Shown here: positions 1 to 60,343 of the stretch, in pieces
Numbering within the stretch: the stretch's first letter is position 1
Layout of the letters: each line of letters opens with the position of its first letter
IMG/VR virus record: IMGVR_UViG_3300044898_000090
Location: 1-60,343 of that record
Length of the DNA: 60,343 nucleotides
Strand: one strand, 5' to 3'
Origin: a virus
Lineage: Duplodnaviria > Caudoviricetes
The notes under the pieces: generated by a model
Seen by the model: only the letters and a program-made list of their open reading frames with translations
Databases searched by the model: none
What the model was told of the DNA's origin: nothing
Translations under genes and position numbers: made by a program

Positions 1-219
1 TCAGGCATCCCGGCCTCCGTGTGCGGACTCGTGTGCGGTCCGCGCGCTGGAGATGGTGACCCTGACGTTCTCCGGGTTCGGCGCCAGACGGACCGTGGCG
101 TTGACGTTCATCTCGTCGAGATCGGCGCCGACGAGCTCCACCTGGTCGATGCTGATGCGGTCGACCTTGTGCTGGCCAAACACCCACACGGCCCCGCGGA
201 TCAATGTAGGGAGGTTCAT
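1..219 (-). CDS. Hypothetical protein
   Basis: 72 aa, ATGA-coupled to the upstream ORF. Confidence 0.6.
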   Translation of the reverse strand: MNLPTLIRGAVWVFGQHKVDRISIDQVELVGADLDEMNVNATVRLAPNPENVRVTISSARTAHESAHGGRDA

Positions 220-512
220 GCGCTCTCGTCCTTCACGAGTGTCAGCGCGTCAAGCGCTCGCGCGACCGCTCGCCGTCGGACCTCGCCGATGTCGCCGTTT
301 TTATAGCCGTCCGGCTCCGTCGTGTTCATCTTGCCCTCGTCATAGTCCGCGAAGTTCACGCCCTCGTCGAACAGGGCTTCCAACGCCTTGGTCCGTGCGT
401 CGTCGCTCATTCGCGGCACGCTCCCATCGCGACGGTACCGGCGGCGCACCGGAACCCGTATGCGTCTTGACGCACTCGTCTCCTGCGCCTGCTCCACGTC
501 ATGCGCTCTCAC
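216..512 (-). CDS. Hypothetical protein
   Basis: ORF in the coupled operon; ends LVKDESA like the integrase; start uncertain. Confidence 0.55.
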   Translation of the reverse strand: MRAHDVEQAQETSASRRIRVPVRRRYRRDGSVPRMSDDARTKALEALFDEGVNFADYDEGKMNTTEPDGYKNGDIGEVRRRAVARALDALTLVKDESA

Positions 513-795
513 CCCGCGGCTCGTAGTGCTCCTCAGGGTTCTCGCGCCAAGCCTGTGCGATCCCAGCCAGTTCGCGGCCGGCCGTCAGCAGCTCCCAATC
601 ACCGCGGCAGCCGCAGTCGCACCCCGTGATGAGATCGCGCTTGAGCAGCTGCGAGAGCTTCGCCGCGACAACCTTGAACGGCACCGTCGGGAACGCCGCG
701 GCGATCTCGGTCGTGTTCGCCCAGTACCCCTTGGCGGCGGCGCAGCGCTCAGCCACGCGGAGCACCTCAGCGTCTGGGAGGTCTGACGCTTTCAC
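499..795 (-). CDS. Hypothetical winged-helix-like protein with GCDCGCRG motif
   Basis: GTG at 795 overlaps the integrase TGA. Confidence 0.7.
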   Translation of the reverse strand: MKASDLPDAEVLRVAERCAAAKGYWANTTEIAAAFPTVPFKVVAAKLSQLLKRDLITGCDCGCRGDWELLTAGRELAGIAQAWRENPEEHYEPRGESA

Positions 796-1883
796 GCGCT
801 CTCGTCCTTCACCAGGCGCAGCGGCTTCACGCGCCCGCTGTTCGCGTAGGCGGCGACGACCCGGTCGAGGGCCTTGTCCTTGTCGCGGTGACCGTAGAGC
901 CGGCGGACGAGCTCGCCGCCGTCTTCGTGGCCGAGCGCGATCGCGACATCCTCCGACGACATTTCGAGGACGTTCACCATGTACCAGCCCGCGAAGTGAC
1001 GGGTCGCCAGGTACAGGCTCTGCCTCCAGCCGACGGCGGCCCTGACCGGCTTCCAGTGGTAGGAGCGGGCGCTCGCGGTGAAGTGGTCGCCGCGGAGGTT
1101 GACGAAGCAGAACTCGCTCTCGCGAGGCAGCGACACGAGGGCCTCGCGCGCCGGCGCTGTCAGCGGCGCCTCGCGGGTCTTGCCGTTCTTCGGCGTCGTG
1201 AACTTCCCCACGCGGCTGTTGAACTGCTCGAGCACGTTGATCCGTGAGCGCTCGAAGTCGACGTTCTCCCAGCGCAGCGCGTCCAGCTCGGTCGGGCGGA
1301 TCCCGGTGAACGCCGCCACCTGCAGCCACGCCGCGAACGACGGGCTCGTCAACTCACGGGCATGGCCGACCATCGCCCACACAAGCTCCTCGCTCGGAGG
1401 CTGCTGGTCACGCCTACCGGAGCCCTTCGAGATGCCGAGGTTCGCGAACGGGTTGTGCCGCACGAGCCTGCCGCCTCTCGCCGACGCCGCCACGTTGAAC
1501 ATCGCGCGGAGCGCAGGCACCGTCCCATTGCGCCGGCCGCCGGCGAGCCACTCGGCTGCGACCAGGTCACCGACATGACCGATCGGCAGGTGGCCGTACT
1601 TCTCGACGAACGCCTTCGTGCGCTCCCGGTTGTGGAGCCACGTTGACTCCTTCGGCGGCGCGAACAGCGGGTCCGTCGTCCACCGCTCCCAGAAGTCACG
1701 GAGGGTCACGCCCGTCGACGTGCGCTCCGCTAGCGCTTCGCGGGCCCGGGCGCGCGCCTGCTTCGCCTCCGTCTTCGTCGCGAACGTCTTCGCGCCCTCC
1801 AGGACCTCGGACACGCTGACGTTGCGGCCCTCGTGGTACACCTGGGCGCGCCAGCGGCCGGACGGGAGCTTGGTGACGCTCAT
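792..1883 (-). CDS. int: Tyrosine integrase
   Basis: N-terminal GRWRAQV arm-binding-like segment; TGIRPTEL (R), TPKNGK (K), ATRH, LGH, RLYGH (Y). Confidence 0.93.
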   Translation of the reverse strand: MSVTKLPSGRWRAQVYHEGRNVSVSEVLEGAKTFATKTEAKQARARAREALAERTSTGVTLRDFWERWTTDPLFAPPKESTWLHNRERTKAFVEKYGHLPIGHVGDLVAAEWLAGGRRNGTVPALRAMFNVAASARGGRLVRHNPFANLGISKGSGRRDQQPPSEELVWAMVGHARELTSPSFAAWLQVAAFTGIRPTELDALRWENVDFERSRINVLEQFNSRVGKFTTPKNGKTREAPLTAPAREALVSLPRESEFCFVNLRGDHFTASARSYHWKPVRAAVGWRQSLYLATRHFAGWYMVNVLEMSSEDVAIALGHEDGGELVRRLYGHRDKDKALDRVVAAYANSGRVKPLRLVKDESA

Positions 1884-2107
1884 GTGAGTCTTCCGTGCGC
1901 ACGAAGGAACGGAACCACGATGTCCGAGATGTCGTCCTGCAGACCATCTATCGGCGGATCGACACACTCGTTGACCCTCGCGATTAGATCCAGCACCGGC
2001 GCGAGCTCAATCACCTCGACAGTCTCGTCCTCGGCCAGATCGGGGCCATCCCAGGCGGTCTCGTTGGTGTAGTCATATACCGTCTTGGCCAGCATCCAGG
2101 TTCTCAC
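1880..2107 (-). CDS. Hypothetical acidic protein between xis and int
   Basis: GTGA/ATGA coupling on both sides. Confidence 0.6.
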   Translation of the reverse strand: MRTWMLAKTVYDYTNETAWDGPDLAEDETVEVIELAPVLDLIARVNECVDPPIDGLQDDISDIVVPFLRAHGRLT

Positions 2108-2328
2108 GCCGCCGCCCTCCGCTCTTGCGCCCAGGCGATCGCCACGCTCGCCCGGAACCTGCGTGTCCGTCTCCCCCACGTCACCGATGGCATCCCCGCG
2201 CGGACCATGTTGTCGATCGTACCGACGCTCACACGCATGATGTCCGCCAGCTCCTGGCGGGTGACGTAGCGCTCGACCGGTTGGACCGGGAGACCGGAGA
2301 CCGTCGCGGTGTTCTCCTGGTCGCTCAC
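2104..2328 (-). CDS. xis: Excisionase / HTH_17-like DNA-binding protein
   Basis: YVTRQELADIMRVSVGTIDNMVRAGMP..GRRTRRF, upstream of int. Confidence 0.8.
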   Translation of the reverse strand: MSDQENTATVSGLPVQPVERYVTRQELADIMRVSVGTIDNMVRAGMPSVTWGRRTRRFRASVAIAWAQERRAAA

Positions 2329-2831
2329 AAGCCCACCCTCGTGCGTCCCTTGTTGACCGTCTTCGTCGGGGCGTTCGGGCATGCCGTCTCGCCGCACTCC
2401 GGACACCGCAGTTTGATCGTGCGCTCTCCCGGCCACAGCGCCAGCATCGACTCATACAGCAGATTGCCATAAAGTCCCTCGAACTCCGGCTCCGGCACGC
2501 GGCGCGCGGCGCGCTCCTCACAGGTGAGCGCCATCCACTCCTCGCGCTCTCGGGCTTTGGCTCGCTGGTCCGCTGCGTACTCCTCGCTCTTGCGGCGGCG
2601 GGCAGCGAGATCATCAGAACTCAGCAGCGCGTCGTTGATCCAGCCGTCGCAGTCGCCTCCGCCGCCCACGATCTCCAGCGCCGTGCCATCCGTGAAATGG
2701 AGGAGCAACCGGCTCCCATCAGCCTCCCCCGTGTGCGGGCTCGGCGCGTCGCGCTCAATCCTGTCGACAGCCTTCCCGGCGAGATAGAAGTTCCGTGGCC
2801 GGTCGCGGTAAAGGATCTCGTCGAGGCTCAC
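2325..2831 (-). CDS. Hypothetical protein with C-terminal CxxC
   Basis: 168 aa, coupled; RCPECG. Confidence 0.65.
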   Translation of the reverse strand: MSLDEILYRDRPRNFYLAGKAVDRIERDAPSPHTGEADGSRLLLHFTDGTALEIVGGGGDCDGWINDALLSSDDLAARRRKSEEYAADQRAKAREREEWMALTCEERAARRVPEPEFEGLYGNLLYESMLALWPGERTIKLRCPECGETACPNAPTKTVNKGRTRVGL

Positions 2832-3028
2832 GCGTACACCTTGCCGATCGCCTCGAAGGCCTCCTCGATCTCGTCACCCAGCGACGTCTTGCTCTTCACG
2901 AACTCCAGCAGCGCCAGGTCCGCGTTCCGGTGGTCGACGTCGCTGCCGCAGTCACCCCGCTCGATCTGACGCAGCCGCGACAGCAGACGCGGGCCCGTAT
3001 TGATCTCTTCGCGGTTCCAGTCGCTCAT
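2828..3028 (-). CDS. Hypothetical protein
   Basis: 66 aa, coupled. Confidence 0.65.
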   Translation of the reverse strand: MSDWNREEINTGPRLLSRLRQIERGDCGSDVDHRNADLALLEFVKSKTSLGDEIEEAFEAIGKVYA

Positions 3029-3321
3029 GCCTCAACCCCAACCGCGCGGGCGACCTCGACGCGCTCCTCGGCTTCCGCCTCACGGTCGTTGTCGTGCTCG
3101 CCGTCGCAGAGCACCCGGAAGTTGCCGGTGACGCCCTGGTCGGCGTGGATCGTGACGCCCGGCCAGATCGTCTCGCCCTCGTCGAGGCCCAGGCGGTCGA
3201 GGTCGAAGGGGTGCAGCGCCACACCGTAGGCCGGCGGGTGCGTCGGGTTCTCCCGATCGTGCGCGGCGACGCCAATCCGGAAGCGCTCGAGGTTCTTCGC
3301 GATCTTGGACGTGTCGACCAT
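3025..3321 (-). CDS. Hypothetical protein
   Basis: 98 aa, coupled. Confidence 0.65.
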   Translation of the reverse strand: MVDTSKIAKNLERFRIGVAAHDRENPTHPPAYGVALHPFDLDRLGLDEGETIWPGVTIHADQGVTGNFRVLCDGEHDNDREAEAEERVEVARAVGVEA

Positions 3322-3617
3322 CAGGACACGGGCCTATGACGCGGCGGCCGAGGCGGCTCAACGGGTCCCGGAGCCGGCGGAGGCGATGGGCCGTCGTTCT
3401 CCCTGGGGCATACCGTCAGACCGAGCGTAGAGACAGCAGAGCGAGCGAAGCGCCGCGAGATATTCTCGGCCGCATCGTCGCCGCCGAGCGTTCGCAGGCC
3501 AGCCGGGGACATCAGCCACTTGCACTCGTCATCCATCGCCCGGGCCACTTTCTCGAACTCGGCGGGAGAAACGGTGCTTGATCGCGACGCCATGTGGATC
3601 TTCGGCTGGTCGCTCAC
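3321..3617 (-). CDS. Hypothetical protein
   Basis: GTG coupled to the DUF1643 stop; Pro-rich tail. Confidence 0.5.
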   Translation of the reverse strand: MSDQPKIHMASRSSTVSPAEFEKVARAMDDECKWLMSPAGLRTLGGDDAAENISRRFARSAVSTLGLTVCPRENDGPSPPPAPGPVEPPRPPRHRPVS

Positions 3618-4126
3618 GCTGGGCTCCACGGCTCAAGCTCCGTGTCGGCACGCAGGTAGAGCGGGTGTCGTGGCTGGCCACTGTTGGTGACGCCGAGGCA
3701 CTGCAGCGTCTTTGGCCAGACGAGGCCTGGCATCGTGTTCGGCCGCTGCGTGTAGGGCTTTACTTTGGTCCCCCACGTACCCCAGGCAGCGACGATCACA
3801 CCCGCTGCAGCCGCCCAATTCAAGAGGACCGTGTCGTTATCGGGCCCAATCGGGTCAGCGGCGGTAAGCAGCCCGCCGGGGTCCGTCGAGCGGAGCGCGT
3901 ACATGTTCGTCATCACCAGGCCGCCATAGCCCCACTCGCGGGCGAAGCGGATGCAGCGCCGCACCGTCTGGTCGTCGACGGTCTCGTCGGCTGTCGACGG
4001 GTTCAGACCGATGAACATCGCCAGCGGCGTGCTCTCATCCCAGATTCGAGTCAGCGAATAGCGCCAAGTCCGACAGGGTGAGAACACCGCCGCGCTCCGC
4101 GTGTCCAGTTGGAGCTGGCTGCTCAC
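3614..4126 (-). CDS. DUF1643 family protein
   Basis: AVFSPCRTWRYSLTRIW..FIGLNPSTAD..D.TVRRC..AAWG..PRHPLY. Confidence 0.9.
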   Translation of the reverse strand: MSSQLQLDTRSAAVFSPCRTWRYSLTRIWDESTPLAMFIGLNPSTADETVDDQTVRRCIRFAREWGYGGLVMTNMYALRSTDPGGLLTAADPIGPDNDTVLLNWAAAAGVIVAAWGTWGTKVKPYTQRPNTMPGLVWPKTLQCLGVTNSGQPRHPLYLRADTELEPWSPA

Positions 4127-4460
4127 GCCGCGAGCTCCCGTGCCAGCCGGCGATCTTCGACGGCAGCGATGAGCGCCACCTTCTGACGCGGCGACAGCCC
4201 GTCAACGCGCTTGTTGGGGTTCACCCCGACACGGTTCAGCAGCTTGCCGACCTTCACCGCGCCCCAGCTGGGCTGTTCCACCATGATCTCCCACACCCGG
4301 GCGCTCGCGCACGCCGGGTCCGCGAGGCCCTCCATGAGCGACTTGACGCCGGCGCGCATTTCTCGCTTGACCTGCGCCTTGCCGCTCCGGATCCGGTTGG
4401 CCTTCCGAAGGGCGCTCATCCGCTGGTCGAGCGACCGGTCGGGCGATGTACCTGTCCGGT

Positions 4461-4464
<4 letters not shown>
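4123..4464 (-). CDS. mihF: Actinobacterial integration host factor (mIHF/MihF)-like H2TH protein
   Basis: RSLDQRMSALRKANRIR..AQVKREM..G..PSWGAVKVGKLL..GLSPRQ matches the mIHF pattern. Confidence 0.75.
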
Positions 4465-5405
<941 letters not shown>

Positions 5406-5431
5406 GACGTTCTCCTTCTGGTTGGTATTGA

Positions 5432-6532
5432 TCACGCTGCGAGCCCTTGCGCGCAGCGGCATTCGACGATCCGCACTGGCCTGCCGGCGACCTCCTCGAG
5501 CAGACGGCCAAAGCGGTCCTGCGTCCAGCGGCCCTGCTGCGGCGGACAGCCGAGCACGAGCCCGTCGGCGCTCGACTGGTGAAGATGCAACGGCCGGAGC
5601 CAGATCGTGGCGCCCTCGTCGCCGCCGGTGCGCTCGACGAGCTGGGCTGCGATCGGCGCCCACTCGGCGGCGAGCTCCGTGGCCAGCGGCTGGGCGACGA
5701 GGTCAGCCAGGTCGCTCTGCGGCGCGACGGTCTGACGGCGGAACGGGATCGGCGTCGTGTTCTCACGCTGGACGGCGCCGACGCTCTGCGCCTTGAGCCA
5801 CAGTTCGGTGAACCGCTTGCGGAGCTTGCCCGGGGACAGGACGTTGCGGCGCTCGAAGTCGTCGGTCTGACACCACTCGATGACGGCCGCGACTTCCTCC
5901 GCGCTGCGGCCGTCCCGGTCGACGAGGAGGCGGAGCGGGTCGAGCCACGTCCGGCTCTCGGGGGATAGGCTCGCCTTCGGGTCGTTCGCCCTGATCGCGT
6001 CCGCCAGCTGGTTGCTCAGATCGAGGAGATCCTGACGAGACTGGAGCGACGCAGTCGGTTCAGTCTCTTTCTTCGTTTTCTTCTCCTTCTTCTCCCCTTC
6101 TACAAGGGGTGCGTGCCCAGGGTCGGTACCTCCTACGTGCGCCCCGTCGGTAGGGGGTACGTGCCCCGCAATCCCACCAGGTACGTGCTCCGCGCACGCA
6201 CCCTCCTCCGGCGGGTCCGTCAACGTCCACGTGTTCGGCTGCCCGGCCTGCTTGCCGCTCTCGATCCTCACCAGGCCCAGCCGCTCCAGCTCCGGCGCAT
6301 AACGTTCGAACGCCTTGATCTCCACCATCCCCCGCCGGGCGATCTCCTCACGCGGCGTCGCGAACGACTCGCTGCGGGCGTCGTTCGCGCACTCCACCAG
6401 CGCCACATAGATCGAGAGCGCCGTCGGACCCCGCCGTTTGTCGAACCTGCCACGGATCGTCTCGATCGCAGCCTTCGTGACCATCACAAACGGCAGCCGT
6501 CGCTTGTCGCGAACCGTCACCGAGCCGCTCAT
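5432..6532 (-). CDS. Replication initiator (N-terminal wHTH, C-terminal DnaA_N-like domain)
   Basis: ALSIYVALV..IARRG HTH; VIEWCQTDDF..NVLSPGKLRKRF motif; C-terminal W..L....IWLRPL..LVLGCP..RW..RF. Confidence 0.8.
   Translation of the reverse strand: MSGSVTVRDKRRLPFVMVTKAAIETIRGRFDKRRGPTALSIYVALVECANDARSESFATPREEIARRGMVEIKAFERYAPELERLGLVRIESGKQAGQPNTWTLTDPPEEGACAEHVPGGIAGHVPPTDGAHVGGTDPGHAPLVEGEKKEKKTKKETEPTASLQSRQDLLDLSNQLADAIRANDPKASLSPESRTWLDPLRLLVDRDGRSAEEVAAVIEWCQTDDFERRNVLSPGKLRKRFTELWLKAQSVGAVQRENTTPIPFRRQTVAPQSDLADLVAQPLATELAAEWAPIAAQLVERTGGDEGATIWLRPLHLHQSSADGLVLGCPPQQGRWTQDRFGRLLEEVAGRPVRIVECRCAQGLAA
6064..6190. repeat. Putative replication origin: four T(A/G)CGTGC cores at 24-bp spacing plus a pyrimidine tract
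   Basis: Cores at 6110, 6134, 6158, 6182 inside rep; T/C-rich run 6064-6100. Confidence 0.6.
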
Positions 6533-6786
6533 GCGCCGTCACCATGAGCGCGCAGTGCCTCGGCGAGATCCCGGACCGCCCGGCCGCGCTTCTCGTTGAT
6601 GTGCGCGCTCCACCAGTCGTACACGAACCGCAGCCGGCCAAGGACGGGGATCCTGCCGATGCCGCAGCGGAACTCCTCGACGGCGTCGTCCAAGTTCTCA
6701 GCGAGACGCGCCCCACGCTCGAGATGCAAATCCGCCAGCTGCCGCTCCAGCAGCACAGCCTCGTCGGTCGATAGCCCCGACGTCAC
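6529..6786 (-). CDS. Hypothetical protein
   Basis: 85 aa, coupled. Confidence 0.6.
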   Translation of the reverse strand: MTSGLSTDEAVLLERQLADLHLERGARLAENLDDAVEEFRCGIGRIPVLGRLRFVYDWWSAHINEKRGRAVRDLAEALRAHGDGA

Positions 6787-7157
6787 GCGGCCCGCCTAAC
6801 CGGCCCGTAGTGCGAACAAAGGTCAAACAAGCGCGGCTGGTCGAAGCCCACAGGGACGCCAGGAGACTCTTCCGGCGCCCCGACCGCCGGCCTCCCATCC
6901 ACTGACGCCCCTGTCGACCCCGACAGCACAGGCTCCTCATGACCAAGCTCATACCGGCCACCAAGCTCACCAATCACATACCGGTGAGCGCGCAGCCGGC
7001 GGATCACATCCTCAGGCCACCGCGTCCCGGCCATGCTCGCCACTGTCTCGCGCGGCACACCCTCACCACAAGAGTCACGATCCTCACGCAGCGCCGCAAG
7101 GACATCGAGCTCGCGCAGGGTCAACACGATCGCGACGCCAGGGTCCCTAACCGGCAT
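6783..7157 (-). CDS. Hypothetical wHTH-like protein
   Basis: LTLRELDVL..ETVASMAG..VIRRLR..YVI. Confidence 0.5.
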   Translation of the reverse strand: MPVRDPGVAIVLTLRELDVLAALREDRDSCGEGVPRETVASMAGTRWPEDVIRRLRAHRYVIGELGGRYELGHEEPVLSGSTGASVDGRPAVGAPEESPGVPVGFDQPRLFDLCSHYGPVRRAA

Positions 7158-7437
7158 CGGCCTGCTCCAAGCACTCGTCGATTTGCAGCTCCGCGTGCGC
7201 ATCATCGACGTATGCGGCGTTGGCGTCGCGCTCGAGGATCGCTTCCGCGGCGTTGTAGAGGTAGCAGCGCGAGTCGGACTCGTCCCACTCGTCCACGCCG
7301 GTCTCCTCGCGCTGACGATCAAGCTCGGCGCGCGCAGCACGCGCCAGCGCCTGCAGCCGCCGCTCGGCGCGCTCGCGCCGCTCGACTTCTATACGCAGCG
7401 TGAGCAGCGCGCTGTCGCTCCCACCGGGATGCATCAT
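7147..7437 (-). CDS. Hypothetical protein
   Basis: 96 aa, coupled. Confidence 0.6.
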   Translation of the reverse strand: MMHPGGSDSALLTLRIEVERRERAERRLQALARAARAELDRQREETGVDEWDESDSRCYLYNAAEAILERDANAAYVDDAHAELQIDECLEQADAG

Positions 7438-7685
7438 TGGACGACCTCGGCATCCACCTCAGGCGGCTCGGTGAACACGAGGGCCAGCGGGATGCGCACG
7501 CGCAGCTCGGCGACCTGGCCCCTGTATTCGGTCGCACGGTCGTAGACCTCGGCCCGCGTCTCGGCGATGAAGGTGGCGTCGGAGCACTCCAAGTCGACGG
7601 TTTCCTGAAGCCACAGGTGGCCCTCATCCGAGCGCACGAAGAACAGCAGCAGCTCGCGACTGTCGCTTTGCCCTGTTGGTGTCAT
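7434..7685 (-). CDS. Hypothetical protein
   Basis: GGAGGAGG RBS before ATG 7685. Confidence 0.6.
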   Translation of the reverse strand: MTPTGQSDSRELLLFFVRSDEGHLWLQETVDLECSDATFIAETRAEVYDRATEYRGQVAELRVRIPLALVFTEPPEVDAEVVQ

Positions 7686-7852
7686 CGCGCTGTCCTCCTC
7701 CAGTGCGCTTCGACTTCCGCCGCCTTCACCCATAGCCGGCTGTTCGAGCCGATCCACTGGACGTACAGCCGGCCACGCTGCTTCTCGATCACCACGGCGT
7801 GGCTCTCGGCGACACGAACCATGTCGCCCGGCCTGACTCCGGCAAGCGTCAT
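7682..7852 (-). CDS. Small SH3/KOW-like protein (56 aa, below the ORF-track cutoff)
   Basis: MTLAGVRPGDMVRV..LYVQW..LWV; ATGA-coupled on both sides. Confidence 0.55.
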   Translation of the reverse strand: MTLAGVRPGDMVRVAESHAVVIEKQRGRLYVQWIGSNSRLWVKAAEVEAHWRRTAR

Positions 7853-8049
7853 CGTTGTCCAGCCTCACGTTTCGGGAATCTCACGCCGCTGCGAGCTCGC
7901 ACGGCCGGACCGAACGTGGCGGCGTGCGCCGGGGCCATTTCGCCCTCACGGTCGCGTTGCGCCAGCGCCCGGTCGCGCACGGAGTCCACGTCTTCACACG
8001 CCTCGAAGAACGCCTGGTCGTCGCGCCAGTCGCGGATCGCCGGTCTCAC
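7849..8049 (-). CDS. Hypothetical protein
   Basis: 66 aa, coupled. Confidence 0.5.
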   Translation of the reverse strand: MRPAIRDWRDDQAFFEACEDVDSVRDRALAQRDREGEMAPAHAATFGPAVRARSGVRFPKREAGQR

Positions 8050-8204
8050 AGGGCCTTCCCGTCCTGCTGGCGGAGCTGACGTTGACCGCGGCGCGTGACG
8101 GTGAGGAGCGCCGAGCGCCTGCTGCGCTTGCGGTCACCGTCGAGGGGGCGCATCTTGCGGACGCGACGCCGCGCGGCCTGTCCCTTCATGCGCGGCCCGG
8201 TCAT
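8046..8204 (-). CDS. Small basic protein
   Basis: Arg-rich, coupled. Confidence 0.45.
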   Translation of the reverse strand: MTGPRMKGQAARRRVRKMRPLDGDRKRSRRSALLTVTRRGQRQLRQQDGKAL

Positions 8205-8398
8205 GAGAGGCGCTCCCAGTTCAGCTCGAGCAGCTGGCGACGCCACCCGACCGACGCGGGGTCGCCGGGCAGGTCTACGGAGAGGCGAACCCAGTCGCCG
8301 TCGACGGCCGCGACGGTGGCCTCCTCGCCGGTGTGGCGGTTACGGACCTGGACGCCGACCTGGACGGCCGCGCGGTCGATGTTCGCCTTGATCGTCAC
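8201..8398 (-). CDS. Small SH3-like protein
   Basis: QVGVQVRNRHTGEEATVAAVDGDWVRL; coupled. Confidence 0.55.
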   Translation of the reverse strand: MTIKANIDRAAVQVGVQVRNRHTGEEATVAAVDGDWVRLSVDLPGDPASVGWRRQLLELNWERLS

Positions 8399-8862
8399 GT
8401 GACCTCTCCGGTGATGGACCGCATGGCGGTTGCGAGCCCAACCGCGCCGGCGGCCCATTCCTGGGCGTCACGCCAAGCGGGCTCGAGGTCGGCGAGCAGG
8501 TCGAGCTGGCCTTCGTCGAATAGCCGGTGGTGTGCGAAGCAGAGGGGGATGACGGCGCGCACGTCGTTCGCGGCGTCCTCTGTCATCTTGGGGTGCGACC
8601 GCGGGATCAGATGCGCGGGGTGGCAGTCGCCGGCGTGGCCGCGGCACGCGACGCATGCCTGCCCGGCGACGCGGTCTTTCTGCTCCTCGGTCGTGCGGCC
8701 GCAAGGGGTCCGTTTCAGCTTGCTGCCGCGCTTCATCTCCGCCCTCGCGAGCGGCGTCCGGCTCTTAGCGCGCGGCTCGGGCTTCGCGATCGGTGTCACG
8801 CCGCGCTTAGCCTGGTGCGACAGAGGCTCGCCCCCGAGGCGAAGATGGGGGTTCAACGTCAC
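8395..8862 (-). CDS. HNH-family zinc-binding nuclease
   Basis: CVAC..HPAHLIPRS..IPLCFAHHRLFD. Confidence 0.75.
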   Translation of the reverse strand: MTLNPHLRLGGEPLSHQAKRGVTPIAKPEPRAKSRTPLARAEMKRGSKLKRTPCGRTTEEQKDRVAGQACVACRGHAGDCHPAHLIPRSHPKMTEDAANDVRAVIPLCFAHHRLFDEGQLDLLADLEPAWRDAQEWAAGAVGLATAMRSITGEVT

Positions 8863-9242
8863 GCTGGCACCTCGGATATCACGCGGGCGTCAGCCAGAGC
8901 ATGCGCGAGCGACGCCGGCAGGTGCCCGCCGCGCCGTTGCTCCATCGACGCGACGAGTTCCCCAGCGAAATCCAGGTCACCGTCGAAGTGCGACGCGAGC
9001 GCAGCGACCGCACGGTCACGCTCGAAGTCACGGGCGGGCCCTTCGACCTTCGACCTTGCCTCCTCGAGCGTGTGCACGAGGCTCGCGGGGAGCTGCTCCG
9101 CCGGGACGGCCGACACGCGGCCGGGCCCGGGCTCGAACCCCGCGGCGAGCGCCAGGGCGCGCCACACCTTCACGCGCCCCATCGCCTCAGGCTTCGACTG
9201 GGCGATCACGTACACCTTGAACTCCGCGAGATACGCGTCCAT
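8859..9242 (-). CDS. Hypothetical protein
   Basis: GGAGG RBS before ATG 9242. Confidence 0.6.
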   Translation of the reverse strand: MDAYLAEFKVYVIAQSKPEAMGRVKVWRALALAAGFEPGPGRVSAVPAEQLPASLVHTLEEARSKVEGPARDFERDRAVAALASHFDGDLDFAGELVASMEQRRGGHLPASLAHALADARVISEVPA

Positions 9243-9706
9243 CAGATGCCCGCCCTCAGGTTGCGGACGCGTAGCGCGGCGTCGAACGCCTTCGTCACGC
9301 ACGCGAGCGTTTCGGCGATCGCCGCCGTCATCTCGCCGTCAGGATCCGCCTTGAGTATCTCCTGCTCAGCGGCCCATACCAGGTAGTTGCGGGCGTCCGC
9401 GAGCTCCTCGCGCACCTCCCGCGGGAAATCCCGGCCGTCACGGTCATGCACGGGACCGTCGCCTGCACGGGCCTCTGCGAACGTGACGAGCTGCTCAACC
9501 GTCCGCGCGTGAACGGACTCGCCCGCCTGCAGGGTCAGCATCCGCTCAAAGCTCACATCCCGCTGCACCCCCCGCCTTGGGGGACACCAGCTGGGGCTCG
9601 GCTGAGCGACGCTCGCGGAGACATGACCCGTGCGCGGACCACTCGACGCCGCCAGCCGCTCGGCGTGCGCGCCGACGCGCATGCGGCCCTTGCCCGGTCG
9701 GATCAT
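9242..9706 (-). CDS. MazG-like all-alpha NTP pyrophosphatase-like protein
   Basis: EVREELADARNYL motif; start may be 9556. Confidence 0.45.
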   Translation of the reverse strand: MIRPGKGRMRVGAHAERLAASSGPRTGHVSASVAQPSPSWCPPRRGVQRDVSFERMLTLQAGESVHARTVEQLVTFAEARAGDGPVHDRDGRDFPREVREELADARNYLVWAAEQEILKADPDGEMTAAIAETLACVTKAFDAALRVRNLRAGI

Positions 9707-9888
9707 GAGAGCAACGCCCGAATGACCGGGAATACGACCAAGAACATCGCGGCCATACCAGTGCCTGCGAGCACAGCGCCTCCCAGCGAATGGCCGGCCG
9801 TCTCGACAACAGACAGGACAACGCCCGTCGTGGCCCCCAGCGCCACAAGCCAATAACCGAACCACGCGGCCCTCCGCCAGTCGCTCAT
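9703..9888 (-). CDS. Small membrane protein (2 TM)
   Basis: Two hydrophobic stretches. Confidence 0.6.
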   Translation of the reverse strand: MSDWRRAAWFGYWLVALGATTGVVLSVVETAGHSLGGAVLAGTGMAAMFLVVFPVIRALLS

Positions 9889-10094
9889 CGCAGAACCCTC
9901 CGTGGCTCGCGGACGGGGATGCTCTCCAGCCAGCCGACATCGAACCGTTCAAGACGCTCTATCTCCCTCTGCTTCGCCTCAAACTCGCGCGCCCAACGTT
10001 CCTCGCGGCGGATCAGGCGCACGTCGTGGATGACAACGAGCCCGATCAATAGGAGGCAGGTGAGCGCGACGACGAAAGTCGGGACCGGGCTCAT
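9885..10094 (-). CDS. Small membrane-anchored protein
   Basis: N-terminal TM followed by a charged helix. Confidence 0.6.
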   Translation of the reverse strand: MSPVPTFVVALTCLLLIGLVVIHDVRLIRREERWAREFEAKQREIERLERFDVGWLESIPVREPRRVLR

Positions 10095-10285
10095 CGCCTA
10101 CCGTTCCCCAGCGCACGGTCAAACGCGATCTCTCCAGCCAACGCCGCGAGCTCATCCTCGAGCGACGGCGGCTCGCCGACCGTTTCGTCCGAGCCGCAGC
10201 CCGGGCAGATCATCGGGTCAAGCCACGGCCCCGTGGTGGGCGGCGTCCACTTGTGACGACAGTCGATGCAGCAACGTTTGATCAT
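10091..10285 (-). CDS. Zinc-ribbon protein
   Basis: CIDC..CPGCGS. Confidence 0.6.
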   Translation of the reverse strand: MIKRCCIDCRHKWTPPTTGPWLDPMICPGCGSDETVGEPPSLEDELAALAGEIAFDRALGNGRR

Positions 10286-10512
10286 GCCGCCTCTCTCTCG
10301 GTCCAGCCCATCAGGTAAGCAATGCTCACACCGAGGAGTTCTGCGAGCTGGTGCTTACGGTCGTCGGGGACTCGGCCTGTCTTCTCCCAGCGCCACACGG
10401 TGGACTGGTCTACGCGAAGCGCACCGGCGATCTCGGAGAGCTTGAGGCCCTTGGCTTCGCGGCACTCTCCAATGCGGTTCTCGAACACCCGACTTGCAAA
10501 TGATGCTTGCAT
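10282..10512 (-). CDS. cro: Cro-like XRE HTH regulator (probably leaderless)
   Basis: IGECREAKGLKLSEIAGALRVDQSTVWRWEK..LAELLGVSIAYL; first gene of the early operon. Confidence 0.85.
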   Translation of the reverse strand: MQASFASRVFENRIGECREAKGLKLSEIAGALRVDQSTVWRWEKTGRVPDDRKHQLAELLGVSIAYLMGWTEREAA

Positions 10513-10548
10513 CTGCTGCAATATACAGACTTCACGGATGGAGTGCAA
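10507..10548 (-). promoter_or_regulatory. Early promoter TTGCAC-N17-TATATT with overlapping TTGCA-N5-TGCAA palindrome
   Basis: -35 at 10543-10548, -10 at 10520-10525, ATG 7 nt downstream; palindrome at 10507-10521. Confidence 0.7.
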
Positions 10549-10559
10549 GGGGATAACGC

Positions 10560-10973
10560 ATGGAATCATCGCAAGCCGCGGAAAGCAGCACCACTTACGG
10601 TGTCGTACCGATGCCTGGGGGCCACGCGATGCGCTACTGGCTGGGCCGCGCGGCCCGGGCCATGCGCGAAGAAGCGGACCGGATGATCATCGACATCGCG
10701 GTCCGCGCTCGCACCACTGAATCAACGGTGTCGCGATTCGAGACGGCGAAGACTCAGCCGAGCAACATCGACGCGATGATCGCGGCTTATGCCAAGGAGC
10801 TGGGCGTGGAGCCGATCGAGGTCTGGCTTAGGGCGATCCAGCTATGGACCGACCGTCAAGCAACGCCAGATTCAGGCGTCCTGCTTCTTGAAGATACCGC
10901 GCGGAGAGCGCGAGCCGCTGCGCAAGCTCGGACCCGAACGGCGCGGGGTGAGCCTCGAGGTAAGCGGAAATGA
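10560..10973 (+). CDS. Immunity repressor (XRE HTH)
   Basis: Divergent from cro; DIAVRARTTESTVSRFETAKTQP..AYAKELGV; start may be 10611 or 10629. Confidence 0.75.
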   Translation: MESSQAAESSTTYGVVPMPGGHAMRYWLGRAARAMREEADRMIIDIAVRARTTESTVSRFETAKTQPSNIDAMIAAYAKELGVEPIEVWLRAIQLWTDRQATPDSGVLLLEDTARRARAAAQARTRTARGEPRGKRK

Positions 10974-11173
10974 GATCGCCCACCTCGCATTCGGTGGTCG
11001 CCTCCCAAGTCGTGACGTCATCCGAGCTGGTCACGTTGGCCAATGTATTTCTCGCCTCAGACGGCATTCCCTGCCCCTTCTGCTCGGCTGCACTGCGCGG
11101 CAACCTAGCCAACGCAACGGGACCTCGCAACCCCGATCCAGGGCCGCTCACGCAAACTGCGACAATCCACTAG
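10970..11173 (+). CDS. Possible small CxxC protein
   Basis: ATGA-coupled to the repressor; CPFC. Confidence 0.3.
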   Translation: MRSPTSHSVVASQVVTSSELVTLANVFLASDGIPCPFCSAALRGNLANATGPRNPDPGPLTQTATIH

Positions 11174-11179
11174 CCGAAC

Positions 11180-11866
11180 GTGCGAGCAACGACAAAGATG
11201 CGACTGCCGCTCAGTGCTCTGATCGTTGCCGGAGCCACGATCGCTGCACAGACGATCATGGCTCCGCCAGTAGCCTCCGCGGGCATCCCTCTGTACGAGA
11301 TCGCGAAAGCGGATTTTGCGAACGAGCTCGCCTATCTGCCGCAGTTCCGACAAGCGTGGCTCAACTCGCCAGCACCAGCTCCCAGCGTGATCGACAACCC
11401 GATCTGTCCGAGGGTCGAGGAATTCGAAGGACGCATCTCCTGCCAAGCCGAGTTCGAGTACCGGGGTCTATGGCGCCTCGTTGAGGGCACAGTGACGGAA
11501 GCCCAGAACGCGAACAACACCTTCGAAGAAGGCAGCACCACGCCTGTGAGCGGCGGCAACCCCAACGACACCGCGACGATCTACTTCTCGCGGAAGTGGC
11601 GCCGGCGATGGCGCGGCGAACCTGGCTCTTGTCCGCGAGGCTGGGGGATCCCCGGGACGATCCGCACCAACGACGGTGCCTGTCACGCGGACATGGCTAG
11701 CGACGCCTACTACGCACTCCGCACGCATCACACCCCACTAAGAGTGGGCGTGCATGGCACGGACCTCGGCGGGTTCGACCCGATCGTGATCTACCGCTGT
11801 CACCGTAGTGGCGCGGCGACAGAGTGCGCCAACGCCGTGGGCGACGCGTTCAGCTACACGCCGTAG
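11180..11866 (+). CDS. Secreted Cys-containing protein (lysogeny cargo)
   Basis: Signal-peptide-like N-terminus ending ..VASA; six Cys; downstream of the repressor. Confidence 0.7.
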   Translation: MRATTKMRLPLSALIVAGATIAAQTIMAPPVASAGIPLYEIAKADFANELAYLPQFRQAWLNSPAPAPSVIDNPICPRVEEFEGRISCQAEFEYRGLWRLVEGTVTEAQNANNTFEEGSTTPVSGGNPNDTATIYFSRKWRRRWRGEPGSCPRGWGIPGTIRTNDGACHADMASDAYYALRTHHTPLRVGVHGTDLGGFDPIVIYRCHRSGAATECANAVGDAFSYTP

Positions 11867-11876
11867 AGGAACGACA

Positions 11877-11970
11877 AGAGCCCCCCGCCAGCCGAAGCTG
11901 ACAGGGGGCTCTCGTATTCGCAACGCCCGAGGGGGGCGCGTATCCCCGCCGCCGAGGCGAACGGGGGTTA
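11877..11970. terminator. Two hairpins between convergent genes
   Basis: AGAGCCCCC..GGGGGCTCT (11877-11911) and CCCCG..CGGGG (~11944-11967). Confidence 0.65.
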
Positions 11971-11976
11971 TGTCCT

Positions 11977-12444
11977 TCAGCGGAGCTCCCGGGCGACGCC
12001 CCACGCTTCCGTGGGGAAGGCAGTCGGCGAGAAGCCGAGCAGCTCGTCACCCGGGCCGGTGACGTCGATCGCGCGGCCCGTGCTTCCTGCCGGACCGTAA
12101 TCGCACTGGATCATCCGGGCATGCCGCCCCCGCACCATCACATCAAAGTAATGGTCGAGGGTCGCGTCATTGCGGATCGCGATGCAGGGCTGTTCGGTGG
12201 CGAGCGCCGATCCGTCCGCAGTGGGCCGGATCTGTCTGTCGCCCGTCAGGTAGCCGAAGGTCGAGGTGCGGCCTTCGACGACGTACCCCGTGTAGGGGTT
12301 GTGTTTCAGCCAGAGCTGGTAGGCGTGAGCGTCACACCTGTGCGACCTGCAGCCGGGAGCATGGTGCGCTGCGGCCATTGCGGGAACAGCAGACGGCGCC
12401 AGAAGCGCCGCCAGGATGAGCGTGATGCGAATAAGAGAGCGGAT
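11977..12444 (-). CDS. Secreted RlpA/DPBB-like protein (start unclear)
   Basis: Signal-like ILAALLAPSAVPAMA; G.TSTFG..TADG..CDYGP..GRAIDV. Confidence 0.6.
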   Translation of the reverse strand: MRSLIRITLILAALLAPSAVPAMAAAHHAPGCRSHRCDAHAYQLWLKHNPYTGYVVEGRTSTFGYLTGDRQIRPTADGSALATEQPCIAIRNDATLDHYFDVMVRGRHARMIQCDYGPAGSTGRAIDVTGPGDELLGFSPTAFPTEAWGVARELR

Positions 12445-12542
12445 GCCATAAGACCTCCTTCTCGGATCGCCAGGGCGCTGAGGCCGAGGCCGGGCACGCC
12501 CCTGACAGCGGCGTCTTCCGCCCACTGGAGCGGGAAAGAGCA

Positions 12543-12569
12543 GGACGCCCGGGCCGAAACCCGGGCGTC
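12543..12569 (-). terminator. Hairpin ending the late operon
   Basis: GACGCCCGGG-N6-CCCGGGCGTC. Confidence 0.7.
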
Positions 12570-12585
12570 TGTGCGTGTCGTTCGG

Positions 12586-13899
12586 CTAGACGGCCTGCGT
12601 GGTGGCCGTGTCCGTGGTCGCCTCGGCGGCGGCGGGCTCGGCTGCCGGCTCTGCCGGGGCGTCAGCCGGCGTCTCCACCGGGGTCTGTGCGGGCGCCTCT
12701 GCGGGCGTCTCGGTGGCCACCGGCACGGGCGGCGTCTGCGCGCTCACGTAGACGGAGATCGACTCCACCCCCGGGGCTCCGTCAACGCACGCGTGTCCGG
12801 TCAGCGACGCGCCGAACGCCGGTGTGTTGGCGTCGAACGAGCCGGATGCGACGAGCGCCTTTACTGCGGCTCGGGCAGCCGTGACCTGCGCGGTTACCTC
12901 GGGGGCGAGCTCGCCGGCGGGGCTGACCGCTGCCGCGTCGACGGCCGCGTCGAACTCGGCGGTGGGTGTGGCGGGGACACTTGCACTCCAAGACATAGGT
13001 TCCTTTCGGTCGTGTGTATGCGGCTCGTCTGGGTCCTTCACCGGGGCTGCTCCGGCCGCGTGCGCGGCCCCGTAAATCTGGGTCCATTCGGTGGGGTTCG
13101 CTTCCGGCGCGATCGACATGTAGCCACCGGGGGCGAGCTCGAACGGCGCGAGTGGCGTCGCGAGGGCGAACTCCTCGCATGCGGACGTGAACAGCCGGGT
13201 CTGCAGCTGTCCCCACCAGCCGGGGTAGGCGATGTCCGCCATGACCGCCTCGGGCACGTTGCAGGGCCTGCCCTCGGGGGCGCCGACGTCGTAGCCGCGG
13301 CCCTGCACGGGGTCGCCGACCTCAGCGATGTACCACTGTTTCGTCGCGGCGTCGAGATACTTGCGGATCTGCGATTCGTCCATGACGAGCGGGTCGACAT
13401 ACATCTCGTTCGCCTCATGCGACCCGACTTCTGAGGGCTGCACTCCGTCTTCACGGGAGGTCTTGCAGAACACCTTCGCCAGCGGGATCGCTTCGCCCGT
13501 CGCGGGGTGCAAGGCGACCCCGCGGGTCGAGTGGACGCCAGAGGCGCCTTCTTTGGAGGTGTGCGCCTGGTCTTCGTGGTAGCCGAGCGCGCCTTCCTGG
13601 TCGCTCGTGTCGAGCAGTTCCATGTGCCAGCTGCCCGCTGGTGGCGTGCCGGTCGGGGCGATCAGCTTCACATCCGCGACGGGCGCGGAGTAGTCGCGCT
13701 CCACCCACGGGCTGCGGTTGTAGTGAAACAGCGCCTGGTAACGCAGCGACCAGACGAGGTTGCGCAGCTGCTCGGGCGTGAACGTGCCGGGGGCAGTGCG
13801 GTCGACGACGGTGAGCGTGACCGCGGGGTGCGAGTTTTCGGGGATGTGAAGGTCGAAGTGCTCGCCGAGCACAGGCGCGAGCTGGGTGTCACTGGTCAC
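12586..13899 (-). CDS. Zincin-like protein (HExxE) with Ala/Pro-rich C-terminal module
   Basis: GALGYH..SHEANEMYVDP..AEVGDP. Confidence 0.65.
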   Translation of the reverse strand: MTSDTQLAPVLGEHFDLHIPENSHPAVTLTVVDRTAPGTFTPEQLRNLVWSLRYQALFHYNRSPWVERDYSAPVADVKLIAPTGTPPAGSWHMELLDTSDQEGALGYHEDQAHTSKEGASGVHSTRGVALHPATGEAIPLAKVFCKTSREDGVQPSEVGSHEANEMYVDPLVMDESQIRKYLDAATKQWYIAEVGDPVQGRGYDVGAPEGRPCNVPEAVMADIAYPGWWGQLQTRLFTSACEEFALATPLAPFELAPGGYMSIAPEANPTEWTQIYGAAHAAGAAPVKDPDEPHTHDRKEPMSWSASVPATPTAEFDAAVDAAAVSPAGELAPEVTAQVTAARAAVKALVASGSFDANTPAFGASLTGHACVDGAPGVESISVYVSAQTPPVPVATETPAEAPAQTPVETPADAPAEPAAEPAAAEATTDTATTQAV

Positions 13900-14030
13900 T
13901 TGGAGACTCCTTTGAGGATGATGTTCAGGACCGGCTCGTGCAGGCCGAAGATGTGCCAGACGACGTCGACTGCGAACAGCGATCCGATGACGGTGAACGC
14001 CACCGGATGCCGCCAGAGGTACAGGCGCAT
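13896..14030 (-). CDS. Small membrane protein
   Basis: 44 aa, hydrophobic, coupled on both sides. Confidence 0.5.
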   Translation of the reverse strand: MRLYLWRHPVAFTVIGSLFAVDVVWHIFGLHEPVLNIILKGVSK

Positions 14031-14860
14031 CAGGCCGCGAGGGCCTGCGCGATAAGACCGTGGATCGGCGGGAACTCCTGGTCGGTGCTCCAGCGCAGCT
14101 CGGGCAGTTGCCTGCCGGCCCGCCAGGCGTTCCACGCGATCACGATGAACGCTGTCTTGGTGCGGTTGTGCAGCCGCCGTTCCGGGTCCTCGAGGTCCGC
14201 GAGGAGCACCTGACGCAGCGTGAGGATCGGGCTCCCGAACGGCAGGGCCTCGTCGCCCGTCAGCGCGTCGAAGAACGCGATGCTTGCCTCTTCGTCGACG
14301 CTGCAGAACAGGAAGTGCAGCGCCCCGACGAGACTCACGGGCAGCCAACGGCGTTTCAGCCGGCGGCTGGCGTACTTGCACGCATCCCGGATCTCCGGGT
14401 TGCGCTCGAGGGTGCGCAGGCTCTCGTGGTTGGTGGGCGCACGCTTCCACCCCCCGAGGTACGGGACACCCGTGGCTTCGTACACGGTGACGATCCGCAC
14501 CGCTCGCGCGAGGACGTTCGGGTCGCCCTCACCTCGCAGCTTCAGAACGTCGTGAAGGCCCCGCGGGCGTCCCTGGTCCATCGACTCCTGGGCCTTCCGT
14601 GAGAGGCCGGTCACGACGATCGAGTCGAACGGCAGCTCGGCTTCGAGGCACGCCAACAGCCGGTGCTGGCCGTCGAGCAGCGTCCCGTCGTCGGCGATCT
14701 TGATGGCCTCGCCGTTGATCTCCCAGTCACCGCTGCGCATGTCGGCCGCGTACTGGTCGATGCGGCGTTCGTCGACATCACGGTTGTGGGTGTTGTGCGT
14801 CTCGATCAGCCGCGCGGCCTTCTCCGGCGTGATCCGGAAGATGCCGACCTCGACCGTCAT
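14030..14860 (-). CDS. ParB/Srx-like (DGQHR) domain protein
   Basis: ITPEKA..NR..YAADMRSGDW.INGEAI..LLDGQHRL. Confidence 0.75.
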   Translation of the reverse strand: MTVEVGIFRITPEKAARLIETHNTHNRDVDERRIDQYAADMRSGDWEINGEAIKIADDGTLLDGQHRLLACLEAELPFDSIVVTGLSRKAQESMDQGRPRGLHDVLKLRGEGDPNVLARAVRIVTVYEATGVPYLGGWKRAPTNHESLRTLERNPEIRDACKYASRRLKRRWLPVSLVGALHFLFCSVDEEASIAFFDALTGDEALPFGSPILTLRQVLLADLEDPERRLHNRTKTAFIVIAWNAWRAGRQLPELRWSTDQEFPPIHGLIAQALAA

Positions 14861-15900
14861 TTCACGCTCGTCCCGGGTGCCACGCCACCACCGGACACGA
14901 ACTGCCCGGCGTGCGCCGAGTCCTCGTAAACGGCCACTGACCGCACGTTGAAGCTCGAGCTGCGCGACCTGGTGGACACACGGATTGCGTGCGTGAGGAT
15001 CAGTCTCATCGCGTCTGTGTTGACCGACTGTGTGAAGCTGCCCGTCTTCACCCCGTCTACGTACTCGGTGAACGTCGAGCCTTCTACGACGGTGGTGTAG
15101 GTGTGGAAGCGTGTCCAGCCGGATTCGCCGGGCCGGTAGTACAGTTCGTGTGTCCCGAGGCCGCTCGATTTGTAGACCGGGAAGCCACCCAGACAAGACG
15201 AGGGCGTCGATTCGCACGACCCCCAGCCCCACCACTCGAAGAAGTCGAACTCGGGCGGCCATCGGGTTGTGCTGATCGACCAGAAGCCGGGGTCCTCCCC
15301 GCCGCCGAGAGAGTTGTTGGGGAGCTGCGCGACCGTCTGGAACGCAAAGCTCGCACCCCTGCCGATCTGGTAGGTGAAAGCTGGCGTGCTGACGCCGCTG
15401 CAGACGAGTCCTTCGCAGCGCAGTTCGAGCCCGTTTGCTTCGCTCTGGTGCACGGCCACGGGGTTCTCGCTGGACGTTTCGTTGCTGTTGTTGCAGCAGC
15501 CGCGGCTGTTGGTTTTCGCCTGCCAGAACGTGTCTCCAGACCCGACGGGTTTGCCGAAGGCGTCGGCGAACGCGACATGCCAGGAGCCGGCCGGTCCGGT
15601 CGGGGAGGCGCTGACGGTCGCCGTGGTGGGAGGTTCTTCAGCCGGCGGTTCTTTGGGCGGACTTTCCGCTTCGATATCCGCGACCACGGCGTCCGCGCTC
15701 GCGGCGCGTTTCTTGTCGGCTGAGAGCCGCGCTTCGTCTTCGAGGATCGCCCCGTGGGCTTCTGTGGCGGAGTGCTTCGCCGCTTCGAGGGTTGTCGGCG
15801 AGGACACGGCGAACGCGGCCTGGCCGATGAAAACGGCAGCGGACGAGATCACGGCGACAGCCGCGACGGCGACGAGGAATGTGAGAGCGGAACGCTTCAT
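14857..15900 (-). CDS. Secreted GH16/ConA-like glycoside hydrolase
   Basis: Signal peptide; PGFW..PPEFDFFE (ExDxxE); FHTY..YVDG. Confidence 0.75.
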   Translation of the reverse strand: MKRSALTFLVAVAAVAVISSAAVFIGQAAFAVSSPTTLEAAKHSATEAHGAILEDEARLSADKKRAASADAVVADIEAESPPKEPPAEEPPTTATVSASPTGPAGSWHVAFADAFGKPVGSGDTFWQAKTNSRGCCNNSNETSSENPVAVHQSEANGLELRCEGLVCSGVSTPAFTYQIGRGASFAFQTVAQLPNNSLGGGEDPGFWSISTTRWPPEFDFFEWWGWGSCESTPSSCLGGFPVYKSSGLGTHELYYRPGESGWTRFHTYTTVVEGSTFTEYVDGVKTGSFTQSVNTDAMRLILTHAIRVSTRSRSSSFNVRSVAVYEDSAHAGQFVSGGGVAPGTSVK

Positions 15901-15946
15901 GGGAGACTCCCCTGATTGGCCCGTTCCGTGGGCGATAGGGCCGTGC

Positions 15947-16969
15947 CTACGCGGCGAGCTGACGTTCGAGACGGTGGATGACGGCAACCTCCTGGCCGCC
16001 GTGCTTGAGCCACCGGCCACAGACCGTGTGATACGTGCGGGGCGTTGCGTGCTGGCCGGGACGGCAGTGGTGGCGTTCGATCAGCCGGTGGAGCGCGAGA
16101 CGGCGCTCACGGTGTAGACGAAGTGACGCGCGGAGCTGCGCCTTGGACGGGCCGGCGACGGCCTGCGTGTAGCTGGCGAAGCTCGCCGCGCTGCCGAGCC
16201 AGCGGCTCATGTCGCTGAAGAACACGCCGTTGAAGCCGTGGTCGGTGAACTGGTGCTGGTTGAACAGGCTCTGCGAGAGGCCGCAGAACACGCTGGCCGT
16301 CGGGTAGCCCGACAGCCATGCGGGGACACCGCGCGGCCACCAACACCCGAAGTGCGGCAGCCAGTACCAGCCGCCCGTGTAGATCTGCGCCCGGCCGTAT
16401 TCACGGACGAGGACCGCGAGCTGGTGTTCAACCCCGGACCGGCTGGGGACGCCAAACTCGATGTCGAGCGTCGGGGGGACTTTGCGGGCGCTGTAGCGGG
16501 TGATCCCCGCCGCGTGGAGCCGTCCGACGAACGCGTAGGCCTCGGCGGCCGTGTATTCCTGGTCGAAGTCGTAGCCGCCGACTGCCAGGCCTGCGCGCTG
16601 CGCGGCCTTCGCCATGTAGTAGAAGGTGCCGTCGAGGAACCCGACGCCCTGGTTGACCTTCAGCACGACCGCGGGGTGGCCGTGGCGACGGATCGCGGCC
16701 ATGTTGTACGTCGGGTCGTTGTTGCTCAGGTCCGGCCAGGTGATCCCCTGGCCGCTGACGCTGGCCGCGTGGACGATCGTCGACTTCACCTGGGCGGTGG
16801 CGGGTGCGCATTCGCCCATCGCACCCTTCCCGTGCGTTGCGTCCGGGCAGGCGTGCACGACCGACGGCGGCAGCTTGACCGGCTTCGGCTTGGGTTTGGA
16901 GCCGCATGCCGCGAGCAGCAGCACGGCGGCGAGCAGCGCGGCGCAGGGCGCGGCGAGACGACGGGACAT
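15947..16969 (-). CDS. GH25 muramidase endolysin with lipoprotein signal
   Basis: Lipobox LAAC; PDLSNN..LKVNQG..GGYDF..LDIE..IYTG..WLSGY..HQFT. Confidence 0.8.
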   Translation of the reverse strand: MSRRLAAPCAALLAAVLLLAACGSKPKPKPVKLPPSVVHACPDATHGKGAMGECAPATAQVKSTIVHAASVSGQGITWPDLSNNDPTYNMAAIRRHGHPAVVLKVNQGVGFLDGTFYYMAKAAQRAGLAVGGYDFDQEYTAAEAYAFVGRLHAAGITRYSARKVPPTLDIEFGVPSRSGVEHQLAVLVREYGRAQIYTGGWYWLPHFGCWWPRGVPAWLSGYPTASVFCGLSQSLFNQHQFTDHGFNGVFFSDMSRWLGSAASFASYTQAVAGPSKAQLRASLRLHRERRLALHRLIERHHCRPGQHATPRTYHTVCGRWLKHGGQEVAVIHRLERQLAA

Positions 16970-16986
16970 GGGGCCTCCTGGAGGGG

Positions 16987-17289
16987 TTAGTTCTCTATGC
17001 GGAGCCGTGCAACCTCGGTCTTGAGGTCCACGTTTTCGCGGGTGAGCTTGCGCACGCTGCGCTCGAGATCGGCGACCCGTTTGAGCAGGCCGGTGCGCTC
17101 TGCGCGTGCCGTGTTGAGGACCTGGTTCATCGTCTCGACAGCCTCTTTGGCCGTGCGGGTGACCAGCTCGTCCTCTTCCCTGGGGGTGAGCCGTTTGTTG
17201 CGACGCGCGGTGTGCCACGTCGCTGCGAGCGCGGGGACCGCGACGGCGGCCATCCCGAATAGAGCAATTAGGACCTGGCTTGAGGCCAT
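16987..17289 (-). CDS. Membrane-anchored coiled-coil protein (lysis cassette)
   Basis: N-terminal TM, heptad C-terminus; next to the lysin. Confidence 0.65.
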   Translation of the reverse strand: MASSQVLIALFGMAAVAVPALAATWHTARRNKRLTPREEDELVTRTAKEAVETMNQVLNTARAERTGLLKRVADLERSVRKLTRENVDLKTEVARLRIEN

Positions 17290-17456
17290 TGCTCACCTCT
17301 GACGCTTTTCACCGCGAGGGTGACCGTCTCTTCCGCGACGCGTTTCGCCAAGGCTTCTTCGTGCGTGCGTTGGCGGCGGAAACGGTAGGACGTGGCCGCC
17401 AGCGTCAGGACGGTGAGGACGATGATGCACGCGAGCCCTAGCAGGAGCAGTGCCAT
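17268..17456 (-). CDS. Holin-like single-TM protein
   Basis: Hydrophobic N-terminus, basic tail. Confidence 0.5.
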   Translation of the reverse strand: MALLLLGLACIIVLTVLTLAATSYRFRRQRTHEEALAKRVAEETVTLAVKSVRGEQWPQARS

Positions 17457-17464
17457 GCTGGGGC

Positions 17465-17839
17465 CTACGGGATGGTGCAGTTGCCGTGCGCGATCGCCCG
17501 GAGCGTCGCGAGATGCCTGGCGCGGCGTTCCTGGCCTTCCTTGATGAGCTTGTCGAAGTCCCGCTGGCTGAGCCCGAAGCGGTCTTTGGACCTGCTTTCA
17601 AAGCGGGCTGTTGCGGCCGAGCCCTCCGCGCTTTCTTCTTCGGACACCGTCGCGAGCGCAGTGATGTTCGAGCAGTTGTGGTGGTTCCAGACGCCCGTCA
17701 CGACAAGGGCTAGCAGGGCGGTCGCGAGCAGCGCGCCGAGGCCGGCGTACAGGACGCGCCTGTAGACCTTCGTGACCTCGCGCGTGGCGATCACGGCGGC
17801 CTCTATGACGGCCTGGCGGAACTCATCGCTTGTCGGCAT
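17465..17839 (-). CDS. Membrane protein (lysis cassette)
   Basis: GGAGGTG RBS; one TM. Confidence 0.6.
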   Translation of the reverse strand: MPTSDEFRQAVIEAAVIATREVTKVYRRVLYAGLGALLATALLALVVTGVWNHHNCSNITALATVSEEESAEGSAATARFESRSKDRFGLSQRDFDKLIKEGQERRARHLATLRAIAHGNCTIP

Positions 17840-17966
17840 AGACACCTCCGAGGGGTCGTCTGGGGCCCTTGACGGCGGCCCGGAATGGTGGGATGCTTCG
17901 AGAGATGAACAAAGCGCCCCCGCGACGCGCCAACGTCCGGGGGCATGACACCAGGAGCAAGCCCTG

Positions 17967-18467
17967 ATGCACGCCAAGCGTATAGCCCTCGTCGCACTTC
18001 TCCCGCTCGCGTTTCCGGCCGTCGCTGCTGCGGACCAGTACGCGCCGACGGCGGCCGAGCTTGCACAGGCGCGCAGCGTCGCGGTCGCCTACTGGCATGT
18101 TCAGCAGCCGCCATGCGGGCGCGAGACGGTGCTACTCGAACCGCTCCCATCGGGTATGGGGCGGGCCGGATTCGACCAGTGCACGATCACATTCAGCGCA
18201 GCCGCCGATTGGCGCGACTTCCCGGCGGGCACCTGCCGGATCTACGTTCACGAGTACGGGCACCTAGTGCTTGGGCCTACCTACTTCTTCGCGTCGAACC
18301 CGGCCGATCCGGCGCATAGCGCGGACCCGGCGAACATCATGTATGGCTCGGTGCCAACACCGCAACAGGAAGACGAGCAAGAGCGCGGGATAGGCTGTCT
18401 CCCACCGCTCGCTACCGGGCGACACCAGTCACGACATCACCGCCGTCGCCATCACCCGCGCGGCTAG
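17967..18467 (+). CDS. Secreted matrixin-like metzincin protease (moron)
   Basis: Signal peptide; HEYGHLVLG..HSADPANIM; opposite strand to the late operon. Confidence 0.75.
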   Translation: MHAKRIALVALLPLAFPAVAAADQYAPTAAELAQARSVAVAYWHVQQPPCGRETVLLEPLPSGMGRAGFDQCTITFSAAADWRDFPAGTCRIYVHEYGHLVLGPTYFFASNPADPAHSADPANIMYGSVPTPQQEDEQERGIGCLPPLATGRHQSRHHRRRHHPRG

Positions 18468-19165
18468 AGCAGAATCCAGCAGGCGTCTACTTTCAGGGCG
18501 GTCGCTTCGGCGTACTTCCATACATAGCCGGCGGGCACCAAAAAAGTAATAGTGCTCTTGCCGTTGGCCCCCCCCGTAGCACCCTCAAACACTTCCCCGA
18601 CGGAGGCAGCCAATACGCTCGTGGGGCCGACTAAAAACTTTGCGCCGCCAGCCGAGCCCTGCCACACCGTAGCCGTCACGAGTGCCGGGCGCGATGCACT
18701 AATTGTCTGCGGGATAAGTTCCCCAATGCTCGCTTTACTTTCGACGGTCTGTTCCCGCTTGGGTTCCCCGGCGGTGATGAGCCAGTTGGTGCCGTCTGAC
18801 TGGAGGCGCAGATGCTGGTGTTCGGTGAGCGTCGCGGTTGCGTTGTTGAAGAAGTCGCCGATGATGCTCGCGCCGCCGGAGGTCGTGACTTTGCAGCTCG
18901 CGGCCATGCAGAAGACCCCGATGACCTGGTTGGCCGTTGTGGCGGGCGGCAGGGTGAAGGTTTCTCCAGCTTTCGTCTGGACCGCTAGTTCGCCGCTTTT
19001 GAGCGGGGCGGCCGCCGCGTACGTTTTGACGAGCAGTATCTTTTCGCTGAGGATCGCGGTGAGCCGTTCCGCCAGTTCTTTGAAGTCGCCGGCTCCGAGG
19101 TTGACTTTGCCGGTGGGGTCCGGATAGGGGAGTAGCCAGGGCGCGGCGGTTTCGTGGTCGGGCAT
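18464..19165 (-). CDS. Tail fiber / receptor-binding protein
   Basis: LPYP N-terminus; TLPPA..LQSDGTNW; follows baseplate J/I. Confidence 0.65.
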   Translation of the reverse strand: MPDHETAAPWLLPYPDPTGKVNLGAGDFKELAERLTAILSEKILLVKTYAAAAPLKSGELAVQTKAGETFTLPPATTANQVIGVFCMAASCKVTTSGGASIIGDFFNNATATLTEHQHLRLQSDGTNWLITAGEPKREQTVESKASIGELIPQTISASRPALVTATVWQGSAGGAKFLVGPTSVLAASVGEVFEGATGGANGKSTITFLVPAGYVWKYAEATALKVDACWILL

Positions 19166-19764
19166 CAGTATTCCCCTTCTTTGACGGAGGCCCAGGTGAC
19201 GGTGCCGGCGACGGCGGCCCAAGTGTCGGCGCCTTGGATCCAGGCTCCGGCGACTTCGAGGATGGTGAACATGACGCCGCCGGGCTTGACGGCTTCGATC
19301 ACTGCTCTGAGCGCGGCGCTCGATTTGCCGATGCCGACGAGGACGTTGAAGTGGTATGCGGACGGGCTGCCGTCGGCGGCGGTGCGCTCCTGCACGGTGA
19401 ACGGGGCCGCTCCGAGCACGGTACGGATGGCCGCTTCGATGGAGGCGAGGCTGCCGCGTTCTAGGCCGGCCTCGCGTTTGATGGCCGCGCGGGCTTCCGC
19501 CTCGCTGGCGCCGGGCGGGATCGTGACACCGACGTACTGCCCGAGGTAGGGCAGGATGCTGGCGGGGCATAGTTCTGGGTTCAGCAGCTTGCCCCAGCTG
19601 GGGATGTAGCCGGCTTGGCCGTCGGTGCCTTCCTCTTCGGCGAGCTCGGCGACGGGGTCGAACATCCCGCCGATGGCCTGGCTGTACCGACCGAGGTCGT
19701 CGGTCATCCATGGTGCGAGGTGGTCCGCGAGTCGCTTTCCGAAGAGGGAGGTGACCGTGAACAT
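19165..19764 (-). CDS. Baseplate wedge protein (P2 gpI-like)
   Basis: LLNPELCPASILPYLGQYVG..RGSLASIEAA..VKPGG. Confidence 0.8.
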   Translation of the reverse strand: MFTVTSLFGKRLADHLAPWMTDDLGRYSQAIGGMFDPVAELAEEEGTDGQAGYIPSWGKLLNPELCPASILPYLGQYVGVTIPPGASEAEARAAIKREAGLERGSLASIEAAIRTVLGAAPFTVQERTAADGSPSAYHFNVLVGIGKSSAALRAVIEAVKPGGVMFTILEVAGAWIQGADTWAAVAGTVTWASVKEGEY

Positions 19765-21183
19765 TTAGACCGCGGTGATTTTGATGTTCCCGGCGACCGT
19801 GGTCGGCAAGGGCGCGGGGCCGCGGAGTGTCAGGTCGGCCGTTTTGACGCCGGGTGCTTCGCCGAGCCCTATCGCGAGACCGGCGCTGCCGGCTGGTACG
19901 TACTGGCAGCCGGGGACGGCCTCCATGATCCCGAGCAGCTGGTTGTACCGGACCAGGTTGTATCCCTGGATGATGTTCAGCCAGGAGTTGCTGCCCGTCG
20001 TCTGGCCGCTGGGGTTGCCGAACGTGGCGGGGCTGAGGAAGCTTTCGAGGGCCGCTTTGACGGCTGCGACGACGGCTGCGGGCGTGTAGCCGGGGAGGAC
20101 GTGGATGGTGCCGGTGATCTGCACTTCGTTGTATTTGGCTTGCCGAATGAAGGAGAGGAAGTTGATCTCGCGGAACCCTTTGAGCCAGTTTTCGATGGCT
20201 GTCATCGCTTCGGCTGTGAGCGCGAGCCCGCTGTGGTCGGTGACGAACGTGGTGACGGTCCGCTGGTTTTCGTAGGAGCCGACGGCGGTGATGTTGGAGG
20301 TTTCGGTTTTGGTGGGTGCGATGCTGAGGACCGCTGTTTTGGCGCCTTCGTTGATGCTTTCGACGAGTGTGCCGGGGGCGATCCCTGACCCTTCGAGTTC
20401 GCTTTTGACGGTCAGCCCGGTGAAGCTCGTGATCGCGGTGATGGTGGTGTTGCCGGTCGTGATCGCGGCTTTGAAGATGGTGCTGGCGGGGTTGTAGCCG
20501 TCGATCGCGGTTGTTCTCCCGACGACGACACCGGATGGGACGATGCTGGATGGCACGTCGAGCGCCATTTCGGCGAAGTTCGCGGCGGTGATCGGCCGTG
20601 GTGCCTGGAGCTTTAGCGCCGCGGCGAGGCGGTCTAGGTATTCTTCGTCTGTTTCCTGCGCCGCCCCGCCGCTGGTTTCCCCGGTGATCTGGACTTCTGT
20701 CACCCAGTCGATGGGGTTCGTTTGCTGCGCGACGCCCGTGACGCGGTTGTATTCGGCGCCGCGCTCGACGGCTTGCACCTCGAGAGTGACACTGGCGACC
20801 CCCGAGCCGACGACGGTGTCGGCTTGCACGACGAACCCGAGTCCTCCCGCTTCGATGCCGGTGCCGGCGGGGATGGTGCGTATGGCGGCTTCGGGGGTGA
20901 CGGCCCATTCAGTGGACGCGGTCGCGGCGGCACCTTCGTTGTAGGGCAGTTTGATGAGCTGGGTGCCAAACGCCCGGAAGATCGCGGGGGGCACGACCGC
21001 GGCGATCGTCGCGACGTTGAGGGCCATCATCGCGATGACACCGAGGAGGATCACCTCGAGGTCGGCGTCTGACGGCTCCCAGCCGATGACACCCTTTTCT
21101 TCGACGAGCGCTACGAGCTTTTCGAGGGCTTCCCGCGCGAGCTGTTCTTCGGAGGTGGGTAGTTCGACGGTTATGAAGGACAC
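19765..21183 (-). CDS. Baseplate J-like protein
   Basis: IPAGT..VQAVERGAEYN..GGAAQETDEEYLDR. Confidence 0.88.
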   Translation of the reverse strand: MSFITVELPTSEEQLAREALEKLVALVEEKGVIGWEPSDADLEVILLGVIAMMALNVATIAAVVPPAIFRAFGTQLIKLPYNEGAAATASTEWAVTPEAAIRTIPAGTGIEAGGLGFVVQADTVVGSGVASVTLEVQAVERGAEYNRVTGVAQQTNPIDWVTEVQITGETSGGAAQETDEEYLDRLAAALKLQAPRPITAANFAEMALDVPSSIVPSGVVVGRTTAIDGYNPASTIFKAAITTGNTTITAITSFTGLTVKSELEGSGIAPGTLVESINEGAKTAVLSIAPTKTETSNITAVGSYENQRTVTTFVTDHSGLALTAEAMTAIENWLKGFREINFLSFIRQAKYNEVQITGTIHVLPGYTPAAVVAAVKAALESFLSPATFGNPSGQTTGSNSWLNIIQGYNLVRYNQLLGIMEAVPGCQYVPAGSAGLAIGLGEAPGVKTADLTLRGPAPLPTTVAGNIKITAV

Positions 21184-21195
21184 GCGGGCACCTCG

Positions 21196-23637
21196 CTAGG
21201 AAACGTCGATCTCGACGGCTACGCCCCCGGTGACCGCTTCGATCTGCTGTGTTGCTGTGAGGTCCGCCCGGGGCTCCCAGAACGTGATCGCCGCCTCGAG
21301 CGCGGCGAGGTCGAGAGGGACGGGCTTGAACGGCAGCTGTGGCCGCCCGAACGCGGGGCGGTCGTCCCTGAAGCCCTGCGGGCAGACCGCTATGCGGTAG
21401 ACGCATGCGGCGATGTCGTCGGGGGAGTCTTGTTCGACGACGGCCGCCCCTTCGCGGCCGATGGTGAAGTTTTGCGCGAAGTGCGGCGCGTCGGGCTTGC
21501 GTACCGCGAACTGTGTTTCGGCGGCCACGGTGATGGCCCAGGGGAAGGTGGTGGTCACTTCGGTTTCGGCGCCTTTGCCGATGATCGTGACGGTCGAGCT
21601 CCCGGCGGCCGTGGGTGTCCCGGTGACCACGCCGGTGACGGGGTTGATTGCTAGCCCTTCGGGGAGCCCTTGCGCTTCGAACGTCGTCACGCCGGTCGCG
21701 GCGATGCTGCGGGAGACGGCGGTGCCGACGGTGCCATGCTGTTCGGCGGGTTTGGTGATCGTTGGGGTGGGTGATCCTTCTGCTGCGGGCCGCACGACGG
21801 CCTGTAGATGCGCGGAGAACGCGGCTGCGAGCGGGCTCCAGTCGAACTTGAACCCTTCGCCGTCGAGGACGAGGCCCTGTTCTTCACCGATGACTTTCAC
21901 CATGTCTCGCGCGCCGAACGCGGAGTACATCGCGCCGTCCTCCAGGCGAAAGCCGGTGGCTGTGTCGCCCGTGTCCTCTATGTAGAACCCGTATTTGGCG
22001 ATGGCTTTCGCGACGGCGACGAGGAATGGGTGTGGCAGCCCGAGCGCTTCGATTTCGGCGTCTGTCATCGCGAGGTAGAACCGCTGGCCCATCACGGGGG
22101 CGTACGCGGGTAGCCCGACGGGCAGGCCGTTTTCTTCCCCGTCGGTGTGGTTCGCGGGGTAGACGAACGCTTTGCGGCAGTTGTGCACGAACGCGACGAG
22201 CGCGTGGCTGATCTGGCCAGCGGCGAGCTCGGGGCCTCGGATAACACCGGCGTTTAGGTCGTAGTTCGCAGCGACGGAGTTGCCGCCGAGGAGGCTCCCC
22301 GTCATGTTGCCGAGGCCGGAGCTGGACACTTTCAGTTTTTTGCCGGCTTCTTCGTATTCGATGGTTTCGCCGGTCGCTTTGACCTGCCAGAAGTCCGCGG
22401 TCGACCCTTCCGGGACGGCCAGGGCCGCGCAGTCGGTGGGGCACAGCACGACCTGCAGGTGGTGGTCGCCGTTGGCTTGGCACTTGGAGGCGACGGGGAT
22501 ACGGATTTTCTTTTTGTCGAAGAACCCTTTGGCGGCATCGAGGATTTCGACCTGCGGGTCGGTGCTGGTGGCGTACACCGTCGGGAAATGGTTCTTCGCG
22601 TGGCTCGCTGTGCCAAGCGGGGAGTCGGCGAGGAGCCATGCCACCATTTCTGCGGAGTTCGGCAGCACCCGCGACTGGCCGATCTGACGGTTGAACGCGC
22701 ACGTCGCGCTCCCGAGCGGCGTCGCCTGGGGGATGGGGCTGAACGCCGTGTACCCCTGCCATGTCGCTGCTGTCGCCACCGACACGACATTCCAGACGAA
22801 CGTCGTTTCGACTTCCCCGCCCGGCCCTTTGGCCTTGAGCGTGACGGTCGGCGATTCGACTTTGTTCGGCGTGCCGCTGATCAGCCCCGTCACGGGGTTG
22901 ATGATGTATCCGGTGGGTAGGCCGGTCGCTTTGTATTCCGTCAGGCCGCTCGCTTCGACCTGCAGGCCGTTGATCGGGATGCCGACCGTGTTCGTCTGTG
23001 CCGCCGGTTTGGTGATCGTCAGCGCCGCCGGGAAGACCGCGATGACGGACGCTGACCAGTCGGCCGGCGCTGTCGTCCACGCCGACTGCTGTGGCCCGGT
23101 GCCGGCGATGATGAACGCGGACGCGTTGCCGCTGTGCCCCGCGTTGCTGAGAGCCGTCCACCCCGCGGGGGGACCTGCGGTCACACCCTGTTCCCACAGG
23201 CGTGTCGTGGCGACACACAGCTCGCCGCCCGTCGTGGGCGTCTCCGGGGGGGTCGCGATCGCCGTCGAGTGCCCTTCGCTACCGGCGGCCACCTGGAGCG
23301 TGCCCGCGCCGCCCAACCACTCGGTGACCACCAGCGGGTCAAACGCCGTTGTGGCTTTCGTGAATTTGACCGTGATGACGTTGTTGACGCCGCCCGTGGC
23401 GATGACGCCAAACCAGATCTCAGCGGAGAGTTCTTTCTTTTCGCCGTTTTCGATCAGGACGGCGCGGGTCCATGCTGTAACGCCTCCGCCCGTGATGCTC
23501 GAGATCTGGGCTCCGCGCGACCCGGCGAACTGCAAGACGATCATGTCGCCGACGGCGAAGTTCGCCATGCCGCTCGTCACGAATTCCGCGACGCTGGGGG
23601 GCGAGAAGCCGGCGGTCTGGACTTTGCTGTACGCCAT
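21196..23637 (-). CDS. Multi-domain protein: putative Ig repeats plus C-terminal gp25/gpW-like domain
   Basis: ATGLPTGY.INPVTGLISGTP-type repeat twice; C-terminal VEQDS.DDI..GFR.DRPAFG..ITFWEPR, upstream of J. Confidence 0.7.
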   Translation of the reverse strand: MAYSKVQTAGFSPPSVAEFVTSGMANFAVGDMIVLQFAGSRGAQISSITGGGVTAWTRAVLIENGEKKELSAEIWFGVIATGGVNNVITVKFTKATTAFDPLVVTEWLGGAGTLQVAAGSEGHSTAIATPPETPTTGGELCVATTRLWEQGVTAGPPAGWTALSNAGHSGNASAFIIAGTGPQQSAWTTAPADWSASVIAVFPAALTITKPAAQTNTVGIPINGLQVEASGLTEYKATGLPTGYIINPVTGLISGTPNKVESPTVTLKAKGPGGEVETTFVWNVVSVATAATWQGYTAFSPIPQATPLGSATCAFNRQIGQSRVLPNSAEMVAWLLADSPLGTASHAKNHFPTVYATSTDPQVEILDAAKGFFDKKKIRIPVASKCQANGDHHLQVVLCPTDCAALAVPEGSTADFWQVKATGETIEYEEAGKKLKVSSSGLGNMTGSLLGGNSVAANYDLNAGVIRGPELAAGQISHALVAFVHNCRKAFVYPANHTDGEENGLPVGLPAYAPVMGQRFYLAMTDAEIEALGLPHPFLVAVAKAIAKYGFYIEDTGDTATGFRLEDGAMYSAFGARDMVKVIGEEQGLVLDGEGFKFDWSPLAAAFSAHLQAVVRPAAEGSPTPTITKPAEQHGTVGTAVSRSIAATGVTTFEAQGLPEGLAINPVTGVVTGTPTAAGSSTVTIIGKGAETEVTTTFPWAITVAAETQFAVRKPDAPHFAQNFTIGREGAAVVEQDSPDDIAACVYRIAVCPQGFRDDRPAFGRPQLPFKPVPLDLAALEAAITFWEPRADLTATQQIEAVTGGVAVEIDVS

Positions 23638-23662
23638 GTGCCCCCTCCCCTATGTCGCCGGG

Positions 23663-23938
23663 TTACGTGTGAGCGCCCGCCCACCAGACGACGACGGGGA
23701 TGTTGCGGTCGTCGAAGATCACGACGACGCGTGCGCCTTGCGCGGGCAAGGTGGCACCGTGGATCGCTCCCCACTCGCAGGGCCCGTAGAGCCGCTCGAG
23801 GCTGTACTCGGGGAGAATCACCCACAGTTCGTCCGCGAACGTGACGGGAGCCGGCCGGTTTCGGCTGACGTAGCCGCCGACGACCAGGCGCTGTGGCGTG
23901 GGGCCCCCGTCGCGGAGGAGCTCTGTCCGGTCGGCCAT
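23663..23938 (-). CDS. Small baseplate spike/OB-fold-like protein
   Basis: LPAQGARVVVIFDD..PVVV; position after the hub. Confidence 0.55.
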   Translation of the reverse strand: MADRTELLRDGGPTPQRLVVGGYVSRNRPAPVTFADELWVILPEYSLERLYGPCEWGAIHGATLPAQGARVVVIFDDRNIPVVVWWAGAHT

Positions 23939-23949
23939 GTCGCCCCCCG

Positions 23950-26007
23950 CTAGGTCTTGGGTCTGTAGTAGCCGAGGAACCCTGATGGGCCGGTCGTTTC
24001 GGCTGGGCCTTCCTCGGGATCGCCGGGGCCACCCATGGAGATGGCCTTCCCGCCCCCGACGTAGATGGTGACGTGCGTGGTGTGCCCGATTTCACCGAAG
24101 AGACACAGGTCACCGGGCTGCGGGTTGGCGACCTTCGTCGCGTTGTTGATGAGCGTTTCGGTGGTGCCGATCGAGCTGTAGTTCGCGCCCGTAGGGTCGG
24201 GTAGACCTGCTGCTTTGAACGCGAGGATCGTGAACGAGCTGCAGTCCATGCGGCGCGGTGCTGGCCCGAAGAGGTCCGCGCCTGCCTGCCGGCCGCCGCC
24301 GTAGACGTATTCGTACTTGCTCTTTTCGGTGAGAGCGCGCTTGGCAGCTTCGACGACGGAGGTCGCACCGCCGGTGATCGCACCTGCGGCTTGTTCGCCG
24401 CCGGCTGTCGCTTTGGGCTCGGGGAGCGGTTCGATGGGGGGCTGCAGGATGAGCTGGGTGTAGATGTCTTTGAGGCAGTTGCGGGTGGCGTTGGCGATGA
24501 TCCACCGGCCGTTGATGGGTCCGGAGCCTTTGAATTCGATGACCTCGCCGGCGCGGTACTCCCGAATGCCGCACACGAGGTTCATCCGCACCTCGGCGGG
24601 GGTGGAGGGCTTGCTCGCCCGGGAGCGGCGCTGAACTTTGCCCTTGACCTTGTGGGTCTGGCGGTACTGGAAGGTGGTGTTGTCGAACGTGTAGGTCAGC
24701 GGCGTCTGGATGGCGCCTTCTTCCACGTGGCCGTTGGCCTTGGTGATCTTGTTCGCGGGTACGTCGACGTGCAGCACGGGGCGCTGTTTGGCCATTTCCG
24801 GCCCGGTCATGTAGAACAGGCTGTTGCCGTTGGTGAAGAGGAACCAGGTGACCTGCTGCGCGAGGCGGGTGCCGGCTTCCCAGGAGTCTTCGTCGGGGTT
24901 TTCGACGGTGCCGCGGGTGAGCTGCCCGACGTCGCTCGCGTTTTCGGTGCCGCCTGCGCTGCCGGTGGCGCCGCCGGCGGCGACGATCGCCTTGGCCTCT
25001 GGCAGGAAGCTCGAGTAGCCGGCCTCGCTGGCGTACGCGTTCGCTGGCCAGATGCTGGGCACCTCAACGCGTACGGCGATCTCGATGGGGTCGGTGATGC
25101 CGCTGTGTGCGAGCGCGATCGCTCCGCCGCCCTGGAAGCCCTTCCCGCCGAGGAGGAAGCTCCTGGCCATGCCGGCGGTGTCGTGCGGGTCAGGCCACGT
25201 GCTCGAGCTGCCTTGCAGCGTCCCGTAGTAGCCGGCGGAGTTGGGGGTGAATGCGTCTGCTGCCTCGCCGATGGAGGACTCGGCGATCGCCGCGAACATC
25301 AACGCTTCTATTGCGACGGCCGGCGCGAGCAGCCCGTCCGCGGTGGAGAGCAGCGTGTTCGCCTCGGTCACCTGCTGGGGGTTGAGGTTCTGCCCCTTGA
25401 CGGTGACGGGGGAGCCGGCGTTGACACCGGCTGCCTTGCTGGCCTTCGCTTCCCCGGCGGCCTTCGCCGCGGCAGTCTGTAGCTGTTCGGTCTTTTCTTC
25501 GGGGGTCCGTTCGACGGGCTGGACCGTGTTGACGGCTTTGCAGCGGAAGTCGATGGGCTTCTCGCCGTGATGCCCGACTTCCCTGACGAGATCCCGGATG
25601 AACTGGGCGCGGGTGGCGGTGCCGGGCGGCGCGGTCTTGGGGCCCCAGTAGTCGCGGAGGTACGCGACGATGCGATCCTCGAACGTAAGTGTGAGGTTCG
25701 GCTGTGTGCGGTCGGTGCTGCCGTCGATCGCGCAGAGCCGCCAGAACCACCCGCTCTTTTCGGGGAATTCCACCTCGATCTGGTCGACGAGGCCTTCTAC
25801 CACCTCAAGCCAGCCGGATGTGGTGATCGCCCACTCGGGGTCGATGACGGTGACCTTCAGGAAGCTCGCGCCCTGGATCTCTGTTTGCAGTTCTATCTCA
25901 CTGATCGCCTTCGCGAGATCCTCAACGGCGGGGGCGCCTTTCTTGGCGCTCTTGACGACCTGCTTCGCGATGAAGTGAGAGAGCAGCTGCGGGTCGGGCT
26001 GGCTCAT
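23950..26007 (-). CDS. Baseplate hub with C-terminal NlpC/P60 hydrolase
   Basis: YVYGG..MDCSSF..PQPGDL..HVTIYVG. Confidence 0.8.
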   Translation of the reverse strand: MSQPDPQLLSHFIAKQVVKSAKKGAPAVEDLAKAISEIELQTEIQGASFLKVTVIDPEWAITTSGWLEVVEGLVDQIEVEFPEKSGWFWRLCAIDGSTDRTQPNLTLTFEDRIVAYLRDYWGPKTAPPGTATRAQFIRDLVREVGHHGEKPIDFRCKAVNTVQPVERTPEEKTEQLQTAAAKAAGEAKASKAAGVNAGSPVTVKGQNLNPQQVTEANTLLSTADGLLAPAVAIEALMFAAIAESSIGEAADAFTPNSAGYYGTLQGSSSTWPDPHDTAGMARSFLLGGKGFQGGGAIALAHSGITDPIEIAVRVEVPSIWPANAYASEAGYSSFLPEAKAIVAAGGATGSAGGTENASDVGQLTRGTVENPDEDSWEAGTRLAQQVTWFLFTNGNSLFYMTGPEMAKQRPVLHVDVPANKITKANGHVEEGAIQTPLTYTFDNTTFQYRQTHKVKGKVQRRSRASKPSTPAEVRMNLVCGIREYRAGEVIEFKGSGPINGRWIIANATRNCLKDIYTQLILQPPIEPLPEPKATAGGEQAAGAITGGATSVVEAAKRALTEKSKYEYVYGGGRQAGADLFGPAPRRMDCSSFTILAFKAAGLPDPTGANYSSIGTTETLINNATKVANPQPGDLCLFGEIGHTTHVTIYVGGGKAISMGGPGDPEEGPAETTGPSGFLGYYRPKT

Positions 26008-26777
26008 GCGGGGACCTGGCGGAACGCGGTGAGAGGGATCCTTACCTTGGTACCTGGTTTCAGGTGCTTTTCGGCGCTGGCACCGAGGTTGCGGTTCGCT
26101 TCATGGATCGCTTTCCACGCGCTGGGGATGCCTTCACGGACCGCGATCTTTTTGATGGTGTTCGCCGTCGACGTGGAGTGCACCGTCTTGTACTTCCCCT
26201 TCACCTGGTCACGGACGCTGCGGTTACGGGCGATCGTCCCAGCGGTACTGACGATCTCCGTGAGTTCGACGGTCGCCGCCTGGCGGATGCGCGCGCCGCC
26301 GCTATCACGGTCGGGGTTCCGGTCCCAGTCGATGTGGGTGATCCACCATTGCCGTGACCGGCCCGGTTCGCTCTGAAACTGCTTCGGGACGAGCGGGATC
26401 GTCCTGCCGTTGCTGTCGGTAGTGAACACTTCAACGTAGGGCGGTTCGCCCTTGATTTCGCCGCTCGGGGGGTTCGGGTCGTGCCCGTGCATCCATTCGA
26501 GCTTCAGGATGTTGTTCTCGATGTCTTCACGGTTCGCGGTGCGCATGACCGCGTCGAAGAGGATCGGGACGGCCATGACGATCGGGTCGTAGCCCGTGGA
26601 GACGGTGTAGCCGACGCGGCCGGAACGATCGAGGACCGCGATTTTCGGGCCGCCGGCGATGCGGGTTGGTGCGCCGTCCCCGGCGAGCACTTGGAACTTC
26701 CGGTTGGTGCCGGTGGCGGTGTGTCCGAAGAAGCCGATGAGCTGGCCGGCGAGGACAGCACGCTGTGGGGGTGTCAT
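26004..26777 (-). CDS. Tube-initiator-like protein with LysM domain
   Basis: TIKKIA..WKAIHEANR..LKPGTKVRIP; follows the tape measure. Confidence 0.75.
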   Translation of the reverse strand: MTPPQRAVLAGQLIGFFGHTATGTNRKFQVLAGDGAPTRIAGGPKIAVLDRSGRVGYTVSTGYDPIVMAVPILFDAVMRTANREDIENNILKLEWMHGHDPNPPSGEIKGEPPYVEVFTTDSNGRTIPLVPKQFQSEPGRSRQWWITHIDWDRNPDRDSGGARIRQAATVELTEIVSTAGTIARNRSVRDQVKGKYKTVHSTSTANTIKKIAVREGIPSAWKAIHEANRNLGASAEKHLKPGTKVRIPLTAFRQVPA

Positions 26778-28414
26778 CGTCGTGCCTTCTGCTTCAGCGC
26801 GTCCCGTGTGACGGCTTCACCGACTGTGCGGCTGGCGCGCGGGTCGTTGAGGATCGCCGTGGCGATCTCCTGGCCTGCGCCGTGGCCGAGGTGCACATGA
26901 ATGTGCTGTACGGGCCGTGGTCCTCCTCCGAGGCGGCGGGCGGCCGCGACCAGCTCGTCTTTGAGCTGCCTGTTCTGCGCGGCCGATTCGCCTTCCATGG
27001 CGGGCAGATGCTCGCGTTTCATGAACTGCTTTGCGATCCATTCGCGGTTGAACGCGGACAGCCCGGCTATCTCCTGCGCGCCTCCGCGGGTGTGCACGGC
27101 TGCCCAGGGGTGCGCGAGGATTTCCCTGGCGCGGATCCCTTCGAGCGCTACATGGCCGGGGAGCTTGCCTTCATGCGCTCGTTTGTCGGCGGCGGTGGTG
27201 TTCGCGAGGTTTTCACCGAAGAGGTGCAGTTCGTGGGCGGCGAAGAGCGCGGCCGCGCCGATCGCGAGATACGGGCCAGCTCCCACGCCGGCCGCCGCGC
27301 CGACCTCCCCGCCGGTCGTAGCTGCGCCGCCGCCGAGGATCCCGGATAGCCCCTTGACGAGCGCGAGGCCTTTCACGGCGTTGACGAAGTTGGAGATCTT
27401 CTGGACGGCGAACACGGTGCCGAGCGCGTACGCGAGGGCCTTAGCGACGGTGGTGTTCTTTTCGAACCACTGCCACACTTCTTTGGAGACCCCGACGACT
27501 TTGGTGGCGTCGGTCTCGAGGGTGCCCCATCCGCCGTGGCCCTGCTCGATCGACACGGCGAGTTTTGAGAACCAACCCTCGACGGAGGTGACGGCGGGCA
27601 CGAGCTGCGTGCCGAGCGTGAACTCAAGGCCTTCCCACGCCATCTTCGATTCCGCCTGCTTTTCCTGGAGTTCCTCGAGCTCGTGCCCGCCGCCTTTGAG
27701 CGTCGGGAAGAACCGTTTCGCCATCTGGTCGAAGTGGTTGAGCCCGAGCGCGCCTTTGTCGAGGACAGGCAGCAGCGCCGTGCCGCCACGTCCGAAGAGC
27801 TGCAGCGCGAGACGGGTCTTTTCAGCCCCGTCCTTCATCCCTTCAAAGCGCTTGGTCACCAGTTCGAACTTGGCCTGTTCGGACAGGTGGCTGAACTTGG
27901 TGAGGTCGATGCCGAGCGTCGCAAACGCCTTGGCCTGCACGCCCAACAGGCCGGTCGCGATCTTGTGTTTCGCCGCGGCCTTCCCCTGAGCCAGACCGTA
28001 CGTGTATTCCTGGCGTTCAGCCTGCTGGATGTTCTTCGCGAGGAACTTGAACGCGTTACCGCCCGCCTCCGCGCCGATGCCGCGGGCCTTCAACGCTGCG
28101 GTGTAGTCGAGGGAGGACTGCTCGCCGATGCCGGTGATGGAGTGGAATTTGTGGGTTTCCTCGGCGAGTTCGCCGGTCTTGGAGATGACATCCTTCAGAC
28201 CGAACGCAAGGCCACCAACCCCGATCGCGCCGAGGCCGTAGCCGATCATTGACTTCAGGCCGCCGAAGGACCTCCCGACCGTCTTGATCTGTTTGTCGAG
28301 CCCGCCGAGTTTGTGCTCGGTGCGCCCCGATTCCTCGCCGACAGCATGGACGGCCTTCACGGCCCCGTGCTCGTCGATGAATAGGGTGGTCTTGACGACC
28401 CTGTCCTCGGACAT
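26774..28414 (-). CDS. Tape measure protein
   Basis: Ala/Gly-rich helical; LALQLFGRGG..LLPVL. Confidence 0.85.
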   Translation of the reverse strand: MSEDRVVKTTLFIDEHGAVKAVHAVGEESGRTEHKLGGLDKQIKTVGRSFGGLKSMIGYGLGAIGVGGLAFGLKDVISKTGELAEETHKFHSITGIGEQSSLDYTAALKARGIGAEAGGNAFKFLAKNIQQAERQEYTYGLAQGKAAAKHKIATGLLGVQAKAFATLGIDLTKFSHLSEQAKFELVTKRFEGMKDGAEKTRLALQLFGRGGTALLPVLDKGALGLNHFDQMAKRFFPTLKGGGHELEELQEKQAESKMAWEGLEFTLGTQLVPAVTSVEGWFSKLAVSIEQGHGGWGTLETDATKVVGVSKEVWQWFEKNTTVAKALAYALGTVFAVQKISNFVNAVKGLALVKGLSGILGGGAATTGGEVGAAAGVGAGPYLAIGAAALFAAHELHLFGENLANTTAADKRAHEGKLPGHVALEGIRAREILAHPWAAVHTRGGAQEIAGLSAFNREWIAKQFMKREHLPAMEGESAAQNRQLKDELVAAARRLGGGPRPVQHIHVHLGHGAGQEIATAILNDPRASRTVGEAVTRDALKQKARR

Positions 28415-28887
28415 CAGCGCCACCCTGCTTCGCGGAATGCCTCGGCGACGATGGCGCCCTCCAGGTGTTCGATGCTGCGCGCGTTACGCGCGGCGGCTCG
28501 GAGCAGGAAGGGGTGCATGTCCTGCTCGACCCAGGTGTCTGTGCCGAAGACGGGGTGGCGGAACTGTCCGCTCTGTGCCGCGGCTTGTGATTTGCCTTTG
28601 CCCTTGTTGCCGAGCTCGAACAGCCCGGCGAGGGGAACACCGGGGCCGCCGGCGATGACGGAGATGCTTGTGCCGCGGAGCCTGACCTTCACCGACGGGG
28701 GGATGCTCTGCGAGTACTCCTCGGCGTTGGTCTTGGCGTCCTCGGCGATGAGCCCGCCGGCGACACGGAGCGTTTTCTTGAGCTGCTTGTCGGGCTTGAA
28801 GGACTTGAGGTCCCGGGTGAGCTGGCGGAACTCTTTGAGGTCGACGCCCTCCTTGCCGCGGCTGAGCACGGTCACGGTGTTAGCCAT
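28414..28887 (-). CDS. HK97 gp10-like protein
   Basis: LKKTLRVAGGLIAEDAK..FELG..HPFLLRAA. Confidence 0.65.
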   Translation of the reverse strand: MANTVTVLSRGKEGVDLKEFRQLTRDLKSFKPDKQLKKTLRVAGGLIAEDAKTNAEEYSQSIPPSVKVRLRGTSISVIAGGPGVPLAGLFELGNKGKGKSQAAAQSGQFRHPVFGTDTWVEQDMHPFLLRAAARNARSIEHLEGAIVAEAFREAGWR

Positions 28888-29037
28888 TGCTCGACCTCTC
28901 TTTTGCCCGCTCGTAAAGCTCGTCTGTGCGCTCCAGGACCGCTTGGACCCAGACGGCGCGTGAGGGGTCCGGGTCGGTGTAGAGGCCCTCGATGAGTGAT
29001 GGGGCGCCGGCTATGACACAGGTGGCGGCCAGGTCAA

Positions 29038-29547
29038 CTAACCGGCCGCCTCGGATTCCCCCAGGGCCGTCTTGTCGGCCTCCCTGTCCGCGTATGCTTT
29101 CTCGGCCTGGAGCGCGACGAACTGGTCCATCACGTCGAGTTCGCGGCGGAAGATCAGGAACACCGCCTGCCGGTCGTTCTCACACGCGCCGAGACCGAGG
29201 TATTCGGCGAGCGACACGCCGAGGGGCTGCGCGAGCTCGTGGATCTCACCGTCGATGTGTGCCTCGACGCCTACGTTCGCCGCGATGAGATGCTCGGCGG
29301 CGAGGTACAGTTCGCGGTCCTTGCCGCGCTTGACGCCGGTCGCCTCGACTGCGTCGCCGACCGCCCGGGTTTCCGCGAAGTCGAGGATCCGGTAGTGGGC
29401 GTACAGGCCGCCGTAGCCCGGGATCTCGAGCGTGACCTTGTCCTTGATCTGGATGGTCCGGCGGTTGCTCTGTAGCCGCTCCTGGAGTGACTGCGCGGCT
29501 GGCTCGACGGGCTCGTGCGCTCCGGCCTCTATGGACTCGTGTGTCAT
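29038..29547 (-). CDS. Tail assembly chaperone (G); -1 frameshift product extends to 28880
   Basis: Follows the tube gene; GGGGGAA slippery site; -1 frame open to TAA at 28880. Confidence 0.8.
   Translation of the reverse strand: MTHESIEAGAHEPVEPAAQSLQERLQSNRRTIQIKDKVTLEIPGYGGLYAHYRILDFAETRAVGDAVEATGVKRGKDRELYLAAEHLIAANVGVEAHIDGEIHELAQPLGVSLAEYLGLGACENDRQAVFLIFRRELDVMDQFVALQAEKAYADREADKTALGESEAAG
29056..29062 (-). other. Programmed -1 frameshift site GGGGGAA
   Basis: CTG GGG GAA just before the chaperone stop; slippery heptamer known from actinophage chaperones. Confidence 0.75.
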
Positions 29548-29580
29548 GACACCTTTCCGTATCGGGTTTGCGGCGGCGCG

Positions 29581-30054
29581 CTAGCTCAGCGGGCCGTTCG
29601 GGCCGATCGTGAGCTTGAGCATCGCGTCCTGGTTGCTCTCACCGGCCTTGTAGTTGGGTCGCGAGGCGCTGAGCAGCACGCCGGTGTACCCGAAGATCGT
29701 TCCTTGGGGCCGTCCGGGCCCGTTGAGCTGGATGTAGCCCACTTCGATGGGTTCGCCCCCGGCTGCGGCGTCCAGCGCCTTGTAGGCGGCTATGAGGACG
29801 TCTGACCATGCGCGTTCGACGGTGATCTCCGAGCGGATGGGGACGCCTCCGAGGGACACCATGGGCTGCATCCCGCCGGGGTGGACGATCTTGTTCTGCG
29901 CGACGTTGTCGCCGCCGTCGAGGACATCCCATGATTCATCGTCGATCGTGATCGCCGAGAGCTTGACGTGGATCGCTGCTTGGTCCGTCCTGTAATAGCG
30001 CGTGGGACTCACCTTCTTTCCGACTGCCTGATCGGCTAGATTCGAGGTTGTCAT
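29581..30054 (-). CDS. Tail tube protein
   Basis: ~150 aa after the sheath; PGGM....LGG..ITVER..YTGVL; start may be GTG 30012. Confidence 0.75.
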   Translation of the reverse strand: MTTSNLADQAVGKKVSPTRYYRTDQAAIHVKLSAITIDDESWDVLDGGDNVAQNKIVHPGGMQPMVSLGGVPIRSEITVERAWSDVLIAAYKALDAAAGGEPIEVGYIQLNGPGRPQGTIFGYTGVLLSASRPNYKAGESNQDAMLKLTIGPNGPLS

Positions 30055-30670
30055 GAACCCGCCAGAGAAGATTCAGCTCGGCGAGACCTTTGGTCGCTTG
30101 ACAGTCATCGAGCGCCTAGCCACCAAAGGCCGAGAGCGCTATTACCGGTGTCGTTGCCAATGTGGCCAAACGACATCCGTTCGGGGGCGTCACCTGCGGT
30201 CAGGCAACACGAAGAGCTGTGGATGCCTACGGGGAGATGTCGCGGCTACGAAAGCGGCATTGGAAGCACGTAGAGGAGGCCTCTCGCGGCATCTTCTCTA
30301 CAACTGCTGGCGTGCGATGATTGCTCGTTGCGAGCACCCGCACCACCCGAGCTTTCCTCGATATGGCGCTCGTGGGATCTCGGTCTGTGCTGCATGGCGC
30401 ACAGACCCATTTGCCTTCTTTGGATACATGGGCGATCGACCCGCTGGCCACAGCATCGACCGGATCAACAATGACGGCCATTACGAACCCGGAAACGTGC
30501 GGTGGGCTACTCGCAAGCAACAGCAGAACAACATGCATACTCGGACATCGCAGTTCCCGACCGAGAAGATTCGAGCTCGCTATGCCGCCGGGGGCATCAC
30601 GCAGCGCGAACTCGGGACGATCTACGGCACCTCTCCGGCGAACATTTCTCGAATCGTACGCTCCAGCTAG
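30053..30670 (+). CDS. Free-standing HNH homing endonuclease
   Basis: FGRLTVI..CRCQCG..SCGC..YGARGI.VC..W..SIDRINNDGHYEPGNVRWAT..QQNN plus C-terminal HTH. Confidence 0.9.
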   Translation: MNPPEKIQLGETFGRLTVIERLATKGRERYYRCRCQCGQTTSVRGRHLRSGNTKSCGCLRGDVAATKAALEARRGGLSRHLLYNCWRAMIARCEHPHHPSFPRYGARGISVCAAWRTDPFAFFGYMGDRPAGHSIDRINNDGHYEPGNVRWATRKQQQNNMHTRTSQFPTEKIRARYAAGGITQRELGTIYGTSPANISRIVRSS

Positions 30671-30677
30671 AGCGCCC

Positions 30678-32105
30678 CTACAGGGGTTCTGAGGTTGGCG
30701 CGGTCACGAGTTTCAGCCCGACGCGATCCGCGAAGTCGACGATCTTCACAACGAGTTCACCGTTCAGTTCCCCGGCCTGCAGGGATTTGGGTGTGTTGAC
30801 AGGTTCGCCGACGTTCACCGTGCCGGCCTCTTCTACGGTGTCGCCGAAGAGCGCCCCGCTCTCCCAGTGTTCTTTGATGAGGTTCTGCAGCTCCATCTGG
30901 AGCTTGGGGATGCTGGACTTGCGTCCGCCGAGCAGCTTCCGTCGGTAACGCCCGACGATTTCTTCACCTTCGGAGGCGAGCGCCATGCGCTCCCTGGCGG
31001 CGGTCGCCTGCCAGAAGATCGCGTCGACGGTCCGTGACAGCCCGGTGTAGAAGCCCTGGAGGCAGAACACGCCGTTTTCTTCGACGAACGGGTTGATGCC
31101 GGCTTCCTGCAGCAGTTCGGCTTCCGGTTCGGTGAACTGGTTGGTGAGCCCGAGGATGTAGGGGATCGGCCAGTCGGTGCCGGATGGCGCGACGCTGTTG
31201 TTGCCGGCCTTCGCCACGAGCGCGCATAGCCCGGCGAGTACGGCTGAGCCGGCGACGGTGCGTGTGGTGCCGGGCGTGAGGCCGGGGATGATGGCGCTGG
31301 AGGAGTGGAACCCGCCGTAACCGAGGAGGGCCGCTTCGAGTGCTTTCGCGGCGATGAGCGTCGCCGCGGACGGCGCGTCTGCCAGGTCGAACCACGCGAA
31401 CCGGTTGTTTTCCCGGCAGTGCAGCGCCATGCCATTGTGGACGGTGGCGCCGGTCTTACCGGGGCAGATGACCTGCCCTGACCCGAGGGCCTTGGGGAAC
31501 GCCGCGAGCGTCGCCACGAAGGACGCTTCGGTCAGGTCGTTCGCGTCCAGGCCGCCCGCGAGGCTTTTCGCCACGAGTGCCGCCGGGATGTTGGTGGTGA
31601 AGCCCGCTTCCGCTGAGGCGGTGAGTGTCACCCACGCCGACGTCGCGGACCATTCGATCCCCTGCGCCTGCGTAGTGAACTTCGGGGACGTTTCTAGGAC
31701 ACCTTCGGGGCCGATCACCTTGATCGTGTATTCCGCCCCGTTGATGATCACTTCGACCTGCAGGTTGTTGCCGTCGGTGCCGGGTGTCTTGGCGGCCACG
31801 ATGATCGTGGGTTTCGCACCGGCGTCTTTGAGCACCAGTTTCGCGGTCACGGCCGTGTTGTCCGTCACGCGTGCCACGTAGCACTGTGATTCGCCGATCG
31901 CGAGCACCGTCTGGATCGCGTTGTACGCCTTCGCGCTGACCGCGGTGGGCGGCCCGAAGGTCAGGGTGAGCTGCGCCATGCTGCGGATCAGCACGGCGGT
32001 CGCGGGGCCACGGTCGAATTCGCCTGCGACGAACGTGGTCGCGGCGGATGGGAATGGGCCTCTGGCGCCGGCCGTCTCGCCGGTAGTGACTTTGACGTTC
32101 AGCAT
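30678..32105 (-). CDS. Contractile tail sheath protein
   Basis: FVAGEFDRGP..YVARV..AKTPGTDGN..LAGG.D..APSG..LQEAGINP. Confidence 0.9.
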   Translation of the reverse strand: MLNVKVTTGETAGARGPFPSAATTFVAGEFDRGPATAVLIRSMAQLTLTFGPPTAVSAKAYNAIQTVLAIGESQCYVARVTDNTAVTAKLVLKDAGAKPTIIVAAKTPGTDGNNLQVEVIINGAEYTIKVIGPEGVLETSPKFTTQAQGIEWSATSAWVTLTASAEAGFTTNIPAALVAKSLAGGLDANDLTEASFVATLAAFPKALGSGQVICPGKTGATVHNGMALHCRENNRFAWFDLADAPSAATLIAAKALEAALLGYGGFHSSSAIIPGLTPGTTRTVAGSAVLAGLCALVAKAGNNSVAPSGTDWPIPYILGLTNQFTEPEAELLQEAGINPFVEENGVFCLQGFYTGLSRTVDAIFWQATAARERMALASEGEEIVGRYRRKLLGGRKSSIPKLQMELQNLIKEHWESGALFGDTVEEAGTVNVGEPVNTPKSLQAGELNGELVVKIVDFADRVGLKLVTAPTSEPL

Positions 32106-32126
32106 GGGCGCTCCTTTTCTGGGGCT

Positions 32127-32768
32127 CTAGTCGACGGGCTCGGCGGTGACAGTGATGTGCGTCTGGGTGGCGTCCGGCCATTCCGGATACGGCTGTTCGG
32201 GTTCGTGTTCTTCGCCTTCGGGCCCGGGGGTGCCGGGTGGCGTGATCGGCCCGGCCTCAGCTACGACGATCTGTGCGACCCACACGTGGAAGGTGGCGAT
32301 GGAGCGGCATAGCCAGCGGTCTTCGTCGTCTGGCATGTCGAGCTCGGGCGCGGTGATCATGCGGGTGCGCTGCGCGAACCCGCCTAGTTCGCTCTGCTGC
32401 ACGAGCAGCTGGCTGGCGGCGCCGTAGAACGCGGCGCGCATCTGCGCGGCCTGTTCGTCCTCGCCCTCGCAGACACAGCCGACTTGCACCTCGTACCGTT
32501 GCGTGTAGCCGACGGACGCGTTGACCTCCGGGTCCCCGGAGGGTTTGCTGACGACGATGACGGCGGGGAGGTCGTCCTCCTCGTAGTACTCGAAGTCGAG
32601 GGCGCGGCGGAACGATTCCTCGCTGGGCGGCCGGGGGATCGTCTTGCCCGGCACGTTGTTCTGGCGCTCGACCTCGGCTAGGTATTCATCCCACCAGAGG
32701 CTGAGGGTCGCGAGGACCGCCTGGTCGACGTTCCACGTGGACAGCAGAGGCCCAAAGATGGACTCCAT
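32127..32768 (-). CDS. Tail completion/terminator protein
   Basis: Directly upstream of the sheath; LPAVIVV. Confidence 0.55.
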   Translation of the reverse strand: MESIFGPLLSTWNVDQAVLATLSLWWDEYLAEVERQNNVPGKTIPRPPSEESFRRALDFEYYEEDDLPAVIVVSKPSGDPEVNASVGYTQRYEVQVGCVCEGEDEQAAQMRAAFYGAASQLLVQQSELGGFAQRTRMITAPELDMPDDEDRWLCRSIATFHVWVAQIVVAEAGPITPPGTPGPEGEEHEPEQPYPEWPDATQTHITVTAEPVD

Positions 32769-32784
32769 CGGGCCTCCTTCGGGG

Positions 32785-33759
32785 TTATGCGATCGACGGG
32801 AACGCCCGGTTCGGGGTGAGCAGCTCCAGGCACCTGCCGGGGAGGAAGAAGCCGAGCGCCGCCGCCCCCGTTTCGAGAGCGTCCGCCTGCGCTCGCTTGC
32901 CCTTCCCGGTGTCCTGCGTCGAGCGGTAGTTCACGCGGATGGCCTCCTTGGCGGCCATCTTCACGTTCTCCGGTATTTCTTCCTGGCCAGCCTCGTACAC
33001 GAGATGCACTTGCTGGTTGCCGCGCTGAGCGTCGAACGGGAACACCATCGTCCCGCCGCCGGCGGTGCGACGGGTCACGATCCCGTGCACCGGGTCGAGC
33101 ATCACACTGTAGATCTGCCCTTGGGCGGGGGTGCCGATGATCGCGAGGTCATACTCGATGGGCCCGCGGTACTCGCTGGCGGCCAGGAGGCGAAGGATGG
33201 GCCTGGCGCCATATCCGGTGCTCGGCTTGTGCGGGAGGGCGATGGTGGCGTGGCCGCCGTTGAACCATTCGTCGTACACGGTGGGGATGACCGGACCGAT
33301 CTCCGCTTCGATGAGCGGGGCGACAGCACGGATGTGCTCCATGAGCTTCGTGTCGTGGGCCCGGTCCGCCGGGTCGATGTTGAGATACTCCAGGACCTCG
33401 GGTAGCCCGACGATCATGCCGGCACCGGAGGTGAGGTTCGGCTGGACTTGGATCCACAGGTAGCCGACGGTCGGGAACGTCATTTCGCCGCCGTCGCTGA
33501 ACACGACACGCCAGCTCCCCATGTACATGCCGGGGCTCGCGGTGTCCGCCGCGGTCGGGGAGTACAGGACGCCACCCTCCGTGGGTTCAGTGACGCCGAC
33601 CGTCCCCGTGAGCTTCACCGGCGCCGCGGCCGTCAGGTCGCGCATCGTAAGCGTCACCGTCGCGCCCGCCAGGTTGACCGCGGTCCCGTCGCTGTACTTG
33701 AGGTTATCCAGCAGGAACGGCTCCGTGTCCCCCTGGACGATCGTGAAGTCGGCCGGCAT
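32785..33759 (-). CDS. BppU-N-like domain fused to head-tail adaptor
   Basis: IVQGDT..AVNLAGATV..FPT.GY, then LPEVLEYLNI..YEAG..IPENVK.A. Confidence 0.7.
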   Translation of the reverse strand: MPADFTIVQGDTEPFLLDNLKYSDGTAVNLAGATVTLTMRDLTAAAPVKLTGTVGVTEPTEGGVLYSPTAADTASPGMYMGSWRVVFSDGGEMTFPTVGYLWIQVQPNLTSGAGMIVGLPEVLEYLNIDPADRAHDTKLMEHIRAVAPLIEAEIGPVIPTVYDEWFNGGHATIALPHKPSTGYGARPILRLLAASEYRGPIEYDLAIIGTPAQGQIYSVMLDPVHGIVTRRTAGGGTMVFPFDAQRGNQQVHLVYEAGQEEIPENVKMAAKEAIRVNYRSTQDTGKGKRAQADALETGAAALGFFLPGRCLELLTPNRAFPSIA

Positions 33760-33879
33760 TATCGGCCTTAGAGCGTCCGGCCGTCGTGCAGATCGTCGGG
33801 GTGGGAAAGCACGTTCTTGATGAGCACTCGCGTGCCCTCCTTTCGATGAGTGGCTAGGACCTACTTAAAGCTCTGAGGG

Positions 33880-36234
33880 TCAGCCGACGACTCGGACGAT
33901 CACGAAGCCGGAGCCGCCGTCGCCGCCTTTACCGCCCGCGCCCGGGCCTGCGCCTGCGTTCCAGGCGCCGCCGCCGCCGCCACCACCACCTGCTGAGGTG
34001 TTGGCTTCGGCGCTCGCGCCGGGTTCACCGGCCGTCGTAGCGGAGCTACCGGCCGTCCCCCCAGCGCCGCCGACAGTCTTCGAGCCCGCCGCGCTCGCGC
34101 CACCGCCTAGAGTCGCTGAGGATGTGCCGCCGCCGCCTCCTCCGCCGCCGGTCCAGCCCCAAGGGACGCCGCCTGCTTTACCGGAGCCGCCACCTTCAGC
34201 CGCCTGGTTCTGTTCAAACGTGCGCGTGTTGCCGCTCTGGTTTCCGAAGATCACCGCGAGCACGTTGGCCGCGCTGTTCGCGCCGCTGCCCTGACCTCGA
34301 CCGTCGGCCTTCGCTACAACGGCGATCCCCGTGCCGGTGACGGTCGTGTCTTTGCCCGCTTCTGCAGTTGACCCGGCTTTGCCTCCCGCCGCGCCACCGG
34401 CTCCGCCTTTGCCACCGGCACCCACTTTGATGTCCAGGGTCGTGTTCGCGCCGACCGTCACGACCTGCGTCGTGTAGCCCCCAGCCGTGCCGCCTGCGCC
34501 GCCCTTTTGTTCAGCGGTCGCCGAGGACGACCCGCCGCCTCCACCGCCTCCGCCGCCGCCGACGGCTGTGATCTCGAGCGTTTTGGCGTTATTGGGGATC
34601 GGCCATGCTGCGTTGGTGGCTGTCACGATCGTCGTGATCCCGAAGATGTCCCCTACTTCTTTTGGGGTCGCCGTGACGTCCTGCCGCGCGAAGTTCAACC
34701 CACCGGAGACGGTCAGTGCGCCGGAGACCTTGCCGACAAACGCGACCACCCGGCCGTAATGGCAGGTGCCGTAGAGCACGTTGTTGGCGTCGAGGAGGTG
34801 TTTTTCGGTTTTGAACCATTCGCTGGCTTTGCCGTCCTCGATGTCCCACAGGGCAATGACAAGCTGCGCCGGGTTCGCGGTCGGGAGAGAGATCGCGCCT
34901 TCCGTCGGAGACCAGCTCGCGATGTGGTTGTTGCAATGCTGCGTATCGAGGCGGTCCAGATAGGCCGAGTGGCCGTCGTTGCCCGCATACTGTTCGTTGC
35001 CGGTGATCCCTAGGCCGACAACGCATTCGGTGGCGGTGACTTTGTCGGCGTAGCCGAGGGCCGAGTTCATCACGACCCCGACATAACAGCCGTGGCCGGT
35101 GACCTGCCCTATGTTCATGCTGCCGTTGTCGCTCTCGGGGAGGCGAATCCCAAAGCTCCAAACGTGTGTCGGCTGGCCGCCCGCTGAGGCCGTCACGTTG
35201 TCCATGCCGAAGATCTTGCCGACACGCGACAGGTCGATCCCGCCGATCGTGGGGTTTACCGGGAGCTGCACCGTGATCCCGTACATCTCGATCTGGGCGC
35301 GGGAGAAGTTCGCGTTTTTGCCCAGCACCTCCGACGTCGGGCCGCCGATTACTGACGGGGCGCCGTGTTCGGCGGAGTAGGTGCAGGCCGGCCCTTCGTA
35401 TTTGATGTTGGTCCCACCGACCGCGCCTTCAATGCGGATCTGCGTGACCGGGCCACCAGCTTTGTAGTTCGGGAAGCACACGCAGGCGTTGCCGCCGTAG
35501 TCAGTGCGGGGTGCCGACGTGATGTGGTATTCGAGGCCGAGGATGATGCGGGCCTTGGGAACCGCCGCCGCGGCGTCCCAGCATTCCTGGAGCGCTTTCG
35601 CGTCGTCCGCTGTCGTCCCAGCGCCGTAGTCCTCGGGGCGGAATAACGCCCAGCCAGTAACGGCCGTGAGCGGCAACTCCGCAGCGGGTAGCCTCGTGCC
35701 GTCGTCGAGTGTCGCTACCCCGCCTGCCGCCCCCTTCTGTGAGAGGGGGACCGAGGCGGCTTGTGCGGCTGCTGCTGCCCCTGCTGTGTCGAAGTCGGTT
35801 GCGGGGTGTGTCGCGGCGGAGCCAAGGCCGAGGTTGGTTCGGGCTGTGGCGGCGTTGGGGAGGTCTGAGAGGTTGGATGCTTTGGCGAGCTTTCCGCCCT
35901 CGGCCGCTTCTGCCCGGGCCTGCTCTGTCGTGGCGCTCCCGGCAGCGTCAAAATCGGTTGAGGCGTGTGTGGCGGCCGTTCCTAGTCCGAGGCTGGCGCG
36001 AGCGGTCACGGCATTGGCAACATCGGAGAGGTTCGCGGCCTTGACGAGGAGGGTCCCCTCGGCGGTTTCTGCCCGGGTGCGCTCGGCGGCGATCGCCGCG
36101 AGTCGCGCGGTGGCCTCAGCGACGACCTGGCTGTCGGTGTATGCGCCGGAGGCGGCGTGCATCGCCTCGAGGTTCGCGGTGTCAATGTCGGGCGGGGCGT
36201 TGTCGTTCCAGCCGAAGGGGCTAATCGGGCTCAA
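33880..36234 (-). CDS. Virion appendage: NLSD repeats, beta-helix-like domain, Gly-rich C-terminus
   Basis: NLSD..ARxxLGLG.AATH twice; EDYGA..DD..ALQ; VGGGGGGG..GG.GFVIV. Confidence 0.75.
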   Translation of the reverse strand: MSPISPFGWNDNAPPDIDTANLEAMHAASGAYTDSQVVAEATARLAAIAAERTRAETAEGTLLVKAANLSDVANAVTARASLGLGTAATHASTDFDAAGSATTEQARAEAAEGGKLAKASNLSDLPNAATARTNLGLGSAATHPATDFDTAGAAAAAQAASVPLSQKGAAGGVATLDDGTRLPAAELPLTAVTGWALFRPEDYGAGTTADDAKALQECWDAAAAVPKARIILGLEYHITSAPRTDYGGNACVCFPNYKAGGPVTQIRIEGAVGGTNIKYEGPACTYSAEHGAPSVIGGPTSEVLGKNANFSRAQIEMYGITVQLPVNPTIGGIDLSRVGKIFGMDNVTASAGGQPTHVWSFGIRLPESDNGSMNIGQVTGHGCYVGVVMNSALGYADKVTATECVVGLGITGNEQYAGNDGHSAYLDRLDTQHCNNHIASWSPTEGAISLPTANPAQLVIALWDIEDGKASEWFKTEKHLLDANNVLYGTCHYGRVVAFVGKVSGALTVSGGLNFARQDVTATPKEVGDIFGITTIVTATNAAWPIPNNAKTLEITAVGGGGGGGGGGSSSATAEQKGGAGGTAGGYTTQVVTVGANTTLDIKVGAGGKGGAGGAAGGKAGSTAEAGKDTTVTGTGIAVVAKADGRGQGSGANSAANVLAVIFGNQSGNTRTFEQNQAAEGGGSGKAGGVPWGWTGGGGGGGGTSSATLGGGASAAGSKTVGGAGGTAGSSATTAGEPGASAEANTSAGGGGGGGGAWNAGAGPGAGGKGGDGGSGFVIVRVVG

Positions 36235-37624
36235 TGGTGTCTCTCCTTGGGTACAGCCCGATCCTTGGGTAGAGCCCTTTGCGGGGTCGCAGCCCGATGG
36301 CGATGCGGTGTCCGTGGCGGGGGGCGACGAGACCGGCGGCCTCGGCTGGGGTGACCGTCCCGGCTTTCTGCCGTGGGTTGACGAGGCCGGGGAGCGTGAT
36401 GATCCGTGACGGGGTGCCGATCGTGACGGTGCAGACCGCGCTGGAGGTGCTCGACGCGGGGTTCAGGGGAACCTGGGTGGCGGCGGTGAGCCCCATCGTC
36501 GCGGAGCTCGTGCTCGCTGCTGGCGAGAGCGGCACCTGTGTCGCGGCCGTGAGGGACATCGATGCCGCGCTCGTCGACACGGCGGGGTTCAACGGCACGA
36601 CAGTGGGCGTGCTGCCGACCGTGACGGTTGCCTGCGCCGAGCTGGTGCTGGACGCTGGCTGCAACGGGATCTGGGTCGCGGCGCTGACCGCCATTGACGC
36701 GGAGCTCGTGCTGGATGCCGGGGACAGGGGGATCTGTGTAGCGGCGGTGACTGCGGCGGACGCGGAGCTCGCGCTGACCGCGGGCGATAGCGGGACCTGC
36801 GTGGCGGCGGTCACGGCCGCTGTGGCGGCGCTCGCGCTCGCGGCGGCCTGCAGGGGTATCTGCGTGGCGGCGCTCACAGCCGCGCTGGCGGCCGAGGAGG
36901 ACGCTGCGGGGCTCAGGGGGACCTGTGTTGCTGCCGTGACCGCCATTGAGGCTGAGGACGACGAGGACGCGGGGTTCAAAGGGATCGCTACGCCGGTCGC
37001 GGCTGGTTTGATCGCGACGACGAGTATCCCGGCGCCTTTAGACGTTTCCCAGTTCGCGGTGAACGTCACCGCCGCGAGGGTCGTCCCGGGGATGTAGGAG
37101 CCCGCCATGCAGCGCGTCGAGGCGGTTTCGACGTTCGTCATCGGCCCGGTGCCGGTCCACGCGCTAATCGTGCCCGTCGCCGCCGCCCCGTCACTCACCG
37201 CGGCGAGGACAATGTCGCCGGCGTCGGTGGTCGTGATCGCGTTCGACGTGATCGTTTTCACAGACACGGCGTTGTCTTTGTTGTTGATGACGTCGACCGT
37301 TTCGGACGCGCCTGACAGCTCGAAGTAGGAGATGCCCTGTATCGCGCCGCCCGCCCCCACCGTCGGGTTTAGTTCCGTCTCACCACCGACGGCGATCTTC
37401 ATCGCAACCCACAGCGAGTTAGCGGACGCCGCGTTTAGCGCCTTCGTGGCGTTCACCGTCCAGCCCGTCGAGCCGCTTTTCTGGTCTTTGCCCGTCGGGG
37501 CCGACACGGATGCGGTCTGTGAGATGAACGCGACCAGCAGGTTCCCAGCCGTCGCGCTCGTGATGGTGAGCGTCGAAGCTACCGCCGACCCGGTCTGCTT
37601 CTTGTTGACGACCGCAGCGGCCAT
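36221..37624 (-). CDS. Virion fiber-like protein with nine ~21-aa repeats
   Basis: Q(V/I)PL.PA.S.S.AS...TAAT repeats; GLYP repeats at the C-terminus. Confidence 0.75.
   Translation of the reverse strand: MAAAVVNKKQTGSAVASTLTITSATAGNLLVAFISQTASVSAPTGKDQKSGSTGWTVNATKALNAASANSLWVAMKIAVGGETELNPTVGAGGAIQGISYFELSGASETVDVINNKDNAVSVKTITSNAITTTDAGDIVLAAVSDGAAATGTISAWTGTGPMTNVETASTRCMAGSYIPGTTLAAVTFTANWETSKGAGILVVAIKPAATGVAIPLNPASSSSSASMAVTAATQVPLSPAASSSAASAAVSAATQIPLQAAASASAATAAVTAATQVPLSPAVSASSASAAVTAATQIPLSPASSTSSASMAVSAATQIPLQPASSTSSAQATVTVGSTPTVVPLNPAVSTSAASMSLTAATQVPLSPAASTSSATMGLTAATQVPLNPASSTSSAVCTVTIGTPSRIITLPGLVNPRQKAGTVTPAEAAGLVAPRHGHRIAIGLRPRKGLYPRIGLYPRRDTIEPD
36415..36990. repeat. Degenerate ~63-bp coding tandem repeats (9 units)
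   Basis: Seen in the translation. Confidence 0.8.
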
Positions 37625-37644
37625 TGGGCGTCACCGCCTCGGTG

Positions 37645-38193
37645 CTATTTGAGTTCGCCCTTCAGGACTTTCGCGGCGATAACCGGAGGCGTCTGGGTGG
37701 AGCTGATCACGGTCGACGTGGCGGTTCCCCACATGACGATGTTGCACGCTTCCGCGCGTTTCTTTTCGGGGGTCGCCCAGCCCGTGACGGTCTTTTCCAG
37801 GGCGGTGCATGCGGCGAAGATGAGTTCCAGTTCGTTTTCGATGGTGGAGATGGCGGCCTTCGTCAGTTTGAATTTGGTGAGGTCGAGTTTGAGCCGCACA
37901 TAACCGGTGTAGGTCGCCTCGGACGCTTCGATGGATTCCCCGGTCGAGGACGCGGTTGGGACGGAGGTGCAGAGCGCGAGGTACAGTTCGGCGGGCATCG
38001 TGAAGGATGTCTTGCCCCACATGTGGCCGAGCGTCTTTTCGGAGATCGCTTCACTGAAACCCGACAGCAGCCGGACCGTGCTGTAGAGCAGGATCGCGAT
38101 GTTCAGTACCGCGAGCTGGCGCACCCATGCGAAGCCGGAGGCCTGTGGTCGCAGCAGCATCCGGGTGAGTGCGCGTAGTAGCCGGCGGCGCAT
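37645..38193 (-). CDS. Minor virion/fiber protein
   Basis: LYLALCT..P..E..YTGYVR..IF motif. Confidence 0.65.
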   Translation of the reverse strand: MRRRLLRALTRMLLRPQASGFAWVRQLAVLNIAILLYSTVRLLSGFSEAISEKTLGHMWGKTSFTMPAELYLALCTSVPTASSTGESIEASEATYTGYVRLKLDLTKFKLTKAAISTIENELELIFAACTALEKTVTGWATPEKKRAEACNIVMWGTATSTVISSTQTPPVIAAKVLKGELK

Positions 38194-38570
38194 CACGCGG
38201 CACCCATGCTGGACTCGGCTACCGCCGGGTTCAGGTCGACCTGCACGGGGCCCGGCACCTGGTCCTCGGCTTCTGAAGGGCCTGTCAGTGTCTCGAACCC
38301 GGCTTGTGTCATCCGCCACCCGTCGCGCTCTTCCGCAAACCCACGCGAAGCGAGGACCTGCAGCGTCTGCAGGCACTCCGCTTCGGTGAGGGAGCGGCCC
38401 TGGACCTTGGTGCTCGCGTCCTGGGCGAGCCTGGCGGTGAAGTCGGGGAGACTGTAGGAGCGGATGCTGACGTCCGGGCCGCCCTCGTTCTCCACCAGCC
38501 ATGCCTCGTCGGCGTGCCAGACGGGGAGGTGTGCGAGTACCCGGCGTTCGATGTTGGTGAGCTGGGGCAT
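38193..38570 (-). CDS. Hypothetical protein
   Basis: AGGAG RBS; coupled. Confidence 0.6.
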   Translation of the reverse strand: MPQLTNIERRVLAHLPVWHADEAWLVENEGGPDVSIRSYSLPDFTARLAQDASTKVQGRSLTEAECLQTLQVLASRGFAEERDGWRMTQAGFETLTGPSEAEDQVPGPVQVDLNPAVAESSMGAA

Positions 38571-38586
38571 GCGGGCTCCTCTGGGA

Positions 38587-38937
38587 CTAGATGAACGACA
38601 GCTCGAAGGCGTTGCTGGCGGCGGCCGCGTTGAGGATGAGGCTGGTGACGCCTGGCGCGATCGCGAAGACCGCGTAGCCGGTGAGACCGAGCGGCAGGCC
38701 GGTGTCACCGGGGTTCAGGTTGGTGCGGAGCTTCACCGCGACGGCGTTCGTGACGGGCAGCGCGACGAGGACGGCGGTGGCGCCTTCGGGTACCGGGATC
38801 GTGTTATCCCCGGTTTTGAGGTTGATGTCGAGGATCTCCCCGACGGGGGCGCCACTGGTCATCGTGAGCGGCCCGATGATCTTCTGCCCGGTCAGCAGGC
38901 CCGCTGACATGCCGCCGATGGTCAGTGACCCCGACAT
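38587..38937 (-). CDS. Hypothetical virion protein
   Basis: 116 aa, beta-rich. Confidence 0.6.
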   Translation of the reverse strand: MSGSLTIGGMSAGLLTGQKIIGPLTMTSGAPVGEILDINLKTGDNTIPVPEGATAVLVALPVTNAVAVKLRTNLNPGDTGLPLGLTGYAVFAIAPGVTSLILNAAAASNAFELSFI

Positions 38938-38968
38938 CAGATGGCCCTCGGCTGGTTGCCGCGGTGGA

Positions 38969-39229
38969 TCATGCTGCGACCTCGTTGCAGTCGACGCACC
39001 GGTCGGGTACCTGCCCGTGCTCGCACCGCGGCTTGGGTCGTTTCGGGCGTGGCCGCGGCTGACCGGTGTTCTCTTTCGGCTCGACGGTGGTGGTCTCGGC
39101 CCGGATGGGGACGTCCCTGTATCCCATCCGGGCGAGTTCCACGTTCATGCAGCGCTCCACCCCGCTGTCGCTGCGTGCTCGAGCGTTTTCGCGCTCTTGG
39201 AGGAACATGCGGGCGCGGGGGTGCACCAT
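38969..39229 (-). CDS. Small protein with C-terminal Cys/His cluster
   Basis: AGGAG RBS; CEH..C..C. Confidence 0.55.
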   Translation of the reverse strand: MVHPRARMFLQERENARARSDSGVERCMNVELARMGYRDVPIRAETTTVEPKENTGQPRPRPKRPKPRCEHGQVPDRCVDCNEVAA

Positions 39230-39234
39230 GGCTC

Positions 39235-39852
39235 CTAGGAGACGAACAGCAGCGGCGCGACGGCCTTCGCCGCGGGCGTCACGATCGTCGCGGCGGCTTT
39301 CCCGGCAAGCGCCGCGCCGGCGGTCGCGGAGAGGAACAGCGGGCCGTTGGTGAACCACTGGTAGCCGATCGCCGTGGGGATCGACACGACGGCCGCGGTC
39401 GGCACGGTCGCGGCGGTCACGCAGACCTCGGCGTAGAGGAAGCCGTTCGGCGCGTTCGCGGCGGTGACTTCCACTTCGGATTCGAGGGTGAACGTGAACG
39501 GTTTGGACGCGGCGATCGCCGCGGCTACCCCGTCCGCGGACTGGGCGAGCAGCGCCGGGACGGCGAGCCCGGAGTACAGCGCGGCGAAGCTGTGTGTCGG
39601 GGTGACTGCCGCTGTCGCACCGACCAGCATCGCGATCTTGCTGAGCTTGTCGCCGATCTCGACTGGGATCGGGACGAAGCAGCCGACGTCTGTGGCGGCG
39701 AGCGCCCCGTCTGTCGGGTTGGCGAGCCCCAGCCACTCGAGGTTCGAGCGCTGGCTGCGGTTTGCCTGCTGCACCTGGCCGGCCTGGCCGAGCAGCTTGC
39801 GGAATGGGTATGTGGTCGGGTAGCCGGCGGCCACCAGATCTGATCCGGGCAT
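39235..39852 (-). CDS. Putative capsid decoration protein
   Basis: Immediately after the capsid gene; AAGGAG RBS. Confidence 0.55.
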   Translation of the reverse strand: MPGSDLVAAGYPTTYPFRKLLGQAGQVQQANRSQRSNLEWLGLANPTDGALAATDVGCFVPIPVEIGDKLSKIAMLVGATAAVTPTHSFAALYSGLAVPALLAQSADGVAAAIAASKPFTFTLESEVEVTAANAPNGFLYAEVCVTAATVPTAAVVSIPTAIGYQWFTNGPLFLSATAGAALAGKAAATIVTPAAKAVAPLLFVS

Positions 39853-39890
39853 GAGATGCTCCTTTCCGACCACTCAGGGCCAGATGACAG

Positions 39891-39922
39891 AGGGAAACCC
39901 CCGGCCAGAGCCGGGGGGTCCC
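39891..39922 (-). terminator. Hairpin after the major capsid gene
   Basis: CCCCCGGC-CAGA-GCCGGGGG. Confidence 0.55.
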
Positions 39923-39936
39923 AAGTGGTGGTCGGT

Positions 39937-41646
39937 CTAGTACGGCGTTTTGTCTTCGGTTTCCGGCGCGGCGAAACCGGTGCCGGAGCCGATCGTCACT
40001 GACGGCCCGTAGCGCTGCAGCAGCGCGACGTAGTTGTAGAGCCGGAACCTGATCTCCAGGGTGCCGGAGAGCGTCTGGTCGAAGATGTCCGTGCGGACGT
40101 CTCCCTCCATCAGCCACAGGTCGTCCCAGATCGCGCCGATCGCGATGTCCGCCGCGCCGGCGCCGGGAACACCGGCGGCGTCGTTGGTCGGCATGTTCGC
40201 GTCGATGTAGATCTTGGGGCCGAACGGCACTTTGCCCAGCAGCCCCTCGAACGGCGCCTGCTCGGCGTCGTAGAGGGCGTCAGCGTTGAAGTTGCTGAAC
40301 CCGGCGCCGTCCTGCCCGACGAGGAACCTGCCGACGGTGTCGACTGCGGTGAACGCCCAGAACCCGCGGCGGGGGTGAACGAGGAACGTGAAGTCCTGCA
40401 GGTTGAACCTCGTCTGGGCGGTCTTGGATGCCATCGCCCCGAGCACCTGGAAGAAGCCTTGTGCTTTCGGCGTCGCGGCGGTCCATGTGACCGCGTTGGC
40501 TTCCCAGTTGGTGTTCGGGTAGATGCCCTTGATTTCGCCACCGGACAGGGGGGCGCCGACGCCTTTGCCGGAGATCACCTGTTTGTCGAGGGCGACGTCG
40601 TAGGCGGCCATCATGTCGCGGGTGATCACCTGGTCGATGATCGTCCCGGGGGACTGCTCGAGCAGCTGGATCGGGATGTCCGCGAACCCGGCGATCGTCT
40701 TGACTGCCGCGTTGACGTAGTTGTCCTTGATGTCCTGCGTCACCACGGGCGCGTTGTCCGCCGTCTGGATCGCGACGGCGGTCGGCGTGGTGAGCTTCGG
40801 GATGTTGATCGAGTCCGTGCCCGGGGGGAGCGGCATCTGCCGGCACAGCGCAGCGGCCACGCGGCCCGGGCGGAGGTACTCGAGGTAGTCGGAGATGAGC
40901 CACAGCGGCGGTACCGCGTAGCCACCCTGGCCGGGTTCCCTGGAGGGTGCGCGTCTCTCGAACGGGCTGACGTCGAACCCGCGCCGCTCGATCCCGAGGC
41001 GCCCTCGGGTCTCCATCTCGGCGTGTTCGATCTGTCGTTCGGCGGCGCGTGCGCGTTGCTGCGCGCGCTTCGGCAGGATGTCGTCCATCATCCTGCCGTG
41101 CTTCTCGAGGCGCTCCTGGAAGCCCTCGATCTTGGAGCCGAGGTGCTCCCGGAGGTCCGGGCGCATCCTGGCCGCGAGGTCAAGGTAGTAGGAGGCGCTC
41201 TTCGCCTCCCGGTCGCGGCCGTACACCTCTGATTCGCGGGTCAGGGCGACGCCTGCTTCGCGCCCGCTGGCGCGGGTGGCGAGATCGCGGCCGCGCTCGA
41301 CCAGTTCCTGCCGCTCGATCCGAAGGTCGAGCGACTTGATCTCTTTGAGCTTCGCCTGGACGTCCTTGTTGAAGCGCTCCTCCGCCTCAACGAACGCAGC
41401 GCGCTCCTCGTCGGAGGGCTTCTCGTCGTCTTTCTCGGCGGCGTCGCGCGCCTCGAACTCCTCGTGCTCTTTCTCGCGCGCCTCGATCAGCGGGGCGACC
41501 TCGTCGGTCAGCTCCGCACGGCGGTCGAGCATCTTCTGCAGCAGGGTCCGCTCGTCTGTCTCCGGCTCCGTGAGGGTCGGGTCGCCGCCTGCAATTCTCG
41601 GCAGCGGGCTGCCCCACCGCTTTTCGGCCTTGGTCTGGTTTCGCAT
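39937..41646 (-). CDS. Major capsid protein (HK97 fold, N-terminal delta domain)
   Basis: Coiled-coil N-terminus; GGYAVPP..KTIAG..QLLEQS..LDKQVISGKG..IYID.NMP. Confidence 0.9.
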   Translation of the reverse strand: MRNQTKAEKRWGSPLPRIAGGDPTLTEPETDERTLLQKMLDRRAELTDEVAPLIEAREKEHEEFEARDAAEKDDEKPSDEERAAFVEAEERFNKDVQAKLKEIKSLDLRIERQELVERGRDLATRASGREAGVALTRESEVYGRDREAKSASYYLDLAARMRPDLREHLGSKIEGFQERLEKHGRMMDDILPKRAQQRARAAERQIEHAEMETRGRLGIERRGFDVSPFERRAPSREPGQGGYAVPPLWLISDYLEYLRPGRVAAALCRQMPLPPGTDSINIPKLTTPTAVAIQTADNAPVVTQDIKDNYVNAAVKTIAGFADIPIQLLEQSPGTIIDQVITRDMMAAYDVALDKQVISGKGVGAPLSGGEIKGIYPNTNWEANAVTWTAATPKAQGFFQVLGAMASKTAQTRFNLQDFTFLVHPRRGFWAFTAVDTVGRFLVGQDGAGFSNFNADALYDAEQAPFEGLLGKVPFGPKIYIDANMPTNDAAGVPGAGAADIAIGAIWDDLWLMEGDVRTDIFDQTLSGTLEIRFRLYNYVALLQRYGPSVTIGSGTGFAAPETEDKTPY

Positions 41647-41788
41647 GGGTGGTTCCTTTCGGGAGCCCTCACGGGCGTTGGTGACTCCCGGGTTGCGCGC
41701 CGGACCGGACAGGACCCGTGCGTGCCTACTTGGAGGGGCACACGGGGGCTGTACGGCGAAACGAGCTAGGCGGGTACTGCAAGTCGGG

Positions 41789-42970
41789 TTAGAAGCCAGC
41801 GACGGGCACCATGCCCGCGCCGGTGATGGCGCTGATCCCTGTTGGGTAGCGGCCGGTGACACCGACGACATAGCGCCGGGTCTGGATGCGTACGCCCATG
41901 GTGCCGGCGAGCGGCTGGGGCATCACGTCGATGATCGGGTCGGACTCGAGGATCATCAGGTCCGATGGGCAGCAGGCGAGGATCGGCTCCTGGCCGTTGG
42001 CGAGCGTCGGGATCCCGTCGTCAAGGTAGACGGGCCGGCTGGCGAGCCCTGCCGTCGGGAAGTCACCGGCGTAGTCGGAGAGCAGCAGCGGCCGTTCCTG
42101 TTTGTCCTCGGATGTGGCGATCCACGCGAACCGGGGGCTGTTGATCAGCCAGGCCTCCATGGGGATCTTGCGCTTGCGCCCGATCACGGCGATCGCCTTA
42201 CCGAGGACGGGGTAGAGCGTGGTGCCTTCGGCTGGGCCGGCGTAGGGGATCGCGTTGATGCCTTTCACGTTCAGCAGCCCGAGGATCTGGTTGACGCCCG
42301 TACCGTTGAGGAGCTGCTGCTCGAGCTGTTCCTGGTAGGCCGCTTCGAGTGCGAGCCCGACGAGCCAGTCGAGAGAGGCGCCGGCGGGTGACTGCTCGAG
42401 CATCGGGAGCGGCACGTCCTCGGTGCCGGCGATCGTCACGACCGGGTTCTTCGCCGCGGAGTCGGTGATGTCGGTGTCCGATACCGCGCTGTCTGGCGCC
42501 TGCGGCCGGGCGGATGGGCCGCTTCCAGTGAGGACCGGCAGGTTGATTTCCTGGGGGCCCTTCGGCAGCAGAAAGTTCGGTGCGAGCCTACCGAGCACCC
42601 TCTCAGGTCGCGGGATGTCGGCGAAGTACTTGATCATCCACATCGGGGGGGCGAAGTAGCCGCCTTCTCCAGGGTTCCAGCTGGGGGTGACGCGCACCTC
42701 GAACGGCGTGTCGACGGCGAGCATGGCGCGGAGCTCCCGGTCGCGCATGTCGACACGCCACTCAACGGCATGCCGCTGCAGGCGCTCCTCTGCCGCGGGG
42801 CTCTCGCCGCGCGCGGCGAGGAACCGGTCCTGGAAGTAGGAGTGCTCGCCGTGGAGCTCGTAGGTGCGGGGCTCCCGGATGCTCCGGTAGTCGCCGTTCC
42901 GGGCGTGCGCGAGGAGATCCTCGGTGCTCGCAGTGGAGAGGTCCAGGCCGGTCTCCGTGCTGCCGGTCAT
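41789..42970 (-). CDS. Second HK97-fold capsid paralog
   Basis: GGYFAPP..VTIAG..MLEQSP..LEQQLLNGTG..PVYLD. Confidence 0.85.
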   Translation of the reverse strand: MTGSTETGLDLSTASTEDLLAHARNGDYRSIREPRTYELHGEHSYFQDRFLAARGESPAAEERLQRHAVEWRVDMRDRELRAMLAVDTPFEVRVTPSWNPGEGGYFAPPMWMIKYFADIPRPERVLGRLAPNFLLPKGPQEINLPVLTGSGPSARPQAPDSAVSDTDITDSAAKNPVVTIAGTEDVPLPMLEQSPAGASLDWLVGLALEAAYQEQLEQQLLNGTGVNQILGLLNVKGINAIPYAGPAEGTTLYPVLGKAIAVIGRKRKIPMEAWLINSPRFAWIATSEDKQERPLLLSDYAGDFPTAGLASRPVYLDDGIPTLANGQEPILACCPSDLMILESDPIIDVMPQPLAGTMGVRIQTRRYVVGVTGRYPTGISAITGAGMVPVAGF

Positions 42971-44304
42971 CGCCCACCTCCGAGTGCCACGAGCTGTAGG
43001 CGCGCCCGCTTCGTGTAGTCGGGTAGCGGGATCACCTTGCGCTCGGCGCCGCGGTCCTCGGGCTCAGGGTCGGGGTCCGGCTCCGGGGCCGTGGCGCCCA
43101 GCATCTCGGCGAGCACGGCGCGTCTCTCGCCGTCGTCCTCACGCGCGAGGGCGTTGAGAGCCTCTGTGAGCGCTTCCATCGTGGCTGCGCTGAGCGGCTC
43201 GCCGGCGCGCATCTCGGCGCGCTGGACGAAACCGCCGAACACGGCCTCGCCGCCGAGCGACTCGAGGATGGCCGTGGCCTGCTCGGAGCGGATGGTGGCG
43301 GTGGTGGTGGGGCTCGCGCCGTAGGAGACGACTGACACGTCACCGCGGTGAATGTCGAGGGACTTGATGCTGCGGTTGCTGTAGTCGTCGTTCCAGTCTT
43401 CGTCGATCGACCGGAACGCGAAGCTCATCTCGGTGACGTCTCCGCGGCGCATCTTCGGCTCGAGGGCGCGGACGTCGGGGTCCTCGGGGTCGAGCTCAGC
43501 TTCGACGAAGAGCCCCTTGTCGGTCTCGCGGAGTTTCAGGGTGCCGGACGTGGTGCGCGCGAGCGGCAGCCCTGTGTGGTTCACGAGCAGTTGGACGTCG
43601 AGGTCGTCCTTGTTGAGGCTCCGCTTGAAGGCGCCCCGCTCGATCGTCTCCGTGTAGAAGCCGACGGGGTAGGGCACGCCGGTGACGGACGCGATCCCGG
43701 TGAGGACGAGCACGTCTGTGCCGTCGTCATCCGAGCGCACCTCGAGAGCGGTGTCCGTGATCGGCACAGACCGGCGCTCCGGCCGACCCTTGGCCGGCGC
43801 GTGCGCCTTGCGCCACTCGATGTCCTTCGCGCCTTTCTGACGTTCGACGTATTCGGTGACGGGGCGCACCTTGACGGCCTCCCCGAGCACGATCTTGTTC
43901 TCGTCGTCGTATTCGAACGGCGCGGAGTAGAGGTCTCCGCACATGTGGAAGATGACGGTGTAGGGGTTGTCCTCTTTCCCGCCGCCCATCCAGTCCTGCA
44001 CCCACACGTACCACGACGAGTAGTAGTAGCGGTCGGGCTCAGGGTCTGGGTAGGCGTCTGCGATTGCGCCTTCGAGCGCGGTGAAGACGTCGTTGGCGGT
44101 ATCGCGCTGCTCGACCGTGACCCACACGCTCTTGGTCTCCTTGAGCGTGCCGTCCTCCCGCCAGTTATCGGGGACCAGGCCGGGGATGCCAGCCTTGTCC
44201 GCCTCGGCGATCGTGTGCCTGCGGGCGATGTCGTAGCTCGCGTCCGCCCGGGCCATGCTCTGGATCGCTTCTCTAACCGTCTTTTCGCGCTCGGCTTTGG
44301 TCAT
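42967..44304 (-). CDS. HK97 prohead protease with N-terminal extension
   Basis: ETIERGAF..LLVNH..LART.SGTL.L..D.GL..MSFAF..DVSVVSYGA. Confidence 0.9.
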   Translation of the reverse strand: MTKAEREKTVREAIQSMARADASYDIARRHTIAEADKAGIPGLVPDNWREDGTLKETKSVWVTVEQRDTANDVFTALEGAIADAYPDPEPDRYYYSSWYVWVQDWMGGGKEDNPYTVIFHMCGDLYSAPFEYDDENKIVLGEAVKVRPVTEYVERQKGAKDIEWRKAHAPAKGRPERRSVPITDTALEVRSDDDGTDVLVLTGIASVTGVPYPVGFYTETIERGAFKRSLNKDDLDVQLLVNHTGLPLARTTSGTLKLRETDKGLFVEAELDPEDPDVRALEPKMRRGDVTEMSFAFRSIDEDWNDDYSNRSIKSLDIHRGDVSVVSYGASPTTTATIRSEQATAILESLGGEAVFGGFVQRAEMRAGEPLSAATMEALTEALNALAREDDGERRAVLAEMLGATAPEPDPDPEPEDRGAERKVIPLPDYTKRARLQLVALGGGR

Positions 44305-45584
44305 GCTGTACCTCCGGTCACGCCGGAATCGGGTTCGCCGCCGCCGAGCTGGGCAGGCGGTTCCTTCGCCGTGGCTTCCGCCGCGGCTACTTGCGCCAGG
44401 GCCGCCTGTAGCAGCTCTGTGTTGATCGGTGCGAAGAACGTTTTGCCCTGGCCTTCGGGCGCCTCGGGCATGTCGAACAGCGCCCTTACCTCGTCCGCGC
44501 ACCAGGCGCCGGCGAGCATCATCAGCGAGCCGGCCTGCGCGCGCTGCAGCGTGTCGCCACGTAGACGGTGGTTCAGGTCCAGGTTGACGTACTGGCCGGG
44601 CGGGTGGAGGGCCGTGAGCGACTCCTGCAGCCGTCCGATGTAGTCCTGGAGCGTGTTGCGGGTGTACCCGAGCTCCTGCTGCTCGACGCCGGTCCCCCAC
44701 GAGGTGGTGCGGTCGACCAGGCCGATCATGTGCGGCGGGATTCGGTAGATCATGCCGCTGATCTCGCCGGCCGAGAAGCCCCTGGACTGCAGGAACTGTG
44801 AGTCCTCGGGGGTGATCGTGACCGGCTTGAACGTCGCGCCATCGGTGAGGACGGCGGGGAGGTTCGCGTTGTTGATCCCCTGGTGAGCGCTCAGCCAGCT
44901 CGCGAGCATGGCCTTCGTCTCGTTGCGCTCGAGTTTGCCCGCGACCTCGATCACCCCGGCGGGGTAGGCCGCGTTTTTGAAGAAGCTCTCTCCGAACCGG
45001 GCCTGCTCGAGCGACAGGCTGAACGTGAGACGCAGTGACTGGATCGGGTTGACGCCCTCGAGCATCCCGGGCATCGAGAGCATCTTGACGTGGAAGACGT
45101 CGTCGATCGGGATCGGCTTATTGAAGAAGCGGTACTCGATCTGCCCTTCCCGGTTCCGTTTGACCTTCACGTTGTCGGCGGGGACAGGCTTGATCTGTGT
45201 CGCGTACAGGTTCCGGTCACGGTCGATGATGTGGCCGTAAAAGTTGCCGCGCAGCGCCAGGCCCGCGACGAACTGCACCATCCAGTCCAGGAGGCTGATC
45301 TCCGCGTACGGTTCTGTGATCAGTGGGGATGCCGGCAGCTCTTTGGCGTTCCGCAGGATCTTGTTGTCGACCAGGCGCAAGGGCAGCGTCGCGATCGAGC
45401 TCGTCAGCAGCCCCACGCAGCCGTACACCGCGGCGATCTGCAGCGCCGAGTTCTGCGTCACACCAACGCCGCCGTCCATCGACCCCGGCGGCGGAGGGAC
45501 GGTCGACGGGCCCCAGGGCACCGCTCCGCTGACCGCCCGGACCTCTCGGTTACCGGTCGGTGTTGCCAACACGAGACCCGACAT
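44301..45584 (-). CDS. HK97-family portal protein
   Basis: ALQIAAVYGCV..LALRGN..FFKNAAYPAG..DSQFL..IPPHMIG. Confidence 0.93.
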   Translation of the reverse strand: MSGLVLATPTGNREVRAVSGAVPWGPSTVPPPPGSMDGGVGVTQNSALQIAAVYGCVGLLTSSIATLPLRLVDNKILRNAKELPASPLITEPYAEISLLDWMVQFVAGLALRGNFYGHIIDRDRNLYATQIKPVPADNVKVKRNREGQIEYRFFNKPIPIDDVFHVKMLSMPGMLEGVNPIQSLRLTFSLSLEQARFGESFFKNAAYPAGVIEVAGKLERNETKAMLASWLSAHQGINNANLPAVLTDGATFKPVTITPEDSQFLQSRGFSAGEISGMIYRIPPHMIGLVDRTTSWGTGVEQQELGYTRNTLQDYIGRLQESLTALHPPGQYVNLDLNHRLRGDTLQRAQAGSLMMLAGAWCADEVRALFDMPEAPEGQGKTFFAPINTELLQAALAQVAAAEATAKEPPAQLGGGEPDSGVTGGTA

Positions 45585-45585
45585 G

Positions 45586-45861
45586 TCAGCCGATCACCTG
45601 GAAGAAGATCACCCTCTCCCGTGGGATCTCCACGTGACCTGAAAGGTCAACCGCCTCGACATCGCTGCTGTCGCCCTTCGGCCGGTCCATCACTTTCGGC
45701 GCCCAGATGATGTAGTGCCGCCGTGTTTCCCCGGCGAGAACCCCTTCGATCGTGAGGTCGGACTGCTGGACGGGAGGACCCCCGTCGGTGAGGACCGTGC
45801 CGCCCTGGAGGTGGATGCGCACCTTGCGGTTGCGGTTGGAGAACGGGTTGCGGATGAGCAT
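45586..45861 (-). CDS. Hypothetical Sm-like small protein
   Basis: GGAGG RBS; TIEGVL..VEIPRERVIFFQ. Confidence 0.65.
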   Translation of the reverse strand: MLIRNPFSNRNRKVRIHLQGGTVLTDGGPPVQQSDLTIEGVLAGETRRHYIIWAPKVMDRPKGDSSDVEAVDLSGHVEIPRERVIFFQVIG

Positions 45862-45915
45862 CGCTTCGCCTCCACGGATTGCGGGTCCATCGGCGCGCCC
45901 GGCGGGCGCCCGGGC

Positions 45916-46215
45916 CTACTCGTGGGCGACGACTGCGCTCTTTAGGAAGTTGATGACCTTGCCGCTCGCCTGCTCGGCCTTCACCCACAGTTCGCCGGCG
46001 TCGCCGGCCATCTGCTTCAGGAAGTCCTCGATCGACTTGATCTCGACGGCTTTGCCGTCGGTGAGGTGAACGGTGCCGGGCGTGGCGGCCTCCGTCTCGA
46101 CCGTGGCCTCCGGCTTGTGTGCCTCGGGTGCGGAAGCTGCAGGAGCGGCGGGAGCCTTGGGCTCCGCAGCGGCGGGTGTGGCGGGACCAGCGGGTGTGGC
46201 GACTGAGGCCTCCAT
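45916..46215 (-). CDS. Hypothetical Ala/Pro-rich protein
   Basis: AAGGAG RBS. Confidence 0.6.
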   Translation of the reverse strand: MEASVATPAGPATPAAAEPKAPAAPAASAPEAHKPEATVETEAATPGTVHLTDGKAVEIKSIEDFLKQMAGDAGELWVKAEQASGKVINFLKSAVVAHE

Positions 46216-46238
46216 GGAGGGTCTCCTTTGGTTCGAGG

Positions 46239-47774
46239 TTAGAGTTCGCCGTCGGCTTCCATTTCGGCCTTCAGCTCATTCAGATCGATGACTTCGGGTT
46301 TGGGCGCCTGGAGCGTCTGGGAGCCCCAGTGCGCGAGCGTGACCGCGACGAGCGGGGATATGTCCACGGCGGACGATTTGCGCGACCACGCCCACGCGTC
46401 GCCGAGTGGGCGCTTGACGGCGCCGGCGATCGCCTGCTCGAGCTCGCGCGTCCCGAGGTGCCTCAGTGTGTCCTGGTCGACAGCGTCGTAGAGAAGGCCG
46501 CATGCCTGCGCCTGCTCCTTCGCGTTCACGAGCGTTACCTCGATCCCGGCCTCCGCGAGCTCGGCGAGTAGCGACGCCGCCGGGCCGCTCGCATCGCACA
46601 CCACGGCGACTGGTTTGTGACTGACGACGAGTCCCGCGACGCGCTCGACCATCCAGCCGGTGCCGCGCTTGTGCTCAATGATCTCGACGTGACAACGTCG
46701 ATCTGGTCGCGGGCCGGCGACGCCGATGGCGCCGTGGGATCGGTCGGGCGTGACGTCCAGGGCGAAGCAGACAGGGTTGAGGGCTGAGGACTCGCGGTCG
46801 ATCCGCGACGCCCATGCCTCCGGTGTGATGACAACACCGTCGAGTCCGTCGGTGCGCGGCCAGTCGCCGACTCCCAGGCGCTCTACCGCGAAGGTGCGCG
46901 GATCCATAGATCGCTGCTCCCGAGCGACATGCTCTGTCGTGATCCTGATCCCGAGACCGGGGTTCGCTTCCGCCCAGCGCTTCGGGTCTTCAGCCATCGC
47001 CCGAGTCACCTCAGCGGGGTTGCCAGCGTCGACGGAATGCTCGAAGTAAGCGAGCGACGGGTCGCCGCCAACCAGCGCGCGCTCTCGAAGCCTGGCTAGC
47101 GCGACACCCTCGTCGTGGACCTCCTGGTCAACCGCTGACGCCGCGTACATGACCTGCGGGTTCGGCCTGGCCGAGAGTGTCGGGAGGAGCGCGCCGACCG
47201 TGGCCTCGGGGAGGATCATCGCCTCGTCGAGGCCGAGCCAGTCGGCGGTGAACCCACGGCCGCCGCCTTTGGTGCGGGTGCGGAACCGGATGCGCTGGCG
47301 AAGCCCTGTGCGCGGGTTCTTCTTGAGCTCGATGCCCTCCTCGCCGTGCGACTTGGAGACCCGGTCGACGCGCCGATCGAACTCGGGCGTGTCTTCGATC
47401 AGCATGAGGAGCCGGCGGAACCCCTCAAGCGACGTGTCGAACTGATGCGCGGAGTGGATCAGCAGGCGCTCGTCGAGCAGGAACAGCCCGGTGAGCTCGC
47501 GCGCCTCAAGGATCGAGCCCTTCCCGTTCTGCCTCGGAACGACAACGCCGACCTCGAACGCCGCCCACTTGTGGTCGGCGCGTTCGCCGAGCGACTCCGT
47601 GAGGATGTACTCCTCCCACGGGTCGAGGCTGAGCCCCGCCATCCGGCACAGCTCGATCGCTTCGGACCCGGCGGACGAGACATACTGCGGGACCCAGCAG
47701 ATCCGTGGGCGCTGAATCCCGAGCGGCTCAGGTACCTGCAATCCGGTCGGCGCGACTAGCGCTGAGGGCGTCAA
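46239..47774 (-). CDS. terL: Terminase large subunit
   Basis: VPRQNGKG Walker A; LDEA Walker B; ANPGLG; ALDV..; DISPLVA. Confidence 0.93.
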   Translation of the reverse strand: MTPSALVAPTGLQVPEPLGIQRPRICWVPQYVSSAGSEAIELCRMAGLSLDPWEEYILTESLGERADHKWAAFEVGVVVPRQNGKGSILEARELTGLFLLDERLLIHSAHQFDTSLEGFRRLLMLIEDTPEFDRRVDRVSKSHGEEGIELKKNPRTGLRQRIRFRTRTKGGGRGFTADWLGLDEAMILPEATVGALLPTLSARPNPQVMYAASAVDQEVHDEGVALARLRERALVGGDPSLAYFEHSVDAGNPAEVTRAMAEDPKRWAEANPGLGIRITTEHVAREQRSMDPRTFAVERLGVGDWPRTDGLDGVVITPEAWASRIDRESSALNPVCFALDVTPDRSHGAIGVAGPRPDRRCHVEIIEHKRGTGWMVERVAGLVVSHKPVAVVCDASGPAASLLAELAEAGIEVTLVNAKEQAQACGLLYDAVDQDTLRHLGTRELEQAIAGAVKRPLGDAWAWSRKSSAVDISPLVAVTLAHWGSQTLQAPKPEVIDLNELKAEMEADGEL

Positions 47775-48309
47775 GCTGGTCCGTCCCTTCCTCCTCTGGC
47801 GCCAGCTCGCGTAGGCGGTTGATCGTCTCGCGCAGCTCGCGCGTGCACATGGACTTCGACGTCGCCGAGTTGTAGGGGTGCGCGATCTCGTACGCCAGAG
47901 CGACGGCTGCTCGAGCGAGACCTGATTCCCCGAGCGCCTTGTCCCGCCTCTTGATCGCCGCGACATCCCGCTCGGCGCCCGTGATCACATCGGTGCGCCC
48001 GGAGAGAATGAGAGGCTCGGGGAAGAGCTGCTCGGCGACGCTCGTCGGCAGCTCGATGAGCGTCCGGCTGCCGAAGATGCCGAAGATGCTGATGACTCGC
48101 GCGCCGAGGGAGTGGAGGTCGCCTGTGACTGGCGTCTTCTTCGCCGTCGGTTTTCGCTTGGCCGGCTTCCGCTTGACAGGTTTCGTCACTTTGCGCGCAG
48201 CTGGCCTCCCCGGCGTTGCTCTACGCCTGGGTTTGACGACCGGTGCTTCCCGAGCTGCGGGCTTGCGCGGGGACGGTTTCCTGGCGACCGGCTTCTTGGC
48301 CGGCATCAC
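47728..48309 (-). CDS. terS: Terminase small subunit with Lys/Arg-rich N-terminus
   Basis: Upstream of TerL; LA.EI..RELRET..DQLDAL.A.R. Confidence 0.75.
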   Translation of the reverse strand: MMPAKKPVARKPSPRKPAAREAPVVKPRRRATPGRPAARKVTKPVKRKPAKRKPTAKKTPVTGDLHSLGARVISIFGIFGSRTLIELPTSVAEQLFPEPLILSGRTDVITGAERDVAAIKRRDKALGESGLARAAVALAYEIAHPYNSATSKSMCTRELRETINRLRELAPEEEGTDQLDALSASRADRIAGT

Positions 48310-48671
48310 CAGTCCCTCGAAGTCCATCGCCGAGGTATATGTGGTGCCCGCCGGCGCCCCGCGGTCGCACGATTACAGCGGAGATGTTCGGGGCCGGCGT
48401 ATATCGCGCGGTCGGAATCATCGTGACCGAGGTCCCACGGTTCGCCTGGCATGATCAGTTCCTTGCAGCGCGCGCACGCGACGTCGCCGCGTTCGACTCG
48501 AGCGACCCAGAGCTTGCGGCGGCGTCGATGCTTATGCCCGTAGCCCCGCTCATCGGTGGTCCCTCGTTCAAGTTGGCCTTGCGGCTGGCTCGACACGTTT
48601 GCCCATCCTTCGACTCTGTCGCCCCCCCCGCTGCGTTCGATGGGACGAGTTTTCAGAATTGGCTCTAGCAA
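48306..48671 (-). CDS. Packaging-associated HNH endonuclease
   Basis: RGYG..H..CARC..WDLGHDD..GPEHLRCNR. Confidence 0.85.
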   Translation of the reverse strand: MLEPILKTRPIERSGGGDRVEGWANVSSQPQGQLERGTTDERGYGHKHRRRRKLWVARVERGDVACARCKELIMPGEPWDLGHDDSDRAIYAGPEHLRCNRATAGRRRAPHIPRRWTSRDW

Positions 48672-48785
48672 GCCGTTTTGACCACGGGGAGAGAAACATT
48701 TGTTCAGCGCGGGTCACCTGGAGGCCATCTAGACTTTTCGACCCGGCGCGGTAGCCCTAGACGAGCGAGTCAGCGGCTCAGAGCT
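48672..48785. other. Possible cos/packaging-initiation region
   Basis: Non-coding gap next to HNH-TerS; positional inference only. Confidence 0.3.
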
Positions 48786-49139
48786 ACGCGGCAACGGGTG
48801 GTAGAGCGCGTCCGATCCGAGGGGTGGGAGGATCTACTGGCGTGACGCGTGTTCCGCGACGACGCGCTCGTGTGCAGTGACAGCCTGCGCTCGTCCGTTG
48901 GTCCAGTTGTGAACGATGATCCGTTCTAGTGCGATCGGCCGGCTTCTCGCGCCGGTCGAGCAGCATCGCCATGATGCCGCCAGCCAACCCTGCGAGAACG
49001 CAGTGGATTAGCCTGGGCATCACAGCCTCCTACGATTGAGCCGCAGCCCCTGCAGTGGTGGGCTGCGGCAAGGCTGGGAGATCGACTCGTCTTGAGAGTC
49101 ATGCTCTGCGACGGAGAGCGCCAGCCAAGATGGTCTCCT

Positions 49140-49275
49140 ACGGGTCGCCCGGACTTCCGATGGTCACCGGGGCTGCGGGCCTGCCGGGTCCCGTGCTGCC
49201 TGTACATCCCGGCGGTTATGGATTGGCTTCGATCCCGCGTGCTGCTTGTTGATCGACTGCTACACCACGACCCGT
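49140..49275 (-). ncRNA. Candidate tRNA-like multi-arm structured RNA
   Basis: 8-bp terminal stem enclosing four hairpins; tRNA-like 5' end GGGTCGTGGTGTAG. Confidence 0.4.
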
Positions 49276-49288
49276 CGAAGTTCTGAGT

Positions 49289-49555
49289 TCACGCCGCCCG
49301 AAGCTCAATGCGTTTGCCGCACTGGAAGCAGTCACCGTCGTCGCCGTCGATCGGGACGTCGCACCGGCAGGGCGAGGCCTTCTTCGCGATGACCCCTGAC
49401 GATCGGCGCGCGTGTGGCGAGCAGTTGCCGCAGAGGCAGCCGTTGGCGAAGCCGTGGCATATGGGCGTTGGGCTGTCGACTACTCGCAGCTTGCCGTCGT
49501 GGGCCACGATGCAGCCGCGTCTGCCGTATGCCGGCAGAAGGATCTTCACGGTCAT
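49289..49555 (-). CDS. Cys-rich zinc-binding protein
   Basis: CLCGNC..CRC..CFQCG. Confidence 0.55.
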   Translation of the reverse strand: MTVKILLPAYGRRGCIVAHDGKLRVVDSPTPICHGFANGCLCGNCSPHARRSSGVIAKKASPCRCDVPIDGDDGDCFQCGKRIELRAA

Positions 49556-50106
49556 ATGTCGCCCCGTTCCCGCCGCTGTCGCGTATAGGCGCGCATTGCA
49601 CCTCGGCATTTGTCACAGCGACATAGCCAGGTGGTGTAGCCGTTGAGCGTCCCGTGCTTGATCGGGGCTCGGTGCAACGCTGCATGGTGCTTGCGACACA
49701 ACCAGCGCACGTCTAACGGCTTCGCGTAGTCGTCATGATGCGCTTCGATGTTCGCCTTAGTGCCGCAGACCTCACAAGGCTGCCGAACCAGTGTGCCTGC
49801 ACGTAGGGCGTCTCTGACCTGCATCCGTGCACCGTGCTTCACCGGATCGAACGTCGGGATCGGTCCCTGAGCGAGCCGCTGCGCGCGAATCCCGTTGCGA
49901 ATCTCGTCGCGTAGTCCTCGCGTCCGGATCTGCTTGTGAAGCGACGTTTCAGGCACTCCGAGCTGGCGTGCATAGCCGCGAATGTGGCCGGCGGCTATAC
50001 AGCCCCCAACGATCTCCGCGTCGCTCGGATACGTCGCGCCAGATGCCCGAGTGGACAACTCGCTCGACCGTATCGGTAGGTTGCACCCCACGTCGGACGG
50101 AATCAT
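49552..50106 (-). CDS. HNH-like zinc protein with HTH and HGT..CRC finger
   Basis: PCEVCG..EAHHDDY.KPLDV.WLC..HH; HGT..GY..CRCDKC. Confidence 0.7.
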   Translation of the reverse strand: MIPSDVGCNLPIRSSELSTRASGATYPSDAEIVGGCIAAGHIRGYARQLGVPETSLHKQIRTRGLRDEIRNGIRAQRLAQGPIPTFDPVKHGARMQVRDALRAGTLVRQPCEVCGTKANIEAHHDDYAKPLDVRWLCRKHHAALHRAPIKHGTLNGYTTWLCRCDKCRGAMRAYTRQRRERGDI

Positions 50107-50558
50107 GCTGCGTCCCGGTATTCGGCTCGGATCTTGCGGACGTACTGGCCGCTCACGCCGTACTTGTCGGCGATCTTGGACGACGATAGATCGCTTTCAG
50201 CGACCCACCGCTTCCACTGGGGTGTGCCGTACTCGGGTTCGCCTGTGAGCGCTGGCTGACGCTTCCAGGCGGTGAGTGCGTCCTTTGCCTCCCCAAGGAT
50301 CAGCGTGCGACTCTCGTCGCTTCGTGCGCGGGCGAGCCGCCGGCGGAAGTGATCAACGGACTTCTGTGGATGGTGCCGCTCGTGGTTGTCGGGCAGGTCG
50401 TCGCGGCGGTCGATGCCACCCGGCGGACGGCGTCCGCCGATGTCCTCACCGTGATCGCCGCCGGATGACTCCAGGTTGACCGCGCTCACGTGGCTGACCA
50501 GTTCGAGTTCGGCCAGGACCTGCCGCAGCTGCTGCTCGACGCTCACCAGACGGGTCAT
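50103..50558 (-). CDS. Putative late transcription regulator (C-terminal HTH)
   Basis: SSSKIADKYGVSGQYVRKIR; near the end of the early operon. Confidence 0.55.
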   Translation of the reverse strand: MTRLVSVEQQLRQVLAELELVSHVSAVNLESSGGDHGEDIGGRRPPGGIDRRDDLPDNHERHHPQKSVDHFRRRLARARSDESRTLILGEAKDALTAWKRQPALTGEPEYGTPQWKRWVAESDLSSSKIADKYGVSGQYVRKIRAEYRDAA

Positions 50559-50746
50559 CGCACTCTCCTCAGTCCATTGCGGCTTACGACGGACCGAGAC
50601 CCGTCCTCAAACTCGATAAGGGCGCTGTTCATGGATCCACGCGCGAGCACCCTGCACCGCTGGCCTTTGCGGTCGAGCTGCGTCATCCACGGCTTGTCGG
50701 GGTGCGGTCCCCAGTGCCAGATGTAGGGGAAAGCCTCACCGGCCAT
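50555..50746 (-). CDS. Small SH3-like protein
   Basis: RKGQRCRVLARG.MNSALIEFEDG. Confidence 0.65.
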   Translation of the reverse strand: MAGEAFPYIWHWGPHPDKPWMTQLDRKGQRCRVLARGSMNSALIEFEDGSRSVVSRNGLRRVR

Positions 50747-50867
50747 CGCTCACCCCCAAGACAATCCCAGCGACGATCGTCCCGACGATCAGGACGCACA
50801 CGGCGATAAAGACCCAGCCCTCGACCGGACCCATGCCATCCATCGGACCACGCCGCCTCTCACCCAT
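50736..50867 (-). CDS. Small TM peptide (43 aa)
   Basis: ATG inside a junction repeat; hydrophobic core. Confidence 0.45.
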   Translation of the reverse strand: MGERRRGPMDGMGPVEGWVFIAVCVLIVGTIVAGIVLGVSDGR

Positions 50868-51057
50868 CGCTGTCCTCCCCGAACACATGGAGGTCGTCCA
50901 TTTCCATTACGCGCTTCTCGTCGATGAGGTAGACGTATCCGAGCGGAGCAAGGCGGCTCTCGCGAATCTCATCTACCTCATCGGGAATCGTCAGGGCCGC
51001 TTCCGCCCGCCGACGACTCGCCGGGTGAACTAGCGCGATCAGGCGATCCTCACCCAT
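50860..51057 (-). CDS. Hypothetical micro-gene
   Basis: Bounded by junction repeats. Confidence 0.55.
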   Translation of the reverse strand: MGEDRLIALVHPASRRRAEAALTIPDEVDEIRESRLAPLGYVYLIDEKRVMEMDDLHVFGEDSDG

Positions 51058-51388
51058 CGCTGTTCTCCCCGAACCCCTCGGGCAGAAGTCCTTGGATCGC
51101 GTGCTTCCAGTCGCCAACCTCAGAAGCAGCAACGAGGGAACGAAGATGCGCGTAGACACTTTGTAGCTCACCCTCGGGGTCGGGCGCCGGCTCAGCGTCA
51201 AAGAGCGCTACGCGCTCGGCGAGGCCATCCATGCCCTTCTCTCGCAGCCGCGCAATCAGGCGATCCCGCGAACCGTCAGGATCACGCGCACGTTCCACTT
51301 CCCAGCGCGCCACCATGTCCATGCTGCCCGTGAGTACGCAGCCGCAGACCGGGCACGGTGCCTTCATCTTCTTGAGTCGCTCGCTCAT
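51050..51388 (-). CDS. Hypothetical CxxC protein
   Basis: CPVCG; bounded by junction repeats. Confidence 0.6.
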   Translation of the reverse strand: MSERLKKMKAPCPVCGCVLTGSMDMVARWEVERARDPDGSRDRLIARLREKGMDGLAERVALFDAEPAPDPEGELQSVYAHLRSLVAASEVGDWKHAIQGLLPEGFGENSDG

Positions 51389-51618
51389 CGCTCGCTGTGC
51401 TCCCTCGGGGGAACGGACGGGTCAAAGAAGCTCGTTGAGTGGTCGATCTGCCCGGACAGGCCACAAACGGTGCAACGGCCCCGGTAACGCGCTGTCACCT
51501 CGCCGGTCTCAGCGCCGTAGAACTCGTAGTCCTCGCGGAAGGTGCGCTCGGCCTCGCTGGCGTAGATGCCCGCACGCTCGCGGCACCGGGGGCAGATCAC
51601 CCAATTGTCGGCGCTCAT
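51385..51618 (-). CDS. Zinc-ribbon protein
   Basis: MSADNW.ICPRC..FREDYE..CTVCG. Confidence 0.7.
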   Translation of the reverse strand: MSADNWVICPRCRERAGIYASEAERTFREDYEFYGAETGEVTARYRGRCTVCGLSGQIDHSTSFFDPSVPPREHSER

Positions 51619-51986
51619 GCGTCCTCCCTCGGGGAGACGACGCAGCGGATGGCCGACAGGACCTCCGCCCGTTCGTCGGCCACATCATCCGGTCGAGTGC
51701 TGGCAGCGAGAATGAAGTCCTCTGCCGCCGTCAGCGCCTGCCGTGCGGCGTCAAGGGCGAACGCCACACCCGCGTCGAAACCGTGGCAATGAGCATCGCG
51801 CTTGTCGGGCGGCGATTCGGGGTGCCAGTCCGTCCACGCCTCATACTCGGCATCCTGCGCGCTCGTGTCAATCATGGCTCGGCTCCCTTGAATCCAACCT
51901 TGACAAAACGCTGCTCGCTCACTCGCCTGCTCTGGTTCCGGCAACGGATAAGCCCTTCTCATCGCCTTGCTCATTCGCTTACTCAT
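51615..51986 (-). CDS. Hypothetical protein
   Basis: Bounded by junction repeats. Confidence 0.6.
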   Translation of the reverse strand: MSKRMSKAMRRAYPLPEPEQASERAAFCQGWIQGSRAMIDTSAQDAEYEAWTDWHPESPPDKRDAHCHGFDAGVAFALDAARQALTAAEDFILAASTRPDDVADERAEVLSAIRCVVSPREDA

Positions 51987-52227
51987 CGCTGTCCTCCCTC
52001 GGGGAGACGACAACATCTTCAAGATCGCGAACGTAGGCGATACCGCGAGGCGGCGAGCCACCGTGGGGGTTACGCGGCCCACTCTCGTACTGGATCGTCA
52101 CGGTGTGCCTGCTCCGTCCGGTTCCTACTCCCACAATGCGCCCAAGACCAGCGAAGGGATGGCGCACGCGCTGCCCGATGTAGGGAATAACGTCACCTTC
52201 GATGTAGTGGTCATCGCGACCCGTCAC
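51979..52227 (-). CDS. Small SH3-like protein
   Basis: IGQRVRHPFAGLGRIVGV. Confidence 0.6.
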   Translation of the reverse strand: MTGRDDHYIEGDVIPYIGQRVRHPFAGLGRIVGVGTGRSRHTVTIQYESGPRNPHGGSPPRGIAYVRDLEDVVVSPREDSDE

Positions 52228-52451
52228 GCGTCCTCCCTCGGGGAGAGAGCGGCACGGGCCTTCTCTCCGTTGTCGGATTGGAAGGCTGGCTCCACCGTCG
52301 GCATCTCATCCCACGTCCGGCCGTCCAGCTCACGGCCGCCAGCCTTCGGGGTCGCGCCGCCGACCTGCTTGAAGAAGAAGCCGGTCCGGCCTGCTAGGAG
52401 CGTGTCGTGGCCGATGATCGGCTGGTAGTTCCCGCAGATGCGACAGATCAT
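52224..52451 (-). pseudogene. C-terminal fragment of a DUF5131 (phage Gp37/Gp68) protein
   Basis: FFFKQVGG..GGRELDGRTWDEMP in a 75-aa ORF. Confidence 0.65.
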
Positions 52452-53407
52452 GAGGCCGGCTTTCGGTTAGCCTGGCGGAGGCCATAGTCACGGAGCGCAA
52501 AGAGATTTTCCCACGCGACCTTATGAGCCGGATGACTGGGGTTAGAGCCGACCAGGGCTTGGAGCTGCTGCCCTTGCTTGAAGTTCAGCGAGAGGAACTC
52601 GTCCCACTTGCCACCTGTCTGTTTGGGTTTGTCCCAGCGGCGGCGTCCCATCGTCATCTTGCTCGGGGCCGAGGGGAGCGTGAGCGGATCGATCCCAAGA
52701 CACACGGCGAGCTTCTTGGCGCTCCACCAATTTAGGCGCGATTTGTGGGCAAGGTCGTTCACTTGAATGCCGGCCTTCACAGCTAACGCCCTGACCGAAG
52801 GCCGCGTGTGGCTAGGCATGCAGATCGCCGGCTCGCCCTTCACACGCCCTTCCCTGCCATCCTTTGAGATGGGCGTGCGCTGTCCACACCCGCACTGGCA
52901 GAAGCCCTGTGGCGCCTTGGCATCCAGAAATCGCTTGATCTCTCGCTGAAATGCGGAGAGCGGCACGTACGCGAGCCCTTGGCGGGCGACTTCGCGGGCC
53001 AGTGCCTTGTCTGTGATGTCGTCGGCGCATTCAAGTGTGTCGAGGATCTCGTGCAGTTTGCCTCTGTCCGCGAGTATCGCCGCCCTACGAAAACGAGTGG
53101 CCCGAGCTGGACGCGGCTCGCCCCCCTCGACCCACGCCGTGCCGGCACGCAGTTCGATCTCCCCCATCCCGGCCTCGCATTCGATCCTTAACCGCGCGAG
53201 TTCATTCGCCGTCTCCGTGAGTTTCCGATGCTGGGCCTCTTTCTGCGCCCACCAGAGTCTCAACCGGAGATCGTCGAGTCCCTGTGTGTCACCGGTCTCA
53301 ATGAGCGCGGGTAGCCTTGCGCGCTGAGCCTCCACAAGGTGGGCGCCGGCGCCGGGTGCCACTATCTCTGTGCTGGCGCCGCTCAACGGCTTCTCAGGGT
53401 GCGTCAT
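52448..53407 (-). CDS. Hypothetical protein with CxCGCG motif
   Basis: GFCQCGCGQRTP; AAGGAG RBS. Confidence 0.65.
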   Translation of the reverse strand: MTHPEKPLSGASTEIVAPGAGAHLVEAQRARLPALIETGDTQGLDDLRLRLWWAQKEAQHRKLTETANELARLRIECEAGMGEIELRAGTAWVEGGEPRPARATRFRRAAILADRGKLHEILDTLECADDITDKALAREVARQGLAYVPLSAFQREIKRFLDAKAPQGFCQCGCGQRTPISKDGREGRVKGEPAICMPSHTRPSVRALAVKAGIQVNDLAHKSRLNWWSAKKLAVCLGIDPLTLPSAPSKMTMGRRRWDKPKQTGGKWDEFLSLNFKQGQQLQALVGSNPSHPAHKVAWENLFALRDYGLRQANRKPAS

Positions 53408-53700
53408 GCGTCTCCTTTGCGTTGTGGTGGTCTACGGCGGCCAATCGGCAACAGGTCCACCTTGCTCTCGGCCGGTGGTTGCCAGGCGGCGGGAGCGATC
53501 ACGGGGTCGAACCGCAGTCGCCTCCCGATACGGATGGCCCCTAGCTCGGCGGCGTGCCGATAGACCGTCTTCACATCTACGCCCAATGTGTCGGCGAGCT
53601 GTGCCGCCGTTAGCAACTCGCCTGCTCGCGACTCGTGCTTCCGCAGGTGATGCGCGATGCGCTCCGCGAGAAGCTCAAGCTGATCCGGGTCGAGTCTCAT
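53404..53700 (-). CDS. HTH_17/excisionase-like DNA-binding protein
   Basis: LLTAAQLADTLGVDVKTVYRHA..IGRRLRF. Confidence 0.75.
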   Translation of the reverse strand: MRLDPDQLELLAERIAHHLRKHESRAGELLTAAQLADTLGVDVKTVYRHAAELGAIRIGRRLRFDPVIAPAAWQPPAESKVDLLPIGRRRPPQRKGDA

Positions 53701-54044
53701 GCCGCGTGCTCCCGTTGCTCGAGGATGTCGCGCTGCCTGTCTGACAGCGCCGTCTTCAATGCTCTGGTGGCGGCGAGCTCGTCGAGCCCGGTCTCGGCCA
53801 TCAACGCCTTGCGTGCCCGGTAGAACGACACCTGCAGTCCAGACGGCTTCACCGTTCGTGCTTTGTTCGCCCTACGCGCGTCGTACAGGCTCTTGCCGGG
53901 GTTAGAGCGAGTCCAGCGCACGGCGTGCGCCCTCGACACCCAGATCGCGTCCCTGCGCATACCGTCCAACGACTGGCCACAGCCACACGCGCACACCCTC
54001 GGAGACTGCACCCGACCATCCAAGTGAAGCTGCGCCGGCGTCAT
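53697..54044 (-). CDS. Hypothetical CxCGCG protein
   Basis: CACGCG. Confidence 0.6.
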   Translation of the reverse strand: MTPAQLHLDGRVQSPRVCACGCGQSLDGMRRDAIWVSRAHAVRWTRSNPGKSLYDARRANKARTVKPSGLQVSFYRARKALMAETGLDELAATRALKTALSDRQRDILEQREHAA

Positions 54045-54241
54045 GCTCTACCCCGCTCACCGAGGGACACCACGAGCTCGGCCGACAGCAGACCGCCGCG
54101 TTCCATCTCAGCCAGCACCGTCAGCAGACGGTCGCTCTGCGCCAGCGGGTGCCCACGCTTCCCGAGCTGGTAGCGCAGCTCGCCTTCTGTCACTCGAACC
54201 GAGGACCGCAGACAGTCGAGGATCACCTGGTCGCCGATCAC
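54041..54241 (-). CDS. Hypothetical small protein
   Basis: 66 aa, coupled. Confidence 0.55.
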   Translation of the reverse strand: MIGDQVILDCLRSSVRVTEGELRYQLGKRGHPLAQSDRLLTVLAEMERGGLLSAELVVSLGERGRA

Positions 54242-54588
54242 GCCAGCAGCCGATCAAGCCTCGGGTCATGCTGTGGCCGCAGCTCAGGGACACGCCTCAG
54301 CACCGTCTCGATCTCCGGCCAGTCAGACGGCCGCCACAGCCACACTTCCGGGGTCGCCAAGCCGAGAGCGTCAAGCCACTCGCGCTGCGCCTTCGACTCG
54401 CGGCCTTTCTCTGTCTTCAGCTCAGCGAACAGCAAGCGGAGCCCACGCACCATGCACAGGTCCGGGAAGCCCGCGACGCTGTGCCGGCTGTCGAACGTGT
54501 GGTAGACCCGCCAGCCCTGCAGCAGCGCGTACTCAACGACTGCGGCCTGGAACTGCTTCTCCGTCTGCTGTAGCGCGGCGGTCGTCAC
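54238..54588 (-). CDS. VRR-NUC domain nuclease
   Basis: EKQFQ..GFPDL..FAELK..Q..W..WRPSD. Confidence 0.88.
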   Translation of the reverse strand: MTTAALQQTEKQFQAAVVEYALLQGWRVYHTFDSRHSVAGFPDLCMVRGLRLLFAELKTEKGRESKAQREWLDALGLATPEVWLWRPSDWPEIETVLRRVPELRPQHDPRLDRLLA

Positions 54589-56417
54589 GCGCTCGCCTCA
54601 TCCAGGATCGGCAGCAGGCGCTCGACGAGCGCCGTCATCACCGGGGGAGTCACGGCGTTTCCGTACTGCGCCATGCGCTCGCGCTTGTTGCCGAGCACCA
54701 CGTACTCGTTGCCGTCGACGTGGTCGTCCATCGCCATCGCCGCGGCGATCTCGTGCAAGGCGAACATCCGGAAGCCGCACGCGTCGATGTCCTCGTCGGT
54801 GTAGATCACCGCTGCGCGGTCGCGGGTCGTGAGCGTCATCGACGGCTCCTGGTCGGCGAGCACCGGGGCGCCTGTGCGGTCGTAGGGGACGAGGACCGCC
54901 TGCTTCGCGCGTTTCGTCAGCGCCGTAACGGGCTCCTGGTCGGCGTCGCGCGCCAGGTTGCCGTCCTGGAAGGGCACGAGGATCGACTGGTGGCCCGCAG
55001 TCGCGAGCGTGCGGATCGGCTCGTGGTCGGGCGTGCACATCTGGCCGTTCTGGCCATCGTTGTTGCGCATGACCACAACGCCGTGGTGTTTGCCAGCCGC
55101 CCTCACCGTCCCGATAGGTGAGCTGTCCGGGTCGCGGAGCTCGCCGTGGCGCTGCATCTCGACGACGCCGAGCGTCTCCCCCGTGCAGACGGTTTGCACC
55201 GGGTGCTGGTCGGCCGAGCGCGGGACGCCATGCATCCGATTGCCCATGACGAGCGCGCTGCGCGTCGTGGTGGTCTGCGTCGGCAACGGGTGCATCTGCG
55301 CATCGCGGCCAGCGACATCGCCCATCGGCGGCACGACGAGTGCCTGCTCGGGCGTGCCGTGGATGGTGGCGAGTGGCGTCGTGCTGGCGTCCCTCGCTCG
55401 GTTGCCGGGCTTCCGCTCGAAGGTGTTGCCGGCGACCGGGGTCACCATCGCCATGTCGTGCCGCTGCGTGAGCGTGACGATCGGGAGCGTCAGCGGCTTG
55501 GGCGAGCCGCCCTGCAGCAGCCGGATCGCGAACGGCTCCGACGCCAAGCGCTCGAGCCCGCGGCGGATGCGCTCCCGCGTGTTCTTCGCCAGCGGCTTGT
55601 CCCGGTCGCCGATCAGCGGCGCCGGCAGGCTACGGTCGATGATCGAGATGGCGGGCAGCACCCCCGGCAGGACTGTCCCGCCGCACGTGGGGCAGCCGTA
55701 GAAGTACTGGACGCCATAGCGGCCCCACGGCGAGCGGTCCATCCGCTTCCACGTCTGGCGCCCGTCGACCAAGGTCGAGCACTTCGGGCACCACGAGCGC
55801 GGCTCGAAGCGGAGATCCGGCCGGCGCAGGCCCTTCAGCCAGTAGACGACGTACATGCGGTCCCGCGACTGCGGCGTCGGCGGGCAGAACATGGAGTTGA
55901 GGTAGACGATCTCGCTCTCGTAGCCGATCGCGCAGACCGCCTGGCGCCACGCCGCGAACAGGCCCCCGTCATCCCCAGCGCCCCACTTGAACGCGTCGAC
56001 GACGTTCTCCACAACGATCGCCTTGTAGGGCTTGCCCTTCAGCCACTTCTGCTCCGTAAAGCGGACGACGTCCCACATCGTGGCGCGGGAGCGTTCCTGC
56101 TCCTCGCTCCCCGCCGGGCCGTCCTCGAACAGCGACGCCGCCTGCGGTTTGATCCGCCGGGCGCCCTTCGCCAGGCTGTGGTTCGTGCACTCAGGAGAGG
56201 CGAGCAGGATGTCCGAGTCCGGGTAGCGGCGGATCTGCGCCGTCGTCAACGACGCCACGTCCTCGCAGTCATGGTCGGCGTGCTGAAAGTTCGTCGCGTG
56301 CGTCTCGATCGCGCGCTGCCAGTGGTTGAGCGCCAGACGCAGCTCGCCGCCCGCGATCTCGAAGCCGAGGCTCGAGCCGCCCGCGCCGCAGAAGAGATCC
56401 GTCGCGGTGACGCTCAT
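54585..56417 (-). CDS. C5 cytosine DNA methyltransferase
   Basis: DLFCGAGG, SPEC, ENV, QSRDR, YGNAV. Confidence 0.93.
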   Translation of the reverse strand: MSVTATDLFCGAGGSSLGFEIAGGELRLALNHWQRAIETHATNFQHADHDCEDVASLTTAQIRRYPDSDILLASPECTNHSLAKGARRIKPQAASLFEDGPAGSEEQERSRATMWDVVRFTEQKWLKGKPYKAIVVENVVDAFKWGAGDDGGLFAAWRQAVCAIGYESEIVYLNSMFCPPTPQSRDRMYVVYWLKGLRRPDLRFEPRSWCPKCSTLVDGRQTWKRMDRSPWGRYGVQYFYGCPTCGGTVLPGVLPAISIIDRSLPAPLIGDRDKPLAKNTRERIRRGLERLASEPFAIRLLQGGSPKPLTLPIVTLTQRHDMAMVTPVAGNTFERKPGNRARDASTTPLATIHGTPEQALVVPPMGDVAGRDAQMHPLPTQTTTTRSALVMGNRMHGVPRSADQHPVQTVCTGETLGVVEMQRHGELRDPDSSPIGTVRAAGKHHGVVVMRNNDGQNGQMCTPDHEPIRTLATAGHQSILVPFQDGNLARDADQEPVTALTKRAKQAVLVPYDRTGAPVLADQEPSMTLTTRDRAAVIYTDEDIDACGFRMFALHEIAAAMAMDDHVDGNEYVVLGNKRERMAQYGNAVTPPVMTALVERLLPILDEASA

Positions 56418-56983
56418 GCGGCCTCCCATAGGGAGGCCTGGTACTCAAGCGACCGCGAGCGCACGCCGAACGTCATGCCGAGACCCGACTGGGCGAGCGC
56501 CTCCGCGCAGCCCGGTCCGAACGCCACGAGCGCGGAGGGTGCGCCGGAGTTGTACGGCGCGGGCCGCTTGGCGGCGGTCACGAACGTCAGGCGACCGGCG
56601 ATGAAGCAGACCGCGTGCGATGCGATGACCGTCTGCTGCCACCACTCGGTCTCCGTGCGCGCGAACACCAGGGCGACGCCATCGCCATGCGCCGCCAGCT
56701 TGCGCATCCATCGCTCCGTGTTCGGCCCGTACGGCGGATTCAGCCACACCCGGCCGTCCCACGGCTTGCCGAGTCCATCGTCCTCGATCGAGAAGAACCG
56801 TCGGGCTGGAACCCAGTCAAGGCCGCCAGCAGGCGAGCATGGGTCGAGGTCGAATGTTAGCCCGAGCGCCTCGAAGATACCCGGCGGCGTGTACCACTCG
56901 ACCGAGTCGCCGTCATAGCCCCGGGAGTGGCCGCCCATGCCGCGCCCACGCTGGCCTCGCACCGATACGGATGTCCGGCTCAC
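56414..56983 (-). CDS. Phage N6-adenine DNA methyltransferase
   Basis: EWYTP, LDPC, DGL, WLNPPY, ART, GRL.F. Confidence 0.88.
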   Translation of the reverse strand: MSRTSVSVRGQRGRGMGGHSRGYDGDSVEWYTPPGIFEALGLTFDLDPCSPAGGLDWVPARRFFSIEDDGLGKPWDGRVWLNPPYGPNTERWMRKLAAHGDGVALVFARTETEWWQQTVIASHAVCFIAGRLTFVTAAKRPAPYNSGAPSALVAFGPGCAEALAQSGLGMTFGVRSRSLEYQASLWEAA

Positions 56984-57339
56984 GCGAGCACCGCCTGCCG
57001 CCGCTGCCGTTCAGCGATCCGCTCCCCAGCCAGCCCGGTCATCCGCGCGCCGAGCGCCGTCCAGTCGATCTCAGACAGCCCGCGCGGTCCGACGTCGCGG
57101 AGCAGCTGCATGCCAATCCACTCCTGCGCTTTGTGGTGCGAGTGGACACCTGGGATCTTCGGCGTTGGCTCGCGACCCTCGAAGCCGGCCACGAGGGCGG
57201 CGGCCATCGCTTCGCGCACTTGACGGCGGAGATACGCACCGGCTTCCTCGTCGCTGTGGAGAGCCCGGAGCGTGTGTGCCATGAGGACCCACGGCGTTTC
57301 GTGCGCGGTGAGATGCCGCTCGATTGTGCGCTCGATCAC
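56980..57339 (-). CDS. Hypothetical protein
   Basis: 119 aa, coupled. Confidence 0.6.
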   Translation of the reverse strand: MIERTIERHLTAHETPWVLMAHTLRALHSDEEAGAYLRRQVREAMAAALVAGFEGREPTPKIPGVHSHHKAQEWIGMQLLRDVGPRGLSEIDWTALGARMTGLAGERIAERQRRQAVLA

Positions 57340-57512
57340 GCCGCACCCGCCCTGACCAGCGCGCTAAAGAGCAGCACGAAGAACAGGCCGACGACGACCC
57401 GCCGGAGCCATCGGGGCGAGCCGCCCTGCGTATAGCCTCCGGTGGCCCATATCGCCGCGACCCAGGGGCCAAGCGCAACCGCGCATAGCGCGAAGACGAT
57501 GGCGCGGTTCAC
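57336..57512 (-). CDS. Small membrane protein (58 aa)
   Basis: GTGA-coupled; two hydrophobic stretches. Confidence 0.5.
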   Translation of the reverse strand: MNRAIVFALCAVALGPWVAAIWATGGYTQGGSPRWLRRVVVGLFFVLLFSALVRAGAA

Positions 57513-59260
57513 GCCGCCGCCCTCACGGTCTTGCGCTGCGCGACGACCTCTTCGGCGAGCTTGCGGACCCGGCCGCGCGTGTCCTGCGCCTCAGCGACGA
57601 GCTCGGCGTCGGGGTCCCTGAGCGGCTCGGACTGCATGCGCTTGATGCCGAGCACCTCCATGACGACGGGGTCGCTGCCGATCTCGCTGTTGAGGAAGTA
57701 CGCGACGACCGACTCGTCCTGGCCGTCACGGTGAAGGCGGCCGATGCACTGGTCGTGCATGCCGGGCGACCAGTCCAGCTCGCCGAACACCGCGACGTTG
57801 GTGACAGCCTGGAGGCCGTCAAGGCCGGCGCCACTGCGCAGGCTCATGATGAACACGCGGCACGCGTCGGGGTCGTCCGGGTCGTCGGGGTTGAGCGGCT
57901 CGAGGAACCGGCGCTTGGACTCCTCCTTCTGCGCGGGGCTCTCGGACCCGGTGTAGAGGGCGGGATTGAACTCGGCGAGCCGGTCGAGCCAGATGTCGTA
58001 GACGTCGCGGTGCCAGCCGAAGAGGACGACCTTCCCCTGGCTCTCGAGCAGCATGCGGATGAACTCGGCGACGTAGGGCGCCTTGGAGACGCCGGTCGCG
58101 CGGCGGGTTTCCCAGTCGAGCTCGCCGGCGGCGAGGAACGCCTCCTTGCGCTCGCCGTGCAGGACGATGTCGGCGAGGTCGACCGCGCCCTCCATGAGCC
58201 GCTCGTACACCTTCTCGTCCGCGCTGACCGAGTGCGGGACGCGGACGACCTCGGGTAGCTCGCGGCCGACGTCGGCGCGGGTGCGGCGGAGCATCAACCC
58301 CTGGTCGCGGAGGTAGGTGCCGAGGGCCCGGGGCTCGCGGACGCGGAGCTTCTCGTGCCAGTAGGTGTGGCCCCACTCGCGGGCGAACTCTTCGCGGGAG
58401 CCGAGGGCGTCCGGTGCGAGGACCGCCATGATGTTGTAGATCTCCCCCGCGTAGTTGTAGACCGGCGTCGCCGTCAGGCCCATGCGGAGGTCGGCGGCGT
58501 CGGCGATCCGGGCGGCGGCGTTGTACTTGTCGCTGTTCGCCCGCCGTAGCTCCTGGGCCTCGTCGAAGATGACCGTCTTGACACGGCCGGGGAGGTGGTC
58601 CGCCCAGCCGCGGATCTTGTGGTAGTTAACGATCAGGACATCGGGGTCCTCGCCTTTCATCTCCCGCGTCTTCGCTGGGTCGTACGGCTGGCCTGAGCGG
58701 ATGATGTGCGCCTTCAGCCAGGGCAGCGTCTTTGAGAGCTCGCTGACCCACTGCGGCGGCAGGTGCGTCGGGCACACGACGAGCGCCGGCAGCCGCGCGG
58801 GATCGCGCAGCACCAAGAGGCCGCTCATGCTCTTGCCGAGCCCGAGGTCGTCGGCGAGCAGCAGCGAACCACTGGTGAGGGCGAGGTCAGCGGCGACGAG
58901 CTGGTAGTCCCGCGCTTGGCGCGCCGGCTCTGTCAGCTCGAGGTGCGGCCGGTCGCCACTGAGAATGGAGAGGACCGCTTCCTCTCGCTGTCGGTGCTCA
59001 TCCGCTGCTGTGCGGAGGCGCGCCAGATCCTTGTCGGTGATCTTCAGCGGCCACCGCTCGAGGATCCATTCGAGGTCCCGGGCGACCTCCGTCGTGTGGT
59101 CCAGGGTGATGTACGGCGTCCGGTGGCTTTCCGCCCGCGGGAGGATGCGCTTCAGCCGGAGCATCACGTCGGACGTCGCCTGCAGCCTCCACAGCGGGCG
59201 TGACCAGCCGAGACCGTCCGGTGGCGGCTCGTGGTAGGACAGCGCGCCGAACGTCTTCAC
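57509..59260 (-). CDS. SNF2-family helicase
   Basis: RDYQ, ADDLGLGKS, DEAQ, LTATP, GAGLDG, QCIGRLHRDGQ. Confidence 0.92.
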   Translation of the reverse strand: MKTFGALSYHEPPPDGLGWSRPLWRLQATSDVMLRLKRILPRAESHRTPYITLDHTTEVARDLEWILERWPLKITDKDLARLRTAADEHRQREEAVLSILSGDRPHLELTEPARQARDYQLVAADLALTSGSLLLADDLGLGKSMSGLLVLRDPARLPALVVCPTHLPPQWVSELSKTLPWLKAHIIRSGQPYDPAKTREMKGEDPDVLIVNYHKIRGWADHLPGRVKTVIFDEAQELRRANSDKYNAAARIADAADLRMGLTATPVYNYAGEIYNIMAVLAPDALGSREEFAREWGHTYWHEKLRVREPRALGTYLRDQGLMLRRTRADVGRELPEVVRVPHSVSADEKVYERLMEGAVDLADIVLHGERKEAFLAAGELDWETRRATGVSKAPYVAEFIRMLLESQGKVVLFGWHRDVYDIWLDRLAEFNPALYTGSESPAQKEESKRRFLEPLNPDDPDDPDACRVFIMSLRSGAGLDGLQAVTNVAVFGELDWSPGMHDQCIGRLHRDGQDESVVAYFLNSEIGSDPVVMEVLGIKRMQSEPLRDPDAELVAEAQDTRGRVRKLAEEVVAQRKTVRAAA

Positions 59261-59610
59261 AGCGCGCCCCCGGCGATCTGGTAGATCCGCAACGGCTTCC
59301 CCTCGAGCTTCGAGGGGGCCTGGTGGCGGACGCGGCTGGTGACGAGGACCAGCCCGTCGATGCGATCGCTGAGCGCGTACCGGCGGAGCTGGCGGAGCAC
59401 GGAGGTGGCAGCGCCGGCGACCTTGACCTCGATGCCGACGCGGCCGACGAGCAGGTCGATGCGACTGCGGTTGTCGAGACGGACCTCGCGCTCCACGTCG
59501 AACCCGGCGGCGGCGAGCGCCACGGCGAGCCCCTGCTGAAGGTCCTCCTCGCTGGCGTAGTTGAACCGGCGGGCGGCCAGCACGTTCAGGATCGGCTCGC
59601 AGACGCTCAC
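59257..59610 (-). CDS. PD-(D/E)XK nuclease
   Basis: E..LQ..REV..RIDLL..GIEVK..QLRRY. Confidence 0.8.
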   Translation of the reverse strand: MSVCEPILNVLAARRFNYASEEDLQQGLAVALAAAGFDVEREVRLDNRSRIDLLVGRVGIEVKVAGAATSVLRQLRRYALSDRIDGLVLVTSRVRHQAPSKLEGKPLRIYQIAGGAL

Positions 59611-60131
59611 GCCGCACGCCCCAGGTACTCGTCGATCGCGCGCACGTCCCTCGCGTGCTTCTCGTGCGCCCCGCTCCCCGGGTTGTTATCCCACGCGCCC
59701 GTCTTGTGCTCGCGGATCAGCTCCAAGGGCGTGCATTTCCAGCCGTCGATCGTCTCGGCGTGCCCCCGCGCCTTGTCGGCGTCCACCCACGGGTCGCGCG
59801 GCGTCCACTGGTAGAAGGCGTGCGCCCGGAAGCCACCGACGTTCCGCTCGAGGAACGGAGGGTCGGCGATGTGGGGCAGCCGCACGCGCCAGTTCAGGCT
59901 GCCCGAGAGTCCCAGCCATAGCTCCGGTTCGACGAAGACGTCGACATCGGAGATGCTCTCGCGTAGGCCATGCAGAACCAACACGAGCGAGCCGAACAGC
60001 GCCCACTCGGCGCCCGGGAAGCCATCCGGGCCCTGATTGACGAAGCGGTCGGCGCCCTCGTTCAGCTCGTTCCGCAGCGGGAACAGCCGCCACAGCATGT
60101 CGCCCGGAATCGTCTTGCGACGCCGGCTCAC
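59607..60131 (-). CDS. Pol-beta-superfamily nucleotidyltransferase
   Basis: LFGS..L.LHGL...SDVDVFV; C-terminal K..K...D. Confidence 0.75.
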   Translation of the reverse strand: MSRRRKTIPGDMLWRLFPLRNELNEGADRFVNQGPDGFPGAEWALFGSLVLVLHGLRESISDVDVFVEPELWLGLSGSLNWRVRLPHIADPPFLERNVGGFRAHAFYQWTPRDPWVDADKARGHAETIDGWKCTPLELIREHKTGAWDNNPGSGAHEKHARDVRAIDEYLGRAA

Positions 60132-60343
60132 GCCGCACGCTCCCTGATGGCCTTCGCGTACTCAAGCTGCAGCTCGCAGGCGCGCGAGCAGGGGACCTCG
60201 AACAGGTCGCCGCCGATGACCCAACCCGCGTCCTTCGCACAGTTGGGACAGCCTTTGCTTTCTGTGTAGGGACCACATCCGTCAGAGTCGAAGCCGACCC
60301 CCTCGAAGATCACTAGCTCCTCGCCGTTGAGAGCGCGGGTCAC
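60128..60343 (-). CDS. Small Cys-containing protein
   Basis: CPNC..CSRAC. Confidence 0.55.
   Translation of the reverse strand: MTRALNGEELVIFEGVGFDSDGCGPYTESKGCPNCAKDAGWVIGGDLFEVPCSRACELQLEYAKAIRERAA

Follow-up and report, generated by a model that had tools for sequence, protein, structure and literature searches.

The head gene cluster of an uncultivated soil provirus raises the question of why one phage should carry two divergent HK97-fold capsid genes, MCP1 and MCP2, in tandem, and what each of their products would contribute to the shell. The window, meaning the whole stretch of DNA that was analysed, comprises 60,343 nt with 67% GC (IMGVR_UViG_3300044898_000090, Caudoviricetes) and represents a complete, myovirus-type provirus, in which both MCP genes are located downstream of the genes for a portal protein and an S78 protease, as identified by Pfam and PHROG matches. 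The relevant features are as follows:

46239-47966: TerL (Pfam/PHROG)
44301-45584: portal (Pfam/PHROG)
42967..44304, minus strand: prohead serine protease (S78; PF04586, E 1.2e-25; phrog_80, E 1.3e-42)
42977..42981, minus strand: ribosome-binding motif GGAGG of MCP1, within the 3' end of the protease gene (sequence reading)
41789..42970, minus strand: MCP1, 393 aa, HK97-fold paralog, candidate penton (vertex) protein (PF05065, E 3.1e-13)
42692..42970, minus strand: N-terminal region of MCP1, residues 1-93, putative helical propeptide or delta-like domain (AF2 helices)
41647..41788, minus strand: spacer or leader between MCP1 and MCP2, 142 nt, with a hairpin (-16.2 kcal/mol)
41653-41659, minus strand: ribosome-binding motif AAAGGAA of MCP2, 6 nt before the ATG at 41646
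39937..41646, minus strand: MCP2, 569 aa, candidate hexon (major) protein with an N-terminally fused scaffold (PF05065, E 1.4e-09; phrog_2263, E 7.8e-31)
40948..41646, minus strand: N-terminal scaffold or delta domain of MCP2, residues 1-233, with long predicted helices (AF2 helices)
39893..39922, minus strand: GC-rich hairpin followed by TTT, terminator-like or an mRNA 3' stabiliser (-22.6 kcal/mol)
39235..39852, minus strand: conserved gene, approximately 205 aa, directly downstream of MCP2

Both MCP reading frames are intact on the minus strand with 393 and 569 aa, as claimed by an earlier sequence-only reading of this locus, and carry the coding signature of the window (GC3 of 0.89 for MCP1 and 0.87 for MCP2). 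The length of MCP2 is counted from the ATG at 41646 within a maximal ORF of 644 aa, and that of the protease (445 aa) from the start MTKAERE within a maximal ORF of 577 aa; the approximately 175 residues before its S78 domain have no family match. The proposed coupling of the shorter copy to the protease is evident from an ATGA overlap of the protease stop with the MCP1 start, with the GGAGG motif 6 nt upstream of the latter. The longer copy had been credited with its own ribosome-binding site, leader and terminator. The first two are present as the AAAGGAA motif and the 142-nt spacer, which folds modestly better than shuffled sequences (z -2.0), and a hairpin is indeed found 14 nt past the stop (z -2.1), but its T run is short and it was not called by the consensus terminator scan. 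A sigma-70-type promoter was not found in a consensus scan either, and Rfam detected no RNA families in the window. The conserved gene following MCP2 matched nothing in Pfam or PHROG, and a homologue was found by tblastn after MCP2 in all five dual loci (those containing both MCP genes) that were checked.

Two HK97-fold shell paralogs also co-assemble in a Family 2B encapsulin of Streptomyces lydicus (10.1101/2024.04.25.591138), which resembles our locus in that both are encoded together in an actinobacterium. According to its description, the encapsulin lacks portal, terminase and protease and forms a metabolic nanocompartment of mixed shells with irregular tiling, whereas PHROG matches place genes for sheath, tape measure, baseplate, terminase, portal and S78 protease all around the MCP pair in the window, which rules out a two-component encapsulin.

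The two MCPs are related to each other by 29% identity over 387 columns (BLASTP, E 7e-35), and all of the colinear motif pairs on which the sequence-only reading had relied (INLP/INIP, PRFAW/PRRGFW, VYLD/IYID and others) fall inside this alignment. Both matched PF05065, with 50.2 bits for MCP1 and 38.2 bits for MCP2 at a gathering cut-off of 24.2, as well as phrog_2263 (major head protein). An AF2 model of MCP1 (mean pLDDT 78.4) gave its best Foldseek matches with the capsids of D3, HK97 and GTA (E 2.7e-14 to 3e-13, probability 1.00), and MCP1 is an HK97-fold protein by this model. The full-length AF2 model of MCP2 was poor (mean pLDDT 61.6), so the fold assignment of MCP2 rests on its homology to MCP1. 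Among PDB chains, HK97 gp5 and one other MCP were the sole matches of the MCP1 profile (E 3e-4 to 3e-3), and the MCP2 profile matched none.

The pair is not confined to the window. Among 154 loci retrieved with the MCP2 profile, 32 show the order protease-MCP1-MCP2 on the same strand. The pair is also present in 21 of 147 loci retrieved with P0151 and the MCP1 profile, many of these being re-fetches of the same contigs, and in one further locus it is cut by the end of the contig. Profile searches were needed for this, as a single-protein search of genome contigs with MCP2 yielded no relative. The closest genome match, L085, belongs to the Solirubrobacteraceae, and by this match we judge that the hosts of the lineage include this family. 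The family alignments comprise 33 MCP2 sequences (A1) and 30 MCP1 sequences (A2). One tree supported the MCP1 clade with 100 and the MCP2 clade with 98, and another contains 28 distinct MCP2 and 27 distinct MCP1 rows. The two proteins co-diverge (Mantel r 0.76, with none of 2000 permutations as high), MCP1 evolving about 1.4 times faster than MCP2. Core dN/dS values against L005, the only pair for which dS was not saturated, were 0.18 for MCP1 and 0.20 for MCP2 (NG86, rough at a GC3 near 0.9), indicating that both genes are under purifying selection. The check on relatives proposed at the outset, i.e. co-conservation and dN/dS, therefore came out in favour of a pair which recurs with both members intact, co-diverges and is selected for in both; its presence in 32 loci and the core dN/dS values rule out a decaying duplicate.

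The arrangement of the genes is conserved as well. In 15 of 20 dual loci, the end of the protease gene shares an ATGA or GTGA with the start of MCP1, and in two more the overlap is TGATG or TAATG. A spacer, measuring 23-426 nt if the first candidate start is used, separates MCP1 from MCP2 in all 20. Hairpins of at least -20 kcal/mol in strength follow MCP2 in 13 of these loci and MCP1 in two. These data bear on the possibility that the paralogs build two different shells or replace each other, MCP1 forming a smaller or alternative capsid (by size dimorphism or in relation to satellites) or being a spare copy. We regard this as quite unlikely, because MCP1 is fixed between protease and MCP2 in each of the 32 dual loci, because coupling of its start to the protease is seen in 17 of 20, and because its co-divergence with MCP2 under purifying selection points to the same head-assembly pathway; a redundant gene would hardly have stayed intact down to approximately 40% identity. 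Such separate use would be favoured by the MCP1-type genes standing alone in genomic islands (see below), which are nested among paired ones and thus function or persist outside the pair, and by the phage L020, which shows that an MCP2-type protein can be the sole MCP.

More distant relatives contain only one MCP. Every one of 61 Mycobacterium phage records showed a single MCP place, with the MCP1 as well as with the MCP2 query. Single-MCP relatives include the mycobacteriophage clusters of Typha, Bipper, Omega and Baka, the M. abscessus prophage prophiGD43A-5 and numerous prophages of Streptomyces, Kitasatospora and Nocardia; their proteins belong to the same MCP family with 26-33% identity to MCP1 or MCP2. 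In Typha and prophiGD43A-5, the genes for portal and S78 protease are followed by a gap of about 190 nt and one MCP, in the same order as in the window. The single MCPs score nearly equally on both family profiles (e.g., 412 and 400 bits) and align to the scaffold domain of MCP2 from about residue 30. The single-MCP phage L020, with portal, protease, a 120-nt gap and MCP, is placed as sister to the MCP2 clade. Judged by this sister position, the scaffold-domain alignment and the gap between protease and MCP in the single-MCP relatives, MCP2 is the ancestral-type copy. An AU test of MCP1 and MCP2 as one clade, as expected under in situ duplication, gave a p value of 0.173 and thus did not reject duplication; MCP1 may also have been acquired from another lineage.

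The paralogs differ in their N-terminal domains. The AF2 model predicts long helices in the N-terminal part of MCP2 (35-68, 79-128 and 176-217), and the approximately 93 N-terminal residues of MCP1, with predicted helices at 16-24, 45-53 and 58-85 and the invariant residues Y37, S44, D48 and R63 in alignment A2, align to residues 182-233 of MCP2 (BLASTP). The sequence-only reading had MCP1 lacking the long coiled-coil delta domain, which is correct for its distal part and misses the approximately 93 residues with three predicted helices that are kept and are similar in length to the delta domain of HK97. Across the dual loci, MCP1 comprises 371-499 aa and MCP2 531-618 aa, MCP1 being the shorter one in each of the 19 loci for which a start was assignable; four dual loci contain MCP1 proteins of 482-499 aa, which retain up to about 190 N-terminal residues. 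The N-terminal region of MCP1 ends at an F-E-x-R motif, which is located some 10 residues before a G-x-G-G-Y motif and is conserved in MCP1, MCP2 and the single-MCP relatives. In relatives, the MCP2 gene is interrupted exactly at the boundary of the scaffold domain (A1-HMM positions 217-220), which coincides with intron sites; of the two copies, MCP2 alone is hit by group I introns. No scaffold family was found by Pfam or PHROG between the protease and the MCP genes, and the N-terminal domains of both paralogs are probably removed by the S78 protease.

Further differences concern the loops. The median lengths in MCP1, MCP2 and single MCPs, respectively, are 35, 46 and 42 residues for the A-domain loop, 31, 38 and 30 for the region after the spine helix, 19, 23 and 19 for a third loop, and 12, 18 and 12 for the C-terminal tail, which means that MCP1 is trimmed, and MCP2 enlarged and provided with a C-terminal extension. 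Judging from the order of secondary structures in the MCP1 model, these loops should belong to the A domain. We lean towards the reading that MCP2 is the hexon protein and MCP1 a dedicated penton protein, and that both would co-assemble in one shell. The shorter N-terminal domain, the trimmed A-domain loop, the faster rate and the coupling to a low-copy protease would fit a penton protein, and the enlarged A-domain loops and C-terminal extension a hexon protein; the E-loop region, which is equal in length in the MCP1 and MCP2 of the window, counts against MCP1 as a penton protein. By analogy, this assignment is consistent with T4, the mycobacterial siphophage Jabs and the lactococcal phage Nocturne116 as precedents.

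Both paralogs might also be shell subunits that are not partitioned between hexons and pentons, either mixing in variable ratio, inside single capsomers or among them, or with MCP1 at a special subset of positions such as those around the portal vertex. Indeed, MCP1 looks like a complete, general-purpose subunit, as it retains the conserved propeptide segment and its E-loop equals that of MCP2 in length. We still consider such a shell unlikely, since the opposite changes in A-domain loop length fit capsomers of differing symmetry better than free mixing, since T4, Jabs and Nocturne116 are all described as strict hexon/penton partitions, and since the window represents a phage with portal and terminase rather than an encapsulin operon. 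A reversal of roles, with MCP1 and its approximately 93-aa N-terminal domain forming the hexons and MCP2 the pentons or nucleating assembly, appears very doubtful to us. It would be in line with the MCP1-type proteins standing alone in some elements, which may form hexamers, with the stronger ribosome-binding motif being the GGAGG of MCP1, and with the fact that a delta domain of about 100 aa suffices for the T=7 shell of HK97 (a length with which the 385 aa of chain 3qpr_A are consistent). On the other side, it is MCP2 which is nearest to the single-MCP relatives in architecture and tree, evolves more slowly, bears a 3' hairpin of the kind that typically follows the final, abundant gene in a head operon and is the only copy with group I introns; in the descriptions of Jabs and Nocturne116, hexons are formed by the longer copy, the one that bears the scaffold.

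The assignment of MCP2 to hexons and MCP1 to pentons can be compared with three known phage systems. The myovirus T4 builds its hexamers from gp23 and its pentamers from gp24, a paralog with a shorter propeptide located at the vertices, and has a separate scaffolding core, a prolate head, a much larger genome and gene 24 located after gene 23. The T4 capsid proteins showed no detectable similarity to MCP1 or MCP2, whose phage matches were Mycobacterium phages only. In the Mycobacterium abscessus siphophage Jabs (PQ001584), hexons of MCPh (ORF72) and pentons of MCPp (ORF73) form a T=9 shell, which its authors called unprecedented among icosahedral phages, while naming T4 in their discussion as using two MCPs (10.64898/2026.07.24.740622). 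MCPh has 594 aa, about 266 of which form an N-terminal domain that the virion does not contain, and a C-terminal extension forming the hexon turret; MCPp has a smaller axial domain (10.64898/2026.07.24.740622). According to this published description, the window shares with Jabs the adjacent HK97-fold paralogs in an actinobacterial phage, a long copy whose N-terminal domain covers about 233 aa, whose A-domain loops are enlarged and whose C-terminal tail is 6 residues longer (MCP2), and a short one with a trimmed loop, corresponding to the reduced axial domain of MCPp (MCP1). In Jabs, the penton gene follows the hexon gene and codes for 257 aa described as lacking a propeptide, the copies share 18% identity rather than the 29% found here, and the virion is that of a siphophage with disulfide cross-links instead of the myovirus type.

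In the c2-like Lactococcus phage Nocturne116, the MCP domain of ORF18 forms 50 hexamers and a vertex protein (ORF19), with 24% identity to the MCP, 11 pentamers; the MCP, produced with a scaffold domain, is cleaved after Arg (R242|S243), and the authors consider a two-protein capsid apparently common to all c2-like phages (PMC13595954). As Nocturne116 is described as a small virus, a dual-MCP shell is no longer bound to large genomes, and the initial view of such an arrangement as unusual for a 60-kb HK97-type phage needs to be corrected. As described, Nocturne116 likewise contains the penton paralog beside the MCP gene, with a shortened A-domain loop in the vertex protein, but its protease, scaffold and MCP form one polyprotein, whereas the protease is encoded by a separate gene in the window. 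Its head is prolate, and its vertex protein is encoded downstream without scaffold and has lost most of the N-arm and part of the E-loop, the latter being of full length in the upstream short copy studied here. Unlike MCPp of Jabs, the vertex protein of Nocturne116 and gp24 of T4, MCP1 is encoded upstream of the long copy, overlaps the protease stop and keeps a conserved propeptide of approximately 93 aa; reversed gene order, partial propeptide and protease coupling are the differences from the precedents. As further observations on phage capsids, a gene of Arthrobacter phage RazzB (PV876951) is annotated as 'major capsid hexamer protein', and a check of the Goslar preprint for a penton paralog found none.

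Five distinct loci for which 2 kb or more of sequence was available downstream contain an MCP1-type gene and no MCP2-type gene (L159, L177, L205, L246 and L254, the last sharing one MCP1 gene with L255). These loci are small islands in which integrase, TerS, WhiB or AAA_25 genes occur, some of them with their own S78 protease. In at least three of them, whose neighbouring genes also include sigma-like ones, neither portal nor MCP2 was detected within the fetched stretch. Because L177, L246 and L254 fall inside a subclade of paired MCP1 genes that has a support of 99, the MCP1 type may build a shell alone, and the islands argue against a strictly penton-only protein family. The initial proposal of a minor paralog serving as a vertex or penton protein is thus in keeping with the sequence evidence and the precedents, yet disputed by these islands as far as exclusive penton function is concerned. 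Highly speculative is the idea that satellite-like islands repeatedly captured an MCP1-type, curvature-setting vertex subunit from dual-MCP phages and thereby shrink the shells of their helpers. The islands would then supply their own penton protein and sometimes their own protease, and the hexon protein of the helper would close into smaller, island-sized shells; if true, the captured MCP1 would represent a new route of capsid-size hijacking.

For the provirus itself, we propose a head shell assembled from two specialised HK97-fold paralogs. MCP2, with the ancestral architecture of a long helical scaffold fused to the core, would be the abundant hexon protein, and MCP1, a divergent copy that was inserted behind the protease gene and ahead of the old MCP leader, would form the eleven pentons. 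Both would probably enter the prohead via their N-terminal domains and be trimmed by the S78 protease after the shared F-E-x-R motif, at putative cleavage sites. The gene layout would set the stoichiometry by a presumed difference in expression: the translation of MCP1 would be coupled to that of the low-copy protease through the ATGA overlap, while the message of MCP2 would have its own leader and ribosome-binding site and end in a stable hairpin.

The combination of a face protein with a paralog for the corners has long been seen as a peculiarity of T4. In 2026, two-paralog shells were solved in Jabs (10.64898/2026.07.24.740622) and a c2-like lactococcal phage (PMC13595954), and a further large, uncultivated provirus lineage appears to have reached such a shell separately. 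Capsid-size predictors and annotation pipelines assuming one MCP per genome would mislabel MCP1 and MCP2. The sister phage L020, the dual-MCP phages and the MCP1-only islands represent a natural series for asking why an HK97-fold protein prefers fivefold or sixfold capsomers, and the recurrence of the arrangement suggests that the hexon/penton split has solved the problem of quasi-equivalence repeatedly and is not a rarity.

Two divergent HK97-fold capsid genes, coding for a short paralog (MCP1, P0001) and a long paralog (MCP2, P0002), lie in tandem in the provirus, as the sequence-only reading had proposed: both reading frames are open with GC3 values of 0.89 and 0.87, as in real genes, both products match PF05065 above threshold, and they share 29% identity over 387 aligned columns (E 7e-35), which contain all of the colinear motif pairs recognised in that reading. 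The genes belong to a full structural module on the minus strand, extending from 47966 to about 19000 according to Pfam and PHROG matches, in a 60,343-bp provirus record of IMG/VR (GC content about 67%) that is rated complete by CheckV. Because the module includes sheath, tape measure and baseplate genes, the window represents a myovirus-type phage.

Structural genes of the provirus discussed here
46239-47966, minus strand, large terminase
44301-45584, minus strand, portal
42967-44304, minus strand, S78 prohead protease
41789-42970, minus strand, MCP1 (393 aa, PF05065)
39937-41646, minus strand, MCP2 (569 aa, PF05065)
39235-39852, minus strand, conserved gene of about 205 aa directly after MCP2, without family match
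36221-37624, Ala/Ser/Thr-rich repeat protein (467 aa)
33880-36234, minus strand, Gly-rich tail-fibre-like protein (784 aa, phrog_2282)
within the structural module, minus strand, sheath, tape measure and baseplate genes

The protease carries about 175 residues N-terminal to its S78 domain without a Pfam or PHROG match, and is only 300 and 206 aa long in two related loci, L020 and L159. The 467-aa protein is built mostly from ~17-residue repeats rich in Ala, Ser and Thr (AATQVPLSPA.S.S.AS) and is followed by the 784-aa protein; both genes are flanked by the head genes on one side and the sheath gene on the other, an odd site for fibre genes. A homologue of the ~205-aa gene was present at the same place in all five checked loci of the order protease-MCP1-MCP2 (dual loci), with 45-74% identity, and its product may have a role in capsid decoration, cementing or head completion.

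The start of MCP1 overlaps the protease stop in an ATGA, with a GGAGG motif ahead, which bears out the suggested coupling of the two genes. MCP2 was thought to have its own RBS, leader and terminator, and the first two are present as an AAAGGAA motif and a 142-nt spacer. A GC-rich hairpin of -22.6 kcal/mol was also found 14 nt 3' of the MCP2 stop, but it was not called in a consensus terminator scan of the window because its T run is short. The same layout recurs among 20 dual loci: protease and MCP1 overlap by ATGA or GTGA in 15 and by TGATG or TAATG in two more, the remaining three showing a 3-nt gap (L006), a 206-nt gap (L010) or no assignable start (L012). All 20 have a spacer ahead of MCP2, 13 have a hairpin with a folding energy of -20 kcal/mol or lower behind MCP2, and two have such a hairpin behind MCP1.

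Modelling MCP1 by AlphaFold2 with its family alignment yielded a confident HK97 fold (mean pLDDT 78.4), whose best Foldseek matches were the D3, HK97 and GTA capsids (E 2.7e-14 to 3e-13). The MCP2 model was poor overall (pLDDT 61.6) and showed long helices at residues 35-68, 79-128 and 176-217; residues ~1-233 are predicted to be a scaffold or delta-type domain. MCP1 had been described as lacking this long coiled-coil domain, but it is not wholly lost, because its proximal part is kept: the N-terminal ~93 residues hold three helices in the model and align by BLASTP to MCP2 residues 182-233. Family-invariant residues in the N-terminal parts are Y37, S44, D48 and R63 of MCP1 and Y142, S152, D156 and R179 of MCP2. 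MCP1, MCP2 and relatives with a single MCP all carry an F-E-x-R motif, about 10 residues ahead of G-x-G-G-Y, that likely represents the maturation site. In the c2-like Lactococcus phage Nocturne116, cleavage is described as occurring after an Arg at the scaffold/MCP junction (PMC13595954).

Among known phages, only Mycobacterium phage MCPs match (26-33% identity), and all 61 matching phage records do so at one place per record for either query; in Typha and prophiGD43A-5, the protease is followed by a 190-nt gap and one MCP. A large protein collection contains many homologues of each copy, repeatedly on contigs of shared lengths. Related DNA was collected with a profile of each family, and its stop-to-stop ORFs were scored by both profiles. 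An MCP1-type gene directly upstream of an MCP2-type gene on the same strand was found in 32 of the 154 loci obtained with the MCP2 profile. Another 147 loci (L159-L305; from P0151 and the MCP1 profile), many of them re-fetches of the same contigs, comprised 21 pairs, one pair cut by the contig end, 11 MCP1-type genes alone and 114 single undifferentiated MCPs. The more distant loci, in prophages of Streptomyces, Kitasatospora, Nocardia, Mycobacterium and others, carry one MCP each, with about equal scores on the two profiles. The closest genome match is a Solirubrobacteraceae MAG (L085, 68% identity). A second such MAG (L117, 5992-7673) has an MCP2-type gene in six short frames and no visible MCP1 type, reflecting either a decayed prophage or long-read assembly indel errors.

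Group I introns (RF00028) break the MCP2-type gene in the related proviruses L028 (4831-5089 and 6231-6448), L018 (5105-5339) and L045 (6639-6867). The four matches score 53.9 (above gathering), 39, 46.7 and 42.3 bits (E 8e-8 to 2.7e-12); three lie at the scaffold/core boundary (positions 217-220 of A1-HMM, the MCP2 family profile) and the second L028 match at ~303. In L015 (6708-6750), a 42-nt gap with a frame change interrupts the gene at the scaffold/core boundary as well. No interruption was noted in MCP1-type genes. Capsid genes with introns have been described in cluster J mycobacteriophages.

In an IQ-TREE phylogeny of 78 core sequences, MCP1 and MCP2 each form one clade (support 100 and 98), and the single-MCP phage L020 is sister to the whole MCP2 clade (support 99). 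Of the available loci, L020 (3724-7578: portal, 300-aa S78 protease, 120-nt gap, 507-aa MCP) comes closest to the state that preceded the addition of MCP1 or followed its loss. Constraining MCP1 and MCP2 to one clade lowers the log-likelihood by 29.7 units (AU p 0.173), so that MCP1 may have arisen by in situ duplication with acceleration, which the test does not reject, or by acquisition from another lineage. Co-conservation and dN/dS, proposed earlier as checks, both speak against decay in relatives: patristic distances of MCP1 and MCP2 correlate over 21 genomes (Mantel r 0.76, a value reached by 0 of 2000 permutations), MCP1 evolving about 1.4 times as fast as MCP2, and comparison with the nearest relative L005 (82-83% amino-acid identity; other pairs were saturated) gave dN/dS values of 0.18 and 0.20 for the cores of MCP1 and MCP2 and of 0.35-0.38 for their N-terminal domains. 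The MCP1/MCP2 pair is real, ancient, conserved and selected. Median lengths for MCP1, MCP2 and single MCPs are 35, 46 and 42 residues in the loop that follows the second helix of the A domain (MCP1 of the window has 29), 31, 38 and 30 after the spine helix, 19, 23 and 19 in a third loop and 12, 18 and 12 in the C-terminal tail. Therefore, loops and tail have grown by about 20 residues in MCP2 and shrunk by about 7 in MCP1. All of these variable regions come after the spine helix and before the last P-domain strands and, judged by the element order of the MCP1 model, would belong to the A domain.

The classic case of two capsid proteins is gp23 and gp24 of T4. For the M. abscessus siphophage Jabs, a preprint describes a T=9 shell built from two proteins that share 18% identity: MCPh (594 aa, first 266 residues absent from the virion) forms hexons, with an enlarged axial domain and with a C-terminal extension constituting the hexon turret, while MCPp (257 aa) forms pentons with a reduced axial domain (bioRxiv 10.64898/2026.07.24.740622). 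In Nocturne116, the MCP is made as a protease-scaffold-MCP polyprotein and a downstream 220-aa vertex protein of 24% identity to it has a shortened A-domain loop, an arrangement which the authors consider apparently common to all c2-like phages (PMC13595954). Because the long copy has likewise grown around the capsomer centre, with the short copy trimmed, the best-supported mechanism is that MCP2 is probably the hexon and MCP1 the penton protein. Mixed shells of both proteins are unlikely. Coupling of MCP1 to the low-copy protease may help to set the MCP1/MCP2 stoichiometry. This agrees with the earlier idea of a minor paralog at the vertices. On the other side, MCP1-type genes also stand alone, in five distinct loci without an MCP2-type ORF and with at least 2 kb of downstream sequence.

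Loci with an MCP1-type gene only
L159, 7184-9389, chromosome of the cultured strain Paraconexibacter antarcticus 02-257: AAA_25, 206-aa S78 protease, 462-aa MCP1 type, NlpC/P60
L177, 6551-13165: transposase, MCP1 type, sigma-like protein, integrase
L246, 4352-10767, 18-kb viral contig: TerS, MCP1 type, sigma region 4 protein, WhiB
L254, 1318-4134 (its gene also occurs in L255): MCP1 type, then 419-aa S78 protease
L205, 4373-9923: TerL-like protein, MCP1-like protein, then protease

Neither a portal nor a homologue of the ~205-aa gene was detected by tblastn in these five loci, which look like satellite-like or cryptic islands. In a FastTree tree with 28 distinct MCP2 and 27 distinct MCP1 rows, L177, L246 and L254 are nested in a subclade (support 99) that also holds eight paired MCP1 genes, whereas L159 and L205 group with paired MCP1 genes at supports of 93 and 92. 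There are two readings: MCP1-type proteins may be able to form shells on their own, which, if true, would weaken a strictly penton-only role, or, more boldly, the islands may draw on the hexon protein of a helper. That MCP1 and MCP2 build separate or alternative shells appears quite unlikely.

The hexon/penton division preferred here departs from the precedents: the short copy lies upstream, retains part of the propeptide in conserved form together with a full-length E-loop region, and reaches 482-499 aa in four dual loci. A reversed assignment of the two roles is very unlikely. Shells of two paralogs are now known from three solved phages, and the lineage described here differs from them in gene order and propeptide.

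Follow-up and report, generated by a model that had tools for sequence, protein, structure and literature searches.

Organization of the gene array

The window, by which we mean the whole stretch of 60,343 nucleotides analyzed here (IMG/VR record IMGVR_UViG_3300044898_000090), belongs to a soil prophage. It contains a minus-strand run of small unrelated genes that are joined by near-identical junctions of 20–35 bases. The run is flanked by methylase/VRR-NUC genes on one side and by the HNH–terminase genes on the other, and 1 kb upstream of it there is an HTH gene. The genes of the array and the tyrosine recombinase gene are as follows:

g75, 52224..52451, minus strand: C-terminal DUF5131 remnant with a 24-residue tail ending in the J1 linker
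g82, 51979..52227, minus strand: small gene
g123, 51615..51986, minus strand: protein with a central QDAEY..W.P.S.PDKRD.H.HGFDAG domain and a weak DUF7168 match
g77, 51385..51618, minus strand: zinc-ribbon-like protein, MSADNW...CPRC...TFREDYEFYG...C..CG
g112, 51050..51388, minus strand: small protein with CPVCG
g65, 50860..51057, minus strand: 65-aa gene bounded by the J5/J6 direct repeats
g43, 50736..50867, minus strand: 43-aa hydrophobic, membrane-like peptide
g63, 50555..50746, minus strand: final small gene in the variable block
Tyrosine recombinase, 792–1967: phage-type, with a Pfam Phage_integrase match and no NCBIfam match, about 50 kb from the array

A truncated DUF5131 gene had been described in the initial annotation as opening the array. 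The fragment is real but its signal is weak: the match (E 1.7e-4) scores 21.7 bits, below the cut-off of 28.9, and spans no more than the final 37 of 243 profile positions. There is no Shine–Dalgarno sequence (SD) upstream of the g75 ATG, and DUF5131 was not found in the four related records that were searched. The product of g82 has no relative except itself among 5.8 billion proteins. The central domain of g123 is also present as repeats in giant proteins, and in a homologous call elsewhere the gene caller chose Met38 as the start. The g77 protein is a member of a widespread phage family (193 matches; 42 viral loci). Seven relatives of g112 were found, with 51–73% identity; a search of viral contigs with g112 found none, and the single Streptomyces match is spurious. 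No phage recombinase was recognized in a non-exhaustive scan of 20 early proteins.

Junctions and their anatomy

The copies of the linker, all on the minus strand, are the following:

J1, type A, 52224..52259, minus strand: GCCCGTGCCGCTCTCTCCCCGAGGGAGGACGCGTGA; g75 tail ARAALSPREDA; SD GGGAGGA; GTG overlapping TGA (−4)
J2, type A, 51979..52011, minus strand: GTCGTCTCCCCGAGGGAGGACAGCGATGAGTAA; tail VVSPREDSDE; ATG/stop overlap of 8 nt
J3, type A, 51615..51641, minus strand: GTCGTCTCCCCGAGGGAGGACGCATGA; tail VVSPREDA; ATGA overlap
J4, degenerate type A, 51385..51413, minus strand: TTCCCCCGAGGGAGCACAGCGAGCGATGA; tail PPREHSER
J5, type B, 51049..51074, minus strand: GTTCGGGGAGAACAGCGATGGGTGAG; tail FGENSDG; ATG/stop overlap of 8 nt
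J6, type B, 50859..50884, minus strand: GTTCGGGGAGGACAGCGATGGGTGAG; tail FGEDSDG
J7, degenerate copy, 50736..50757, minus strand: GGGGGTGAGCGATGGCCGGTGA; tail GVSDGR
Fifth junction with a predicted SD-masking hairpin, 56414..56435, minus strand: CTCCC-TAT-GGGAGGCCGCATGA, between two methyltransferase genes

The six junction strings and the tails SPREDA, SPREDSDE, SPREDA, PPREHSER, FGENSDG and FGEDSDG reported in the initial annotation are all where it had placed them on the minus strand, except that the letters of the first string read TCTCCCCGAGGG, with four C rather than three. The family also proved larger than the six copies originally listed, as it takes in the degenerate J7 and the hairpin junction at 56414–56435. 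In total there are four type A and two type B copies besides two others that are degenerate or related, and only one of them all falls outside a stretch of 1.5 kb. The junction downstream of g63 (J8) is outside the linker family.

Every copy lies inside the upstream ORF, with its core ending 2–8 nt before the start codon. The stop and start codons overlap in the form ATGA/GTGA or ATGnnnTRA, by 4 nt at J1, J3 and J4, by 8 nt at J2, J5 and J6 and by 11 nt at J7, and the SD is 5–11 nt upstream. Thus, all the copies have the layout of a coupled operon junction, in which stop and start overlap and the SD is within the upstream ORF. J4 departs from the other type A copies in one broken stem pair and an SD weakened to GGGAGC. 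J5 and J6 are direct repeats, identical at 24 of 25 nt (96%), that bound exactly the 65-aa gene. The 56414–56435 junction resembles type A in its stem and layout but not in its loop and flanks (78% repeat match). Short local repeats are also seen, AGCGAGCGATGAGCGAGCGA around J4 and ATGAGTAAGCGAATGAGCAAGGCGATGAG after J2.

The identity between copies continues past the SD for 11–20 nt in the upstream direction, where the sequence has no role in ribosome binding, in line with the upstream extension noted originally. The loop CGA is the same in five copies. The Arg codon in the linker tails is always the rare AGG, and no two copies differ by a synonymous change. Furthermore, the linker occurs in another phage, at a locus designated L015, where the codons GCC CGT GCC GCT CTC, with their rare T-ending members, are identical in J1 and in three L015 genes. 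J2 shares exact strings of 21 nt with J3, 17 nt with J1 and 24 nt with junction a of L015 (L015a). J7 and junction c of L015 have AGCGATGGCCGGT in common. Each left flank of the core is found with each right flank, so that all four combinations exist; L015a, for instance, joins the left flank of J1 to the right flank of J2.

Could the shared tails belong to the proteins rather than to the junctions? An all-against-all blastp of 12 proteins found similarity confined to tails of 7–10 residues, as expected from the earlier description of the joined micro-genes as unrelated. Paralogy or tandem duplication of genes, considered as an origin of the array, was rejected on this comparison together with the repeat comparison. 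The tail SVPPREHSER of g77 is missing from 13 aligned homologous sequences, and in the g112 family the conserved part ends at ...QGLLPEGF in 8/8 members, after which the tails diverge. These comparisons show the junction to be a unit separable from the genes on both of its sides.

Statistical tests of the repeat

The 10-mer CCCGAGGGAG has four exact copies in the 60 kb, compared with a mean of 0.36 in 100 shuffled sequences, none of which reached four. All four copies are at consecutive minus-strand stop/start junctions within 850 bp, 8–14 nt before the start codon. The pattern CCCGAGGGAGSAC was matched four times on the reverse strand and never on the forward strand; its reversed-pattern control gave none on either strand. 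Sites of the CCCGAGGGAG kind and sites like GGAGGACAGCGATG occur in the window only between 50.7 and 52.3 kb. The shuffle check thus upholds the claim that the repeat is beyond chance.

Two controls were based on other junctions. In the first, 42 loci of other phages carrying a g77 homologue were collected, of which 26 were informative (15 lacked the scripted start motif and one was incomplete). The longest string common to the two junctions of the g77 homologue did not exceed 7 nt in 23 of the 26 loci and reached 13 nt at most; the corresponding values inside the window were 21, 17, 15 and 11 nt. In the second, the 96 junctions of the prophage were compared in 4560 pairs, and the mean shared string was 5.5 nt. 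Only nine pairs shared at least 12 nt, five of them inside the array. Strings of this length were shared by 4 of the 95 adjacent junction pairs, a value matched in 0 of 5000 permutations (p = 2e-4). Of the 89 adjacent pairs that lie outside the array, three shared at least 10 nt (p = 0.028). The closest junction matches are the two junctions on either side of one gene. These results exclude chance as the source of the linker repeats, and the concentration of shared strings among neighbors fits local copying rather than uniform selection for a good ribosome-binding site.

Predicted masking of the Shine–Dalgarno sequence

The mini-hairpin CTCCC-CGA-GGGAG suggested in the initial annotation is predicted to form. 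In the type A linker, the predicted CUCCC/GGGAG hairpin covers the SD; for its core of 13 nt, CUCCC-CGA-GGGAG, the folding energy is −5.7 kcal/mol. When the 46 SD-bearing junctions were ordered by predicted SD accessibility, lowest first, J1, J4, J2 and J3 took ranks 1, 2, 5 and 6. The predicted probability that the SD is unpaired was 0.004 for J1 and 0.004–0.10 across J1–J4, compared with 0.205 for J5 and 0.745 for J6; at 56414–56435, it was 0.0. Because J1–J4 are copies of each other, their low accessibility counts as one observation and not four. Masking of the SD in type B is not clear from the predictions.

Outside the core, the outer stems were no better than those formed by shuffled flanks (per-junction p 0.09–0.84; Fisher 0.31) and sit in different registers in different copies. 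An apparent covariation of the outer stem (J2 GUUGUC/GACAGC vs. J3 UGCGUC/GACGCA) failed the flank-shuffle test and was dropped. The z-scores for whole-junction folding were modest (−1.2 to −2.7), and a search of Rfam returned nothing relevant, its sole match (E 0.38) being to an unrelated miRNA model.

Occurrence in other phages

Bases 52256–52230 of J1 are 100% identical to L015 positions 4393–4419, forming a 27-nt island between unrelated genes. L015 lies in a complete 70.8-kb phage (G001) whose terminase is unrelated to that of the window. The examined 29 kb of G001 contain no homologue of the eight array genes, and the array-flanking g319 has one weak match there; a protein search with g319 found no relative. 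G001 carries one exact copy of the linker and other, diverged copies. Only one such inter-phage island was found. Given the 15 viral matches to the 15-mer, the chance probability of the island is roughly 1e-5 or less.

Among those 15 viral loci, 14 showed no extended similarity and L015 alone was informative. The 17-mer plus start codon likewise matched 8 genome and 9 metagenome loci, 17/17 without extended similarity; one of the 17-mer matches, L026, was considered as a linker relative and rejected, as it is a chromosomal intergenic ribosome-binding site. The string GCCCGTGCCGCTCTC had at least 120 matches, and none among the matches listed is followed by the linker. At least 117 unrelated viral contigs have the 14-mer GGAGGACAGCGATG at gene starts; among the matches listed, it is followed by ATGGGTGA, as in J5 and J6, in 3 of 118. 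A search of the 2.4-kb region against 50,697 GenBank phages returned only a 42-nt, chance-like match.

A terminase search identified one relative, L021, at 86% amino acid identity; L020, L022 and L023 are distant. The structural genes of L021 are 79–82% identical to those of the window, and between conserved flanks the whole array is replaced. The array of L021 has its own 22-nt junction pair, which bounds one 53-aa gene. L021 being the only relative, none was found that is close enough to show an insertion or deletion with breakpoints in the linker. No deletion or circle joints were seen in the single assembled contig that spans the region, which comes from a DNA sequencing run that is probably the source; such contigs drop rare variants, so this result has no bearing on deletions or circles.

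Interpretation

We consider it probable that the linkers are copies of one stereotyped translational-coupling linker that has spread by recombination at gene junctions. Within the last 4–11 codons of a small gene, the linker provides an in-frame SD (GGGAGGA or GGGGAGRA), followed after a spacer of 2–8 nt by a start codon that shares 4 or 8 nt with the upstream stop, so that the finishing ribosome may be passed to the next gene. In type A (J1–J4), the CUCCC arm would pair with the SD, and the next gene would be translated mainly once the upstream ribosome has opened the hairpin; this control of downstream translation is suggested by the predicted folding. Homologous recombination inside the linker could then insert, replace or delete single genes while operon coupling is kept. 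What the sequences show is a positioned repeat that is independent of its genes, most alike among neighbors and present as an island in G001; both the coupling function and recombination as the copying mechanism are what we infer from it. Recombination in the linker is the most likely source of the neighbor pattern, and if it occurs there, the linker is at the same time the boundary of a cassette, one that unrelated phages can have in common.

What else could have made the junctions so alike? One answer is convergence, in which selection for the SD, its spacing and the stop/start overlap at 65–70% GC produced the likeness with nothing copied or exchanged. Part of the similarity can have arisen in this way, since GGAGGACAGCGATG is a common SD-plus-start sequence in at least 117 unrelated viral contigs, with 3 of 118 among the matches listed continuing into ATGGGTGA, and a loose GGGAGC..GCGGCGTGAGC style is seen at many other prophage junctions. 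As the whole explanation, convergence is unlikely. It would have to produce the identity upstream of the SD, down to the rare T-ending codons common to J1 and three L015 genes, as well as a constant CGA loop, although the 56414 junction indicates that another loop works. The neighbor-biased similarity and the 27-nt island also stand against it. We therefore attribute the identity beyond the SD to common descent, because the rare T-ending codons, the loop and the frame are common to the copies and the nearest copies flank a single gene. Concerted evolution would explain the neighbor bias without any part in gene gain or loss: the junctions would have been stereotyped from the outset and kept alike by gene conversion or slippage. 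Gene conversion between adjacent junctions would indeed give the same bias without cassette movement, and the local repeats around J4 and after J2 are compatible with it. This account, too, we regard as unlikely, if a little less so, as it leaves unexplained both the island in an unrelated phage and the replacement of the whole block in L021 between conserved flanks; moreover, conversion tracts on 15–27 nt of homology would be recombination at the linker anyway.

A translational operator, at which a phage or host protein or RNA would bind the hairpin and SD and time expression, had been offered in the initial annotation as the alternative, by analogy with the start-associated sequences (SAS) of mycobacteriophages. 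Its anatomical part holds, in that the junctions look like SD-masking coupling hairpins; its trans-acting factor is unsupported. The SAS-like position, the single orientation, the restriction to non-structural genes and the over-conservation relative to ordinary ribosome-binding sites all suit an operator (PMC3203893, PMC7302621, as far as these describe SAS), as do the near-palindromic core and the HTH gene upstream. We nevertheless judge it quite unlikely: the 4 + 2 copies are clustered, compared with 10–19 dispersed ones in the SAS systems as described (PMC3203893, PMC7302621), the SAS consensus sequences are absent and the sites are within coding sequence. Nor does G001 favor an operator, with its one exact copy beside diverged ones and, in its examined 29 kb, no homologue of the window early proteins tested apart from the weak g319 match; no candidate binder was identified. 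That the tails (SPRED.., FGE.SDG) form a functional C-terminal peptide tag, e.g., for degradation or docking, is very improbable. All copies do keep one reading frame, but they lack synonymous variation, with Arg always AGG, the g77 and g112 homologues lack the tag and the tails are simply the SD read in a frame fixed through the overlapping stop. Most improbable of all is a true site-specific system of the integron kind, with a recombinase that recognizes the hairpin. Single genes do lie between hairpin-capable direct repeats, as such a system would have them. However, there is no integron-type integrase, the sole tyrosine recombinase (792–1967) being a phage-type enzyme 50 kb away without an NCBIfam match, and the repeat of 13–35 nt is not attC-like, lies inside ORFs, has no attC-sized structure and finds no meaningful Rfam match.

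The observation in the initial annotation is therefore confirmed, and its interpretation is partly supported. The strict integron-like reading is not supported, whereas a portable cassette in the looser sense draws support from the separable junction, the G001 island, the flank combinations and the best matches that flank one gene. More tentatively, coupling by a spreading linker could be carried one step further: the linker might be a portable, translated recombination module through which unrelated soil phages trade single promoterless genes as coupled cassettes, a gene ending in the linker and a gene starting after it being joined in frame by ordinary homologous recombination. If this were true, the module would be a recombinase-independent functional analogue of the integron, and it would directly attest that phage mosaics can arise by way of a "boundary sequence".

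It has long been asked how the joints of phage mosaics come to fall exactly between genes. Random illegitimate recombination followed by selection is one of the answers given. In the array, a boundary sequence can be seen directly: it recurs from one junction to the next, it is present between unrelated genes of an unrelated phage, and it would have an evident selective reason to exist, as it doubles as a ribosome-binding and coupling signal. If confirmed, the linker would allow small accessory genes to be gained and lost without breaking operon expression, and annotators of high-GC phages could use it to recognize true start codons and the limits of cassettes. Were it merely a stereotyped ribosome-binding site, it would still be a clear case of a masked SD within a coupled phage operon.

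Comparison with known systems

The array shares with integron cassettes the layout of promoterless single genes with a repeated, hairpin-capable site between units. An attC site consists of bipartite imperfect inverted repeats of about 55–140 nt. The linker, by contrast, comes without IntI or attC architecture and is a 13–35-nt sequence with a single 5-bp stem inside ORFs; its constraints of orientation and frame point to translation.

The coupled gene pairs for which RNA-unfolding and −4-spacing models are described (f1 genes VII/IX, MS2/fr coat–lysis; PMC12548453) resemble the junctions in their −4/−8 overlap, in an SD within the upstream ORF and in a predicted structure at the ribosome-binding site for the upstream ribosome to open. 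Those are single gene pairs, as presented there, whereas the linker is reused at 6–7 consecutive junctions and is shared with another phage.

The SAS and ESAS are start-associated sequences described in Cluster K mycobacteriophages and Cluster EF Microbacterium phages (PMC3203893, PMC7302621). As described there, they are, like the linker, over-conserved repeats at the ribosome-binding position of unrelated non-structural genes in phages of Actinobacteria, lying in one orientation a few bases upstream of start codons that are mostly ATG and combining an SD core with flanks that have no pairing partner in 16S rRNA. The linker, too, is a repeat in one orientation at the ribosome-binding position of non-structural genes of different families. 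The sequences themselves differ: the 13-bp Cluster K consensus GGGATAGGAGCCC, with up to 2 deviations, has one chance-level match at 11934, off the array (~1.6 expected), and the Cluster EF consensus GGGAAAGGACCCC, with the same tolerance, has none (~1.6 expected). SAS are described as 10–19 dispersed, mostly intergenic copies, whereas the linker has 4 + 2 clustered copies inside the upstream ORF with overlapping stop and start. In addition, the flanking arm of the linker is predicted to pair with the SD, while in their account of ESAS the authors found no support for hairpins (PMC3203893, PMC7302621).

The PeSL cassettes of T4-type phages are described as intergenic transcriptional units with a sigma-70 promoter and a terminator (PMC2839356, PMC4122927). 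Going by those descriptions, both systems place short repeated regulatory motifs around ORFs that are small and non-essential and belong to a hyperplastic region; PeSLs act as exchange points between otherwise unrelated sequences, as the linker may, and in both the flanking repeats could release the ORF. Close relatives that carry PeSLs are described as differing by indels and replacements that break in the motif, with formation of mini-circles; for the linker, the one inter-phage island was found, and no mini-circle was seen. The linker differs in being a translational signal within coding sequence, with no promoter or terminator at the junctions: a search with an E. coli-type consensus, which leaves other promoter types uncovered, gave no promoter-like site in 49500–54500, none of the four terminator-like sites (2.5 expected) is at a junction and the hairpin of the linker lacks a T tract.

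Finally, the modular theory holds that phage mosaics arise as homologous recombination joins unrelated modules at short conserved stretches where genes meet (boundary, or linker, sequences; PMC3029335). The classic proposals concern lambdoid phages, and by the account given there such sequences are missing from most mosaic joints (PMC3029335). The 27-nt island between unrelated genes of two phages is the footprint expected of a boundary sequence as so described, and the linker departs from the classic form in that it is also a coupling ribosome-binding site and is translated. The linker array is thus akin to the SAS motifs, the PeSL cassettes and the boundary sequences, and is a variant of these.

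Setting of the array

The prophage is a complete provirus record (60,343 bp, ~67% GC) with nearly all of its genes on the minus strand, and no tRNA genes were found in the window. A crude gene call, a dynamic-programming chain of ORFs with coding-type GC3, gave 97 genes and 96 junctions, most of them 4-nt ATGA/GTGA overlaps. In the direction of transcription, the small-gene array is preceded by genes for an SNF2 helicase, two DNA methyltransferases, a VRR-NUC nuclease and an HTH protein and by a 319-aa ORF, and is followed by a 151-aa ORF, an HNH endonuclease and the large terminase, whose nearest genome match is a Solirubrobacteraceae MAG (49% identity). This position is the usual place for small accessory genes in temperate siphophages.

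Elsewhere in the window, ~24–35 tandem copies of a 9-nt unit (GGCGGCTTC/GGCGGCTCC, plus strand) occupy 4625–4939, inside a 400-aa minus-strand ORF (4461–5663) with a weak tail-fibre PHROG match, and a large structural-region ORF contains repeat D2, six diverged copies at 63-nt spacing (36452–36982).

A repeat that belongs to the junctions

The array genes, named by protein length (g75, g82, g123, g77, g112, g65, g43 and g63), meet at stop/start junctions J1 (52224–52259) to J7 (50736–50757) on the minus strand. All six junction strings and six protein tails quoted in the initial annotation are present, although the first copy carries four C, not three. The repeat exceeds chance: exact CCCGAGGGAG occurs four times versus 0.36 expected, a count reached in 0 of 100 shuffles, and CCCGAGGGAGSAC has four matches on the minus strand and none on the plus strand or in a reversed control. 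A repeat finder returned three families, D15 (J1/J3), D20 (J2/J4) and D12 (J5/J6/J2). Type A linkers (J1–J4) are defined by ..TCTCCCCGAGGGAGGAC.. and type B linkers (J5, J6) by TTCGGGGAGRACAGCGATGGGTGAG; both contain GGAGGACAGCGATG, and sites like it (≤1 mismatch) occur within the window only in the array. J7 is a degenerate member of the family.

The first array gene, g75, is a DUF5131 C-terminal remnant, in agreement with its earlier description as a truncated gene, and the view that the array proteins are unrelated also held: all-against-all blastp of 12 region proteins matched only tails of 7–10 residues (E ≥ 0.03). In an alignment of g77, a member of a widespread family (193 matches), with 13 homologues, the conserved part stops near Phe64, and SVPPREHSER is found in none of the 13. 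The conserved part of the g112 family ends at QGLLPEGF in all eight members, followed by differing short acidic tails. Conservation of g123 elsewhere is limited to its central domain, and the protein search found no g82 relatives. With unrelated genes, and with tails that homologues lack or replace by others, the repeat is a property of the junction and not of the proteins.

The g123 domain (residues 37–91, window 51700–51880; QDAEYxAW..W.P.S.PDKRD.H.HGFDAG) forms 5–12 repeats in giant proteins of 600–1800 aa and is also found fused to varied partners. Among its homologues, P0124 likewise ends ..ARAALAAISGGR, and several have internal REDTERPD-like strings resembling translated junctions. The first 37 codons of g123 (51876–51986) have no coding GC3 signature (0.54, 0.59, 0.54); another gene call starts at Met38, yet domain matches extend back to residues 8–20.

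Copying or selection of a good ribosome-binding site

Could the linker be nothing more than a good ribosome-binding site, selected uniformly at each gene? At least 117 unrelated viral contigs have GGAGGACAGCGATG at gene starts; among the matches listed, 3 of 118 continue as ATGGGTGA. Convergence is thus real for the part of the linker formed by the Shine–Dalgarno sequence (SD), spacer and start. In the window, the longest string common to a gene's two junctions is 21 nt for g123, 17 for g82, 15 for g65 and 11 for g77. In the control, 42 viral loci with g77 homologues, of which 26 were measurable (15 lacked the required start motif and one was truncated), this string is at most 7 nt in 23 loci and reaches 9, 10 and 13 nt in the remaining three. 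Furthermore, the 4560 pairs among the prophage's own 96 junctions share a mean of 5.5 nt; only nine pairs reach 12 nt, and five of these lie within the array. Of the 95 pairs of neighbouring junctions, four share at least 12 nt, a number equalled in 0 of 5000 permutations of junction order (p = 2e-4); outside the array, three of 89 neighbouring pairs share at least 10 nt (p = 0.028). This neighbour bias argues for copying rather than uniform selection.

Predicted hairpin and proposed translational coupling

The mini-hairpin proposed in the initial annotation is supported by modelling, its 13-nt core being predicted to fold at −5.7 kcal/mol. In 70-nt contexts, the predicted probability of an unpaired SD is 0.004 at J1, 0.010 at J4 and 0.101 at both J2 and J3 (ranks 1, 2, 5 and 6 for lowest accessibility among 46 SD-bearing junctions, the four copies not being statistically independent); for type B it is 0.205 at J5 and 0.745 at J6. 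The same stem and layout were found at one further site:

56414–56435, minus strand: hairpin junction between the 189-aa and 614-aa methyltransferase genes, CTCCC-TAT-GGGAGGCCGCATGA

Here, the SD is covered by a perfect 8-bp hairpin, GGCCTCCC-TAT-GGGAGGCC, with CGCATGA next in sequence. The SD is predicted to be fully masked, and both loop and flanks are unlike those of the array linkers. Longer helices around the linker core were no better than with shuffled flanks (Fisher p = 0.31). No sigma-70-type promoters were found (49500–54500; E. coli-type consensus), none of the junctions had a terminator, and Rfam gave no meaningful match.

Judged from sequence, the junctions have the anatomy of translational coupling, with the SD inside the upstream ORF and overlaps of −4 or −8; the mechanisms are reviewed in PMC12548453. 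In type A, an extra arm would mask the SD in addition to this layout.

The linker in an unrelated phage and in a relative

Of the 15 loci that matched TCCCCGAGGGAGGAC in a scan of 2.9 million viral contigs, 14 are in unrelated contexts. Only at L015 does the match extend, to 27 nt identical to J1 and 24 nt identical to J2; this locus belongs to G001, a complete phage of 70.8 kb that has terminal repeats. No relative of the window's terminase was found in G001, nor any homologue of the array genes in the 29 kb examined, and the genes on either side of the L015 island differ from the window's. Its linker copy joins the left flank of J1 (CGTGCCGCTC) to the right flank of J2 (AGCGATG); together with J1, J2 and J3, it completes all four left/right flank combinations, as expected if crossovers sit in the linker core. 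g75 and three L015 genes also have GCCCGTGCCGCTCT (tail ..ARAAL..) in common, with identical rare codons, although this 15-mer by itself is common and uninformative. Scans of genome and metagenome contigs (17-mer plus start) gave 17 loci without extended similarity. So far, the linker family is known from two phages only, this prophage and G001.

L021, a relative (terminase 86% identity; structural genes 79–82% nt identity), retains homologues only of g115 and g151, two ORFs outside the array. The ten genes that lie between these two have no match in L021, where about nine other small ORFs are found instead; the small-gene block is therefore hyperplastic, but the divergence of L021 is too great for placing breakpoints. 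A 22-nt junction pair of its own, CCAGCGYGAGGAGGACTGATGG, brackets one 53-aa gene in L021. At 4570–5110 (plus strand), three consecutive small genes have similar N-termini (MTPSHPKSEHTEG, MPPKSGHTPEP, VSEHTPGKGE), and the junction sequence in common reaches downstream of the start.

Other local junction dialects

The integrase gene and an ORF 576 bp downstream finish on two copies of a 33-nt repeat (minus strand, 215–247 and 791–823; 85% identity, with 17 nt exact), which gives both proteins the ending ..LVKDESA; the gene between them ends ..GESA.

792–1967: integrase

The 33-nt repeat is a second local junction "dialect". An exact 15-nt repeat, GCGTGCGGCGTGAGC, GTGA overlap included, lies at both junctions of a 174-aa gene at 59.6–60.1 kb (59605–59619 and 60126–60140, minus strand), and many further window junctions have a looser GGGAGC..GCGGCGTGAGC pattern that yields ..AA tails.

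Four uncultured phages carry repeats of their own. In L011 (41-kb IMG/VR contig, 67% GC; 94–7060, plus strand), eleven GTGAAAAG-N12-14-GGGTAAGGTA-N5-ATG copies precede consecutive genes, resembling SAS/ESAS start-associated repeats but with their own consensus. Neighbouring small genes have four near-identical RBS/start junctions, GGAGGACTGACATG(AGC), in L104 (7174–8100, minus strand), two copies of TAAGGAGGACAGCGATG at their starts in L075 (391 and 728, plus strand) and two near-identical copies of a 34-nt junction in L051 (12469 and 12666, minus strand). High-GC phages may often carry such local repeats at their junctions.

Comparison with known systems

Descent from copied linkers is the best account of the identity beyond the SD. 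The copying would proceed by recombination within the linker, which fits the neighbour bias, the single genes between direct repeats, the four-way flank combinations and the inter-phage island. Such copying would be a case of mosaicism arising through a "short conserved boundary sequence", a route described in PMC3029335 as usually not detectable. The array is not an integron. Compared with promoter-early stem-loop (PeSL) cassettes as described in PMC2839356 and PMC4122927, it is alike in consequence but unlike in content, and compared with the start-associated sequences of PMC3203893 and PMC7302621, the linker is alike in position but unlike in sequence and distribution.
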